47,680 nt of DNA, taken from NCBI GenBank assembly GCA_044226625.1, contig JBGAGQ010000053.1:1-47680 (forward strand), given 5' to 3'. A program made the translations under genes and the position numbers. Every line of letters begins with the position of its first letter. Within the stretch, counting starts at the first letter, position 1. Origin of the DNA: Thermoanaerobaculia bacterium. GTDB lineage: Bacteria; Acidobacteriota; Thermoanaerobaculia; Multivoradales; UBA5704. This document shows positions 1 through 47,680 of the stretch, piece after piece. The notes below the pieces were generated by a model. That model saw nothing but the letters and a program-made list of their open reading frames with translations. It was not told the DNA's origin and did not search any database.

Positions 1-380
1 CCGGAGACCAGCTCCGCCATCTTGTCCGGATCGAGCTTGCCCGCGCCGAGGTAGTCGAGGAAGAAGAGCGGCCTCGCGCCCTGGACCAGGACATCGTTGA
101 CGCAATGGTTCACTAGATCGCGGCCGACGGTCGAAAAGTCGTCCATTTCCCGCGCGACGGCGAGCTTGGTCCCCACACCGTCCGCCGAAGCCACGAGCAC
201 CGGCTCGGCCATCCCCGAGAGATCGGGACGAAACATTCCGCCGAAACTGCCGATCTCGGTGAGAACCCCGGGCGTGAACGTCGATTTCGCGAGCTTCTTG
301 ACGCGGGCGAGACCTCGCTCTTGGGCGTCGATGTCGACGCCGGAGGCGGCGTATGCGCTGGAAGTTGGGCTGTCTGGCAC
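1..380 (-). CDS. purM: Phosphoribosylformylglycinamidine cyclo-ligase (AIR synthetase), 5' part; runs off the window
   Basis: Manual translation from GTG at 380: MPDSPTSSAYAASGVDID...GSFGGMF...VLVASADGVGTKL...GRDLVNHCVNDVLVQGARPLFFLDY. These are PurM signature motifs. Not in the supplied ORF track. Confidence 0.95.
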   Translation of the reverse strand, partial: MPDSPTSSAYAASGVDIDAQERGLARVKKLAKSTFTPGVLTEIGSFGGMFRPDLSGMAEPVLVASADGVGTKLAVAREMDDFSTVGRDLVNHCVNDVLVQGARPLFFLDYLGAGKLDPDKMAELVS

Positions 381-495
381 GGCCCGCGACTATAGCAGCG
401 GGCCGGGCCAGGCCAGATCAGGGTCGGAACGAATTAGGCCAGATCGGAGCCCGGAGGCCGAGGCGTATCTCGCTCCGAGCCCGTTCGACGTTTCC

Positions 496-1152
496 CTACG
501 GATTGACCGCGAACGTGTGGATCGCGAACGTCCCCGCACCGGCCACGGTGGGGAGGAAATGGTAGAAACCCTGGTTGTTCACGCTCGGCGCCGTGTACCA
601 GTAAGTCCAGATTCCGTTCGCCCGATAAAGGGTGGAGAAGGTGCGATTGAAGGTCCGCCCCGGGCCGGTCAGCTTGAAGGTCGTGTTGCGCGTCACGTCT
701 GAGCCCAGGTTCACGACCAGCACCCAATAGTTGTAGCTCGCCCGGTCGTTCGACAGCGCCGCGTGGATCATCGCGGTCGGGGTGGTCGGCGGCGTAAGAG
801 ATTGTCCGGCGGCCAGGAAGTAGTACGCCGGCCCGGCCTGGCCCTCGACCCCTTCGCTCCCATCGCCCCCGTTGCGACGGCCGAGCAGCGCGCCGAGCTT
901 CTCCCTTTGCCTCTCGTCGAGCGGCACGTAGAGCGAGTGGAGCCCGCCGCCGAGGTCGGTGTACTGGGGAACCGCGAGGTTCGTCCCCAGGAGATCCCCG
1001 ATCAGGTTCTCGACCTGGGCCGCCCGGTCCTCGACGGAGGCCGCCGAGAGATCGGCGGCGCGAGCCTCGGGAGCGAAGGCCGAAAACGCGACGAGACTGA
1101 GGAAACCGAAGACGCAGAGACGGACGGTTGCAGAAAAACTACGGCTGCGCAT
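496..1152 (-). CDS. Secreted hypothetical protein, about 218 aa, beta-rich C-terminal half
   Basis: ATG at 1152 gives MRSRSFSATVRLCVFGFLSLVAFSAFAPEARA-A, a Sec signal with an AxA site. The longer 346 aa ORF extension looks non-coding. Confidence 0.7.
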   Translation of the reverse strand: MRSRSFSATVRLCVFGFLSLVAFSAFAPEARAADLSAASVEDRAAQVENLIGDLLGTNLAVPQYTDLGGGLHSLYVPLDERQREKLGALLGRRNGGDGSEGVEGQAGPAYYFLAAGQSLTPPTTPTAMIHAALSNDRASYNYWVLVVNLGSDVTRNTTFKLTGPGRTFNRTFSTLYRANGIWTYWYTAPSVNNQGFYHFLPTVAGAGTFAIHTFAVNP

Positions 1153-1562
1153 ACTGCACTTCCTCCGGACGGACACCGCCCAAAATCCGCCCACGCATCC
1201 GTCGCGCGGGCGGTGGCCCTTTCTTAGAGACGCGCGAAACGCCCGAGGCAAGGTCCAGCCTCCAGCCTTTCGCGAGGACCGTCGCGAAGCCCCCCCGGAG
1301 CCAGCGGGCCTAGGATCAATGCCCGAATCTCCGATCAGGCAATCGTCGAGGGGAATTTCACCCAGGAGCAGACCCAGGAGCTCGCCATCATCTTGCGCTC
1401 CGGTCCGATACCTGGCCAGCTGACTCTGATCGACGAGAAAGTCGAAAAAACGCCTTAGAACACCGCCGCCCCACCCGCCCGCGCGGGCCAGCGGCCAGGG
1501 GGTGCGTGTTATCCTGCGCCGCGAGTTACAAGCCACTGCCGGGAAAGGGGTTCGGTGTCGTC

Positions 1563-1862
1563 ATGTCGAGCGAGCTTCTGTTCGGTCTCTACATCTTCGT
1601 CCTCGCGGGTTTCCTCGGGCACCACGTCATTTCGAAGGTGCCGCCCCTCCTCCATACGCCGCTGATGGCGGGCACGAACGCGATCGCCGGCATCTCACTC
1701 GTCGGATCCCTGGTCGCCGCGGGAGCGGAGTACAGCCGCCTTTCGACGATCCTCGGCTTCGTCGCGGTCACCTGCGCGACGATCAACGCGGTCGGCGGCT
1801 TCCTGATCACCGACCGGATGCTCCGGATGTTCAAGACCAAGCGGGGTGGCGAGAAGTCATGA
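1563..1862 (+). CDS. pntA: NAD(P) transhydrogenase alpha subunit, membrane part only (PntAb / alpha2)
   Basis: LYIFVLAGFLGHHVISKVPPLLHTPLMAGTNAIAG...INAVGGFLITDRMLRMF is the signature. Its stop overlaps the pntB start (ATGA at 1859-1862). Confidence 0.93.
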   Translation: MSSELLFGLYIFVLAGFLGHHVISKVPPLLHTPLMAGTNAIAGISLVGSLVAAGAEYSRLSTILGFVAVTCATINAVGGFLITDRMLRMFKTKRGGEKS

Positions 1863-3238
1863 GGGGCTCGATCCTTCCCATCTCCTACCTGATCGCCTCG
1901 GTCTGCTTCATCCTCGCGCTCCAAGCGCTCTCCTCGCCCAAGCACGCGCGGCGCGGCAACCTGCTCGGGGCGGTCGGCATGCTGGTCGCGGTGATCGGCA
2001 CGCTCCTCCACCACGACATCATTACGTTCAAGTGGATCGCGCTCGGCCTGATCCTCGGCTCGCTGATCGGCGGCTCGATGGCGATCTGGATTCCGATGAC
2101 CAAGATGCCGGAGCGGATCGCGCTCTCGCACGCCTTCGGCGGCCTCGCCGCCGCGCTGGTCGGCGTCTCGGAATACAGCCACCGCGGGGCGGAGCTCGGA
2201 ACGGTCACGATCGTCGCCCTCGGCCTCGAGGTCTTCCTGGGCTTCCTCACCTTCACCGGAAGCCTGATGGCGTTCGGCAAGCTCCAGGGGGTGATCACCG
2301 GAGCGCCGGTCACCTACAAAGGACAGAACGCGACCAACATCCTGCTGTTCTTCAGCGCGCTGGTGCTCCTGGTCGCCTTCGCCTACAACCCGACGGCGGC
2401 CGCTCTTTTCTACGCGATGGGAGCGATCGGCCTCGCGGTCGGCATCCTTGCGGTCCTGCCGATCGGCGGCGCGGACATGCCGGTCGTCATCTCACTCCTC
2501 AACTCCTACGCCGGCCTCGCCTCGGCGGCGACCGGCTTCGCGCTTGGCAACTACGTGCTGATCATCGCCGGCGCGCTCGACGGCACCTCAGGCTTCCTGC
2601 TCTCGATGAAGATGAGCAAGGCGATGAACCGCTCGTTCGCCAACGTCCTGTTCGGCGCCTTCGGCACGGGCGACGCGGCCCCGACGACCGCCGGAGCCCC
2701 CGGCGGCTCGCGCTACAACCTGGCGACGGTCGAGGACGCGGTCGGTGTGCTCGACGCCGCGCAGACGCTGATCGTCGTGCCCGGCTACGGCATGGCGGTC
2801 TCCCAGGCGCAGCACGCGCTCCGCGACCTCACCAGCGCTCTCGAAACCAAGGGAACCAAGGTCCAGTACGCCGTCCACCCTGTCGCCGGCCGCATGCCGG
2901 GACACATGAACGTCCTGCTCGCCGAGGCGAATATCCCCTACGACCAGATTTTCGACCTCGACGAGATCAATGACGAGTTCTCGCGAACCGACGCGGTCCT
3001 CGTGGTCGGGGCGAACGACGTCGTCAACCCGGCCGCGAAGACCAATCCGGGCAGCGCGATCTACGGCATGCCGGTCTTCAACGTCGATCAGGCACGCGCA
3101 ATCATCGTTCTGAAGCGCAGCATGAACCCGGGCTTCTCCGGGCTGGAAAACGACCTCTTCGGCCTCCCCAACACGATGATGGTCCTGGGCGACGCCAAGG
3201 CGACGATCAAGGAGCTCACGGCGGGGGTGAAGGGGTAG
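1859..3238 (+). CDS. pntB: NAD(P) transhydrogenase beta subunit
   Basis: Motifs PIGGADMPVVISLLNSY, AMNRS, VPGYGMAV, HPVAGRMPGHMNVLLAEA and GANDVVNP. Confidence 0.97.
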   Translation: MRGSILPISYLIASVCFILALQALSSPKHARRGNLLGAVGMLVAVIGTLLHHDIITFKWIALGLILGSLIGGSMAIWIPMTKMPERIALSHAFGGLAAALVGVSEYSHRGAELGTVTIVALGLEVFLGFLTFTGSLMAFGKLQGVITGAPVTYKGQNATNILLFFSALVLLVAFAYNPTAAALFYAMGAIGLAVGILAVLPIGGADMPVVISLLNSYAGLASAATGFALGNYVLIIAGALDGTSGFLLSMKMSKAMNRSFANVLFGAFGTGDAAPTTAGAPGGSRYNLATVEDAVGVLDAAQTLIVVPGYGMAVSQAQHALRDLTSALETKGTKVQYAVHPVAGRMPGHMNVLLAEANIPYDQIFDLDEINDEFSRTDAVLVVGANDVVNPAAKTNPGSAIYGMPVFNVDQARAIIVLKRSMNPGFSGLENDLFGLPNTMMVLGDAKATIKELTAGVKG

Positions 3239-3313
3239 CGGGAGCAGCGGGTTCCCCTACCGGATAGACCACGAACTTTGACTACAAGATCGGCCAGGCA
3301 GCTATGGACATCC

Positions 3314-3604
3314 TCAGTGGCACTGAGCAAACCATCTCTGAGCTCTGGGCTTATTGGACTCTGCGGCCGAGGAGCTAAGCCGAGCCTCCCGTATCTCCGG
3401 CGGTTCGAGATCAGGGAATGCACGATAAATCGGAATTAGCACTTCAGTTAGGAACTCGCCAAGCACAGCACCAACCAGTCTTCGGTACCTGGCTGCCTGG
3501 TGATCCTCCGCTTCCAGTAGCATCTTCTTCGCTGATTCGTCGAGGACGGCGGAGCAACCTAGAACGGTTTCCTTGACGATCTTCGCCGCCTCGTTCGTGG
3601 TCAT
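3314..3604 (-). CDS. Small helical hypothetical protein, candidate orphan immunity protein
   Basis: 96 aa with YRRLVGAVLGE...PIYRAFPDLEP. Last gene of the co-oriented, lower-GC tail downstream of the Rhs genes. Confidence 0.6.
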   Translation of the reverse strand: MTTNEAAKIVKETVLGCSAVLDESAKKMLLEAEDHQAARYRRLVGAVLGEFLTEVLIPIYRAFPDLEPPEIREARLSSSAAESNKPRAQRWFAQCH

Positions 3605-3684
3605 ACTCGCCGCCTGCCCCCAGAAGTTCCCGCATCCTACCGTTTCGCGGCTCCGTTACGGACCGCATGGAAGGCCTTGGACGA

Positions 3685-4236
3685 TCATGTTGCCAGAGGT
3701 CGAGCCAACCAGCGACTGGCCATCGCCAGCAGCGCACCCAGTGCGATACCCGAAAAGAGCGTCGCCGGATCGTTCCACCAGGCGAGCTTGGGATAGGCGA
3801 TGGCGGCCAAAACCGCGGCGGCGAGCCACAATTCTACGGCGGATCGGCCTCGGGGCTTCGCACTCAGCAGCAAACGCCGGAAGATGAAGTAGGAAACAAG
3901 AAGGCTGTGACCACTCACGGGTAGGCGACCGGAGAGCCGTGCGCCTGAAAGGAGGACAATGAGGCCGATTTGAAACCCCAGCTCAAGAGCCGGCCGAGAA
4001 ATCCTCACCGAAACGTAGAGTTCGAGCAGGTCGGCTAGCAGCAGACCCAGAACGGGGAATGCCATCAGCGTGTACCAGGACGGCGCCATTTCGGGCAGAA
4101 GAGTCGTTCCTCGAATCAGGGGAATCGGTCACTGGAGCCTCAACCAGACGACACCTGCCAGGGTACAGACGCCAACGACTCCTACCCGAAGCCACACTCC
4201 CGGAACAGCGCTTTGCGATTGAGCCTTGTTCATCAT
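3685..4236 (-). pseudogene. Multi-TM membrane protein (candidate immunity), apparently split by an in-frame TGA at 4129-4131
   Basis: ORFs 4129..4422 and 3685..4089 share a frame and read MMNKAQ...GVVGVCTLAGVVWLRLQ*PIPLIRGTTLLPEMAPSWYTLMAFPVLGLLL..., hydrophobic on both sides of the stop. Confidence 0.5.
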
Positions 4237-4428
4237 CGAACTCATCCATTGCTGAGGTGACTCCCCTGCGATTGGCAGGTGATGGCTTTGACCCGGGGCG
4301 AGTCGATTTGCCTTCCCGAAGAATTGGCCCAATGCACGCGACCGAGATTCTATTGCCCGAAATTGAAGCTCAATGCGCGCTCCAAGCGGGGCGACCGGGA
4401 AGCCACTTTGAAGCCGGGTCACCGCCGG

Positions 4429-4671
4429 TCACTGCGTCCTCCACAGGCGGATCCAGGCCAGCCAGCTGGCTCGGGTCCACTTGGCAAGAAACCAAGTCAA
4501 GACCAGGAGAAGTGGCATGTATAGACTCTCCTTCCCGTCAGGCAAGTGGCCATAAGTGATCAATAGGCGAATTGCGTCGATGAACGCAACGGTGAGAAAG
4601 ACGCCTGTTAAGAGGGTGCCGATCGCTAGGACCAGAGTCGTCAGTATACGAAGAGCCAAAAGCACGCTCAT
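4429..4671 (-). CDS. Small two-TM membrane protein, candidate orphan immunity protein
   Basis: 80 aa with two hydrophobic helices, co-oriented in the Rhs tail. Confidence 0.55.
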   Translation of the reverse strand: MSVLLALRILTTLVLAIGTLLTGVFLTVAFIDAIRLLITYGHLPDGKESLYMPLLLVLTWFLAKWTRASWLAWIRLWRTQ

Positions 4672-4701
4672 GGCGAGTCGATTTTGCTTTTCGGGGCAGC
4701 G

Positions 4702-4733
4702 GCGCTCGAGAAGCTGGCGCCACCGAAGGGATC
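4702..4733 (-). repeat. 32-bp relic of the Rhs core (encodes DPFGGASFSSA; core is DPFGGDSFSSA)
   Basis: gcgctcgagaagctggcgccaccgaagggatc matches the Rhs-core segments at ~6508-6539 and ~9454-9485 with 2 mismatches. Confidence 0.8.
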
Positions 4734-4821
4734 ACACCAGTCCCTTTGCAAACCACGCCGCGAGGGCCAGGTTGTCGGCTGGATCGGCACCGTAGATGAT
4801 CGCGCTGGCAAAACTTAAGGA

Positions 4822-5205
4822 TCACTCACCAAGAGCAAAACCCCTATTCTTTTGGGTGGCGCGCCCCGTACTGTCAAAGACCAAGACACGAACGAAGTGG
4901 CGGGCATCGGAAGCTGCAGCGGCGGAGTAAGCCCAGCATACTTTATCGCGATGGCAGGGACGCCGACCCAGAGGCGGACCTAGTACTGCCAGCACCTCGG
5001 ACTGCGAAGTCCCCATGGCAAGCTTGCAAAATTCCTCTTCTCGGAACATGGGAGAGAATCGGGCCTGTGGTCCATCCAGAAGTGGTCCCAAGCCATCTTC
5101 CATCCTCTCTTTAAATGAACGTCCGGGCCGAGCCAAGGCGATCCCCGACACCAATCCAACCAAAAACGTCACTACAAGCGCGACGGCGAATCCCAAGCGC
5201 TTCAT
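4822..5205 (-). CDS. Exported protein with SmpA/OmlA(BamE)-like domain, candidate orphan immunity protein
   Basis: N-terminal signal/TM MKRLGFAVALVVTFLVGLVSGIALA. FCKLAMGTSQSEVLAVLGPP...WAYS...VLVFD is the SmpA/OmlA-type pattern. Confidence 0.65.
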   Translation of the reverse strand: MKRLGFAVALVVTFLVGLVSGIALARPGRSFKERMEDGLGPLLDGPQARFSPMFREEEFCKLAMGTSQSEVLAVLGPPLGRRPCHRDKVCWAYSAAAASDARHFVRVLVFDSTGRATQKNRGFALGE

Positions 5206-5253
5206 CGCGTTCACATGAAGGTCGAAGGCACGACGATTGGTGGAGGCCCGCTG

Positions 5254-5889
5254 CTACCCTTTGTCACCCTTGCCGGCGCTCGGCAAAGGCATCGATCCTC
5301 GATTCCGGATCCAGTCGATACGTGAGACCCGTCCATTTCTCACGTCCACGCTGATCGCCGGAACCCCACACTGGGTAAGAATGACGGCCTCGTAGTTGGA
5401 AATTCCGGGCGGGATTTGGCTAGCCAATTCTTGTCTAAATACTGCTTCAATCCTGTGATCCCGTGGGATCGCGCGTATTCTCCACTGTCGGTCTACCGGC
5501 AGAAAAGTGGAGCCGATGTCCTCTAGGGAGATTCGGATGGTTGCTGCTGGTCTTTCGTAGAGCCAGTAGCGCCCCGTGCTGCTGGTACCCGTTGCATTCT
5601 CGGGTCCAATCGCCGTCCTTGCCTCACCAATCGTCATGCCAGGCCAGAAGCCTTCAAGCACCCTCATGTCCACACACTGCCTCCAAGAGGCACCCGGCTG
5701 TGGTCGAAACACGAGGGTGTGAAGTTCGTAACCCTGATCTTCGAGAGTACCCGAGCAGCGTGCTGACACGGCGTTCGGGTTCGTCGGTTCACCAGGACAA
5801 TCGATTGGCTTGCATCCAGCGATGCCGAATGCTAACGACAATGCGGCGAGCGCCGATAATCTTCTAGCGCAACGATCGACCGGACTCAT
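5254..5889 (-). CDS. Lipoprotein, putative cognate immunity of the orphan Rhs-CT
   Basis: Lipobox LAFGIAG-C and a GMTIGEARTAIGP...WLY SmpA-like pattern. The ATG overlaps the orphan-CT stop (ATGA at 5886-5889). Confidence 0.72.
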   Translation of the reverse strand: MSPVDRCARRLSALAALSLAFGIAGCKPIDCPGEPTNPNAVSARCSGTLEDQGYELHTLVFRPQPGASWRQCVDMRVLEGFWPGMTIGEARTAIGPENATGTSSTGRYWLYERPAATIRISLEDIGSTFLPVDRQWRIRAIPRDHRIEAVFRQELASQIPPGISNYEAVILTQCGVPAISVDVRNGRVSRIDWIRNRGSMPLPSAGKGDKG

Positions 5890-7590
5890 TCGAACGGTCC
5901 TCCTGCTGTGTCCGGCAAAGAACGAAGTCGGCCACATCGTTCATCGCAAGAAGTCTTCTCAGGACAAGTTAAGCCATGTCGGTCATCTTCGAAGTCACTG
6001 GCCTGAAATGCGCTATGGCAGTGTTTGGATCGCACTGGCGTAACCAGGCTATCGAAGGGTTCCCCCAACAATCCCTTGCAAACGGCCAAATCAAAGAACT
6101 CCTTGTTCGCACCCATCTGGATCGCGAGGTTCTGACCTCCGCATTTTGCGAGCAGACAGCTCGCGTAACAGTGAGCGAACCTCGGCCCACTCTGGAGGGC
6201 GATCCAGGACCATGCCGTCGCAATTCCGGTCGTTACTAGGCAAGGCACCTCCGAGGGGAGCCAGGCGGAATTGACCAGCCTAGGGAATCGACCATCAGAG
6301 TCAATGTACATCTCTGGGTTTGAGAGAGCATAGGCAAAGAGGTGGCCGACCGAAGTGGGCGGTTGCGGATCCGGCGCCGTGTACCGCCCTGTCGCCGAGT
6401 CGTACCAGCGGTGAAGGTTGTAGCTGAAGTCGGCGAACTTCGAAAAGCCGTACCACTGGTTGTCTTGCCATTGGCCAGGGAAACGGTGGTAGCTCTTGAG
6501 CTTCTGCGCGCTCGAGAAGCTGTCGCCGCCGAAGGGATCGAATCCTCCGGTCCAGGTCACTGCTCCGGCCGCGTCCGTTGCCACGACCGGGGTGTTCAGG
6601 TGGTCGGTCGTGTAAAAGCGCAATAGCGTCTGCGGTGTGCCGTTGTTGACCACCTTCTCAAGGCTCGCCAGGGGCCGGCCGCCGAAGTCGAAGAACCAGG
6701 TGTCGCTGGAAAGGACTCCCCCACCGCGAAGATCGTGACGATGGAAGAGCTGACCTTCGCTGCCGTACGTGGCGGTAACCGCATCGGCTCCGCCATTGTT
6801 GCTCAGCTGGGCGAGGAAACCCCGGCCGTCGTAGGAGTTGAGGCCTTGGGTGCCTAGCTGGCGTAGGTTCCTCGCGTCATCCCAGGTCAGCTGGAGCGTG
6901 TTGGCGCTCGTGAGGTTGCCGATGGCATCGTAACCGTAGGCAATCGCGCCCCGGGTGGCGAGCTTCGGGGTGTTCTGCGGCGGCGCTCCCTGTTGAACGT
7001 AGGTGTAATTCTGGAGCGCCCCGTTCTTGGTCTCGGAAAGCCGGTTGCCGATCTTGTCGTAGCTCCAGCTCCAGTTCCCCCAAGGACCGACCCCGCCCGT
7101 GAGGAAGTACAGAGAATCCAGGTAGGTGTAGCTGCGACTGGTGGCAGGGGTGAGGAGATCCGAAATCGCCGTCGGGTTGCCGAGCTTGTCGGTCGCATAG
7201 CTCCACGACAAGCGCCCCGGAAGCTGGATCGTCTGCGGGAAGTAGCGTGTCGTGTAGGTCCTCTGCTCGGCCAGACCATTCCCGAGGGAAAGACTCGCGA
7301 GCGGACCGAACGGCTCGTAGACGGCGTCGAAGGCGAGCAGCTGCGGCGGGTTCGCACCGTCGAGAAGTGTCGAAGAACGGGGACGGTCGGCAAAATCGAA
7401 CGTCTGCTGGACCTGGACCCCCAGCGGGTAGGTCAAGGTCGTTCGGTTGCCGTTGGCATCGAGCTGGTAGCTCATCGCGCCGTCCTGCGTGATCCGACCG
7501 AACCGATCGTAGGCGTAGTTTATGACCGAGTTGGGGCGCGCGACCGATATCAATCGCCCGACGTTGAAGCTCGTGGGCGAGGTGCCGTAG
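5886..7590 (-). pseudogene. Orphan Rhs module: 3' Rhs core plus a distinct C-terminal toxin domain, with no proper start
   Basis: YD repeats, TDHLNTP, RFPGQW, YNLHRWYDSATGRY and NPEMYIDSDG. Homology to the full Rhs stops abruptly at 7590, and the ORF upstream of that overlaps the TPR gene. Confidence 0.88.
6365..7590. repeat. Direct repeat copy A (1226 bp) of the Rhs core; partner is 9311..10536
   Basis: Near-identical nucleotide sequence, with about 11 amino-acid differences over about 408 codons by eye. Confidence 0.95.
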
Positions 7591-7605
7591 AACCAGTGAA
7601 CACTT

Positions 7606-8232
7606 CTATGAAGTGAATCGCTTCTCGATTTCCTGGATCTCCCTCGCGAGAACTTCGTCCCCTTCGGCTTGGGCTCTGGACCGAACCCCGCGAAGGTAGA
7701 AGAAGCAAGAGTCAGCCAATTCCCCAGCATTCAAAAGGCTCTCCGCAAGGCGGAGATCTCGGGCTGAGGCCGGCAAAGAGCTTACACGAGCCAGGTCTGC
7801 CGAGGCGGCGAACGCTTCCGAGGCTTCCTTCGAATTCCCAAGAGCAAGTTCCGCCAACCCCAGCAAGGAGAAGCCAGCATGCTCGTAGCATTGCATGCCG
7901 TTGCTGAGTGCCAAGACTTCCTTCGCCTTCTCACGGGCGCTCTCGAGGTGACCGAGGAGCAGAAAGTGATTGGCTATCGCAGCCTTTATTGAGGCGGACG
8001 AGGACTCACATCTCTCCGCGTGCGCATATTCCACAAGTGCCTCAACATTTCTGTTTCGAGAGGCGAGAAAGGACCCCAGAATTGACGAAAAGAACGCCTG
8101 GGACTCGAGATCTCCTTCTCTGGACGCCTCAGCTCGCGCGGATCGCAATTCTGTAAGGGATTCGTCAAAGCGCCCGTTCCCGAGGAGCGTGTTCGCCCGG
8201 CCAAGCCATTCGTTGACTTCTTGCGTCTTCAT
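7606..8232 (-). CDS. TPR-like helical protein, candidate second or orphan immunity protein
   Basis: 208 aa with TPR-type patterns (SILGSFLASRNRNVEALVEY; SLLGLAELALGNSKEASEAF). No signal peptide. Confidence 0.75.
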   Translation of the reverse strand: MKTQEVNEWLGRANTLLGNGRFDESLTELRSARAEASREGDLESQAFFSSILGSFLASRNRNVEALVEYAHAERCESSSASIKAAIANHFLLLGHLESAREKAKEVLALSNGMQCYEHAGFSLLGLAELALGNSKEASEAFAASADLARVSSLPASARDLRLAESLLNAGELADSCFFYLRGVRSRAQAEGDEVLAREIQEIEKRFTS

Positions 8233-8262
8233 GGCATCGAAGTCAGTCCAGCTGACACCAAG

Positions 8263-8844
8263 TCAAGCTTCGACGGGCGGAAGCGGCTTGCCTTGCGCTT
8301 CCTTGACCCGCTGCGCCGAGGCCCAAAGGTCTGAGAGGTCCGGATCTCCAGGGAGGCGAAGAAGGCGCCAACCTTGGCTCACCACTCTTTCCGCAAGCAG
8401 GCGCTCCTCCAAACTGAGCTCAAGAGAATTTCGTAGGCGTTGGAGGCGTTCCAAGGCAGCAACCCCGCACGTTGAAGCGTCCTCCGCCGCCGACTTCATC
8501 GCCTCGAGAAACCATCTCTCGGCTTCTCGCATGTCTTTCAATTGCTCACTCACCCCGCCGAGCGCGAGATCCAGCGTGAAGCGCTCAAAGTCGACCTCTT
8601 CGGAAAGAGATCGAGCCACGAGGTAGTCTTCCCTCGCGGCTTGTAGTTCGTCTTGCTCGCTCCGAAGGTCCCCTCGAAAGCCCAGCGCTTGGCGTACGAG
8701 ATCGATCGGTGGCGACTCTGCGAGGAAGGAGTTAACCTCGCCGATCGCCGCATCCAAGCCGGATGTGCGAGACAGCTCGACGGCCTTGAGCTGCACCAGA
8801 GTCCAACGCGAAAACTCCGCGTCCGTTGAGTTCGTTCGGTTCAT
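8263..8844 (-). CDS. TPR-like protein, putative cognate immunity of the full-length Rhs toxin
   Basis: ATG overlaps the Rhs stop (ATGA at 8841-8844). Helical repeats ALGFRGDLRSEQDELQAAREDY and LALGGVSEQLKDMREAERWF. Confidence 0.75.
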   Translation of the reverse strand: MNRTNSTDAEFSRWTLVQLKAVELSRTSGLDAAIGEVNSFLAESPPIDLVRQALGFRGDLRSEQDELQAAREDYLVARSLSEEVDFERFTLDLALGGVSEQLKDMREAERWFLEAMKSAAEDASTCGVAALERLQRLRNSLELSLEERLLAERVVSQGWRLLRLPGDPDLSDLWASAQRVKEAQGKPLPPVEA

Positions 8845-11800
8845 GGCAGTGGGCACTTATCGAAGGGCCAAGCGCCCTCGCTATTTTTACACTGGCGAAA
8901 GCAAGCTCCGCAATCTTTCCTCGACCCGAAGAGCGGCCGATTCCAGCCCGGTTGAGTCGTGTTGACGAGGCACATCTCAAGAAGTCGCAAACAGGTATCT
9001 CGAATCTTACACTGCTCACAGCTCCTTCGCTCATTCCACCAATCAGCCACCGTCACACCTGCCGCCGTGGCGCTGACGACTGTTACTGTCAAAACGATCG
9101 CTTCTTCCAGGGCAGCGACCAGAGGGGGAATCAAGCAAGCAAGCGGAAGTACCCGTCCGTCAGGATCGTAGGAGGACAGCGGGTTTTGTACCGCGTAACC
9201 ATAGGACATTTCGAACTTCGGATTGCCCGCACGGACTAGAGAGTTGACGTACGCTTCGGTTTGGGTAAACCCCGTCGGCGGCTCAACGCCCCTGAACAAG
9301 CTTAGTGACAGCGGGTCCGGCGCCGTGTACCGCCCGGTCGCCGAGTCGTACCAGCGGTGCAGGTTGTAGCTGAAGTCGGCGAATTTCGAGAAGCCGTACC
9401 ATTGGTTATCCTGCCATTGGCCAGGGAAACGGTGGTAGCTCTTGAGCTTCTGCGCGCTCGAGAAGCTGTCGCCGCCGAAGGGATCGAAACCACCGGTCCA
9501 GGTCACTGCTCCGGCCGCGTCCGTTGCCACGACCGGGGTGTTCAGGTGGTCGGTCGTGTAAAAGCGCAATAGCGTCTGCGGCGTGCCGTTGTTGACCACC
9601 TTCTCAAGGCTCGCCAGGGGCCGGCCGCCGAAGTCGAAGAACCAGGTGTCGCTGGTGAAGACTCCCCCACCGCGAAGATCGTGACGATGGAAGAGCTGAC
9701 CTTCGCTGCCGTACGTGGCGGTGACCGCATCGGCTCCGCCATTGTTGCTCAGCTGGGCGAGGAAACCCCGGCCGTCGTACGAGTTGAGGCCTTGGATGCC
9801 TAGCTGGCGTAGGTTCCTCGCGTCATCCCAGGTCAGCTGGAGCGTGTTGGCACTCGTCAGGTTGCCGATGGCATCGTAACCGTAGGCAATCGCGCCGCGG
9901 GTGGCGAGTTTCGGGGTGTTCTGCGGCGGCGCTCCCTGTTGAACGTAGGTGTAATTCTGGAGCGCCCCGTTCTTGGTCTCGGAAAGCCGGTTGCCAATCT
10001 TGTCGTAGCTCCAGCTCCAGTTCCCCCAAGGACCGACCCCGCTCGTGAGGAAGTACAGAGAATCCAGGTAGGTGTAGGTGCGACTGGAGGCAGGGGTGAG
10101 GAGGTCCGAAATCGCCGTCGGGTTGCCCAGCTTGTCGGTCGCATAGCTCCAAGACAAGCGTCCGGGCAGCTGGATCGTCTGCGGGAAGTAGCGCGTCGTG
10201 TAGGTCCTCTGCTCAGCCAGACCATTCCCGAGGGAAAGACTCGCGAGCGGACCGAACGGCTCGTAGACGGCGTTCAGTGCGAGCGGCTGCGGCGGGTTCG
10301 CACCGTCGAGAAGTGTCAAAGAACGGGGGCGGTCGGCGAAATCGAACGTCTGCTGGGCCTGGACCCCCAGCGGGTAGGTCAAAGTCGTGCGGTTGCCGTT
10401 GGCATCGAGCTGGTAGCTCATCGCGCCGTCCTGAGTAATACGACCGAACCGATCGTAGGCGTAGTTTATGACCGAGTTGGGGCGCGCGACCGAAATCAAC
10501 CGCCCGACGTTGAAGCTCGTGGGCGAGGTGCCGTAGGTAAATGTCGTTTGGAGCGCCGGATCGGGATACTGGATCAGGGTCACACGGTCGGCGCCGTCCA
10601 CGGTGCGGGTAACCGTGACCGGCCGGGCGTCCGTTTCCTGCGTCATTTGTCCGTGCGGGTTGTAGGCGTAGGTCGAGGAGGCGGCGACCGGCGAGCTCTG
10701 GGCGGTCATCAGGCCGCGATCCGAGGTGGTGGCGGTCGTCACGTTGGCGTTGGCGTCGGTGATCCTCGTGAGATGGTCCTGAACGTCGTATTCGTACTGA
10801 GTGATCGCCGTCCCACCACCCGCCCCGGCCCACGGCTGAGCGACCGACGTCAGGCGATTCAACTCGTCGTAGGCGTAGGCCTGGGTCGGAACCGGATTCG
10901 TTGCGACTGGGTGGTTCGCGTCCCAGACCTTCTCGAGGTTGCCCGCGCAGTCGTAGCGGTACTCGGTGCTCGATCCGTCGGGGTGATCCACCCGATCGAG
11001 ATGGCAACGGGACGAGTAAGTGAATTCGGACGAGGACCGAGTCTCCCAGGCCGTGCCGTTCCAGCGCTGGAGCTCTTCCTTCGTCCGCTGCCCCACCGGG
11101 TTCAAGGTGTAGAGCGTACGTTCGCCGGGCGAGGCGGCGTTGGGCTTTCGCTCGACCGTGACCATGCGCCCCGCCGAGTCGTAGCCGTATTCGACGACAT
11201 TGCCCGCGGGAAGAGTGGTGCGTTTCAGGTCGCCGAACGGCGTGTACTCGTAGGTGGTGAGAAGATCGCCGACGGAGCCGCTGCCCTCTTGGCGGACTGA
11301 CAGGACTCGGTTCAAAAGGTCGTATTGCGTCTCGGTCCCTACGCCGTTCGCGTCGACCGTACGGATCCTGCGATTCCAGCCGTCGTACTCGAATCCGGTA
11401 ACGCCGAGGTCGAGCGGGTCCGTCCGCGAATCGGCGATCAAACCGTTCCGGCCGGGAACGTCGTAGGAGAACTGGGTCGCGTCCACGGAGCCGAAACCGG
11501 GAGGATCGATCGTCAACGGCTGCCCGGCGGAATTGTAGACCGTTGCAGTTTCGATCAGGAACGCGCTGCCGGCTTCTACTCCCTGCAACCGGCGCGTCAT
11601 GATATTGCCATGAGCATCAAGAAGATGGGTCTCGACCCGTTGTGCCCCGCCGCCCGCAGTAGAAGGTTGCGCCATCGACGTCATCAGCGCCGGAAAGGCC
11701 GACGAAAAGCTGTAAGTCGTCTCGCGCTGCTTTGAAGTGCCGACGGCCTCGCGGCGAGCGGTCATCTGACCGTTGCCGTCGTAGTCCATCTCGGTCCTGA

Positions 11801-13553
11801 GGTTGCGGCCGTCGAACATCACGGTTGGCCGCATCGGGTTCGCGGCGTCCCCATAGACGAACCGTGAGTTCGGTCCGGAGGTACAGGTCGGGCAGTCGCC
11901 AGTGATCTTCAGTGGCTTTGGTTTGGTGGTACCGCTGTCACGGTCGAGCTCAAAGGTATTGGCCACGCCGAAAGCGTCCGTGGCGGTGGTCGCCTTCGGC
12001 TGAACCACGTCGTCGAAGGCGAGAGCCCAACGATCGACACCACCGGCGAAGGTCGACGCGCCTCGCCAGGTGCGGGCGACATTGCCCGAACCGTCGTACT
12101 CCCACACTCCCTCGATTCTCCGGGACGAATCGGTGCCCACCAGCTCCAGCTGGGTCAGATAGCCTGGAAAGGTCGCGTTGCCGTAGGTCATCTCCCAGGC
12201 GGTGCCGTCCGGGCGACCGATCCGAGTCAAATCGAGACCGGACCAGGTATAGGTCCAGGTTCGCGTAGGCGCCGGACCGGGCGGAGTCGCGACGCCGACC
12301 TCGGTGATGGTTTGCAGCCGGCCGTTGACGTCGTATCCGAACGTCTCGCTGCGACCGTCGGGAAACTGCACCGAGTCGAGGCGGGTGCCGGTGTACTGGG
12401 CCGTCTTCGCGTTGCCGTTGCGATCGGTCGTGGAGAGCCATAGCCCGCCGGTCCCAAAGAGATGGACCGTGCCGTCGAGCTCGGTCAGCTCCCAACCTCC
12501 GGAACCGAGGCGACGCAGCCGGCGCTTCTCGTCGCCGGGCTGGCGGGTGGCATAAATCCCAGACGGAACGTCGAGGTCATAGAACTCCCGGAACGTGCCG
12601 AACCGCGTGAGCAGCCAAACGTGAGACTGATCCGCGGTGTCCGAGACGATCCGTTGCGCGTAGTCATGCGCCCAATAGCGTCCAAGCGAAGCGTTCCAGG
12701 CAGGTGAGCCGGGGAAATTCGGATGGCCCACGCCCCGGGCAAGGTAGCGGAGCTGAGCTCCTGGGCCGCTTGAAGGCGGTGCGATACCTGGCGGACCGCC
12801 GCCAACGCTCGTTCCCCCGCCAGGCCCGGTGCACGTGGAACAGCTCTGATCGTCCGGACACCCGTTTTCCGGCGGGCAACCCAGCAGTGCCATGAGCTTT
12901 GGGACCGAAAGATCGAGGTTCTCGACGTCGAGCCGTTTTTCGCAGGGACTCGTCGCGCACGAATTGCCAGGAGGCGGAAGGCTCTGACCTCCTGCCAGCC
13001 GGTAGCAGCTATAGGCGGAGAAGGAATAGACCCCCGCGCCTTGGGCCTGACGCAAACTGTTACATGTCAGGCTGCCCAGAGTCAGATAGGTTTCGCCGCG
13101 GTCGTGCAGGAGCTCTGCTCCGAGAGGTCCGCACTGACCGACGAAGTCGCAGCTCCCGGCATTGCAGGGCACTGTGGGTTGGGCATGTTTGAACCAGTAG
13201 ACCTGGGGGTGGGTGCCAATGAATGTGTTCTGGGCGCTTCCAGGGAACTTCAGACCGACTCGTACGGTGACCGTACAGCTCTGGCTAGTCCCCTGGCATC
13301 CCGGAGGCGAAACCTCGTAGACGGGGCCTGTAACCTTCTCTGGGCAGTAACAGTTGAAGAAATTTTGGCAATTCGGAGATCGCGACTCGTCGCTCAACAA
13401 GTCGACGAGGTAAGAGATCGAGGCGCCGGGCGGATTGCCGCAGATCTGCGGTTGGGCGATGCCCGGGGCAGCTACCAGCAAGCCGCTGAATGCGACGCGC
13501 ATGAGGATCCAGCGGTGAGCCTTCAAATGGGACGAGCCGGCGCCTGGGAACAT
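8841..13553 (-). CDS. Rhs/YD-repeat polymorphic toxin with Sec signal, Cys-rich N-terminal domain and Cys-rich C-terminal toxin
   Basis: Many YD repeats. Rhs core end YNLHRWYDSATGRYTAPDP...YAVQNPLSSYDPDGR. Signal-like VAFSGLLVAAPGIAQ. No PAAR or VgrG motif seen. Confidence 0.95.
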   Translation of the reverse strand: MFPGAGSSHLKAHRWILMRVAFSGLLVAAPGIAQPQICGNPPGASISYLVDLLSDESRSPNCQNFFNCYCPEKVTGPVYEVSPPGCQGTSQSCTVTVRVGLKFPGSAQNTFIGTHPQVYWFKHAQPTVPCNAGSCDFVGQCGPLGAELLHDRGETYLTLGSLTCNSLRQAQGAGVYSFSAYSCYRLAGGQSLPPPGNSCATSPCEKRLDVENLDLSVPKLMALLGCPPENGCPDDQSCSTCTGPGGGTSVGGGPPGIAPPSSGPGAQLRYLARGVGHPNFPGSPAWNASLGRYWAHDYAQRIVSDTADQSHVWLLTRFGTFREFYDLDVPSGIYATRQPGDEKRRLRRLGSGGWELTELDGTVHLFGTGGLWLSTTDRNGNAKTAQYTGTRLDSVQFPDGRSETFGYDVNGRLQTITEVGVATPPGPAPTRTWTYTWSGLDLTRIGRPDGTAWEMTYGNATFPGYLTQLELVGTDSSRRIEGVWEYDGSGNVARTWRGASTFAGGVDRWALAFDDVVQPKATTATDAFGVANTFELDRDSGTTKPKPLKITGDCPTCTSGPNSRFVYGDAANPMRPTVMFDGRNLRTEMDYDGNGQMTARREAVGTSKQRETTYSFSSAFPALMTSMAQPSTAGGGAQRVETHLLDAHGNIMTRRLQGVEAGSAFLIETATVYNSAGQPLTIDPPGFGSVDATQFSYDVPGRNGLIADSRTDPLDLGVTGFEYDGWNRRIRTVDANGVGTETQYDLLNRVLSVRQEGSGSVGDLLTTYEYTPFGDLKRTTLPAGNVVEYGYDSAGRMVTVERKPNAASPGERTLYTLNPVGQRTKEELQRWNGTAWETRSSSEFTYSSRCHLDRVDHPDGSSTEYRYDCAGNLEKVWDANHPVATNPVPTQAYAYDELNRLTSVAQPWAGAGGGTAITQYEYDVQDHLTRITDANANVTTATTSDRGLMTAQSSPVAASSTYAYNPHGQMTQETDARPVTVTRTVDGADRVTLIQYPDPALQTTFTYGTSPTSFNVGRLISVARPNSVINYAYDRFGRITQDGAMSYQLDANGNRTTLTYPLGVQAQQTFDFADRPRSLTLLDGANPPQPLALNAVYEPFGPLASLSLGNGLAEQRTYTTRYFPQTIQLPGRLSWSYATDKLGNPTAISDLLTPASSRTYTYLDSLYFLTSGVGPWGNWSWSYDKIGNRLSETKNGALQNYTYVQQGAPPQNTPKLATRGAIAYGYDAIGNLTSANTLQLTWDDARNLRQLGIQGLNSYDGRGFLAQLSNNGGADAVTATYGSEGQLFHRHDLRGGGVFTSDTWFFDFGGRPLASLEKVVNNGTPQTLLRFYTTDHLNTPVVATDAAGAVTWTGGFDPFGGDSFSSAQKLKSYHRFPGQWQDNQWYGFSKFADFSYNLHRWYDSATGRYTAPDPLSLSLFRGVEPPTGFTQTEAYVNSLVRAGNPKFEMSYGYAVQNPLSSYDPDGRVLPLACLIPPLVAALEEAIVLTVTVVSATAAGVTVADWWNERRSCEQCKIRDTCLRLLEMCLVNTTQPGWNRPLFGSRKDCGACFRQCKNSEGAWPFDKCPLP
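9311..10536. repeat. Direct repeat copy B (1226 bp) of the Rhs core; partner is 6365..7590
   Basis: Same end points as copy A: the YTAPDP codons and the YGTSPTS codons. Confidence 0.95.
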
Positions 13554-13997
13554 GTTAGCCCTCCATGCTTCACATTACTACGGATGAATCCGAAGTTCCG
13601 TCACGGCAAGCCATTCGGCTACCCTCGGATTCGCCCGAATCGCTCGCGGAACGGCTCCGCACACAGGGGAGTCCGGCCGCCTGGTCCTCCTCCCGTGAGA
13701 TCGCAATCGGGAGTTTCCAGTTCCCGCCAAAGACCCGTAGTCAGCTGAGGTTTGGGCGAAGGCTACGGTCGCTACCCCTACGTCGTCCTCCCTTCGCGCG
13801 CCTTACATCCACCGGCACCTCTTCCGACTCGCTACGAAACCCGTTGAGAAATTCGGGCTAGGGCGCTTGGCAGAGATGCTCCGCCATTCCCTCGTGCCCA
13901 GTCGCGCGGCAGGGCCACTCACTTCATTGAAGAGAAGCCGCTGATTCTTGCGCTTAGCTTTGGAGCATGAGATCGTCCCCTAAACAAGGAAGCTCTC

Positions 13998-14324
13998 ATG
14001 CGGAATCGAACCCTTCTCGCGTTCATTCTCGGTCTGGCGGTTGCAATCGCAGCTCCCGGGAGCGCAAAAGCTTGCAACGAATGCGACGTCAATGCCCAGA
14101 ACATCGATTTCTGCCGGCCTGTGTTCGACAACGAGGTCGGCGCCACGGTTTGTGAGGCGGCCCCAGGGTACTGCAACCTTTCGGGGAGCGCCTGTTCTGA
14201 AATCACCGTCGGCGGCGGGGGATCCGGCGGCTCGGGTGGTGGTGGCGGAGGGTGCAATACGAGCTCGGGTTTCTGCCCTGCGGCATGTTTCAGTTGCTCG
14301 GGCGGTGGCCGCCCTCGCATCTGA
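13998..14324 (+). CDS. Small secreted Cys-rich protein (10 Cys, Gly linker)
   Basis: RBS-like aaggaag upstream, signal peptide ending AKA-C, a 6-Cys block, a GGGGSGGSGGGGGG linker and a 4-Cys block. Confidence 0.85.
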   Translation: MRNRTLLAFILGLAVAIAAPGSAKACNECDVNAQNIDFCRPVFDNEVGATVCEAAPGYCNLSGSACSEITVGGGGSGGSGGGGGGCNTSSGFCPAACFSCSGGGRPRI

Positions 14325-16630
14325 TGAAGCATCCGCTCTTGTGGCTGGTCCTCGCTCTCGCCACCGCTCCGGCGCAGGCTCTGGAGGACCGACCTAAGGA
14401 TGAGAACCCGGTAGCGGTCCGGTTCGAGATTTCGTCGCGGTCGCCAAGTCCGGCGGCCCCGGCCGGTCGCCTGAAACTCACTCAGGTCGGCCTTCCGAGC
14501 GACTCCCCCATGGAGATCTCAGAGCGCCTTACCGCTGGGAAGCCGATCGAAGTCCAGCTCATGCCGGGCACGGCCTGGATGGCCGAGGTGGAAGCCTTGG
14601 GATTCTGGGTGCGCCGCACCGCGTTCTCGGTCGCTTCGGCGAAACCTCAAGTTCTTCGTCTGGAAGCCTGGCCGCTCGGTGAAATTTTTGGGCGCCTTTC
14701 CGCGGCCGAAAAGACCGCGCTGCCCAAGAAGTTGATCGTCACGACCCTCCCATCTCGGAATTCGAAAAAAAGCGAGACGCCCCCAAAGGGGGAAATCGAA
14801 TGCCCTATCGACTCGGTCGGACGCTTTCGTTGCGATCTACCCGCGGCGGAGTACGACCTGTCTCTCTTGGCGGAGCCCTTCGTTCCCCTTTACGCCTGGG
14901 ACGTCGACGTCATGGCGGGCAAAGCGACCGACCTCAAGACCTTGACCCTTCGACGCGGTACCTCCCTTGCGGGATGGGTGGAAGGGAACGCAGGCAGCGC
15001 GATCGATCTGCAGACTTGCCGCGTCATCCTCACTCCTCTGCCGGCCGCGGGGATCGGGAACCTCGGCGAGGCCGAGAAGCTTTCGTCAATGCAAAGGCAA
15101 GTCCTCGTCAATCCTCGCGGCTTCTTTCAATTCGTGGGCATCGAGCCCGGGGTGTACAGCGTCGAGGTGGATCAGGGCAAAGCGTTCGCCGAGCCGCGAG
15201 GCCCCATTCGGGTCGTGGCAGGCGAGGAGACTTACCTTTCCGAGCCCTTCGTCCTCGAAGCGCCGTTCGATCTCGAGCTCTTCGTCGATCCACCGCGAGA
15301 CCGGCACGGGCACGCATGGACGGTCGAAGTCGAAAGGGCTCTGGGTCGCGATTTTCGAACCGAAACCGTCTACCAGGGCAGGACTTCCGACGACGGAGAA
15401 GCGCGGGTCGCGCACCAGCGAGCCGGCCGATACACGGTGCGGATCTACGACTCGACAGGTCAAAAAATGCTCACGGAGTCCGACCTCGCCTTCGATCCCT
15501 CGACTGGAGGGCGGCGCGTGTTCGAGATCCGTTGGATCGAAGTGGAGGGAAAAGTTCTCCTCGGGAAGGCCCCCCTCCGCGCCGCGCTTTGGTTTGGCGG
15601 CCGCCATGGTCTTACCTCGGTCCGATTCGACAGCGACGATGAGGGGCGGTTCGAAGGCTCCCTGCCGCGCGGCGGGCACTGGCTGATCGAGATCGAGGCG
15701 GCAGAACCTCACGCCATCCTAGAAGCGCATCGCACCCTGGATCCGAAGAGCGGACACGCCGAGATCGAGATCACGATTCCCGCGACACGGATTTTCGGCC
15801 GCGTCGTCGGTGCAAAGGGCCGACCGGAAGACAAGGCGATCGTCTCGGTGGTCGAACAGAGCGGCGCGAACCAATGGCTCATGACGGACGCCTCCGGCCA
15901 GTTCGAGTTTCGGGGTATCGCTCCAGGCTCGCTGAGTTTGGGAGCCGAATCGCGTGGCAACGGAGGAGGCGCGACGGAGCAGAGTCTGAGCCTCGCCGAG
16001 GACGGAGAGGTAGGTCCGATCGAGCTCAAGCTCAAGGAACAGGCGCTCTTTCTCGGGCGGGTTCTATCCTCGCGAGGGCTCGAAGAGGGCGCCGCCGTCA
16101 CCGTCGCAGGTGCGCGTCCCGCGCGCTACGGATTCGGCTCCGGCCGCAGCGCAAAGGACGGCGGCTTCGAGGTCCGGCTTCCCGCCGGGGTGGAGAGCGC
16201 CGTGGCGGCGGTGGGGGTCCTCGGCTCGTCGCTCACGGCGTTTGAGATGCGGCCCGGTCAGAAAGCGGATCTGGTGATCTCCGAGGTCGGCGGCATGGTC
16301 GAGGTCGACCTCGGCACGAACCTCGGTCGGCACCTCACGGAGCAGGACGCCTGGATCATGCTGTTCCAGAACGGCCTGGAGTTGCCGAGTCCAGCGCTCG
16401 GCGCCTGGGTTCGCACTCACCGGGCCGCACCCTCGAACGGAACGACGACGAGCTACCCGAACCTGGCACCCGCGGAGTACACGGCTTGTCTGGTTCCGCT
16501 TTCGGCACGACTCGACATGACCCGCGACGGCTGGTCGCCGGACCTTGCGATCGAATGCCGAACGGGAACGCTCGCGGCCGGGGAGACTTTGCGACTTGCG
16601 TTCGAGGGTGGCGCCGAGTCGAATCGATAG
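14324..16630 (+). CDS. Secreted protein with multiple carboxypeptidase-regulatory-like (prealbumin-fold) repeats
   Basis: TGATG overlap with the upstream gene. Signal MKHPLLWLVLALATAPAQA. Repeated GxV...(T/S)DxxGxF...PGxY units. Confidence 0.85.
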   Translation: MKHPLLWLVLALATAPAQALEDRPKDENPVAVRFEISSRSPSPAAPAGRLKLTQVGLPSDSPMEISERLTAGKPIEVQLMPGTAWMAEVEALGFWVRRTAFSVASAKPQVLRLEAWPLGEIFGRLSAAEKTALPKKLIVTTLPSRNSKKSETPPKGEIECPIDSVGRFRCDLPAAEYDLSLLAEPFVPLYAWDVDVMAGKATDLKTLTLRRGTSLAGWVEGNAGSAIDLQTCRVILTPLPAAGIGNLGEAEKLSSMQRQVLVNPRGFFQFVGIEPGVYSVEVDQGKAFAEPRGPIRVVAGEETYLSEPFVLEAPFDLELFVDPPRDRHGHAWTVEVERALGRDFRTETVYQGRTSDDGEARVAHQRAGRYTVRIYDSTGQKMLTESDLAFDPSTGGRRVFEIRWIEVEGKVLLGKAPLRAALWFGGRHGLTSVRFDSDDEGRFEGSLPRGGHWLIEIEAAEPHAILEAHRTLDPKSGHAEIEITIPATRIFGRVVGAKGRPEDKAIVSVVEQSGANQWLMTDASGQFEFRGIAPGSLSLGAESRGNGGGATEQSLSLAEDGEVGPIELKLKEQALFLGRVLSSRGLEEGAAVTVAGARPARYGFGSGRSAKDGGFEVRLPAGVESAVAAVGVLGSSLTAFEMRPGQKADLVISEVGGMVEVDLGTNLGRHLTEQDAWIMLFQNGLELPSPALGAWVRTHRAAPSNGTTTSYPNLAPAEYTACLVPLSARLDMTRDGWSPDLAIECRTGTLAAGETLRLAFEGGAESNR

Positions 16631-16758
16631 CTGCTGGTCTTGAGGCCAGAGATCACAGCCGCGGAATCGGCTCGCCCCCGGCGGAGCCGGAGGCGTCGAA
16701 CCGATACCCGCGGCTCTGGAACCAGGCGATCGATGCTGGCCCAGAAGCGGAAACAAAC

Positions 16759-17154
16759 TCAGTTTGCCAGGCGTCCGCCAATCTCCAATCCGGGGTTCAA
16801 CGGCCTCAGGCGCCGCTCTAGGTCGGCGATCTTTTCGCCGAGGTCGGCCGCGAGGACTTCGAGCGCCAGGCAGAGCCGCTCGTCCTCTTCGGTCACGATG
16901 GAGGTCCACCGGGTCGCGGCGAGAGCCAAGAGCGCCTGTTGCGTATGAAAGAGGTCGGAAACACCGGCGCGCGAACAGGCTTGAAGCCACGGCTCTCCGC
17001 CGCCCACGCCCAACTCCTCCTCCAAGGCTTTTTCGGCCAGAGCCTCACAGGCGTCTTCCAGGCGTCGACGCAGCTCGGGCCGGGTGAAATGAACCATCAC
17101 GGACTCGCGCCACGGCGCCATTTCCGCCCAGCGGCGCTTGGAGCCGCTGCTCAC
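16759..17154 (-). CDS. Helical hypothetical protein
   Basis: 131 aa, Glu/Leu-rich. The GTG start overlaps the stop of the upstream gene (17151-17154). Confidence 0.6.
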   Translation of the reverse strand: MSSGSKRRWAEMAPWRESVMVHFTRPELRRRLEDACEALAEKALEEELGVGGGEPWLQACSRAGVSDLFHTQQALLALAATRWTSIVTEEDERLCLALEVLAADLGEKIADLERRLRPLNPGLEIGGRLAN

Positions 17155-17669
17155 TCGGGAAGCTGCCCGCTCCCTTCCGGTGCGGCCTCCCGGCGCCGGC
17201 CGAGGCGCCGCTCCAGCACGAGGGCGAAGTAGGCATCCGGCTCGAAACCGCCTCGGGCGAGGATCCGGGCAAGCACGCGAAGGCGCAGCCGGGCTCCGAC
17301 CGGCAACGGCCTGACGAGCAACAGGGCCTCCATACGAGCGGACAGCTCCGGCAGCAAGCGACCGCGCCCCTGGCGGAGAAGAACGGCACCGAGCTCCAGG
17401 AAGGCATCCGCCGACCGATAGACGTCTCCCGCCGCCCGGAAACCGCGCGCCGCGCGCCCGAAGCGCCGCGCCGCTTCCTCGAGGAGGCCGTCCTTGCGGG
17501 CTTCCTCGGCCCGCGCGAAGTCTTCCTCCGCCGCCCGCTCCAAGTCCGCCGACCTCGACCGAGAACCACCGAACGTCGGGCGCGCCGGTTTTCTTGCCGG
17601 CGCGGCGGGGGGCTCGGCGGCAGGGGCGATGGAGTCCGGAAGCCGGCCGCGGGCGGGGATCGAGCGCAT
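17151..17669 (-). CDS. Short TPR-like protein resembling the C-terminal TPR unit of the neighbouring HTH-TPR protein
   Basis: EEAARRFGRAARGFRAAGDVYRSADAFLELGAVLLRQG resembles IEEAAFRFSERDMAFDVALAILDLAALLLEAG in 17965..19389. Start at 17669 is inferred. Confidence 0.62.
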   Translation of the reverse strand: MRSIPARGRLPDSIAPAAEPPAAPARKPARPTFGGSRSRSADLERAAEEDFARAEEARKDGLLEEAARRFGRAARGFRAAGDVYRSADAFLELGAVLLRQGRGRLLPELSARMEALLLVRPLPVGARLRLRVLARILARGGFEPDAYFALVLERRLGRRREAAPEGSGQLPE

Positions 17670-17964
17670 GGCGCGCAGGGTAAACGTGAAGGTCTTCTCT
17701 AGGCGCCGAAGCGGCGCGATCGAAGACGCAGTTCCCGAATCCGACAACCTTCTTGGGGCGAAAGCCGAGGGGACGTCACCGACGATGGGGAGGACCAGCG
17801 AGACGAGGGCTCGGTCTCCCCTCGGCGAGAGCCTCGACGGCCTGCGCCGCGCAAGGCGAAACCTGGTTTCCGATCCGCGCCGCGGTCGGCGCGGCCCGCC
17901 GGCCGCTTGTCCCGAAAAGCGATTCAGCGGCAACAGGATCTATGGAAGATCCCAAGGAGATTCG

Positions 17965-19389
17965 ATGCCGAAGGTGAAGCTGCCGGTGACCAACGCGGCA
18001 TGGGTAACCCTGCGAACGTTGAAGCGCCTGACGCAAGAAGAGGCGGGCGAGCGGACCGGCAGGCCGTCGCAGGTGATCGAGATCGAGAACGGCCGGAGGA
18101 AGCTGCCGCGTCCCGAGCTGGACGAGATGACCGGCAAGATCGATGTGCGGCCCTCTTCCGTGCCCGTGGCGCTCGCCCTGGCGGCCGAGGAGATGCCGGG
18201 GGGCGAGCCCGACCACCCCTGGGAAGCGACGCCGGAGGATCGCCTGGAAGTCGAGCGCGCCGCGGTCGAGGCATCGGCCACCGTACGCAAGCTCCTGCTC
18301 GCCGAGGCGCGCGCGGCGCGCCACGCGGCCGACCGCGCCGAAGCGGGGCGCCTTTGGGAGCTCCTGAAACCGCACAGGCCCGAGCGTCGGCGGGTGATGG
18401 CCCGTCTCCAAGACTTCGCCACCTGGGCGATGTCCGAGCGGCTCTGTATCGAAAGCCTCCGCGAGGCGCCGCGCAACCACCGCATCGCCCGGTCCCTCGC
18501 CGAGCTGGCGGTGGAGATCGCACGGCGGCTGCCGGTCCGGAAGGGATTCAGCGACCGGGTGGAGGGGTACGCTCAGGCACACTTGGGGAACGCGCTGCGG
18601 GTCGGGAACGATTTCGAGGAGGCGGATCGCGCCTTTTCCTCGGTGGCGAAGCTCTGGCCCGACCCGCAGTCGAGCGACGCCTGCCCGCTGGACGCGACGC
18701 TCATCCCAGACTTAGAAGCATCACTTCGTCGCGCGCAGCGCCGCTTTCCGCTAGCGCTCGATCGGATAGAACAAGCGCTCGCCCTGGCTGTCGACGATCC
18801 GACCCGTGGGCGCATCCTCCTGAAGAAGGCCGACGTTCTCGAGCACTCCGGCGACCCCGAGGGCGCGGTGGCGACGCTCCGGATCGCGCGCCCCCTGGTG
18901 GACCTGAACGCGGACGCTCGATTGAGCTGCGTTGCCCGATTCAATCTGGCGGTCAACCTGCTCCATCTCGGCTTGCCCTCGGAAGCCGAGCCACTGATCG
19001 CCGAGGTAAGAACGATGGCGATCGAGCAGGGAAACGACCTCGACCTCGTACGCCTTGGCTGGCTCTCCGGCCGGCTCGCAGCGGCGAAGGGGAATCGAGC
19101 CTCTGCGATCGCGGCGATCGAGGAGGCGGCGTTCCGCTTCTCCGAACGGGACATGGCGTTCGACGTCGCGCTCGCCATTCTCGACCTTGCGGCGCTCCTG
19201 CTCGAAGCGGGAGAAGCGCGGGAAGCGGCGCGGCGGGTCGCCGAGGTGCAGCCGACCTTTCACGTGCGCAACGTACAGCGCGAAGAGCTTGCGAGCCTCC
19301 TCTTGTTCCTCCGCGCCGTCGAAGCCGAAGTGGCGACCGCCGCGTTGGCGCGCGCGGCGGCCGAAGCCTGGCGGCTGTTCGGTGTTTGA
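17965..19389 (+). CDS. XRE-type HTH plus TPR-repeat protein (RRNPP-like architecture)
   Basis: RBS aaggaga at 17954-17960. LRTLKRLTQEEAGERTG...VIEIENGRRK is an XRE HTH. TPR units follow (AHLGNALRVGNDFEEADRAF; ILLKKADVLEHSGDPEGAVATL; FNLAVNLLHLG). Confidence 0.85.
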   Translation: MPKVKLPVTNAAWVTLRTLKRLTQEEAGERTGRPSQVIEIENGRRKLPRPELDEMTGKIDVRPSSVPVALALAAEEMPGGEPDHPWEATPEDRLEVERAAVEASATVRKLLLAEARAARHAADRAEAGRLWELLKPHRPERRRVMARLQDFATWAMSERLCIESLREAPRNHRIARSLAELAVEIARRLPVRKGFSDRVEGYAQAHLGNALRVGNDFEEADRAFSSVAKLWPDPQSSDACPLDATLIPDLEASLRRAQRRFPLALDRIEQALALAVDDPTRGRILLKKADVLEHSGDPEGAVATLRIARPLVDLNADARLSCVARFNLAVNLLHLGLPSEAEPLIAEVRTMAIEQGNDLDLVRLGWLSGRLAAAKGNRASAIAAIEEAAFRFSERDMAFDVALAILDLAALLLEAGEAREAARRVAEVQPTFHVRNVQREELASLLLFLRAVEAEVATAALARAAAEAWRLFGV

Positions 19390-19415
19390 GGCTCAACCGG
19401 GGATTGCTGAATGGG

Positions 19416-19751
19416 TCATTGCTGGCAATAGCCATTGGGATCGATGCTGCTGCATCCTGCATCGCTGAAGACCTGCGCTGGCGCGCTCGCCACCCCACAG
19501 CGGCCATGTGGGTCAAGGCTGCACCCCTCTTCGCCGAAGATCGGGGCTGGCACAGCTACCGTGCCGCACGGTCCATTGGGGTCGAGGCTGCCCCCCCCAT
19601 CCGTCCAGAACGCGGACAAGAGCGACCAGCCCCGAGCAAACAAATCGGTGAAATCCCATGTCGGCGGAGAGGCACTCGCGGGGATGGCGGACAAGAGCAA
19701 GACGACGGGCAGCGCAAGGGCGAGAGCGAGCGGACGCGTCCGAGGGTTCAT
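19416..19751 (-). CDS. Secreted 111-aa peptide with three DPxG repeats
   Basis: Signal MNPRTRPLALALALPVVLLLSAIPASA. Repeats DGGGSLDPNGPC, EEGCSLDPHGRC and DAGCSSIDPNGYC. Confidence 0.8.
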   Translation of the reverse strand: MNPRTRPLALALALPVVLLLSAIPASASPPTWDFTDLFARGWSLLSAFWTDGGGSLDPNGPCGTVAVPAPIFGEEGCSLDPHGRCGVASAPAQVFSDAGCSSIDPNGYCQQ

Positions 19752-19827
19752 GGCGGCAGGCTCCTGGTCGGCCCCGAGGCCTCCGGCCGGGATGGCCGGC
19801 GGCCCGGTGCGAAAGGGTTGGGGGGTT

Positions 19828-19841
19828 CCCAAATATTTGGG
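19828..19841. promoter_or_regulatory. Perfect 14-bp palindrome CCCAAATATTTGGG, candidate operator
   Basis: AT-rich palindrome in the 109-bp divergent gap between the peptide gene and the second HTH gene. Confidence 0.55.
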
Positions 19842-19860
19842 GTTCTTTCTCGGGGGGATC

Positions 19861-20733
19861 ATGGAACGGAAACCGGTTGGGAAGCGAGACGTGCGCGACG
19901 GCCTCGGCGGCGAGGCCCGGACGGAACCCGAGGCGCCGGGCGGGCACGGCGGCGACCTATCCCCCAAAGCGGAGTTCTCCGCGCTGTCCGTGCGCTTCCT
20001 CGATGCGGTCGCCGGACCGCGCCACGACCAGTTCGCGGCGGAGGCTGGGATCAGCCCCGCCCGGGCGAGCCTCTACCGGTACGGCCGCACCGTCCCACGG
20101 CCGGCGACGATGCTCGACCTCACCCGCAAGATGCGGCTGCCCCTCGCCTGGGTCGAAGCCGTGACGGCTGATGCCCTGTCCTTCCGAGGGCGGAGCCAGG
20201 CGCCGGCCGGGAGCGAACCTCTGGACGCCGTGGCCGACAACCTCTCCCGCCGTCTGGCCGGCCGGCTCGCTCCCCGACTCGCGGCGATCCGCGGCGAGGC
20301 GGCTCCGCCCCCGCCGTTGCAGCCTTCCCTCGACCGGGCGGCCGCGGACCGCACCGAAGCCACCGAGCGCTGGGCCGAAATCGAGCTCCTCACCGAGGCC
20401 GAACGGTCAATCCTGGTGCTCGAGATCTCCTCGTTCCGAACCTGGGCGTTCGTCGAGCGGCTCTGCCGGAAGAGCGCCGAGGCGGAATCGACCGCCGAGG
20501 CGCTCGCCCTCGCGAAGCTCGCCGTCCGCCTGTCGCGCCGTGTCGCGGCGAGCCCTGGGTTTCGCGACCGTATTTCGGGATTCGCCCTGCTCCATTCCGC
20601 CCGCGCCTACGAGCGCGCGGGTGACCCGTTCCGCGCCCGCGAGGCCCGGGCGAGAGGGATGAGGCTGTTCGCAGAGGGGCGGAGGGAGGATCCGGGGTTG
20701 CTGGACGAAGGGATCGACGGTACGCCGAGTTGA
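19861..20733 (+). CDS. Second XRE-HTH protein with truncated TPR region, paralogue of 17965..19389
   Basis: HTH HDQFAAEAGISPARASLYRYGRTVP. Shared block ADRTEATERW...FRTWAFVERLC..SAEA...ALALAKLAV versus ADRAEAGRLW...FATWAMSERLC.ES..EA...ARSLAELAV. Confidence 0.78.
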   Translation: MERKPVGKRDVRDGLGGEARTEPEAPGGHGGDLSPKAEFSALSVRFLDAVAGPRHDQFAAEAGISPARASLYRYGRTVPRPATMLDLTRKMRLPLAWVEAVTADALSFRGRSQAPAGSEPLDAVADNLSRRLAGRLAPRLAAIRGEAAPPPPLQPSLDRAAADRTEATERWAEIELLTEAERSILVLEISSFRTWAFVERLCRKSAEAESTAEALALAKLAVRLSRRVAASPGFRDRISGFALLHSARAYERAGDPFRAREARARGMRLFAEGRREDPGLLDEGIDGTPS

Positions 20734-20759
20734 GGGGCGCCCTCCGGCGAACCATCCGG

Positions 20760-21395
20760 CCGGGACGGCAGCCGCCCAGCCTACCCCAGGCCTTCGCCAG
20801 CTCAATTCCGAGACCGGCCCGTCCGCAACCTGGCACGGCCACGCCACCTCTTGGCTGGGCCAGCCCACCGCTGGGCGGAGCCGGCTCGGTTCCGTCCTAG
20901 GCCAGCCCGCCTCTAACCTGAGCCAGCCCACCTCCGGGCTCGGTCAGCCCACCTCATGGCTGGGTCCGCTCGGTTCTGTGTTCGACCGGCTCACCACCGG
21001 GCTGGGCCAGCTTACTTCTGGATTCGGCCGGGCCACCTCCCGGCGGGACCAGCTCACCTCTCAGCCGGGCCAGACGACTCCTGGGCTCGGACAACCCAGA
21101 GGTAAGCCCGACCGGACCACCACCCGGCTCGGCCAGCCCACCTCTCGGCTGAGCCAGCCGGGTGCTGCGCTCGGCCAGCCCACCTCTCGGCTGCGCCAGC
21201 CCGGTCCTGCGCCCGGCCAGCCCACCTCTCGGCTGCGCCAGCCCGGATCTGCGCTCGGTCAGCCCACCTCTCGGCTGCGCCAGCCCGGTGCTGCGCTCGG
21301 CCAGCCCACCCGTCCGCTGCGCCAGCCCGGTGCTGCGCTCGGCCAGCCCACCTCCCGGCGGAGCCAGCCCAGTACGGAGCTGCGCCAGATCAGCC
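20760..21395 (+). repeat. Tandem array of about 30 degenerate 21-bp units with a 42-bp higher-order period at the right end
   Basis: Units such as ggccagcccacctctcggctg and cgccagcccggtgctgcgctc. One + frame reads heptads GQPTSRL/RQPGAAL. Confidence 0.9.
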
Positions 21396-21755
21396 CCGGC
21401 GCGGCGGTCTTTTCGTCCGGCGCGAAGCTCGCCGACGGCGAACCGAGGGCTCGGCTGGAGTCGCCTCTCGGCCCCTTCGAGAAGAGCGGCAGCAAACCGC
21501 GTCCCTCGGGTGATGCCTCTTCGGGATAACTTTTTATTTTAACCCGGATCGACCCGAGTTTCAAAAGGCCCTTTTGGGCCAAGCCTGTTTCGTACGGTTC
21601 GCGGCGTCGGAAAGCGGCACCCACCGGAGCCTCGAGCTCGCCGTTCATGACTTGCGGCTGGCGCTCAAGTCGCCCCCTGGTTCCCGTCGGTAACCGCCCG
21701 ATCTGCCCCGAACGGAATGTTCCGTCTGGGCGACCTCAAGAAGGAGGCCTCACCG

Positions 21756-22097
21756 ATGAGCCCCAACACCACGACCCCGTCTGTCTCGCCGACGTCCCCC
21801 GCCCCGGCCCCGACTCTGAAATCCGAGCGCATTCAGCTTCGGCTCCGGTCCCTGGGTTGGATCGTCTCGACCAACCGGCGCCTGATCTCGCGGCGTTTCC
21901 AGTTCGCGACGCAGAAGGAAGCGATGGCCTTCCTCAACCTCGCGCTGGCGCTGGCCGAAAGCTCCCAGGCGTCGCGCCGGCGTCCCCCGGCATTTCAGAT
22001 CCGGGGTTCGCAAGTGCGGATGTCCATCTCGTCTTGCGGCCCGGCGCTCGCGAAGGCCGAGTTGACTCTCGCACGGTCGGTCAGCCTGCTGGGCTGA
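21756..22097 (+). CDS. Pterin-4a-carbinolamine dehydratase (PCD/DCoH)-fold protein, catalytic HHP motif absent
   Basis: RBS aaggagg at 21741-21747. L..ERIQ..L..LGW...LISRRFQF....A.AF.....LAE...V...ELTLAR follows the PCD pattern, but RRRPP replaces HHP. Confidence 0.7.
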   Translation: MSPNTTTPSVSPTSPAPAPTLKSERIQLRLRSLGWIVSTNRRLISRRFQFATQKEAMAFLNLALALAESSQASRRRPPAFQIRGSQVRMSISSCGPALAKAELTLARSVSLLG

Positions 22098-22162
22098 TCG
22101 ATTCACGATCGAAAGCGAACCGCGGGCCGCATTCCGCGTCCCGAACCCATGAGGAGAAAGCC

Positions 22163-22549
22163 GTGCAAGACACTTCGTACGCGGACAAAATCAACAACTG
22201 GCAGATCACCGCCCAGAACCTCTTGGAAGTTCAGTCCTCCATCCCCGGATTCGATCCGCCGTTCAACGACTTCAAGCAGAAGGTCGACGATCTGCGGGCA
22301 ACCCACGACAAGGTCCAGATGCTGCGCGGCGCCTTGCACGAGGCGGTGGTTCTCCGCCGAGCGCTGGATCAGGAGACCCGCCGGTCGGCCCGCCGCCTGG
22401 CGGCCGTCACACGGGGACATCTCGGATTCGACAACCCGAAGCTCGTGAGCTTCAACTTCCGCTCGGAGGATTCCACGCGGCGGGGCAAGAAGGCGAAAGC
22501 TACCGTGGCATCCATGATCCCCCCCGAAGCGGGACCGGAGCAGCCGTAA
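22163..22549 (+). CDS. 128-aa helical/coiled-coil hypothetical protein with basic tail
   Basis: RBS gaggag and GTG start. MQDTSYADKINNWQ...long amphipathic helices...GFDNPKLVSFNF...RRGKKAK. Coding-like codon usage. Confidence 0.8.
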   Translation: MQDTSYADKINNWQITAQNLLEVQSSIPGFDPPFNDFKQKVDDLRATHDKVQMLRGALHEAVVLRRALDQETRRSARRLAAVTRGHLGFDNPKLVSFNFRSEDSTRRGKKAKATVASMIPPEAGPEQP

Positions 22550-22617
22550 CCGATGCTCCCGTCGCGCGCTGACGTGCCCCGGGGGGCGCTCGGTGGGTGG
22601 CTGAGAAGGCCAGAGAA

Positions 22618-22649
22618 GGGGTGAGGAGGCGCCGCCTCACCCCGACTTT
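22618..22649 (+). terminator. GC hairpin, possible terminator after the 22163..22549 gene
   Basis: ggggtgagg-N8-cctcacccc followed by a weak T tract (gacttt). Confidence 0.35.
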
Positions 22650-22823
22650 CCCGGCGAAAGTGACATCGAAACGCGAAAAATCACGCCCTTCTTGACACCT
22701 GCAACATAGGCGTGCGATGGTATCGGCAGGACGGTACTTATTATGCATAGGGACATACGACCCGAGTGAACCCGAGAAGACGGCATCCGATTCGGGCGGC
22801 ATGTGTTTCCCAGGAGGTGCGCC

Positions 22824-23297
22824 TTGGCGAAGACGTTCAAGATCACTCTGAGAGGATCGCTTCTCGACGCAGTCGAGGAGTTGGCGGCCAATGACGGAGT
22901 GACGGTCAGCATGGCGATCGTCCGCGTCGTCCTGCTCTGGAATCTGGCCGGCTCCAATCGGCCTTTACCCGCCGACCTGGAGATCCTGGACGACGGTTTG
23001 ACCCTGGCGCTGGACGAAGGGATTCGCAGCTACCTACGATCGGTGGACGCATTCGCTCGGTCGCAAAAGATCCTTTCCGAGCTTCCCGCGGTGCTTCAGG
23101 CGACGCTCCCCTTCGTGTCGCTCCTCTCCGACCTGGACGTCCTGGGCGACGCGGTATCGCACCTACCGGGTTTGATCGACGAGGTCCGCCAAGGACGGCG
23201 CATCGGAGCGAAACTCCTCCGCCAGGCCGAGGCTCACGGGCTCGTCTTTCGCTACGACCGGAGCGGCAAGACGCCAGCTCCCCAAAACGACCCCTAG
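22824..23297 (+). CDS. Protein with N-terminal ribbon-helix-helix (CopG-like) DNA-binding domain
   Basis: RBS aggaggt at 22812-22818 and TTG start. KTFKITLRGSLLDAVEELAANDGVTVSMAIVRVV fits the RHH pattern. Confidence 0.65.
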   Translation: MAKTFKITLRGSLLDAVEELAANDGVTVSMAIVRVVLLWNLAGSNRPLPADLEILDDGLTLALDEGIRSYLRSVDAFARSQKILSELPAVLQATLPFVSLLSDLDVLGDAVSHLPGLIDEVRQGRRIGAKLLRQAEAHGLVFRYDRSGKTPAPQNDP

Positions 23298-23327
23298 CTA
23301 GATGCCCTGATTGCGCGTCCCGAGAGA

Positions 23328-24020
23328 TTACGCCGCGAAAGCGGCCGGTGCCGCTTCGAAGAGCCGGCGAGGAATCTCTTCGCCGGCCTCTTCGTCCAAG
23401 CCTGCGGCATCGGGGACCGCGAGAGCCGGAGAAACCGGCCCGGCCGGCGACCGCCAAGGCGGCGTCAGGCCGAGCACACATTCCTCCAAAGCCTTTGCCG
23501 TCTCGAGCGCCAGCACGAGGCGCTGGACCCGCCACATCGCTTCGACCAAGGGCTGCAGCAGGTCTTCCTCCTCGCCCAGGGCTCGCAAGCGCTCGATCGC
23601 GGGCGCCGCAAGACGGATCGCGGTCCGCAACTGGCTACGGTTGACGCGGCGCACCGATCGCGAGACCTGCTGCATCGTGGGGTCGACCGGACTCTGCCCC
23701 GGGGCGTCCGCCGCCTCGACCTCCTCGTTGCGCTGCCGACGCACCGCCGCCTTGAGGTCCGCCACGTCGACACCGAACAGGGCCGCAACGTGGGCCTGAC
23801 TCCGGCAATGGCTTTCCAGAGCCTGCCGGTTCGCCGTGGACGGGCGGATCGCCTGGCAGCACGGCTGACGCTCCCGTGGCGAGGGCTGCCAGAGCCCTTC
23901 GACCCACTCCCCCTCCGGTTGCGTCCTGCGAGCGGCTCGGGACACGAACTCCGCGAGCGCGAGGCGCAAGCGCCCCACGGGAAGCTCGCTCTCTCTGGAC
24001 TCCTTACGCTTCGTACGCAT
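23328..24020 (-). CDS. Hypothetical protein with CC...HC...H putative metal-binding domain and helical C-terminus
   Basis: PEGEWVEGLWQPSPRERQPCCQAIRPS...LESHCRSQAHVAALFGV. RBS-like gaggaag upstream. Confidence 0.7.
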   Translation of the reverse strand: MRTKRKESRESELPVGRLRLALAEFVSRAARRTQPEGEWVEGLWQPSPRERQPCCQAIRPSTANRQALESHCRSQAHVAALFGVDVADLKAAVRRQRNEEVEAADAPGQSPVDPTMQQVSRSVRRVNRSQLRTAIRLAAPAIERLRALGEEEDLLQPLVEAMWRVQRLVLALETAKALEECVLGLTPPWRSPAGPVSPALAVPDAAGLDEEAGEEIPRRLFEAAPAAFAA

Positions 24021-24240
24021 GATCTTCCTCGAAAAGTTCTTAGGACACCCACATAAGAGAGTGCATCAAAACAGCCGAAGAGGGACTCAATTTTCCCTCA
24101 AAGCGAAACAAGTGTCTCCACTCTAGAACAAACGGGCAAAAACGTGAATTTACGCAGCACCCGAGGAAGCCGGGGCCGCGGAGCGGCTCGCAGCTCCGAA
24201 ATCTATGGCGGGATCGGCCCGGTTCTTGTACGGTCCTCGA

Positions 24241-27200
24241 ATGGCAATAGCTAAGTCATCTCAAGGCTTCCGAAGGACCCTCTCTGCGCTCTTGGGCATG
24301 AACGATCCTGGGGCCTTCGAGGAACTGGTTGCGCGCCTCTTATCCCAATTGATCGGAGCGCCCATCCGGAGAGCCCACTCCGGTTCGCAGCACGGCAAGG
24401 ACGCTCTGTCCGACGACGGCACCATCGCCATCGAATGCAAGCTCTATCGCGACAAGACCCGTCTCGACACACGAGCCCTGATTGCTGAACTGGCGGAAGC
24501 ACGAGCCAATCATGCCGACCTCCAACTCTGGGTCCTTGCCTCCACCAAGACAATCGGCGCGGACGCGAAGGAGAAGCTCACCCAAGAGGCTCAGAAGATG
24601 GCGCTTGGGGTGCTCGTCCTGGATGCCGCTGCCGCTCGGCATCGCCTCGGCGACATCCCGGCGATTTCCGCTTTGTGCTCGACCGACGTCCATTCGACCC
24701 TGGCTAACCTCGCCCGCCTCACCGCGGGCGAACGGCGAGCCGTTCGAAGCGAGCTCGAAGCGATCCAGCGCGCTCCAGGTTTCGAGTCCTGGCGGAGCTG
24801 GCTGATCGAGGAAATCCGGGACCGATTGCCCATTTGGCGATTCGCGGTCTCACGCCGGAACCGGACTCTCGCCGAGCGAATTCGGAGAGCAGCTTTCGAC
24901 TTCGGGACGGAGTACGACGCATCGAAAGCGGTGCCCCGGCGGATACGAGCGGAGCTGGAAGCGTGGTTGCAGAAAGCGATCACAGAACCCTGCGAGAACA
25001 CTCCCCTTCTCGCCGTGGTCAAGGGCGAGCGTTACGACGGCAAGACCTGGCTCACATACCAGTGGCTCCTCGAAATCGCGGCAGGATCAACGTTGCCTAT
25101 CTTCTTCGTGAGCTCGGCCCGTGGTTCTCAGTCCGATCGAGACTTGCTGCAATACATCCATGAAGATTTCGCCCCGGCCTTCGGTGGCGCTGATCCTTAC
25201 ACCGTCGGCTCCTATGTCAGGCATTTTCGAAATGCCAACTCGGGAAGCGGGCCCTGGGCCTTGGTGATCCTCGACGGCCTGAACGAATATGAGAATTTGG
25301 GCTGGCGAAGACACCTGGCTACCGCTCTGAGCTTGGGCGATCCAGAGTATCGACCGGCCGCGGTGATCGCCACCGTACGCGAGCGGTCCTGGCAAAGTTT
25401 GAAGAAACACCTGCCGAGAGAGGCCGGCTCGAATTTGGCGCCATTCATGCCTCCGGCATACTCCAGAGATTGGGGGGGCGGGACGGGCGGAGGAGATCTC
25501 TCCAACCTACCAAGCCGCGACTCGGCGAAGCGTGAGTTAAACCTTGCTGAATTTTCCCTCGGAACGTTCGACGAGGAAGAACTTCAGACGGCCCTTACGC
25601 GGCTGGGTCTGTCGCCCGACTTCCTGTCGGCGCTCTCCAGGAGCGCTCTGGAGCTCGCCCACCGGCCCCGCTATCTCGGCCTCATCGCGAAGTACTTCGA
25701 CCAATTGAACCAATACTCCGCCGTGACACCCGAGGTTCTCCACTGGCTTGACCTTGGCGACAAGGTCGGAAGAACCCGAGAAGGACTCAAAGACTGGGGA
25801 GCTCAGAAGCTCGGGGAATTCCTAAGAAACCTGGCGAGGAGATGGCGAGCCAGGAGTTTTCTCGACTTGACGAGTGTCCGAGAGGCCCTCGGGAAGCTGA
25901 CGACCTCGGTCGATGCGGTCTTGTCCGACCTTGAGTCCGAAGGTGTCCTCCTGAGCGACGGCCGACGGTTTGCAGTCGAGCCGGAGAGGTTGGCCATGGG
26001 CTACGGCCTATTCCTTAGAGATGCGCTTTTCGAGGCTGCCACGCAGAAGCGGAATCTGGACGAAGCGCTCAGCGACCTCCTCGCGCCGCTTGTCGATGTA
26101 GACGAAACCGTAGACGCCTTACGCGCCGCCGCAACGTTGGCGCTTATCGAAGGCGAGGGCTCGTTCCTACAAGGCGACGCCCCTAAAGAACCCACTGAAG
26201 TGCTTGATACCCTGCTCGTCCGATGGATCAATTCTCGCAATCTTCGGACGAAGGACCTGGAAGCCATCTATCAATTGCGGCGCCTCCTGTGGCGACCGCT
26301 TCTTCGCCTAAACCCGGAGCTTTGGCGAGAATCAGAACGAGATTGCCGCGGGAGAGAGCTCGCTCTCATGGTCTTCGGCGAGCTCGTTGAAGCGGATGGC
26401 GAGGCCAAAGCGAGCCTGCGCAGATCCGTTCGCGACTGGTTCCGCCAGATTCCAGCCAAGGGTGGCTGGTGGAGCAGAGCGAAAGCTCGCACAGAGCTTG
26501 GCCATGTTGACGATTCCGTAGCGGCGGATGCGGTTCACGCTCGCTTAAGTCACAAGATCAGCGAACCGGAAGCTCAGTCACTGGGCATTTCGATTTCCGA
26601 GAATCTTGACGTCTTGAGCCTTCAATCCTTGGGCCTCTATCTGGCTGGCAGAGCCCCCGGCCTCATCGATCCCGACGACCTTCTTTCCTTTGTGGCCAGC
26701 CGCTTCATTTTGGAAGAACCGATCGACTCGGGAGACTGCTGGGTGATCCGCCGTGTTCTGGAAAGGACCCCTACCTCATGGTTCCAAGATGCCACCATGA
26801 AAGAGGTCGGTCCGACAAACTTGTATGCGAGATCTCTTTTGCAGCTCGTCGAGATCTCAGAGCGTGCCGACCTCGAAGCTTTAAAGCCACGACTACGCTC
26901 CTTGGTGCCGCACGAAAGGCGGCGGCGTTTCTCGACTTGGCCGACTCGTAAGAATGTGCATTCTTTACTCCAGGGGCACATCGAAGACGGGGCTGATGTG
27001 CGTCCCTTCGCGGAGTCAGTCCGGGGAATTGTTATCGACCCAGAACTCCCGAAGCCACCGAATCGCTTAGGGCAAGCGATCGCACGGCGTGTCGCGAACG
27101 CTTGCACGAAGCGAAGACTTGCATATCGGCTTGATCTTCATGATCTGGAACAACTTCTCCCGGCCTTAGCAGCTTGGGCACCAAGAGTCGGCCGAGAGAT

Positions 27201-28659
27201 CGTTAGGAAGACCCTGCAAAATCTACCCGCCGATGTTCTCCACAAGAAGCGGCCCCCGTTGATGGAGCTGCGGGGGCATGCGGCGCTTGCCTCCGGCGCG
27301 GCCCGCAGGGCTCTCCAGGAAACACTCACACTGTCCTACCGTCAGGGGAAAGACGGATGGGTTCAGCAAAGGGAGATCACCTTGGCCCTTCTCCCGGGCT
27401 CGGGAGTCGAAGAAACGCTGAGGTTGTTGGTCGACATGGGAGATTTCGAACATCGAGAAACCTTTGAACTCGGGGGCGCACTCGCAGAAGCCACCGACTT
27501 GAGGAGGCTTGGGGTCGCGCTGGTCAGAGCAAGGAATCCTGAGCGCAAGAGGCGGATTCGAATTCTCCTAGCTTTCGCTGCCAGATCGTCAAATGCCATC
27601 AGCGCTGCCTTGAGCACCATTGATCTCCCCCCTGGCGAGATCAGGGCGATAACCGACACCCTTCCCTCGGAGGAAAGGATAAGCCACCCTCAAGAGTACC
27701 TGGACGAGATCACAGCGAGCCTTAAGAAAATTACAAGTGCGCAGGCGGCTCAGCAGGGAATGTGGAGCCACCGCCACCTTCCGGCAAAGATGGTCAAGCA
27801 TCTAGATATGGATCGAGTTTCAGAATGGCTTCCGCTGCTGGTACCTCGTGACGGGATTGCCCAGCCCCGACATTGCGGTCTGATTCTCCCAACTTTCGAA
27901 TGGTGCCTCGATCACTCAGACTCGCGCGCGGAAAGTCTTTGGCCGTTCGTCAGTCCATTCCAGCGGCAAAGATTTTCGATCGGTATCCTGAGACTCTCCG
28001 TAGTCGGCGTGCCCTGGGCGCTCCATCTGCTCAATCGACCGAGTGCAGACGACCAAATGTCGCTACGCTTCTTGAGAAATCTGATTCTCGATGCTCGAAA
28101 TGACCTTGAGATCTGCGAAATCTCTCTCGGAGCATGCTTCCAGGATCGACGGCGCCTAAAGGAGCTTGCCCAAGAGCTGGCCATCGATCAAAAGGCGGAG
28201 ATGCGTGCGCGGGGAGTGGCGATTCTCGGCTGGCTCGTGGAAGGGGCCGAGCTACTCAGGAAGATCCAGAAAAGAGATCCCTCCCGCTGGGTCCGAGGCC
28301 AGGCTGAGATTGCCCTTGATCGACATGTTGTCGACTCCTGGGCACATCACTGGCTGGATCAATTCTTCGCGGCAAGAACTGCGACCGGGCGCTGGGCGGC
28401 TGGGCGGCTATTCCTCGAATCTGCGGATCGCCGAGTCGACAGTTGGGCCTGGAAGAAGGTTCGGAGCAAGAAATGTCGGAAGCGGGTTCGGGGAGAGGCC
28501 TTTCTTCTCCTACGAGCTGCTCAGGATCGATCCAAGAAAGACGACTCAAAGCTAAAGGATCACTTCCTCGGATCGAACGTCAAGGCGCTGGACAGCACTG
28601 TCGATCCTTGGCGGCGTGACGACGAATGGGTTCTCGCCCACTATGGCCGGGGCGATTGA
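24241..28659 (+). CDS. Large protein: PD-(D/E)xK (Mrr-like) nuclease, STAND/NACHT-like P-loop NTPase and long helical-repeat region; putative antiphage defence protein
   Basis: Nuclease motif FEELV...GSQHGKD...IAIECKLY. Walker A GERYDGKT at 25024-25047 and Walker B LVILDGLNE. HEAT-like C-terminus (RARGVAILGWL...DPSRWVRGQA). The start could be 24205. Confidence 0.82.
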   Translation: MAIAKSSQGFRRTLSALLGMNDPGAFEELVARLLSQLIGAPIRRAHSGSQHGKDALSDDGTIAIECKLYRDKTRLDTRALIAELAEARANHADLQLWVLASTKTIGADAKEKLTQEAQKMALGVLVLDAAAARHRLGDIPAISALCSTDVHSTLANLARLTAGERRAVRSELEAIQRAPGFESWRSWLIEEIRDRLPIWRFAVSRRNRTLAERIRRAAFDFGTEYDASKAVPRRIRAELEAWLQKAITEPCENTPLLAVVKGERYDGKTWLTYQWLLEIAAGSTLPIFFVSSARGSQSDRDLLQYIHEDFAPAFGGADPYTVGSYVRHFRNANSGSGPWALVILDGLNEYENLGWRRHLATALSLGDPEYRPAAVIATVRERSWQSLKKHLPREAGSNLAPFMPPAYSRDWGGGTGGGDLSNLPSRDSAKRELNLAEFSLGTFDEEELQTALTRLGLSPDFLSALSRSALELAHRPRYLGLIAKYFDQLNQYSAVTPEVLHWLDLGDKVGRTREGLKDWGAQKLGEFLRNLARRWRARSFLDLTSVREALGKLTTSVDAVLSDLESEGVLLSDGRRFAVEPERLAMGYGLFLRDALFEAATQKRNLDEALSDLLAPLVDVDETVDALRAAATLALIEGEGSFLQGDAPKEPTEVLDTLLVRWINSRNLRTKDLEAIYQLRRLLWRPLLRLNPELWRESERDCRGRELALMVFGELVEADGEAKASLRRSVRDWFRQIPAKGGWWSRAKARTELGHVDDSVAADAVHARLSHKISEPEAQSLGISISENLDVLSLQSLGLYLAGRAPGLIDPDDLLSFVASRFILEEPIDSGDCWVIRRVLERTPTSWFQDATMKEVGPTNLYARSLLQLVEISERADLEALKPRLRSLVPHERRRRFSTWPTRKNVHSLLQGHIEDGADVRPFAESVRGIVIDPELPKPPNRLGQAIARRVANACTKRRLAYRLDLHDLEQLLPALAAWAPRVGREIVRKTLQNLPADVLHKKRPPLMELRGHAALASGAARRALQETLTLSYRQGKDGWVQQREITLALLPGSGVEETLRLLVDMGDFEHRETFELGGALAEATDLRRLGVALVRARNPERKRRIRILLAFAARSSNAISAALSTIDLPPGEIRAITDTLPSEERISHPQEYLDEITASLKKITSAQAAQQGMWSHRHLPAKMVKHLDMDRVSEWLPLLVPRDGIAQPRHCGLILPTFEWCLDHSDSRAESLWPFVSPFQRQRFSIGILRLSVVGVPWALHLLNRPSADDQMSLRFLRNLILDARNDLEICEISLGACFQDRRRLKELAQELAIDQKAEMRARGVAILGWLVEGAELLRKIQKRDPSRWVRGQAEIALDRHVVDSWAHHWLDQFFAARTATGRWAAGRLFLESADRRVDSWAWKKVRSKKCRKRVRGEAFLLLRAAQDRSKKDDSKLKDHFLGSNVKALDSTVDPWRRDDEWVLAHYGRGD

Positions 28660-28670
28660 ATGCGAAGGCC

Positions 28671-28863
28671 CCCTACCCCACCAGCCCCCTGAGCATCCCC
28701 CACAACCGCGCCACATCCGCCCGTTCGGTCGCCTCGGCGCCGATCGAGACGCGGACCATCCAGCGTCCGTCGAGCACCGCGGGGGTGAGATAGGTCTCGC
28801 CGGAGGCGTTCGCGCGCTCGGCCCAGTCGAGGGTGTGGCGGTCGAGGGCTTCGCCTTCGAGGC
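28671..28863 (-). repeat. Duplicated 3' end (about 62 codons plus stop) of the decarboxylase gene; direct repeat of 30610..30802
   Basis: 193 bp with 10 mismatches by manual alignment and only 2 amino-acid changes. Confidence 0.95.
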
Positions 28864-28941
28864 ATAGGGTGGGGTGATTACTTCGCTGGGTGAGAACAGC
28901 GGGACTGTCCATCCTTATCTTGTCGCCAATAAAAGCCTGAC

Positions 28942-28970
28942 TTGACTCACTTACGAACATTCACTAGAAT
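28942..28970 (+). promoter_or_regulatory. Sigma70-type promoter for the ATPase cassette
   Basis: TTGACT-N17-TAGAAT in an AT-rich patch 74 bp upstream of the ATG at 29045. Confidence 0.7.
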
Positions 28971-29044
28971 TAAGAATAATTTTAGCCTCACCTACCGAAG
29001 CTTTTATCGCCGCCCACTATAAGAATGTCGCGAGGGCAGAATAA

Positions 29045-30544
29045 ATGTCAAGAAATATTGACTTCTCAAAGGTAAACTGGGGGCCCGATGATGCCAGAGG
29101 AGACCACAACCTCAACTCCTATTTCGTAGAGGTGGCCAACTATGAAGGGCTGATCGACGGATCGAAACGACTAGTTATTGGAAGAAAGGGAACCGGGAAG
29201 ACTGCCATTTGCGAGCACCTGAGACTGACAGCGGCTTCCACCCACAGTTCATTTGAATCTAGCTTCTCTCTCAGAAACTTTCCCCTCTCGTATGTCCGCG
29301 ACCTCAGAGACAAGTCTCTCAGAGACAAGTCGCAATTCGTGCCGGTATGGTCGTTCCTCTTGGCGCTAGAACTTTCTCGCCTCGTGCTCGAAGACAACTC
29401 AGCTGGCCCGCTCGAAGTTGTTGATGAGCTATCAAGGTTTTTGAAAATGAACTTTCCGAAGGACGCAGTCGGTCTCACCGAGACATTGACGCACCTGCGA
29501 AGACGGGAATCGAAGATTGCAATTTTGTCGCAATGGATTGGCAAGGAACAGTCGTCAGGCTCGGCTTTCGAGACTGTCGGCGGTGTCCACTTTCATCAAG
29601 TGACCTCCACGCTCGTAGAGAAACTTTGCAAGATTCACAGTGAATCACTCTTCTACATTCTGCTTGACGAACTCGACGAGGGCTATCACGCTGGCGACAA
29701 GAGTCTACGCCTGCTTCTCCTATCCCTTCTGCGGGCGGCCTCCGACCTGTTTGTCAAAACCAAGGACTCAGGACTCAAGGTGCGCCCTATAACCGTATTG
29801 CGCTCCGACATCTTTGATGAACTAGATGACAATGATCTGAACAAATATCATGACTACATCATCAGACTCCACTGGACCGGGCGACCCAATTCTCAATTTA
29901 GCCTGAGAAAGATAGTCAATGCGAGAATCCTTGCCTCTGGGTTAGATGTGGATTCCGAAGACCCCTGGCTTAGCTGCGTTGACGGAACAAATTCCACTGC
30001 GACAAAACTCTGGTGGTACTTGGTACATCGCACCCACCAACGACCACGTGACATCATTAAGTTCCTTAAGCTTTGCGGCACTCGCTGCCGACAGACATCA
30101 CTCCACGCGGAAGCAATCTACGATGCAGAGCGAGAATACTCAGATTGGCTCTATCATGAAATTGGCAATGAGGTTCATAGTATTTTGTCTCCTTGGCGGG
30201 AAGCCATGCTCTGTATTTCCCAACTTGGTGAAATTTTTCCACGCACGGGCGCGCTCCGGAAGAAACTTGGAGAAAACCCCGAAATCAAGTCCTGGATTTC
30301 CGAGACCGGCAAATCCCCCGACCATGTACTTTCAGCGCTTTACAGAGTCAGCGCGATTGGGCACATGAACCGGGCAGGCCGCTTCATTTTTCGATATCAG
30401 GACGAGTCAATCGATGACTGGGATCCCGACGGTAAGCTCTTTATCCACCAGGGCCTACACAAGAAGTTGCGCCTGCGCACCGTCGGGAAGGAATCTCTAC
30501 AAATCCAAGCCACCCAATCGGCCATCGAAGGTTCCCAAGGCTAA
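29045..30544 (+). CDS. Stand-alone P-loop ATPase (Sll1717/FunZ-like), low-GC acquired gene
   Basis: WGPDDARGD..L..YFV, Walker A IGRKGTGKT, Walker B LLDELDE, LRSDI and RPRDII motifs. Visibly AT-richer than its flanks. Confidence 0.82.
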   Translation: MSRNIDFSKVNWGPDDARGDHNLNSYFVEVANYEGLIDGSKRLVIGRKGTGKTAICEHLRLTAASTHSSFESSFSLRNFPLSYVRDLRDKSLRDKSQFVPVWSFLLALELSRLVLEDNSAGPLEVVDELSRFLKMNFPKDAVGLTETLTHLRRRESKIAILSQWIGKEQSSGSAFETVGGVHFHQVTSTLVEKLCKIHSESLFYILLDELDEGYHAGDKSLRLLLLSLLRAASDLFVKTKDSGLKVRPITVLRSDIFDELDDNDLNKYHDYIIRLHWTGRPNSQFSLRKIVNARILASGLDVDSEDPWLSCVDGTNSTATKLWWYLVHRTHQRPRDIIKFLKLCGTRCRQTSLHAEAIYDAEREYSDWLYHEIGNEVHSILSPWREAMLCISQLGEIFPRTGALRKKLGENPEIKSWISETGKSPDHVLSALYRVSAIGHMNRAGRFIFRYQDESIDDWDPDGKLFIHQGLHKKLRLRTVGKESLQIQATQSAIEGSQG

Positions 30545-30611
30545 GCGGTCTGGGAGCGTCTATGATCTGGGATGCCTTGTAGCGACCGCTCGGGCGCAGT
30601 GATTCGTGCCC

Positions 30612-32024
30612 CTACCCCACAAGCCCCCTGAGCATCCCCCACAACCGCGCCACGTCTCCCCGTTCCGTCGCCTCGGCGCCGATCGAGACGCGGACCATCC
30701 AACGTCCGTCGAGCACTGCGGGGGTGAGGTAGGTTTCGCCGGAGGCGTTCGCGCGCTCGGCCCAGTTGAGGGTGTGGCGGTCGAGGGCTTCGCCTTCGAG
30801 GCCCGGGGGCTCGTGGCGGAGGCAGACGGTTTGGAGCGCCACGGGGGCGAGGACGCGCCAGTGTGGTGTCGCGGCGACCTGTTCCGCGAGCCAACGGGCG
30901 TTTTCGAGGTCGCGGTGGAGGCGGGCTCGCAGGGCTTCGAGGCCCTGCTCGCGCAGGTGGAACCAGAGCTTCAGGGCGCGGAAGCGGCGACCGAGCGGGA
31001 TGCCCCAATCGCGGAGGTTTTTCACCTGATCGTCGACCGCGGAGCGCAGGTAGCTCGGCCGGGTGGACATGACTCGGATCAGATGGTCGGGGTCGCGGAC
31101 GTAGTAGAGCGAGCAGTCGAAGGCGACACCGAGCCACTTGTGGACGTTCCAGACCAGGGAGTCCGCTCCTTCGATCCCCTGCCAGAGCGGCCGGCATTCG
31201 GGCAGGATCATCGCCGAGCCGGCCATCGCCGCGTCGACGTGGAACCACAGGGCGTGCCTGCGCGCGATCTCGGCGATCCGCTCGATCGGATCGAAAGCCG
31301 TGGTCGTGGTGGTCCCCGTCGTGGCGACGACCGCGCAGGGCCTATGCCCCGCGGCGAGATCGGCCTCGACCGCCGCCAGAAGCGCGTCCGGCCGCATCGC
31401 AAAGGCCTCGTCCACGTCGACCGCACGAACGTTTTCGCGGCCGAAACCGGCGAGGAGCGCCGCTTTCTCGACCGAGCTGTGGCTGTGCCCGGAGACGTAG
31501 ACGCGCAGGGCCTTGCCCTCCGCTTGGAGGCCGCCCCGGGCGAGGCCGAATTCGGTGGAGCGTTCGCGGGCGCAGATCAGCGCGATCAGCGAGCTGGTCG
31601 ACGCGGTGTCCTGGATCACCCCGCTCCAGGCGTCCGACAGTCCGACCGCCTGGCGCATCCAGTCCGTCGCGACCTCTTCGATCTCGGTGAGCGCCGGGCT
31701 CGACTGCCACGACAGGCCGAGCACGCCGAGCCCGGTCGAGAGGAAATCGCCGAGCACGCTCGCGAGCGACCCGTTCGAGGGGAAGTAGCCGAAGAAGCTC
31801 GGATGCTGCCAGAGCGAAAGGCCGGGAACGATCAGGCGATCGACGTCGGCGAGGATCTCAGCGAACGGCTCCGGCGCCTCGGGCGGGCTCGCCGGCAGCT
31901 TCGCCTTGATCTCCCCGGGGGCCGTCCCGGCCATCACCGGCCGGCGGTCTCTCAGGCCGGCTCGATAGTCGGCGATCCAGTCGACCAACTCGTGGCCGAA
32001 ACGGCGGAACTCCTCCGGGGTCAT
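30612..32024 (-). CDS. PLP-dependent group II (aromatic-L-amino-acid/DOPA-type) decarboxylase
   Basis: MTPEEFRRFGHELVDWIADY, WQHPSFFGYFP, SPALTEIE, HSSVEKA, WFHVDAAMAG, NVHKW (PLP lysine) and LGRRFRALKLW. Confidence 0.93.
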   Translation of the reverse strand: MTPEEFRRFGHELVDWIADYRAGLRDRRPVMAGTAPGEIKAKLPASPPEAPEPFAEILADVDRLIVPGLSLWQHPSFFGYFPSNGSLASVLGDFLSTGLGVLGLSWQSSPALTEIEEVATDWMRQAVGLSDAWSGVIQDTASTSSLIALICARERSTEFGLARGGLQAEGKALRVYVSGHSHSSVEKAALLAGFGRENVRAVDVDEAFAMRPDALLAAVEADLAAGHRPCAVVATTGTTTTTAFDPIERIAEIARRHALWFHVDAAMAGSAMILPECRPLWQGIEGADSLVWNVHKWLGVAFDCSLYYVRDPDHLIRVMSTRPSYLRSAVDDQVKNLRDWGIPLGRRFRALKLWFHLREQGLEALRARLHRDLENARWLAEQVAATPHWRVLAPVALQTVCLRHEPPGLEGEALDRHTLNWAERANASGETYLTPAVLDGRWMVRVSIGAEATERGDVARLWGMLRGLVG

Positions 32025-32047
32025 ACCGGTTTCCGCGCCGATTCCGA

Positions 32048-33247
32048 TCAGTGGCCGGGCGGCTGCTCCGGCGCCTGCGGCGCCGGCGGGGTCGCGTCGG
32101 GCGAGATGGCCGCCGCGGCCGCCGCGGCGGCGGCCGCCGCATCGGGCACGTTCCGCGCGGGAGCGTCGGCGGCCTCCAGCGGATCCTCCGGCGGCACGCC
32201 GATCAGGCGGCGGAAATTCGCCGCTTCGGCGGGCGGACGGGCGACGATCAGGGAATTCTTCTCGAGCTCTTGCTCGTACTGGGCGAAACGGTCGCGGAAC
32301 AGCCGGTTTCGCTCGCGCGCCTCGATCTCGGCCTGGACCTCGGGGAACGGCCGGACGTAGGACGGCCGCCGTTCGACCATCTGCAGCAGGTGCGTACCTC
32401 CCCGCCCTTCGGTCGGCTCGCTCATCGCACCGGGCGCGAGGCTCCAGGAGGCCTGGACGATGCCCGGGTCGAGATCGCTCTGCGATAGCCAACCGAGGTC
32501 GACGACGGTGCCGCCGAGCCCTTGGTCGACGAAGGGCTTCGCGGCTTCTTCGAAGGTCTTGCCGGCGGCGACGGCGGTGCGGATCTGGTTCGCGATCCGC
32601 TCGCGCTCGGCGGCGCTCGCCGTCTTGTCGGACAGGAGGACGGCGTCGCGCAGGTGGACCTGCTCGGGCACGCGGAAGAGGTCGACGTTCTTCTGGTAGT
32701 AGCGCCGGAGGTCGTCTTCCTCGAGCCGGATCTTCCCCTGTACCTCGCGGCCGACCAGCTCGCGCACGCGCAGGTTCTTCTTGAGGTTGTCGCGCAACTC
32801 TTTTTCCGTCATACCGCTCTGGGCAAGCGCGCCGCGGAACTGCTCGTCGGTGGTCAGGTTGAAATTGTCCCGCATCTGTTGGACCGCGGCGTCGATGTCC
32901 TGCTCGGGGGCGGGGATGTTCAACTGGTCCGCGCGAGATTGGAGCAGGAGGTCCTCGTAGAGGTTTTTGTAGACGACTTCGCCCGCGGCGGCGAGCTCCT
33001 GCTCGCGCTCGGCCGGATCGAGGTTCTTGCGGCCGATCTCGCGGCGCAGGTCGTCCCGTCCGGCCTCGTAGTCGTGCAGGGTGGCGATCCGGTCGTTGAT
33101 GCGGAGGATGATCTTTGCGGCGACTTCCCCCGAGGCGGGCACGGCGGCTCCCGCGAGCAGCAGGAGCGGGAGCACCATCCCGAGGCGGCGAGCGGAGCGC
33201 TCCAGCTTCCCAAGGGTGAGCTCAGCGGTGAGCGGTCTGCGGATCAT
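32048..33247 (-). CDS. SurA-like periplasmic chaperone / parvulin peptidyl-prolyl isomerase
   Basis: SurA N-domain (IILRINDRIATLHD...FRGALAQSGMT) plus a rotamase domain (FEEAAK...DLGWL...SEP). Start uncertain. Confidence 0.85.
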   Translation of the reverse strand: MIRRPLTAELTLGKLERSARRLGMVLPLLLLAGAAVPASGEVAAKIILRINDRIATLHDYEAGRDDLRREIGRKNLDPAEREQELAAAGEVVYKNLYEDLLLQSRADQLNIPAPEQDIDAAVQQMRDNFNLTTDEQFRGALAQSGMTEKELRDNLKKNLRVRELVGREVQGKIRLEEDDLRRYYQKNVDLFRVPEQVHLRDAVLLSDKTASAAERERIANQIRTAVAAGKTFEEAAKPFVDQGLGGTVVDLGWLSQSDLDPGIVQASWSLAPGAMSEPTEGRGGTHLLQMVERRPSYVRPFPEVQAEIEARERNRLFRDRFAQYEQELEKNSLIVARPPAEAANFRRLIGVPPEDPLEAADAPARNVPDAAAAAAAAAAAISPDATPPAPQAPEQPPGH

Positions 33248-34145
33248 GGTAGGCGCCTCGATATTCAAAGGGGAGATTTCGCGCATAGATCTCGACATTG
33301 TAACGATGCCGCGCTTCGGCGACCAGCTCGACCAGGCGCACGTCCGCGCGCTCGCGGCGAAGGCGACGGCGGATCTCTTTGCTCGCCCGCTCGAGAGGCA
33401 TCGTCTCGGCGGGGAACCGCTCGGTGACCTGGAAGATATGGAAGCCGTAGTCGGCCGGGACGACCGGGCTCACCTCGCCCGGCTGGAGTCGGAAGATGAC
33501 GTCGGCGAACGCCGCCGGCAGGTCGGCCGCGGACAGTTCCCCCTGATCGCCGCCGCGCTCCGAGCTCGGATCGCGCGAATACTTGCGCGCAATGGCGGCG
33601 AAGTCGGCTCCCGACGAGAGATCCCCGAGCGCGCGCTCCGCCTCGCTCCGCCGCTCGACCAGCACCTGGCGCAGGCGAACCCGCTCGGGCCGCGCGAACT
33701 CCGAGCCGTGGTCGCGGTAGTAGGCGGCGATCTCGGCGTCGGTCGGCTCGGGGACCTCGACCGCGAGCAGGGCGTCGATTCCCCGCCGCCCCCGACGCCC
33801 GTCCGGCTCCGCCGCCCTCGATTCGGCCGCGCGCTTGGGCACGAGATTCCTGTCGGCCGCCAACCGCTCGAGCAAGCGCTCGTCCAGGAACTGGTCGAAC
33901 AGCGCCGAGAGCACGTCGCTCGCGAGCAGGCCCGCCGAGCTGCCCACCACCTCGGAGACGTAGACCCGGAATTGCGGATAGCGCAGCTCCTGCTCGCCGA
34001 TCCGCGCCACGGCGTCGGGCGCGGGGGGAGGGGTCCGGCGGCAGGCGACGAGCGCCAGGAGGCCGAGGCAAGCGGCGACGAGCGCGCGCCGGGAGCGACG
34101 GCCTCTCCGGGGCGGAGGCGGGAGCGGGGGTCCGAGAGGGAGCAT
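33222..34145 (-). CDS. Parvulin-type peptidyl-prolyl isomerase lipoprotein (PrsA/PpiC-like)
   Basis: Lipobox LLALVA-C. PERVRLRQVLV...GADFAAIARKYSRDPS...GGDQG...GEVSPVV..DYGFHIF. Only the C-terminal part of the listed 902-aa ORF is real. Confidence 0.9.
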   Translation of the reverse strand: MLPLGPPLPPPPRRGRRSRRALVAACLGLLALVACRRTPPPAPDAVARIGEQELRYPQFRVYVSEVVGSSAGLLASDVLSALFDQFLDERLLERLAADRNLVPKRAAESRAAEPDGRRGRRGIDALLAVEVPEPTDAEIAAYYRDHGSEFARPERVRLRQVLVERRSEAERALGDLSSGADFAAIARKYSRDPSSERGGDQGELSAADLPAAFADVIFRLQPGEVSPVVPADYGFHIFQVTERFPAETMPLERASKEIRRRLRRERADVRLVELVAEARHRYNVEIYARNLPFEYRGAYHDPQTAHR

Positions 34146-34162
34146 GGATAGAGAAGGGTGGC

Positions 34163-37642
<3,480 letters not shown>

Positions 37643-37763
37643 GCAGCCGGAAAGCATAGCGCGCGAGGGCCCCCTCCGGTGAGTTCAGATAGCCGGCGTG
37701 CTATCGTTTGACCGCTTCTCAACCCATCATCCAACGAACCTTTTCTGAGAGAGGGCTCGAATC

Positions 37764-38525
37764 ATGACCGTCGCCTCGCCTCCTCCTCCGCCTCCGCAAA
37801 ATCCATACGGTGCCGCCCAGCCGGTCGGCCCCAAAAAGACCTCGCCCTGGGTCTGGGTGGGGGTCGGCTGTCTCGCGATTCTCCTTCTGCTCGCCGGCTT
37901 CTGCGCCTTCGTCGGCTACAAGGCCAAGCAGAAGCTCGCCGAGTTCGGCGACAACCCGGAGGTCGCCGCGGTCAAGCTCGCGGTCTCGCTCAATCCGGAC
38001 GTCGAGCTGGTGAGCTCGGACGACCAGGCGAAGACGGTCACCGTCCGCGACAAGAAGACGGGCAAGGTCGTGACGCTGAACTTCGAGGACATCAAGAACG
38101 GCAAGTTCTCGATGGAGGGATCGGACGGTCAGAAGGTCAACATCGGCGACGGCCAGGTCCAGGTGACCGACGAGAAGGGGCAGACCACCACGATCGCCGG
38201 CGGCGTCGGCACGTCCAACCTGCCCGATTGGCTTCCCGCCTACCCCGGCGCCACGGCGACCAGCTCGTTCTCGGCGACCGGCGCGAACGGCGGCGCGGTG
38301 ACGATGCTCGAGACGACCGACTCGGCCGACGACGCGCTCTCCTTCTATGAAGGGAAGCTCAAGGACGCCGGCTTCAAGGTCGAGAAGAACTCCTACCAGG
38401 TGAACAACCAGACGGCCGGCGGCACGGTCACCGCGAAAGAGGGCGGAGACAAGGGTGACGTCACCGTTCTGGTCGGCGCCCAGGGCGGCAAGACCTCGAT
38501 CACCATCACCCACTCCAACTCGTAG
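37764..38525 (+). CDS. Membrane-anchored hypothetical protein (Pro-rich N-terminus, single TM, exported beta-rich domain)
   Basis: KKTSPWVWVGVGCLAILLLLAGFCAFVGY TM helix, LPDWLPAYPGA motif and strong coding bias. Confidence 0.85.
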   Translation: MTVASPPPPPPQNPYGAAQPVGPKKTSPWVWVGVGCLAILLLLAGFCAFVGYKAKQKLAEFGDNPEVAAVKLAVSLNPDVELVSSDDQAKTVTVRDKKTGKVVTLNFEDIKNGKFSMEGSDGQKVNIGDGQVQVTDEKGQTTTIAGGVGTSNLPDWLPAYPGATATSSFSATGANGGAVTMLETTDSADDALSFYEGKLKDAGFKVEKNSYQVNNQTAGGTVTAKEGGDKGDVTVLVGAQGGKTSITITHSNS

Positions 38526-38527
38526 CC

Positions 38528-40588
38528 ATGGCGAGCGAGGGACCTGACGACGCCGGGTCCCTCGCTCCACCCCCTCGCGACTTCCTCCCGTTCAACCGTC
38601 GACGCCGGTGGCCGACTCGAGGCCGAGCCTCGTTCTGGTTCGCCGCCGCGCTCGCGCTCGCGGTCCCGCTTCGGGGCGCCCCTCCCGCGCGTCCCCCCTG
38701 GGAGGCGTGGCTCGATCCGCGCGAGCTTCCCCGGCTGCCGCCGGGCGATCAACTCCTCTTGCGCAGCAGCCACTGCCCGAGCGGATGCCGCTTCGATCGA
38801 ACCTCCGACGGCGATCCGCGTTTCCTCCGGATCGAAGGAGACGAGGCGGTGATCTTCGAGGAGGCGGGAGCCGGCGCGGTGGTCCGGATCTGGATGACCC
38901 AGGGTCCGGGAGTCTCGGCGCCGCTCGATCCCGCGATCCGGATGCGCGTGCGGCTCGACGGCGAGGCGGAGCCGCGGATCGACCTGCCGCTCCACGCCCT
39001 GTTCGACGGCACGACGCCGGGCTTTTCCCCTCCGCTCGCTTACGACCGGGAGCGATCGAGCGGCGGCAACGTCCTCTACGTTCCGATCCCCTATCGACGC
39101 GGCTGCAAGATCTCGTTGGTCGGCGCCGAGCACGCCCGCCTCTGGTTTCAGGTGACGTTCCACCGGCTGGCCCAGCCGGGATCGATCGCGACCTATATGG
39201 GCGCGGAGGATCTCTCCCCCTGGCGCGCGTTGCTCGCGCGTGCGGGGAGCGATCCCTGGCCGGACGCGGGCGCACCGGGAGCTCACCTCGACGCAGGGAA
39301 CGCCTCGCTCTCCCCCGGCGACGAGATCGCGATTCCCGCGCCGCGCGCCTCCGGCTACCTGCGCTCGATCCGTCTGAAAACGAGCGTCCGGGGCGCCGAG
39401 CGGTTGCGCCTGCGCCTGCGCTTCGACGGCGAGCTCCGCGCCGACCTGCCGCTCGCCGATTTCTTCGCGGTCCGCGGCGCCCCCGTCCCGCCGCGCTCGC
39501 TGCTCGTGGGCCAGGCCGCCGATGGCTTCCTCTACGCCTACTTTCCCGCGCCGTTCTTTGCCTCGGCGCGGGTCGAGATCGTCGACGCCGGGGCGCCCGG
39601 CTCGCGGCCGGTGCGCGTCGATTGGCGGATCGGCTGGAACGCCGAGCTTCCGCCGGCCGACAGTGGACGGTTCGGCGCGGATTTCCGCGTCACCGCAGAG
39701 ACCTCCCCGGACGGCCCCGATCTGCCGCTCCTGTCCGTCGACGGCCGAGGCAAGTGGATCGGGCTGTTCGCCGAGATCGGCAGCGTCCGGACCCTCTCGC
39801 GCGAGGTGCTCGAAGGGGACGAGCGGATCTACCTCGACGGCTCGCGCCATCCGGGAATCTACGGCACCGGCGTCGAGGACCTGTTCAACGGCGGCTTCTA
39901 TTTCGACCTGGGTCCGTTTTCCTTGCCGCTCCACGGGGCGCCCGCGCACAGGATCACACCGCGCGCGGAGGATGTGACCTCGGCTTACCGGCTGTTCCTT
40001 TCCGACGCGATCCCGTTCCGTTCCTCGATCCGCGCCGGGCTCGAGACCGGCCCCACGGGAAACCTCTCCCTCCGCGCGCGAACCGTCGCCTACTACTATT
40101 CGCGCCCCGAACCGGCGCTCGCTTTCGTCGATCGGCTCGTCGTGGGAGATGGGATCTCCAGCGTTCTCCACGGCTACGAAGTGGTGGGAGCCGAATGCGA
40201 GGGCGGCCCGTTCACCGGCCGCTTCGAGGGAGGTCCGTGGGTCGCGCTGGAGGAGCCGGCGCTCGCCTGCGCGTACTCGAATCCGGGCGGCCGCAGCACC
40301 TTCGGCTTTCATCGGCCGTCCTCCGGCGGATCGGTGCGCCTGCGACGCCGCCTGGACGCCCGAGAGCCGAACCCGCCGGCCGACGTCTACGTGAACGGCG
40401 TCCGCGTCGGGACCTTTCCCTTTCAGGAGGCGAACTCGTTCCGCCGCTTGCGTGAGGTCGACCTCGACCTACCTCCCGTTGCCCTCGGCGGCGCGACCGA
40501 CCTGAGCTTCGAGATCGTTCCCCGGCTTGCGCCCGGCGACGGGACGAGCCACACCGAGGTGTCCTATGAGCTCTGGACTTCCCGCTAG
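38528..40588 (+). CDS. DUF2961 (GH172-like) domain-containing secreted protein
   Basis: GAGAVVRIWMT, RLDGEAEPRID, YVPIPY, YAYFPAPF and LEGDERIYLDG...GTGVEDLFNGGFYF motifs; apparently two repeats of the domain. Confidence 0.85.
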   Translation: MASEGPDDAGSLAPPPRDFLPFNRRRRWPTRGRASFWFAAALALAVPLRGAPPARPPWEAWLDPRELPRLPPGDQLLLRSSHCPSGCRFDRTSDGDPRFLRIEGDEAVIFEEAGAGAVVRIWMTQGPGVSAPLDPAIRMRVRLDGEAEPRIDLPLHALFDGTTPGFSPPLAYDRERSSGGNVLYVPIPYRRGCKISLVGAEHARLWFQVTFHRLAQPGSIATYMGAEDLSPWRALLARAGSDPWPDAGAPGAHLDAGNASLSPGDEIAIPAPRASGYLRSIRLKTSVRGAERLRLRLRFDGELRADLPLADFFAVRGAPVPPRSLLVGQAADGFLYAYFPAPFFASARVEIVDAGAPGSRPVRVDWRIGWNAELPPADSGRFGADFRVTAETSPDGPDLPLLSVDGRGKWIGLFAEIGSVRTLSREVLEGDERIYLDGSRHPGIYGTGVEDLFNGGFYFDLGPFSLPLHGAPAHRITPRAEDVTSAYRLFLSDAIPFRSSIRAGLETGPTGNLSLRARTVAYYYSRPEPALAFVDRLVVGDGISSVLHGYEVVGAECEGGPFTGRFEGGPWVALEEPALACAYSNPGGRSTFGFHRPSSGGSVRLRRRLDAREPNPPADVYVNGVRVGTFPFQEANSFRRLREVDLDLPPVALGGATDLSFEIVPRLAPGDGTSHTEVSYELWTSR

Positions 40589-41453
40589 CCGCAAGCCGAA
40601 CGCGCCGAAGAAGTCGCGTCAGGAAAAGCTGGCCTCGATCGCCGAATGGGACGAGATCATCCGTCGCTATCCGCCCGGCGATCGCGCCTCTCTCGTTCGC
40701 CAGGTCGCGATGATGCTCGTGAGCAACGGCTTCGTCGTCTATCAGCTGATCACCGGCCGGATGACGCCGCTCCATCTCGTGCTGCTGGTGGCGATCGAGG
40801 CGGTCCTGCTCACGACGCTCGCCTATCTCCAATCGCTTACCGTGCCCGCCGCGGCGCGGAAGCCGTCCGACCAGACGGTCGGCCAGCGGCTCTTCGCGCT
40901 CGGCTTCGGTCTCTTTTGGCTCACCGCGGTCTACGCGCTGGTCTTCGCCGCGTTCCTCCGCTCGGGGGACGAGATCGCGGCCCTCGTGCGGCATCCCTGG
41001 GCGACGCTCGTCGAGGCGGGACTGCTATGGCCGCTCGGGGTCACGCTGGCCGCCGCCCTCCTCGACGCCTTCAACGACGCGAGCTATTTCGCCGAGCATG
41101 GCGGGGCGTTCCTCTCGACGCCCGGCTTGAACGGCGTGGCACGCTGGCTCACCCTCTTCCTCGGCGGCATTCCCTTCTTCATCCCGCTCGCGGCCGTCGG
41201 CGGCCTGATCTCGATCGTGGTGAAAAAGCTCGAGCGGCGGTTCGACCCGAGCGACCCGGAAGCGAAGCTGGTCCTCCTGGTCGTGCCACTCATGGGGATC
41301 GGACTGTTCAGCGTCATGGGCGGCCTGATCAAGGCCGGCCTCTCCGGCTGGGCGATCGGCTACACCTCGGCCAAGTTCGTGAGCGAGCTATTCATCCTCT
41401 GTATCCCGGTGATCGCCGTGAAAGCCAAGGCGGAGGAGACGGCGGCGCTCTGA
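40566..41453 (+). CDS. Multi-pass membrane protein of unknown function
   Basis: About 7 hydrophobic segments. Overlaps the end of the DUF2961 gene. Confidence 0.8.
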   Translation: MSSGLPASRKPNAPKKSRQEKLASIAEWDEIIRRYPPGDRASLVRQVAMMLVSNGFVVYQLITGRMTPLHLVLLVAIEAVLLTTLAYLQSLTVPAAARKPSDQTVGQRLFALGFGLFWLTAVYALVFAAFLRSGDEIAALVRHPWATLVEAGLLWPLGVTLAAALLDAFNDASYFAEHGGAFLSTPGLNGVARWLTLFLGGIPFFIPLAAVGGLISIVVKKLERRFDPSDPEAKLVLLVVPLMGIGLFSVMGGLIKAGLSGWAIGYTSAKFVSELFILCIPVIAVKAKAEETAAL

Positions 41454-41510
41454 AGGGAGATTTGCCTCAGCGTCGGAGGTCGGCGTAAGGTCACGGTACA
41501 ACGAGAGGTC

Positions 41511-41603
41511 CCGAGAAAACGATAGTTTTTGGGAAACTTTGTTTTTTCTCTCGGCGGGCGCAATCGAAAAAAGAAGACCCGCCGAAAACTATCGTTTTCT
41601 CGG
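41511..41603. repeat. Perfect 19-bp inverted repeat with a 55-bp spacer
   Basis: ccgagaaaacgatagtttt (41511-41529) pairs with aaaactatcgttttctcgg (41585-41603). Inner pair tcggcggg / cccgccga. Confidence 0.85.
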
Positions 41604-41641
41604 CCCCCTCGGGTGTAAGGTAAGGACGTCCCCGCGACAGC

Positions 41642-41935
41642 CCACCGGTGTCCTCGTCCAGACCACCCCTGATCCGGTCCGAATCGCCTCTGATCTCGTT
41701 CAGGCCACCGGTGTTCCGGTCGGGATCACGCCTGATCGGGTCCAGGCAACGAGTGTTCCGGTCCGAAGCACCTCTGATCTCGTTCAGACCACCGGGGATC
41801 CGATCGGGATCACCTCTGATCTCGTCCAGGCCACTGGTGATCCGGCCGGGAACACTGCCGATCTAGTGCAGACCACCAGTGGTTCCCCTCAGCTCACCAA
41901 TTGCGGCGACGAGATCACCACCGATCTCAACGGGA
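41642..41935 (+). repeat. Tandem array of 14 degenerate 21-bp units
   Basis: Units such as tcacctctgatctcgtccagg and ccaccggtgttccggtcggga alternate. The + frame reads VQ(A/T)TSDL-type heptads. The array ends at the stop codon of the convergent gene. Confidence 0.9.
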
Positions 41936-43126
41936 TCAGTCGATCCCGAACTCGATCAGCTCGACCGGAAGGCTCGACAGGAGGGCGGCGTCGATGCCGC
42001 TCGGCGGATTCACCCTCGGATGGTTGGTCGTCGAAAGGCTGAGCATTGCGCCGAGACCTGCCGATGTCGGAGCGAAGACGCGGATCTGGTTCGCGAGAGA
42101 ATCCGAAACGTACAGCCGGTTTGCGGCGTCGAACGCCATGTATTCGACCAGGCTGCCGGTGATCCCGTTCGAGCCCGATCCGACCGCGGCCAGATTGCAC
42201 GAGGAGTCCACCGAAAACAGCGTGAGCTCGTTACCCAACCCGCCGAACGCCGCGAGCGTTCCGTCCGCCCGGATCGCGCCGTAGCGCGCCGCGGTCGAGG
42301 TCGCCGCGGTGTTCGTCGCGGTGAGGATTCCGGCCGCGTCGACTTTGAAACCCTGGACCGCGTTCGCGCTGCCGAGCGCCGCGACGCCGCAACCGTTCGG
42401 GGCGATGCGCACGCCGCGGGCGCTGTCGACCGCGATCGTACTGGCCGCCACGACACCCGGCAGCCGAGTGGCTGGAGAGATCGGGAAACAACCGAGATTG
42501 TTCGAGTTGGTTCCGGTCACGCAAAGGTGGCTGCCGATGCCGGCCCCGATGACTTCCGCATCGCGCGGCAAATCGATCCCTCGCAATGCGACCGCGCCGA
42601 CGTTGTTGACGTTGATCACCCCGCCGGCCGAGCAAGTGACCGCGAGAGTGACCACGCGGCCAGAGAACTCTTGGGAGGGAGGCGTCGCGATCGAGATCGG
42701 TACGTAGAGCGCGCCTCCGTCCGGCGCCCAGGCGAGCGACTGCCCGCCGCCGCCGAGACCTATGAAGACGGGCGTTCCAGGGACTGCGAACAAACCGCCG
42801 GAGGCGGTGACGCCGAAGATCGCCACGGTGTTGCCGCCGTTGTGCGTTTGAGCGACCAGCGAGCAACCCGGAGCGTTCGACTTGAAAACCCGGACCTGAT
42901 TGAACGCCAGGTTCGTCGCGGTCCCGGTCGTCAAGCCGCCGCCGATCTCCGCGCCGTAGCTCATGGTCGTTCCGGAGAACGAGGCGTTGATCAGCGGGTC
43001 CGGAGTGTCGTTGGAGCCCGCGTAGACCTGAGCCTGTTGGGCGGGGGCTGCCGAACCGAGCCAGGCCATCGTCGAGGCGACCGCCCACAAGACCAGGAAA
43101 CGAGCTCCTCCGGCGTTCGGGCGCAT
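41936..43126 (-). CDS. Secreted beta-propeller-like (lactonase-like) protein, paralogue 2, C-terminal LPVELIEFGID
   Basis: RBS aggagg and a signal peptide. Blade motifs SLAWAPDGGALYV, IAPNG and AFDAANRLYVSD. Highly similar to 43280..44437. Confidence 0.85.
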   Translation of the reverse strand: MRPNAGGARFLVLWAVASTMAWLGSAAPAQQAQVYAGSNDTPDPLINASFSGTTMSYGAEIGGGLTTGTATNLAFNQVRVFKSNAPGCSLVAQTHNGGNTVAIFGVTASGGLFAVPGTPVFIGLGGGGQSLAWAPDGGALYVPISIATPPSQEFSGRVVTLAVTCSAGGVINVNNVGAVALRGIDLPRDAEVIGAGIGSHLCVTGTNSNNLGCFPISPATRLPGVVAASTIAVDSARGVRIAPNGCGVAALGSANAVQGFKVDAAGILTATNTAATSTAARYGAIRADGTLAAFGGLGNELTLFSVDSSCNLAAVGSGSNGITGSLVEYMAFDAANRLYVSDSLANQIRVFAPTSAGLGAMLSLSTTNHPRVNPPSGIDAALLSSLPVELIEFGID

Positions 43127-43221
43127 CGAGGCTTCCTCCTGAGGACAGGTCGGTTTGCGGTGCCGCCAACCTACCACTCAAGCCGGCCGCCGAGCCCCTC
43201 CCTTGAGGCAGGCGTCCCCCA

Positions 43222-43251
43222 ACGCAAAGCGGCGGGCTCGTCGCCCGCCGC
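43222..43251 (-). terminator. Probable intrinsic terminator between the two paralogues
   Basis: 9-bp stem gcggcgggc / gcccgccgc with a 5-nt loop, followed on the minus strand by tttgcgtt. Confidence 0.55.
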
Positions 43252-43279
43252 CGTGCAACACCGGACCTCGAATCGACGG

Positions 43280-44437
43280 TCAGTCGATCTCGTACTGGAT
43301 CAGCTCGACCGGCAGGCTCGAGAGGAGGGCCGCATCGATTCCGCCCGGGGCGTTGATCGTCGCGTGGTTCGTGGACGTTGTGCTGAGCGCCGCGCCGATG
43401 CCCGCGCCGGTCGGTGCGAAGACGCGGATCTGGTTACCGAGCGAATCGGAGACATAGAGGCGATTGGAGCCGTCGAACGCCACGTACTCCACCAGAGTCG
43501 TGGCGATGCCGTTGTTGTTCGAGCCGACCGCCGTCAGCATGCAGGAGCCGTCGACGGAAAAGACGGTGAACTGGGTGCCGAAACCGCCGAACGCGGCGAG
43601 CGTGCCGTCCGCCGAGATCGCGCCGTAGCGCGGATTGGTGGTGGTCGCCCCGGTGTTGGTCGCCGTGATCGTGCCGCCGCTCACCGAGAAACCCTGGACC
43701 GTGTTGGCGCTGCCCACGCCGGCCACGCCACAGCCGTTCGGCGCGATGCGCATTCCGCGGACATTGGTGACCGTGATCGTGTTGACCGCCGTGGTGCTCG
43801 GGATGCGCGAGGTGAGCGCGAAACAGCCGATGTTGTTGGAGTTGGTTCCGCTCACGCAGAGGTGGGTGCCGTTGCCCGCCCCGATCACTTCGGCGTCGCG
43901 CAGAAGGTTGAAGCCGGTGAGCGCCGTAGTCCCGGCGTTGGTCACCGTGACGGGGCCTCCTGCGGTGCAGGACACCGTGAAAGTGATCACGTTGGAGGCA
44001 CCGGAGACCGCGAGCGGAACGTAGAGCGCCCCGCCGTCGGGCGCCCAGGCGAGCGACTGGGTGCCCGCTCCGGTCGCGAACGGCGAGCCGGTGACCTCCG
44101 AGATCCCGCCGGTCGCGTTGACCACGAAGATCGAGACGTTGTTCGAGTTGTTGTGCGCCTGGGCGACCAGCGAGCAACCTGGCATGGTCGATTTGAAAGC
44201 CCGCACCTGGTTGAAGGCGAGGCTGGTGGCGATACCCGTCGTCGAGCCCGTGGTCGCGACCTCCGTGCCGTAGGTCATGGTCGGGCTGTTGAACGTGGCG
44301 TTGATCAGCGGGTCCGGGTTGTCGTTCGAGCCCGCCCAGACCTGCGCCTGCTGGGCGGAGGCGGCCGACGCGAGAAGGATCGTTACCGTGGCGACGCCGA
44401 TCGTTCGGAGCCCAGCCTGGAACCTGCCGCGGCTCAT
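43280..44437 (-). CDS. Secreted beta-propeller-like (lactonase-like) protein, paralogue 1, C-terminal LPVELIQYEID
   Basis: Signal ending ASA-Q. VTGSPFATGAGTQSLAWAPDGGALYV is typical of lactonase-like propeller blades. Confidence 0.87.
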   Translation of the reverse strand: MSRGRFQAGLRTIGVATVTILLASAASAQQAQVWAGSNDNPDPLINATFNSPTMTYGTEVATTGSTTGIATSLAFNQVRAFKSTMPGCSLVAQAHNNSNNVSIFVVNATGGISEVTGSPFATGAGTQSLAWAPDGGALYVPLAVSGASNVITFTVSCTAGGPVTVTNAGTTALTGFNLLRDAEVIGAGNGTHLCVSGTNSNNIGCFALTSRIPSTTAVNTITVTNVRGMRIAPNGCGVAGVGSANTVQGFSVSGGTITATNTGATTTNPRYGAISADGTLAAFGGFGTQFTVFSVDGSCMLTAVGSNNNGIATTLVEYVAFDGSNRLYVSDSLGNQIRVFAPTGAGIGAALSTTSTNHATINAPGGIDAALLSSLPVELIQYEID

Positions 44438-44739
44438 TGCGCACCTCCCGCGAGCACGACGGTCAAGGTCGCGCCGGTACCGACGGTCGAGCCCTTGGCA
44501 GCCCCTTTATCCGCGATCACCGAGATCTGGGACGAGGTGGTCGTGACGGTCACCCGGCCTTGGGCATCCGTTCGGCCGACGGCATCCATCTCGTCGGCGG
44601 CGATGAGCACCCGGGCATCGGCCACGGGGGCTCCGTTCTGTTCGACGACGATCGTCACCGTTCGCGACGCCGCCGCCCCGAGGGGGATGGCGACGGCGAG
44701 AAGGGACAGCAGGCAGAGTGGAACGATTCTCCTCCGCAT
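44434..44739 (-). CDS. Small secreted single beta-sandwich (carboxypeptidase-regulatory-like) protein
   Basis: RBS aaggaag and signal MRRRIVPLCLLSLLAVAIPLGAAA. NGAPVADARV...GRTDAQGRV. ATGA-coupled to the downstream gene. Confidence 0.82.
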   Translation of the reverse strand: MRRRIVPLCLLSLLAVAIPLGAAASRTVTIVVEQNGAPVADARVLIAADEMDAVGRTDAQGRVTVTTTSSQISVIADKGAAKGSTVGTGATLTVVLAGGAQ

Positions 44740-44882
44740 CGGCTCTTCCTTTCTATATCCGCAATTCGATTCTTCGGGCACTCTACGGACAGCCCTGTCA
44801 GGAGTCAATGGGAGCCACGGGAGAAAAGTCCGGGCGAAGTGGACCGGCGGTATCCCGACGAGCGGGATCCGGCGCGCCGGTC

Positions 44883-46031
44883 TTACCGCCCGGTCCGAGC
44901 GGCGCGCGCGATCTCGAGCAGGTCGTCGCCGATCACCGTCTGGCGCCAACCGACCAGCTCGCCCGGGAGCCGGGGTGGCTCCGTCCCCTCGACCGAGCGG
45001 GAGAGGGCGGCGAGCGGGCGGCGCGAGGCGAGGACCTCGGGCGCGATGCCAATCTCCGTCGCGCGCTCTCGGACCTTCTGGCGCAGCTTCTCTTCGAGCG
45101 CGTCGACCGCTGGAGGCGGTTTCCTCCGGTCGACGAGCGGCGGAAGCTCGGATTCGGGCAGGGCCGCCACCTCCCGCAAGATCGCGAGCCATCGTTCGCC
45201 GTCGCGGGCGATCAGCCCTGGATGGGCGCCGGGGAGTTTCTTGAGCTCGGACGCCTCCTTGGGCTGCCGTTTGGCCAGCTCGAGCAGGAGGTCCTCCTTG
45301 AGCACCATGTTGCGCGGCAGGTCGCGACGCCGCGCTTCGCGCTCGCGCCAGGCGGCGAGGGCGTGGACCGCGCCGAGGCCGCGCCGGTCGAGCCGGCCGG
45401 CTCCTTTGATTCGCCGATGAGCCTCCGCTGGATCGTCGTCGAAGGTCGCGTCGAGCAGCGCCTCCGAGTCTTCGAGCGCCCATTCCCAGCGCCCCATCGC
45501 TTCCAGATCGGCGCGCAGACTCTCGAAGAGGGGAAGCAGATAGACCACGTCCGCGGCGGCGTAGACGAGCTGCGCCTCGGTGAGTGGGCGCGCCGTCCAA
45601 TCGGTGCGCGTTTCCCCTTTGGCCAGCTCGACGCCAAGCCGCTCGAGCACCAGCCGGCCGAACCCCATGCCGGGGCTTCCCCCGGCGAGCGCCGCCGCTT
45701 CCTGCGTGTCGAGGATCGGCCGCGGCATCCGGCCGAGCGCCCGAAAGAAGACCTCCAGGTCCTGGCTCGCCGAGTGGATCACCTTGAGCGTGCCGGGCGC
45801 GTCGAGCACCGAAGACAGGGGCGCAAGATCCCCGACCGCCAGCGGATCGATCAGGGTCGCCCGTTCGCCGTCGCAAACCTGGATCAGGCCGAGCCGGGGG
45901 AAATAGGTCCGCTCGCGGACGAACTCGGTATCGATCGCGAGAACCGGGGCGTCGCGCCAGCGCTCGATCGCGCGGACGAAGTCGTCGGGCCGGGCGATCA
46001 GCTCGAAGGTCTCAGGGGGGATGTCGGTCAC
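44883..46031 (-). CDS. rnd: Ribonuclease D (DEDDy exonuclease plus HRDC)
   Basis: LAIDTEFVRERTYFPRLGLIQV, HSASQDLE, DTQ, TDWTARPLTEAQLVYAAADV and WREREARRRDLPR. Confidence 0.95.
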   Translation of the reverse strand: MTDIPPETFELIARPDDFVRAIERWRDAPVLAIDTEFVRERTYFPRLGLIQVCDGERATLIDPLAVGDLAPLSSVLDAPGTLKVIHSASQDLEVFFRALGRMPRPILDTQEAAALAGGSPGMGFGRLVLERLGVELAKGETRTDWTARPLTEAQLVYAAADVVYLLPLFESLRADLEAMGRWEWALEDSEALLDATFDDDPAEAHRRIKGAGRLDRRGLGAVHALAAWREREARRRDLPRNMVLKEDLLLELAKRQPKEASELKKLPGAHPGLIARDGERWLAILREVAALPESELPPLVDRRKPPPAVDALEEKLRQKVRERATEIGIAPEVLASRRPLAALSRSVEGTEPPRLPGELVGWRQTVIGDDLLEIARAARTGR

Positions 46032-46538
46032 GGCGCGGGGATTGTAGCGCGGCGGGCTTTGCGCCCCTCGGGAGGCTTCGGCATCCACTCCGCCGGATCG
46101 CCGATCCGGAGGGGACGGCGTGCCCTCTAAGGGGGACGAGGCGCCCCTTTTCGAGCACGGACCGGAGCAGCGTCGCAACGAACGGCCGTGCGCGCCGATT
46201 CATTTCTATGGATCGACGCCTCCTCGGAGTCCCCTTCGAAACGCCTCCGAATCGGTGAAAACCACACGATCCAAAAGGTTTATTTCGCGCGACGCGGGGT
46301 TGGCACCCGACTTGCGAAACGCTGCCGCATGGATCGCCACGAGACAGCGCACGGACCGGGCTTGCCCCCCGCGGCCGGCGTCGGTTCGATGGCGTTCGTT
46401 TGGGGCCGGCGGACACGTTCCACCGGCCTTTCGTCACGTCTCGACCGCCGCCCGCCCCAGGGTGGACGGCGGTCCACTTTCTCGCTACCAAACCTCGCGC
46501 CTATGATCCCGTAGAGAAAGTCTGAGGAGGAACGGACT

Positions 46539-47306
46539 ATGCCGCTCACCGCACTGATCGCCGACGACGAGCCCCTTGCCCGCCAGCGCCTCGCGGACCT
46601 CTTGGCCGCCGAGGAGGACGTGGTCTTGATCGGCCAGAGCGCGGACGGCGCCGAAGCGGTCTCGGCACTGCGCGAGCTCGAGCCGGACGTGGTGTTCCTG
46701 GATGTCCGGATGCCCGAGCTCGACGGCTTCGGCGTGATCGAAGAGATCGGACCGGAGCGCATGCCGGCGGTCGTCTTCGTCACGGCGTACGACGAGCACG
46801 CCCTCCGCGCATTCGAGGTCCACGCGATCGACTATCTGTTGAAGCCATACGACCGGGAGCGCTTCCGCGCGGCCCTGGCGCGCGTCCGGGCTCAGGTGGA
46901 GCACCGTTCGGTCGACGAGCTCCGGCGCCAGCTCGCGGCGCTGCTCGCGACGACCCAAGTCGACCGCCGGCGCCCCGACCGTCTGGTGGTGAAGACCGCT
47001 GGCCGCGTGCAGTTCCTCAAGGTCGACGACCTCGACTGGATCGACGCCGCGGGCAACTACGTGCGGCTGAACGCCCACGGCAAGAGCCATCTCCTGCGCG
47101 AGACGATGGCCGGCATCGAGGACCGCCTCGATCCGGGCCGCTTCGTGCGCATCCATCGCTCCGCGATCGTCAACCTCGATCGGGTCAAGGAGCTGGTACC
47201 CGGCGTCCACGGCGATTACGAGGTCGTCCTCCAGACGGGCGCGCGGCTGCCGCTCTCCCGGAGCTGTCGGGAGCGGCTGGAGACGGCGCTCGGCGCTACG
47301 TTGTAG
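46539..47306 (+). CDS. LytR/AlgR-family response regulator (REC plus LytTR)
   Basis: IADDEPLAR, FLDVRMPELDGF, FVTAYD, DYLLKP and FVRIHRSAIVN. RBS gaggagg. Confidence 0.96.
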   Translation: MPLTALIADDEPLARQRLADLLAAEEDVVLIGQSADGAEAVSALRELEPDVVFLDVRMPELDGFGVIEEIGPERMPAVVFVTAYDEHALRAFEVHAIDYLLKPYDRERFRAALARVRAQVEHRSVDELRRQLAALLATTQVDRRRPDRLVVKTAGRVQFLKVDDLDWIDAAGNYVRLNAHGKSHLLRETMAGIEDRLDPGRFVRIHRSAIVNLDRVKELVPGVHGDYEVVLQTGARLPLSRSCRERLETALGATL

Positions 47307-47319
47307 GTTGGTCCGCAGG

Positions 47320-47528
47320 CCCCCCTCCTAACCTCCCCCGCTTGCGGGGGGAGGAACGACTCCGAGCCGCAAGCTACTGACGGCCACCAGCCTGAGCTCC
47401 TGAGCTGTTCCTCCTTCCCCGCTTGCGGAGGAGGGACGATTTCGAACCGCTCGTGATGGGCGCCCGCCAGCCTCCCCTCTTGGAGCTGGTCTTCCTCCCC
47501 CGCTTGCGGGGGAGGACCGAGGTGGGGG
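47320..47528. repeat. Cluster of three REP-like palindromic repeats
   Basis: cctcccccgcttgcggggg(g)agg hairpins at about 47332-47354, 47410-47435 and 47494-47515. The outer copies carry ccccctcctaa and ccgaggtggggg tails in opposite orientation. Confidence 0.8.
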
Positions 47529-47680
47529 TCAGGCCGCCTCGAGAAGGATCCGATAGACTCCTGGGACGAAAACCTGCGGGAGGGGACGAAACGTCGGTGC
47601 CTCGGGATCGGGGTCCGCGGAGCGTTGGGCGAGGCGCGGGTATCATCCGAAGGGCGGTTTCTCGATGCTCAACTCTCCAT

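Follow-up and report, generated by a model that had tools for sequence, protein, structure and literature searches.

The core of this locus (positions 17965-20733 of the window, by which we mean the whole 47,680-nucleotide stretch analyzed) raises the question of whether an uncultured, soil-type diderm bacterium carries a peptide signaling cassette of the RRNPP kind. A receptor gene beside a propeptide gene is the two-gene signature used by RRNPP_detector, and RRNPP systems are described, in the literature consulted, for Firmicutes and their mobile elements (PMC10075063). An initial inspection, hereafter the sequence-only reading, had noticed two XRE-HTH/TPR paralogs flanking a putatively secreted repeat peptide; this arrangement was upheld, and coding-type GC1/2/3 patterns support the ORFs at the positions given for the region. 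It had also placed the locus in a diderm organism. All of the closest homologs are labeled Thermoanaerobaculia or Acidobacteriota, indicating a diderm-type member of the Acidobacteriota (Thermoanaerobaculia), and the window encodes SurA. We lean, if only somewhat, toward regarding the core as an RRNPP-like receptor/propeptide signaling cassette in a diderm phylum.

The proposed receptor, HTH-TPR1 (17965-19389, plus strand), is a full-length cytoplasmic XRE-HTH and TPR regulator of 474 aa, with no hydrophobic segment in its sequence. Pfam searches matched it to HTH_3 (E = 7.8e-4) and several TPR families, every match falling under the curated cut-offs, and its HTH-TPR homologs carry PF01381, PF13560 and PF12844; orthologs are 62-70% identical. 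An AF2 model (pLDDT 88.6) shows an HTH and, after it, a TPR superhelix of 9-10 helical hairpins. The top structural matches of the modeled TPR domain included Rap, also in peptide-bound form, and NprR, tied with LGN, so that the predicted domain resembles the peptide-binding type. The second regulator, HTH-TPR2 (19861-20733, plus strand), is a short paralog of 290 aa that retains an HTH (HTH_3, Pfam E = 0.013) and the initial third of the TPR region, lacking the C-terminal TPRs; it shares 40% identity with HTH-TPR1 over 103 aa. This short form is kept in six orthologous loci (57-62% identity), and four more distant loci encode a full-length protein. No RRNPP-specific Pfam family matched in the region.

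The putative propeptide gene (19416-19751, minus strand) encodes 111 aa, in which a predicted signal peptide precedes a Trp-containing helix, DLFARGWSLLSAFW, and three repeats of the form G-(C)-x-[LI]-DP-x-G-x-C, the last stopping 4 residues short of the C-terminus. Its N-terminus reads as an n-h-c, Sec-type signal ending at ASA, followed by SP. The protein matches no Pfam, NCBIfam or PHROG family and has no annotation in the source; it belongs to a family with 2101 cluster representatives in metagenomes. Family precursors span 80-125 aa, exceeding the usual length of RRNPP propeptides; a hydrophobic run at the N-terminus is seen in 243 of 260 members, most proteins contain 2-4 motif copies, and the median distance from the last motif to the C-terminus is 4 residues, RRNPP pheromones likewise tending toward a C-terminal position. 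Within the motif the residues G, D, P and G are fixed and the other positions vary, so specificity among paralogs would be possible. The pN/pS ratio of 0.45 across seven orthologs indicates, at the level of sequence, purifying selection on the gene.

The D-P-x-G core hardly varies although the receptors are only about 30% identical, a pattern as compatible with a common signal for processing or folding as with a ligand. This bears on a different and, in our view, rather unlikely explanation, namely that the HTH-TPR protein senses something else and controls a small exported protein that acts outside (for example as a small disulfide-looped matrix, adhesion or metal-binding protein) and is never a ligand. 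The near-invariant G..DPxG core and paired cysteines do look like a structural repeat, and one 731-aa protein (P0353) bears many such repeats. However, this explanation implies twenty to sixty dedicated regulator/target pairs per genome, every tiny product having one or two regulators to itself; many private pairs are unusual for structural proteins and typical of signaling cassettes such as Rap-Phr. The TPR domain, moreover, is predicted to be of the peptide-binding type, and Pfam identified no other ligand-sensing domain in the HTH-TPR proteins.

The pairing itself recurs widely. Within the genome that contains the window, a peptide-family gene lies less than 1 kb from 16 of 22 full-length HTH-TPR paralogs, HTH-TPR1 being one of the 22; inspection by eye adds two pairs (C39 and C8), bringing the total to 18/22, and the remaining four genes have no detectable peptide neighbor. 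Sixteen of the 17 strong peptide matches (E < 1e-8) in this genome are located within 1 kb of an HTH-TPR gene, and one peptide (C60) lacks a receptor neighbor. Since the DNA within 1 kb of the 22 full-length genes amounts to about 1% of the genome, this adjacency exceeds chance. In other Thermoanaerobaculia genomes the association was seen at 21/21 loci: a full-length HTH-TPR gene adjoins the peptide gene at all 11 loci fetched by the peptide, and both the peptide and a second HTH-TPR gene are present at all 10 loci retrieved from Thermoanaerobaculia MAGs with the receptor as query. The sequence-only reading had proposed co-occurrence of peptide homologs with HTH-TPR genes as its test, and the counts of 16/17 and 21/21 are strongly in its favor. 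Copy numbers of the two genes track one another across 41 genomes (Spearman rho 0.93, for genomes that include non-independent kin and with the top receptor counts being at least 42), and neither gene is found in three of these. Peptide genes number 4-60 per genome within the bacterial family, and none was detected among 200 other genomes of the phylum Acidobacteriota. Two receptor genes around one peptide gene is the usual layout in the subfamily of the window. The HTH-TPR/peptide pair is thus a recurrent module and not a one-off.

High copy number, together with the occurrence of two tandem cassettes at L055, would also be expected of a selfish or mobile cassette, in which the HTH pair would act as the CI/Cro-like switch for a small element, mobile or of phage origin, whose copies spread by mobility. 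The 21-bp tandem arrays associated with cassettes point the same way, as do the match of HTH-TPR2 to a PHROG 'transcriptional repressor' (E = 0.0018) and weak leads from a CC-HC-H protein, described below, to viral clusters (score 0.81). We nevertheless consider this explanation very improbable. Integrase, transposase, replication and structural phage genes are absent from 16759-24020 and from the inspected paralogous loci, orthologous cassettes keep their place and neighbors across genomes, and the paralogs are only 28-39% identical, which argues for old duplicates rather than recent transposition. More generally, searches of Pfam, NCBIfam, PHROGs and PADLOC assigned no gene in 16759-24020 to an enzyme or mobility family, in agreement with the initial inspection; apart from HTH, TPR and Pterin_4a, the sole matches were one to PIN, below threshold, in a 260-aa ORF and the PHROG repressor match. 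Neither these databases nor the literature searched yielded a matching description of the cassette as a known system.

Candidate operators are present in both promoter gaps. The divergent gap between the peptide gene and HTH-TPR2 contains the palindrome CCCAAATATTTGGG (19828-19841, core CCCAA-N4-TTGGG), already picked out by the initial inspection and conserved in orthologs; the gap is 86% identical among six orthologs, versus 72-73.5% for the flanking coding DNA. Paralogous loci have different palindromes in the same place. A candidate second operator, GAAACCTGGTTTC (17858-17870), lies in the gap upstream of HTH-TPR1; L055 and L058 conserve it, and L057 shows mismatches. Adjacency and conserved promoter palindromes would be equally expected if the regulators merely controlled an exported structural product.

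Upstream of the core, a small helical protein (17151-17669, minus strand; about 172 aa from the ATG at 17669, within an ORF open to 17933) had been described as a stand-alone TPR fragment. It has no Pfam TPR match. Its family profile, however, matches residues 340-456 of HTH-TPR1 (hhalign probability 88.7%, E = 2.6e-6), which by profile comparison identifies it as a stand-alone homolog of the C-terminal TPRs of the receptor; homologs sit upstream of cassettes at other loci. The adjacent gene, h131 (16759-17154, minus strand), encodes a predicted helical protein of 131 aa with no family in Pfam, NCBIfam, PHROGs or PADLOC, and its start overlaps the TPR-fragment stop by 4 nt, so that the two probably form one operon. 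Homologs of h131 adjoin cassettes at L055-L058, L061, L039-L041 and C13, and at six of 10 related loci both genes accompany the cassette. Downstream of the core, the previously noted 21-bp array extends over 20770-21420 as a 21/42-bp tandem array of about 30 units of 21 bp, overlapped by a putative ORF (20978-21529, plus strand) with heptads LGQPTSR and LRQPGAA. Related arrays occur at seven or more other loci, and 3/8 are within 1 kb of cassette genes.

The cassette lies in a lower-GC stretch of the window with Rhs toxin-type ORFs and defense-like genes. Rhs-repeat ORFs form the upstream flank; downstream are a protein of 1484 aa whose N-terminus is of the Mrr_cat type, an AAA ATPase, SurA and Mfd. 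Such surroundings, another Cys-rich, apparently secreted ORF nearby (13998-14324) and the many paralogous copies of fast-evolving, small Cys-rich peptides would suit a competition module, in which the Cys-loop peptide would be bacteriocin- or RiPP-like, the HTH pair would switch its expression, and an immunity or helper role would fall to h131 or the TPR fragment. We judge this improbable: no modification enzyme, dedicated ABC exporter or recognizable immunity protein is found in or beside the cassettes examined, many members of the peptide family lack cysteines entirely, and h131 and the TPR fragment are absent at four of the 10 related loci. The suggestion that the cassette regulates the neighboring toxin and defense genes was unsupported; paralogous cassettes occur in many unrelated contexts.

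The remaining genes, which had been grouped with the cassette as a single accessory set, belong elsewhere. A PCD/DCoH-like gene without catalytic histidines (21717-22097, plus strand) matches Pterin_4a at E = 1.2e-5 (25.8 bits against a Pfam cut-off of 26) and PDB chains of PCD2/DCoH at E = 0.04-0.9. The catalytic-histidine motifs of pterin-4a-carbinolamine dehydratase are named HHP and SHD. In alignment with 4c45 (PCD2) and 1ru0, RRP replaces HHP and ISSC replaces TSHD; the protein therefore shares the fold family of this dehydratase/DCoH but not its motif histidines, as had been noticed earlier, and is not expected to be that enzyme. Paralogs are located at C57, C109 and C125. It is followed by hel137 (22136-22549, plus strand), a helical protein of an Acidobacteriota-specific family with 12 other paralogous matches in the genome, whose nearest atlas clusters are unnamed Acidobacteriota families (score 0.97), and by a 164-aa protein (22803-23297, plus strand) with a coding-type GC pattern and weak paralogs at C13 and C57; the latter had been called RHH, and no family match in Pfam or NCBIfam and no PDB sequence match was obtained. 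The CC-HC-H protein (23328-24020, minus strand; 230 aa) has a conserved N-terminal domain followed by a helical hairpin, and the motif for which it was named holds up, as C53, C54, H70, C71 and H76 are invariant among 32 homologs; a fold search gave no clear match. These four genes occur in the same order on another contig, 3.6 kb from its cassette with unrelated genes between, and the block is also found without any cassette. The PCD-like gene is thus part of a separate recurring block outside the cassette core, and the accessory genes form two recurring sub-modules, this block and the h131/TPR-fragment pair, rather than one unit.

We propose that the 111-aa precursor would be exported by Sec and cleaved beyond the cytoplasm to yield one or more short peptides based on (F/W)-x3-G-(C)-x-[IL]-D-P-x-G-x-(C), each of which, in this subfamily, would probably be disulfide-closed. 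The peptides would then re-enter the cell and bind the cytoplasmic HTH-TPR regulator at its TPR domain, altering how it binds palindromic operators in the cassette's two promoter gaps (autoregulation) and at target genes. HTH-TPR2, without C-terminal TPRs, may be a peptide-blind partner or antagonist that shares the operator, and the stand-alone TPR protein may modulate receptor oligomerization. A diderm requires an outer-membrane route in both directions; the genome encodes one OppA-type binding protein, and no exporter or importer gene is present in the cassette. The RRNPP-like reading is favored by adjacency, tracking copy numbers, the family features, motif pattern and pN/pS value of the peptides, the palindromes and the OppA-type gene. 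It is weakened by the missing RRNPP Pfam match, longer precursors, lack of a transporter gene, invariant core, unpaired receptors (4/22) and solitary peptide. The RRNPP-analogous signaling originally proposed is partly supported: the gene pair with its conservation and expansion, the fold and the conserved palindromes are documented, and we infer export, processing, re-import, peptide binding and all regulatory effects.

Compared with RRNPP/RRNPPA systems (PlcR-PapR, NprR-NprX, Rgg-SHP, PrgX-cCF10, AimR-AimP; Rap-Phr), the cassette shares a receptor with an N-terminal HTH and C-terminal TPR-type superhelix, a neighboring gene for a small propeptide that is predicted to be exported and has its conserved motif close to the C-terminus, numerous paralogous cassettes in each genome, and palindromes at its own promoters. 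It differs in its occurrence in diderm Acidobacteriota (Thermoanaerobaculia) rather than in Firmicutes, their plasmids or phages, in a longer propeptide that combines a conserved Trp helix with a motif of 12-13 residues, the latter often present as 2-4 Cys-bracketed copies, and in the two receptor genes per peptide gene usual in this subfamily. Rap proteins lack an HTH, unlike the receptor here, and act on response regulators. Several putative mature-motif copies per propeptide nonetheless recall Rap-Phr systems with tandemly duplicated pheromones, duplicated Phr propeptides being the subject of PMC11343458. The presence of two HTH paralogs with one peptide gene appears analogous to a further case. 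Rgg2/Rgg3-SHP of streptococci combines two HTH regulator paralogs with one pheromone class, and by this analogy the two-regulator layout suggests activator/antagonist logic, although the second regulator of the present cassette is truncated in the lineage of the window and full length in more distant loci.

Tentatively, one Thermoanaerobaculia family may use a very large private repertoire of peptide pheromones, with 20-60 receptor/propeptide cassettes per genome that encode multi-copy, often disulfide-closed C-x-[IL]-DP-x-G-x-C peptides recognized by HTH-TPR receptors in the cytoplasm. No earlier case of RRNPP-style peptide quorum sensing through a cytoplasmic receptor would then be known from a diderm phylum, whether the system arose independently or shares an ancient origin with those of Firmicutes. 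According to PMC10075063, Gram-negative quorum sensing is presented in teaching as relying on small molecules, with cytoplasmic TPR-receptor peptide signaling a hallmark of Gram-positive bacteria and their phages. If correct, a receptor/propeptide family so strongly expanded throughout a lineage of Acidobacteriota would break this division. It would also make available a new family of peptide ligands, short and possibly cyclic, together with their matched receptors and operators. Even without a ligand role, the peptides constitute a large, unannotated family tightly coupled to a regulator family. Acidobacteriota are an environmentally dominant and poorly understood phylum, and signaling of this kind, if true, would offer a handle on the social behavior of uncultured soil and bioreactor bacteria.

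The source genome comprises 6.6 Mb in 133 contigs (97.9% complete, 5.5% contamination); the window is one of these contigs in full (47.7 kb), with a GC content of 56-73%. The ORFs proposed between 16759 and 24020 by the sequence-only reading are those with a coding-type GC1/GC2/GC3 pattern. At their core, HTH-TPR1 (17965-19389, plus strand) encodes a full-length putative receptor of 474 aa with sub-threshold Pfam matches to HTH_3 and several TPR families. A convergent gene for a putatively secreted 111-aa peptide follows (19416-19751, minus strand), and beyond it, in divergent orientation, lies HTH-TPR2 (19861-20733, plus strand; 290 aa). HTH-TPR2 is a paralogue of HTH-TPR1 (40% identity over 103 aa) whose TPR region ends after about the first third. 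The stop codons of HTH-TPR1 and the peptide gene are 26 nt apart (19390-19415), leaving scant room for terminators, and the two convergent transcripts possibly overlap. A search of the entire window at the Rfam gathering score returned zero families, and PHROGs and PADLOC gave no match to the cassette genes except a weak repressor PHROG for HTH-TPR2.

HTH-TPR1 had 26 matches in its own genome, and tblastn placed paralogues of the peptide beside several of them. We ran receptor and peptide family profiles over all six-frame segments of this genome. A peptide-family match lay within 1 kb of 16 of the 22 full-length HTH-TPR genes (E<1e-80). Two more receptors, on contigs C39 and C8, adjoin a signal-peptide ORF whose motif is slightly divergent by eye, bringing the total to 18/22; for the other four, profile search and inspection by eye found no candidate peptide neighbour. 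Reciprocally, 16 of 17 peptide matches at E<1e-8 had an HTH-TPR gene less than 1 kb away, the exception being on contig C60. Since the DNA within 1 kb of the 22 receptors makes up, by our arithmetic, about 1% of the genome, this adjacency is far above chance. Two gene orders recur: a convergent receptor, peptide and second receptor as in the window (contigs C46, C13, C57 and C5), and a co-directional arrangement with the peptide before the receptor (nine loci). Such paralogue expansion is typical of signalling cassettes; that the cassette is instead a selfish mobile switch seems to us very improbable.

The same pairing is found in other genomes. Loci fetched with the peptide from five genera contain an adjoining full-length HTH-TPR gene in 11/11 cases, so that peptide homologues co-occur with HTH-TPR genes within this genome and beyond it, as the sequence-only reading needed them to. 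The peptide profile (E<=0.01) matched 35 of 41 related genomes, among them every one of the 24 that share the taxonomic family of this genome (4-60 matches each), with a patchy distribution in other families of the order; in 200 genomes spread evenly over the phylum, there were no peptide matches at E<=1e-5 among the 26 candidates scored per genome. Across the 41 genomes, receptor counts (E<=1e-40; counted up to 42 per genome) and peptide counts gave a Spearman coefficient of 0.93 (0.82 within the family), which is descriptive only because related genomes are not independent; three of the 41 have neither gene. A scan of 1.84 billion cluster representatives with the profile of the peptide family gave 2101 proteins with a cut-off of E<=1e-3 and 289 with one of E<=1e-10. 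All named peptide matches are called 'hypothetical protein' and lack a Pfam domain; receptor homologues, from Thermoanaerobaculia or Acidobacteriota, carry only the names 'helix-turn-helix transcriptional regulator' or 'TPR repeat protein'.

With an alignment of close HTH-TPR1 orthologues as query, we obtained ten loci from Thermoanaerobaculia MAGs (L053-L062), all of which show a convergent peptide gene followed by a second, divergent HTH-TPR gene. Six of the ten are close orthologues with receptors 62-70% identical, and their second regulator (57-62% identity) has the short form seen in the window; the four more distant loci encode a full-length one. The short version is thus a maintained derivative rather than an assembly accident. 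One locus (L055:2175-8768) holds two whole receptor/peptide/second-receptor cassettes in tandem, with the gene pair for the 131-aa helical protein and the TPR fragment between them.

Judged from its sequence, the peptide starts with a Sec-type signal of n/h/c layout that closes with ASA|SP; a Trp-containing helix (DLFARGWSLLSAFW) and three G-(C)-x-[LI]-D-P-x-G-x-C repeats follow, the repeats separated by Pro-rich linkers and the last of them ending four residues from the stop. Its pN/pS of 0.45 across seven orthologues indicates a real gene under purifying selection. We examined the 260 best-scoring family members below 200 aa, a set biased towards the query's subfamily. An N-terminal hydrophobic run is present in 243 and a W...W/F pair in 213; most have 2-4 motif copies, and the last motif lies a median of four residues from the C-terminus. 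In 722 motif instances, retrieved with a pattern that required D-P-x-G, G occupies position -3 in 95%, and Cys positions -2 and +6 in 73% and 64%. Single repeats now and then lack one cysteine and several own-genome paralogues have none, leaving (F/W)-x3-G-x-x-[ILMFT]-D-P-x-G as the core common to all paralogues. The motif exists also as a long repeat protein: P0353 (731 aa) has an N-terminus of signal type and strings together over 25 x-DP-x-G-(R/K) units in tandem. A secreted repeat peptide could be a structural or effector product with the HTH-TPR protein as its dedicated regulator, which we think rather unlikely, and we give still less weight to a bacteriocin-like competition module.

The HTH-TPR1 model, folded with 54 homologues (pLDDT 88.6, pTM 0.83), predicts an HTH region of five helices at the N-terminus, followed by one long helix and a TPR superhelix. 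N209, R212 and W366, by the concave face of the TPRs, are invariant residues. Its best Foldseek matches in the PDB were peptide-bound Rap proteins (4gyo_A, E 1.9e-5, target TM 0.61) and the TPR domain of LGN. These rows are essentially tied, which makes the modelled domain a TPR superhelix of peptide-binding type and speaks neither for nor against kinship with RRNPP receptors. Co-folding the TPR domain (residues 90-474) with the whole secreted peptide (29-111) scored 0.01, with the mark at 0.32, and gave no answer either way.

The intergenic DNA of the cassette has operator-like features. The gap between the peptide gene and HTH-TPR2 (19752-19860) contains the palindrome CCCAAATATTTGGG at 19828-19841 and is 86% identical across six orthologues, compared with 72-73.5% for flanking coding DNA; the core CCCAA-N4-TTGGG is kept in both sequence variants of this gap. 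Paralogous cassettes carry, at the same position and in the same style, different palindromes (GGGGGAAATATCCCCC, GGGGAAATGTCCCC and TGGAAATCTCCA), and the exact 14-mer is not common to those of this genome. Of its 58 genome matches with up to three mismatches, the copy in the window is the single one close to a peptide gene. A second palindrome, GAAACCTGGTTTC at 17858-17870, lies in the gap upstream of HTH-TPR1 (17670-17964, containing GAAACCnGGTTTC); L055 and L058 keep it, and L057 has an imperfect version. Two HTH proteins and two operator-like sites would fit an autoregulated switch. A GC-rich inverted repeat, CCGGCC-GGGAT-GGCCGG (19775-19800), falls in what is presumably the peptide gene's 5' leader and is invariant in seven orthologous loci. 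Elsewhere in the genome, an element of about 40 nt with an internal GC hairpin, GCGTTGCC(C/A)(C/T)CGCGGGCGC(G/C)GGGGCCAATACCGG, occurs about 80-110 nt upstream of four peptide genes (C109:45720, C76:29711, C125:67678 and C39:4983), all cysteine-free and of one subfamily.

The sequence-only reading had joined core and accessory genes in one module. The receptor/peptide pair recurs as such; the accessory genes fall into two blocks. Block A comprises genes for a 131-aa helical protein (16759-17154) and a small TPR-homologous protein (17151-17669), which probably form one operon divergent from HTH-TPR1. In 6/10 related loci and several paralogous ones, at least one of the two is found upstream of the cassette. 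The second protein stands alone but is homologous to the C-terminal TPRs of the receptor (hhalign 88.7%, E 2.6e-6), a kinship shown by profile comparison alone, as a BLASTP comparison of its 260-aa ORF with HTH-TPR1 of the window was not significant.

Block B comprises a PCD-like protein, which lacks the catalytic histidines as originally proposed, a helical protein (hel137), a 164-aa protein and a 230-aa CC-HC-H protein. Its order is repeated on contig C57, where toxin-antitoxin-like and transporter-like genes (identified by eye from N-terminal sequence) separate it from the cassette, and parts of it occur on C13, C123, C125 and C109. Of the 12 other hel137 matches, by our count, 3 have a cassette no more than 10 kb away, so its link to the cassette is loose. 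Sequence and fold searches gave block B genes no assignable function; for the 164-aa protein, previously read as RHH, the best match among PDB sequences was a designed protein at E 0.05. In 32 homologues of the CC-HC-H protein, the residues that give it this name are invariant. The N-terminal domain of that protein (23328-24020; PEGEW..GLW..CC..NxQALESHCR..H) is modelled with high confidence and barely covered by fold-search rows, which fall mostly on residues 109-192.

The 21/42-bp tandem array at 20770-21420 is one of a family found at eight or more loci, with 13-36 units of 21 bp, often 42 bp, each (C124:7860-8606, C58:227229-227724, C93:412-809, C69:31807-32088, C81:13305-13721, C72:10805-11095 and C132:103242-103572); three of the eight have an HTH-TPR or peptide gene less than 1 kb away. 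The units hold short palindromes (ACCAnTGGT, CTGGnCCAG), and heptads such as (I/N)TTGLD(Q/R) and TTGLDQI appear in one reading frame; as stop codons are absent from the unit, this open frame is no evidence of coding, and the array may be either a coding heptad repeat or a DNA element. The C81 array abuts sequence with a tRNA-gene-like translation, and the C132 array has a different unit.

Between pntB and surA (about 3000-31000), most 1-kb bins have a lower GC content of 50-64%, with the cluster at 17-24 kb inside this stretch reaching 63-73%. The stretch also holds Rhs-repeat ORFs (5886-7730 and 8841-13553), a 1484-aa protein (24205-28659) whose N-terminus is of Mrr_cat type, and an AAA ATPase (29045-30544) that matches phrog_13260 at E 2.9e-80. 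Regulation of the neighbouring Rhs and defence genes by the cassette, as had been suggested, found no support. Possibly better target leads are block A and, just upstream of the cluster, a 108-aa Cys-/Gly-rich secreted ORF (13998-14324) with a 792-aa CarboxypepD_reg-domain protein (14252-16630; the pair spanning 13998-16630). Relatives of the large protein directly adjoin cassettes in two other genomes (L060:11117-13327 and L061:7719-9434) and an HTH-TPR fragment in this one (C132:4136-6238).

A search of CC-licensed PubMed Central papers and bioRxiv found no RRNPP-type system in this diderm phylum. By its anatomy, as read from sequence, the core corresponds to the working definition of RRNPP, the receptor/propeptide quorum sensing described mainly in Firmicutes and their phages: a putatively cytoplasmic HTH-TPR receptor with an adjoining, apparently exported propeptide. 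On balance, we lean towards the view that the cassette mediates RRNPP-like signalling.

Follow-up and report, generated by a model that had tools for sequence, protein, structure and literature searches.

A single gene at 24205..28659 (+) in the window, i.e., the whole stretch of 47,680 nucleotides of Thermoanaerobaculia DNA that was analyzed, probably encodes a stand-alone NLR-like antiphage receptor, a NACHT-type STAND protein with a nuclease as effector; we put the probability of this reading at roughly 70%. A role in defense is likely by analogy, given the architecture of the protein, its patchy and insertion-like distribution, and the defense-island context of two of seven homologue loci. 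Antiphage proteins made of a nuclease, a NACHT module, and repeats are already an established class, represented by bNACHT25/32 and Avs4, and the candidate most likely comes from a rare branch of it that has no name.

The open reading frame encodes 1484 aa (P0001), its coordinates including the stop codon; an in-frame ATG at 24241, the start adopted in the first-pass annotation, would give a protein of 1472 aa. There is one copy in its own genome, and 21 full-length homologues share 29−50% identity with it. The gene caller's model (P0002) begins at M132 and leaves out the nuclease domain, the same locus of the same-genus genome G006 holds only a remnant, and the homologues in L005 and L009 each lie split between frames, perhaps through decay or an assembly error. 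These points could suggest an inactive, decaying gene with no present function, but there is scarcely any chance that this is so: the window copy is an uninterrupted frame of 1484 codons with all its catalytic motifs intact, and the gene family is under purifying selection, with dN/dS of 0.22−0.26 in two homologue pairs (0.08−0.33 for the nuclease codons).

At the N-terminus is a nuclease domain of the Mrr-like PD-(D/E)xK type (residues ∼25−135; 24277..24609, +). Its motif, DALSDDGTIAIECK at 24400−24441, can be read directly, the predicted catalytic residues being D66 (24400−24402, +) and E77-x-K79 (24433−24441, +). Pfam places an Mrr_cat match at residues 34−132 (E 2e-4, 21.9 bits, barely over the cutoff of 21). 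In an alignment of 22 sequences, D66 and K79 are invariant, as are G274, R276, G279, K280, T281, D357, G358, N360, E361, and Y362 of the NTPase, and E77 is nearly so; as far as the alignment goes, this conservation is far above chance. The PD-(D/E)xK motif noticed at first is borne out by both the conserved residues and the Pfam match.

Modification-dependent restriction enzymes have Mrr_cat as their catalytic domain. Its presence here, and that of a type I R-M system beside the homologue in L002, would suit an NTP-dependent, type IV-like restriction enzyme that used its Mrr-like head to cleave modified or foreign DNA directly, while the ATPase and the solenoid, instead of sensing a protein, served DNA recognition or regulation. 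We regard this as very unlikely: the predicted ATPase, with its winged-helix lid, is a switch of the STAND/NACHT kind and no translocase, no DNA-binding domain is recognized by Pfam, and the architecture agrees with that of Avs4, which senses proteins.

A helical linker (residues 136−255; 24610..24969, +), modeled with a pLDDT of ∼90 and containing the invariant residues W196, P209, W211, and N219 (22-sequence alignment), leads to the P-loop nucleotide-binding domain (residues 256−400; 24970..25404, +), which is supported by its Walker motifs and by structural alignments with NLRs; T390-x-R392 within it is sensor-1-like. The first-pass annotation had called the Walker A motif unusual. GERYDGKT is indeed present at 25024−25047, but its overall pattern is the canonical GxxxxGKT, and only the inner R, Y, and D, which are specific to the close family, are out of the ordinary. 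The Walker B motif, LVILDGLNEY at 25261−25290, includes the LDGLNE that had been reported, and D357, G358, N360, and E361 do not vary among the 22 aligned sequences. According to the available text of Kibby et al. (10.1101/2022.07.19.500537), the Walker B signature of NACHT proteins is D[GAS]hDE. The candidate, with D357-G-L-N360-E361, departs from the strict form of this signature because N360, invariant in the family, takes the place of its first acidic residue; the second acidic residue is kept, and so is the small residue that follows D. NTP hydrolysis in a protein with such a Walker B motif could be different from that in NACHT proteins.

Residues ∼401−445 (25405..25539, +) form a G/S/P-rich insertion specific to this protein: they face gaps in all 21 other rows of the alignment and are predicted to be disordered (pLDDT <50 at model residues 396−427). 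Beyond it, the model and the alignment place a helical lid (HD1) followed by winged-helix and HD2-like domains (residues 446−672; 25540..26220, +), with an invariant P488-R489 that is part of a PRY[FL] motif.

The structure was predicted in two pieces, comprising the N-terminal 660 aa and the C-terminal 872 aa. The N-terminal model (pLDDT 83.5, pTM 0.82) has an NLR/Avs4-like fold. In Foldseek its first two matches are chains of Avs4, 8dgf_B (E 7.2e-10) and 8dgf_A (E 3.3e-9), with alignments of 663−691 columns at a TMq of 0.36; that with 8dgf_B, of 663 columns, spans the whole 660-aa model, which thus reproduces the overall fold of the nuclease and STAND half of Avs4. VIA-align over model residues 196−660 finds NLRC4 (8fw2_A; Z 15.9, rmsd 6.8, 358 aligned), NOD2 (5irl; Z 15.0), and NLRP3 (7vtp_A; Z 15.0), with 349−364 residues aligned at 12−16% sequence identity, and the predicted domains follow the NBD-HD1-WHD-HD2 architecture of these solved NACHT NLRs. 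Avs4 is absent among the 50 VIA-align matches listed for this model, and by that method the predicted NTPase seems to resemble NACHT NLRs more than it does Avs4. The effector-STAND-sensor layout proposed earlier is borne out by the structure prediction, with Avs4 as the top Foldseek match and NACHT NLRs at Z 15−16.

The C-terminal piece is modeled as an all-helical solenoid (pLDDT 84.9, pTM 0.86), the solenoid itself taking up about 810−860 aa; residues 673−1484 (26221..28656, +) are the putative sensor. The best local match of this model is to the HEAT repeats of CAP-G (Z 9.6, rmsd 3.6, 113 aligned), covering model residues 639−762, i.e., residues ∼1251−1374 of the protein (27955−28326, +). 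The ∼900 aa of helical sequence ending in HEAT-like repeats that the first reading had described are thus recovered in the model. Only generic HEAT/ARM solenoids appear among its structural matches, in keeping with the earlier remark that the sensor could not be assigned to a named type; Avs4 (8dgf) is not among the matches listed, although the two sensors may be similar all the same. Pfam, in a copy that includes NCAB2 though not necessarily NCH1, gives no match at E≤1 in the C-terminal 1000 aa. The sensor is also where the family varies most. Mean pairwise identity is highest in the nuclease domain (0.50), falls to 0.30 in residues 901−1200 (26905−27804, +), and is 0.41 at the C-terminal end; relatives P0025−P0029 have only the N-terminal ∼700 aa in common, a variability of the kind seen in sensors. 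No swapping of effectors on the sensor was seen.

Annotation searches gave little by way of a name. The PADLOC comparison that the first-pass annotation had proposed as a check was run, and no PADLOC-DB 2.0.0 model matches P0001 at E≤1, so that its placement among defense STANDs rests on fold and architecture. PADLOC contains Avs4 models. None of them matches any of 23 relatives, including 13 members of the sister group, and Avs2 models are seen in the PADLOC output. No NCBIfam model matches the protein, and the A4 family profile, searched against all PDB chain sequences, finds nothing better than an unrelated protein at E 0.09; at the level of sequences and profiles (PADLOC, PDB sequences), the NTPase of Avs4 is unrecognizable in the candidate. 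The Pfam NACHT model (PF05729) does not match P0001 at E≤1. Among relatives, P0026 (19.8 bits), P0027 (23.8), P0081 (24.2), and P0099 (17.4) all stay under its cutoff of 26.7, and P0123 passes it with 27.1 bits, a link by sequence to NACHT that runs through distant relatives.

The close family consists of ∼27 clusters at 50% identity, mostly from Thermoanaerobaculia, with nine loci in 185,579 species genomes, and a query with it found no copies on viral contigs, phage records, or plasmids. The host of the window belongs to an uncultured lineage. Around the close family lies a larger superfamily without a name, which numbers at least 737 clusters (50% identity) and is united by the nuclease together with a PRY motif and the Walker B form LDG[LI]NE; LDG[LI]N[EQ] is kept in the close group (10), in the sister group (87), and in the far group (5). 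Members of the sister group are ∼1540−1595 aa long and reach profile scores of 240−340 bits. They share with the candidate the N-terminal QxGxD...ExK[RK]Y nuclease, GxxxDGKTW, LDG[LI]NE, and PRY[FL], but their Walker A is GEEGDGKT instead of GERYDGKT, and the C-terminal halves are not alignable; they are likewise uncharacterized. A plasmid relative of theirs from Sphingobium, WP_228167503.1, labeled "NACHT domain-containing protein" in RefSeq, matches the A4 profile over positions 3−581 with 183.8 bits, and it is found amid VapBC, integrase, and AAA+RloB genes.

The gene is accessory: it is a 4.5-kb insertion that is missing from same-genus genomes. The left flank (23723..24148), which marks the left edge, is conserved in G001 and G006, of the same genus, where the two flanks are 789 bp apart (G001) or 998 bp apart and enclosing a C-terminal remnant (G006). 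The right edge is a duplicated 3′ end of a PLP-decarboxylase gene (28670..28863, 95% identical to 30609−30802), which starts directly past the stop codon. The GC content of the gene is 0.58−0.60 vs 0.69−0.71 in its surroundings. Matches at E≤0.001 occur in 5 of 41 related genomes, G000 included; just one of the seven other same-genus genomes has one, a C-terminal remnant only. An N-terminal profile at E≤1e-20 finds the family in 3 of 301 genomes sampled across the phylum.

Does the protein act alone? A Sll1717-family P-loop ATPase (29045−30544) follows on the same strand, also in the low-GC region, and matches NF047389 with 262.8 bits, so that one may think of a two-gene system. This is highly improbable, since the ATPase occupies a separate segment of 1.94 kb with the decarboxylase 3′ end, as a direct repeat of 194 nt, on either side, its GC content is 0.50 and not the 0.58−0.60 of the main gene, and none of eight homologue loci has a related neighbor. 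More generally, no neighbor is conserved across the window and these eight loci. The organization is that of a single gene.

No integrase, transposase, or tRNA adjoins the gene in the window. Clear defense or mobile islands surround two of seven homologues: in L002 the homologue lies between integrase and relaxase genes and a Dsr1-like gene (E 1.5e-25) with the R-M system mentioned above, and in L008 an integrase and a second NACHT (NCAB2) gene precede it and CHAT proteases follow. At the other five (L001, L004, L005, L007, L009) the neighbors are mostly housekeeping genes, with no clear defense genes, as one might expect of a STAND protein with a different occupation, such as an ATPase in signaling or regulation or a factor that processes DNA, whose solenoid would bind a cellular partner and whose nuclease domain would work in repair, recombination, or DNA binding. 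Such a role is unlikely: the gene is an insertion lacking in close relatives and very rare in the phylum, and the catalytic residues of the nuclease are invariant. In addition, the methods of the survey by Lee et al. (2026) count the fusion of a STAND to an Mrr-type effector as one criterion for defense clades.

How does the putative antiphage receptor compare with known systems? Avs4, whose structure with the portal of phage PhiV-1 is 8dgf, is likewise a single polypeptide of ∼1500 aa; an Mrr-like PD-(D/E)xK nuclease at its N-terminus is followed by a STAND NTPase in the middle and by a large sensor of helical repeats at the C-terminus. The difference is that no sequence-level relationship to the candidate was detected (PADLOC at E≤1; family profile against PDB sequences). 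The available texts on bNACHT25 and bNACHT32 place them in bacterial NACHT clade 6 (10.1101/2022.07.19.500537; PMC12169576) and report that their protection against phages needs nuclease activity and that sensing goes through host DnaJ (PMC12169576). Compared by these descriptions, they resemble the candidate in a PD-(D/E)xK/Mrr-like DNase effector, a NACHT module, and a C-terminal helical region, and differ in having an NCH1 C-terminal domain where the candidate has a ∼810-aa solenoid with a HEAT-like end, and D[GAS]hDE where it has DGLNE. The animal NACHT NLRs (NLRC4, NOD2, NLRP3) have in common with it the NBD-HD1-WHD-HD2 fold and a C-terminal repeat sensor, but they carry a CARD or PYD effector and LRR repeats in place of a nuclease and HEAT-like repeats.

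By analogy with Avs4 and bNACHT25, a course from trigger to oligomerization and DNA cleavage can be proposed. At rest, the C-terminal α-solenoid and an ADP-bound NACHT-like module would lock the protein in an autoinhibited, monomeric state. Activation would begin when the solenoid binds either a protein that derives from the phage or a host protein that the phage has changed, the likeliest contact surface being the hypervariable stretch 901−1200. Binding would allow nucleotide exchange and oligomerization through the NBD-HD1-WHD module, and this would gather the Mrr-like domains into active nuclease sites, whose indiscriminate cleavage of DNA would abort the infection.

Is it then the new Avs/NLR-like sensor that was suspected at first? 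Partly: neither a named sensor type nor a PADLOC model matches it, but the class to which it would belong is already established with bNACHT25/32 and Avs4, and the 2026 survey by Lee et al. lists 589 clades of STAND proteins. A bolder idea, possible but rather doubtful, is that the whole LDG[LI]NE Mrr-NACHT-solenoid superfamily (at least 737 clusters, PADLOC-Avs4 in 0 of 23 tested) is an uncharacterized Avs/bNACHT lineage, that its Thermoanaerobaculia branch has a structurally new solenoid sensor for a trigger, from phage or host, that lies outside Avs1−24, and that Asn for Asp in Walker B is the sign of a modified nucleotide cycle.

The gain would be incremental, since receptors that combine a nuclease, a STAND module, and repeats are known already, and so is the logic of their activation. 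If the main reading is true, it would add a pattern-recognition receptor from Acidobacteriota-type soil bacteria, where phage defense is almost unstudied, and it would flag a sizable superfamily that PADLOC-DB 2.0.0, a standard library for annotating defense genes, misses, with LDGxNE as a diagnostic Walker B variant. The sensor of the Thermoanaerobaculia branch is without a solved counterpart, and identifying its trigger would widen the map of phage components sensed by bacterial NLR-like proteins.

The protein studied here (P0001) is encoded at 24205-28659 on the + strand by an uninterrupted frame of 1484 aa. The ATG at 24241, taken as the start in the first-pass annotation, is in frame, 12 codons downstream of 24205, and every motif named in that annotation is found in the sequence. 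The PD-(D/E)xK motif, DALSDDGTIAIECK, can be read directly at 24400-24441 (D66, E77, K79), the Walker A GERYDGKT lies at 25024-25047, and the Walker B LVILDGLNEY at 25261-25290. The protein collection's own gene call (P0002, 1353 aa) begins at M132 (24598) and leaves out the conserved nuclease domain. An upstream start is correct, because residues 25-135 are the best-conserved part of the family (mean pairwise identity 0.50) and the first 130 codons have a dN/dS of 0.08-0.33 in two homologue pairs. The effector of this family may be hidden by automated annotation. As for expression signals, a promoter and terminator scan around the gene gave counts not above those of shuffled sequence.

How large is the family? 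Searching 5.8 billion proteins by word index, with 8000 candidates scored, gave 28 proteins at E ≤ 0.001: the protein itself (P0002), 22 homologues at E ≤ 3.5e-116 (P0003-P0024), and five distant relatives (P0025-P0029). The 22 homologues are 29-48% identical to the query, and all are full length (1469-1753 aa) save one partial sequence, P0009 (1036 aa), while the five distant ones (23-25% identity) have only the N-terminal ~700 residues in common with it. When P0001 was aligned with the 21 full-length homologues alone, excluding the self match, the partial sequence and the five distant relatives, the invariant columns include D66, K79, G274, R276, G279, K280, T281, D357, G358, N360, E361, Y362, R392 and P488-R489, and E77 is nearly invariant. 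P0001 alone has a G/S/P-rich insertion of ~45 aa (residues about 401-445, window 25405-25539), predicted to be disordered and missing from all 21 aligned homologues; it sits between the HD1 lid and the NBD strand that follows sensor 1. Near the C-terminus, the copies at loci L005 (9698-13390 and 13195-14388) and L009 (4391-8728 and 8566-8874) are each split over two frames, and these splits may reflect a frameshift or an assembly error.

The N-terminal module is far more widespread. Among 1.84 billion cluster representatives, a profile of it (A4; 581 positions, from the window and 11 locus pieces) matched 1720 proteins at E ≤ 1e-3, of which 1170 reached E ≤ 1e-10 and 737 reached E ≤ 1e-30. About 27 top matches, above 515 bits, form the close family; below them the score steps down to 340 bits or less, where a large sister group begins, mostly of 1540-1595 aa and covering the whole module. 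When 10 close, 87 sister and 5 far sequences were compared, all three groups had in common the QxGxD...ExK[RK]Y, LDG[LI]N[EQ] and PR[YLF] motifs, whereas the Walker A reads G[EDN]R[YF]DGKTW in close-family members and, for the most part, GEEGDGKTW in those of the sister group. Used alone as query, the sensor region (residues 700-1484) found 10 matches, all from the same family, the three shorter ones being N-terminal truncations, so that among these matches no other effector was seen on a sensor of this type.

Another question is whether the protein belongs to a family already named. PADLOC, one of the checks proposed in the first-pass annotation, returned 0 families at E ≤ 1 for the whole protein; NCBIfam gave no match to it either, and PDB sequences matched neither the whole protein nor the family profile. 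Its only Pfam matches, both over the N-terminal nuclease domain, are Mrr_cat, just above the cutoff, and Mrr_cat_2, well below it (E 0.22, 11.9 bits); Pfam NACHT gives none. Its relatives do link it to NACHT. Two of the distant ones, P0026 and P0027, have sub-threshold Pfam NACHT matches, and of 13 sister proteins three match NACHT, one of them (P0123) above the gathering score (27.1 vs 26.7 bits), and four match Mrr_cat. The NTPase part of the PADLOC Avs2 models was matched by two of 18 tested proteins, an Avs4 model by none of the 18. A tblastn search with a sister representative hit 12 plasmid records, and on four Sphingobium plasmids the gene is annotated "NACHT domain-containing protein"; the protein so annotated, of 1512 aa, matches the A4 profile at 183.8 bits over positions 3-581. 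The neighbours of the plasmid relative are VapBC, integrase, ADP-ribosyltransferase and AAA+RloB genes. The NACHT Walker B signature, quoted as D[GAS]hDE in Kibby et al. (bioRxiv 2022), is present only in part, since the family of P0001 has D-G-L-N-E. Because the relatives connect P0001 to NACHT and the signature is partial, we call it a NACHT-like STAND of a distinct LDGxNE lineage.

Kibby et al. (bioRxiv 2022) define the bacterial NACHT proteins that act in defence and carry REase effectors, and bNACHT25/32 need both a PD-(D/E)xK nuclease and the host DnaJ (PMC12169576). Lee et al. (Nature 2026, PMC13581612) describe 589 STAND clades, 198 of them defence-associated, together with 684 sensor clusters, and give triggers for Avs7, Avs8 and Avs10-21. 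For defence-gene enrichment that study takes a background of 0.0153, and it uses a toxicity screen by co-expression with a barcoded phage-gene library. Six of its supplementary files, which do not include the clade tables, name neither Thermoanaerobaculia nor Acidobacteriota, and neither Mrr nor the contig prefixes. Among the titles listed by literature searches none concerns this family, which does not show it to be unpublished.

With regard to structure, residues 13-672 (660 residues) were folded with a 26-row alignment, giving a model of pLDDT 83.5 and pTM 0.82. Foldseek against the PDB placed Avs4 first (8dgf_B, E 7.2e-10 over 663 columns; 8dgf_A, 3.3e-9), followed by NLRP14, NLRP9, NOD2 and NLRP3. 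Re-ranking with VIA-align brought the NACHT NLRs to the top, over model residues 196-660 (NLRC4 8fw2_A, Z 15.9, rmsd 6.8, 358 aligned; NOD2, Z 15.0; NLRP3, Z 15.0), with Avs5 at Z 11.3; Avs4, though first in Foldseek, is not among the 50 VIA-align rows listed. On the strength of these matches to Avs4 and the NLRs, the module is predicted to be an NLR-type STAND unit composed of NBD, HD1, WHD and HD2, placed after the nuclease and a helical linker, with the NTPase domain at residues about 256-620. A homodimer prediction for the nuclease (residues 20-145, two copies) scored 0.00; this is no answer, and evidence neither way.

The C-terminal 872 residues give a wholly helical model (pLDDT 84.9, pTM 0.86). 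Foldseek found only generic HEAT/ARM solenoids for it, SF3B1 and importins among them (E 7.6e-5 at best, TM 0.15-0.25). The best VIA-align match against all 48,161 entries was to the CAP-G HEAT repeats over 113 residues (model 639-762), at a Z of 9.6, a value in the range that VIA-align describes as common for helical repeats. The HEAT-like character claimed earlier for the C-terminal end was right. No solved Avs sensor is among the Foldseek and VIA-align matches listed, an absence that does not count as evidence for a new fold. Conservation varies along the solenoid: residues 901-1200 are the least conserved stretch in the family (mean identity 0.30), while the HEAT-like end, at 0.41, is on par with the NBD (0.42). 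This pattern of identity fits a putative ligand surface that varies, with structural or autoinhibitory regions on either side of it. By the Nei-Gojobori method, dN/dS is 0.26 between the homologues at L007 and L005 and 0.22 between those at L002 and L003, with all regions at 0.08-0.33.

The gene itself is rare. It is single copy in its own genome, and the protein query matches five of 41 related genomes, its own included (E ≤ 0.001); among the seven other genomes of the genus, only G006 matches, with a C-terminal remnant alone. Of 301 genomes drawn from the phylum as a whole, three match the A4 profile (E ≤ 1e-20), and a species-level genome collection yielded nine loci, in seven Thermoanaerobaculia MAGs, one Acidobacteriota MAG and one Myxococcaceae MAG. 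A tblastn search with P0001 found nothing in plasmid or phage records, and a viral-contig scan gave 127 pattern matches, of which 0 were confirmed.

The surroundings of the gene were compared at the DNA level with five genomes of the genus. The stretch 30612-36500 is syntenic in all five (75-82% identity), and 23723-24148 has conserved counterparts in G001 and G006, where the two flanks lie only 789 bp and 998 bp apart, respectively. The gene has a GC of 0.58-0.60, lower than the 0.69-0.71 of the core around it. From the flank comparison and this contrast, the gene is an accessory insertion at a variable spot. The G006 remnant (locus L014, 1501-1965, in G006:C222, syntenic with window 24149-30611) aligns with residues 1323-1484 at 30% identity (E 6.5e-13); a remnant of a diverged member between the same flanks suggests gene turnover at the site. 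There is no tRNA in the window.

Does the gene form a system with its downstream neighbour? A Sll1717-family P-loop ATPase of 499 aa (NF047389, 262.8 bits) is encoded at 29045-30544 on the + strand, in a 1.94-kb segment of GC 0.50. This segment is bracketed by a 194-nt direct repeat (28670-28863 and 30609-30802, 95% identity). The second copy is the 3' end of a PLP-dependent decarboxylase gene, and the first, a duplicate of it, lies immediately past the stop codon of the P0001 gene. A two-gene system is rejected on account of this direct-repeat structure, which points to a separate, later insertion of the ATPase segment. The segment resembles a small cassette that entered the same hotspot and duplicated its target in doing so.

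Elsewhere in the window, two Rhs-repeat proteins of 614 and 1570 aa (RHS_repeat E 1.4e-9 and 2.8e-33, respectively) are encoded at 5886-7730 and 8841-13553, both on the - strand. They occupy another region of lower GC (0.56-0.64), some 10 kb upstream of the P0001 gene, and small unassigned ORFs lie between and after them. Between about 16800 and 24000, several stretches (e.g., 16809-17540, 17907-20709, 22123-22643 and 23741-23977) match many different contigs in each genome of the genus (65-75% identity); these stretches are members of multi-copy gene families, and for most of their ORFs neither Pfam nor NCBIfam gives a match.

No neighbour is conserved across the window and eight homologue loci, synteny being confined to the closely related L005/L007 pair. 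The flanks of seven loci were scanned through 76 ORFs chosen by GC3, all searched with Pfam and 57 of them, together with protein P0030, with PADLOC. At L002 (53-9841 and 14591-24274), one side of the homologue carries two integrase ORFs, a Replic_Relax relaxase and a T4SS coupling/HerA-like ATPase, and the homologue is apparently on an integrative/mobilisable element. The other side has a Dsr1-like gene (E 1.5e-25) as well as a type I R-M system, whose MTase matches at E 4.5e-156. At L008, an integrase and a second, 1516-aa NACHT (NCAB2) protein directly precede the homologue and two CHAT proteases follow it, a cluster of conflict-type genes in one Thermoanaerobaculia MAG (5258-9808 and 15233-17632, +; 21330-24398, -). 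Neighbours at the other five loci are mostly housekeeping genes.

Collectively, these data support, as a prediction, the interpretation of P0001 as a nuclease-STAND-sensor defence protein. By analogy with Avs4 and bNACHT25, to which it can be likened in its mode of working and in neither of whose named families it is placed, binding of a ligand to the solenoid would release autoinhibition, and the NACHT-like module would then oligomerise in a nucleotide-dependent manner. The clustered Mrr-like domains would cleave DNA and the infection would be aborted. The gene is a rare new member of a class that is already known.
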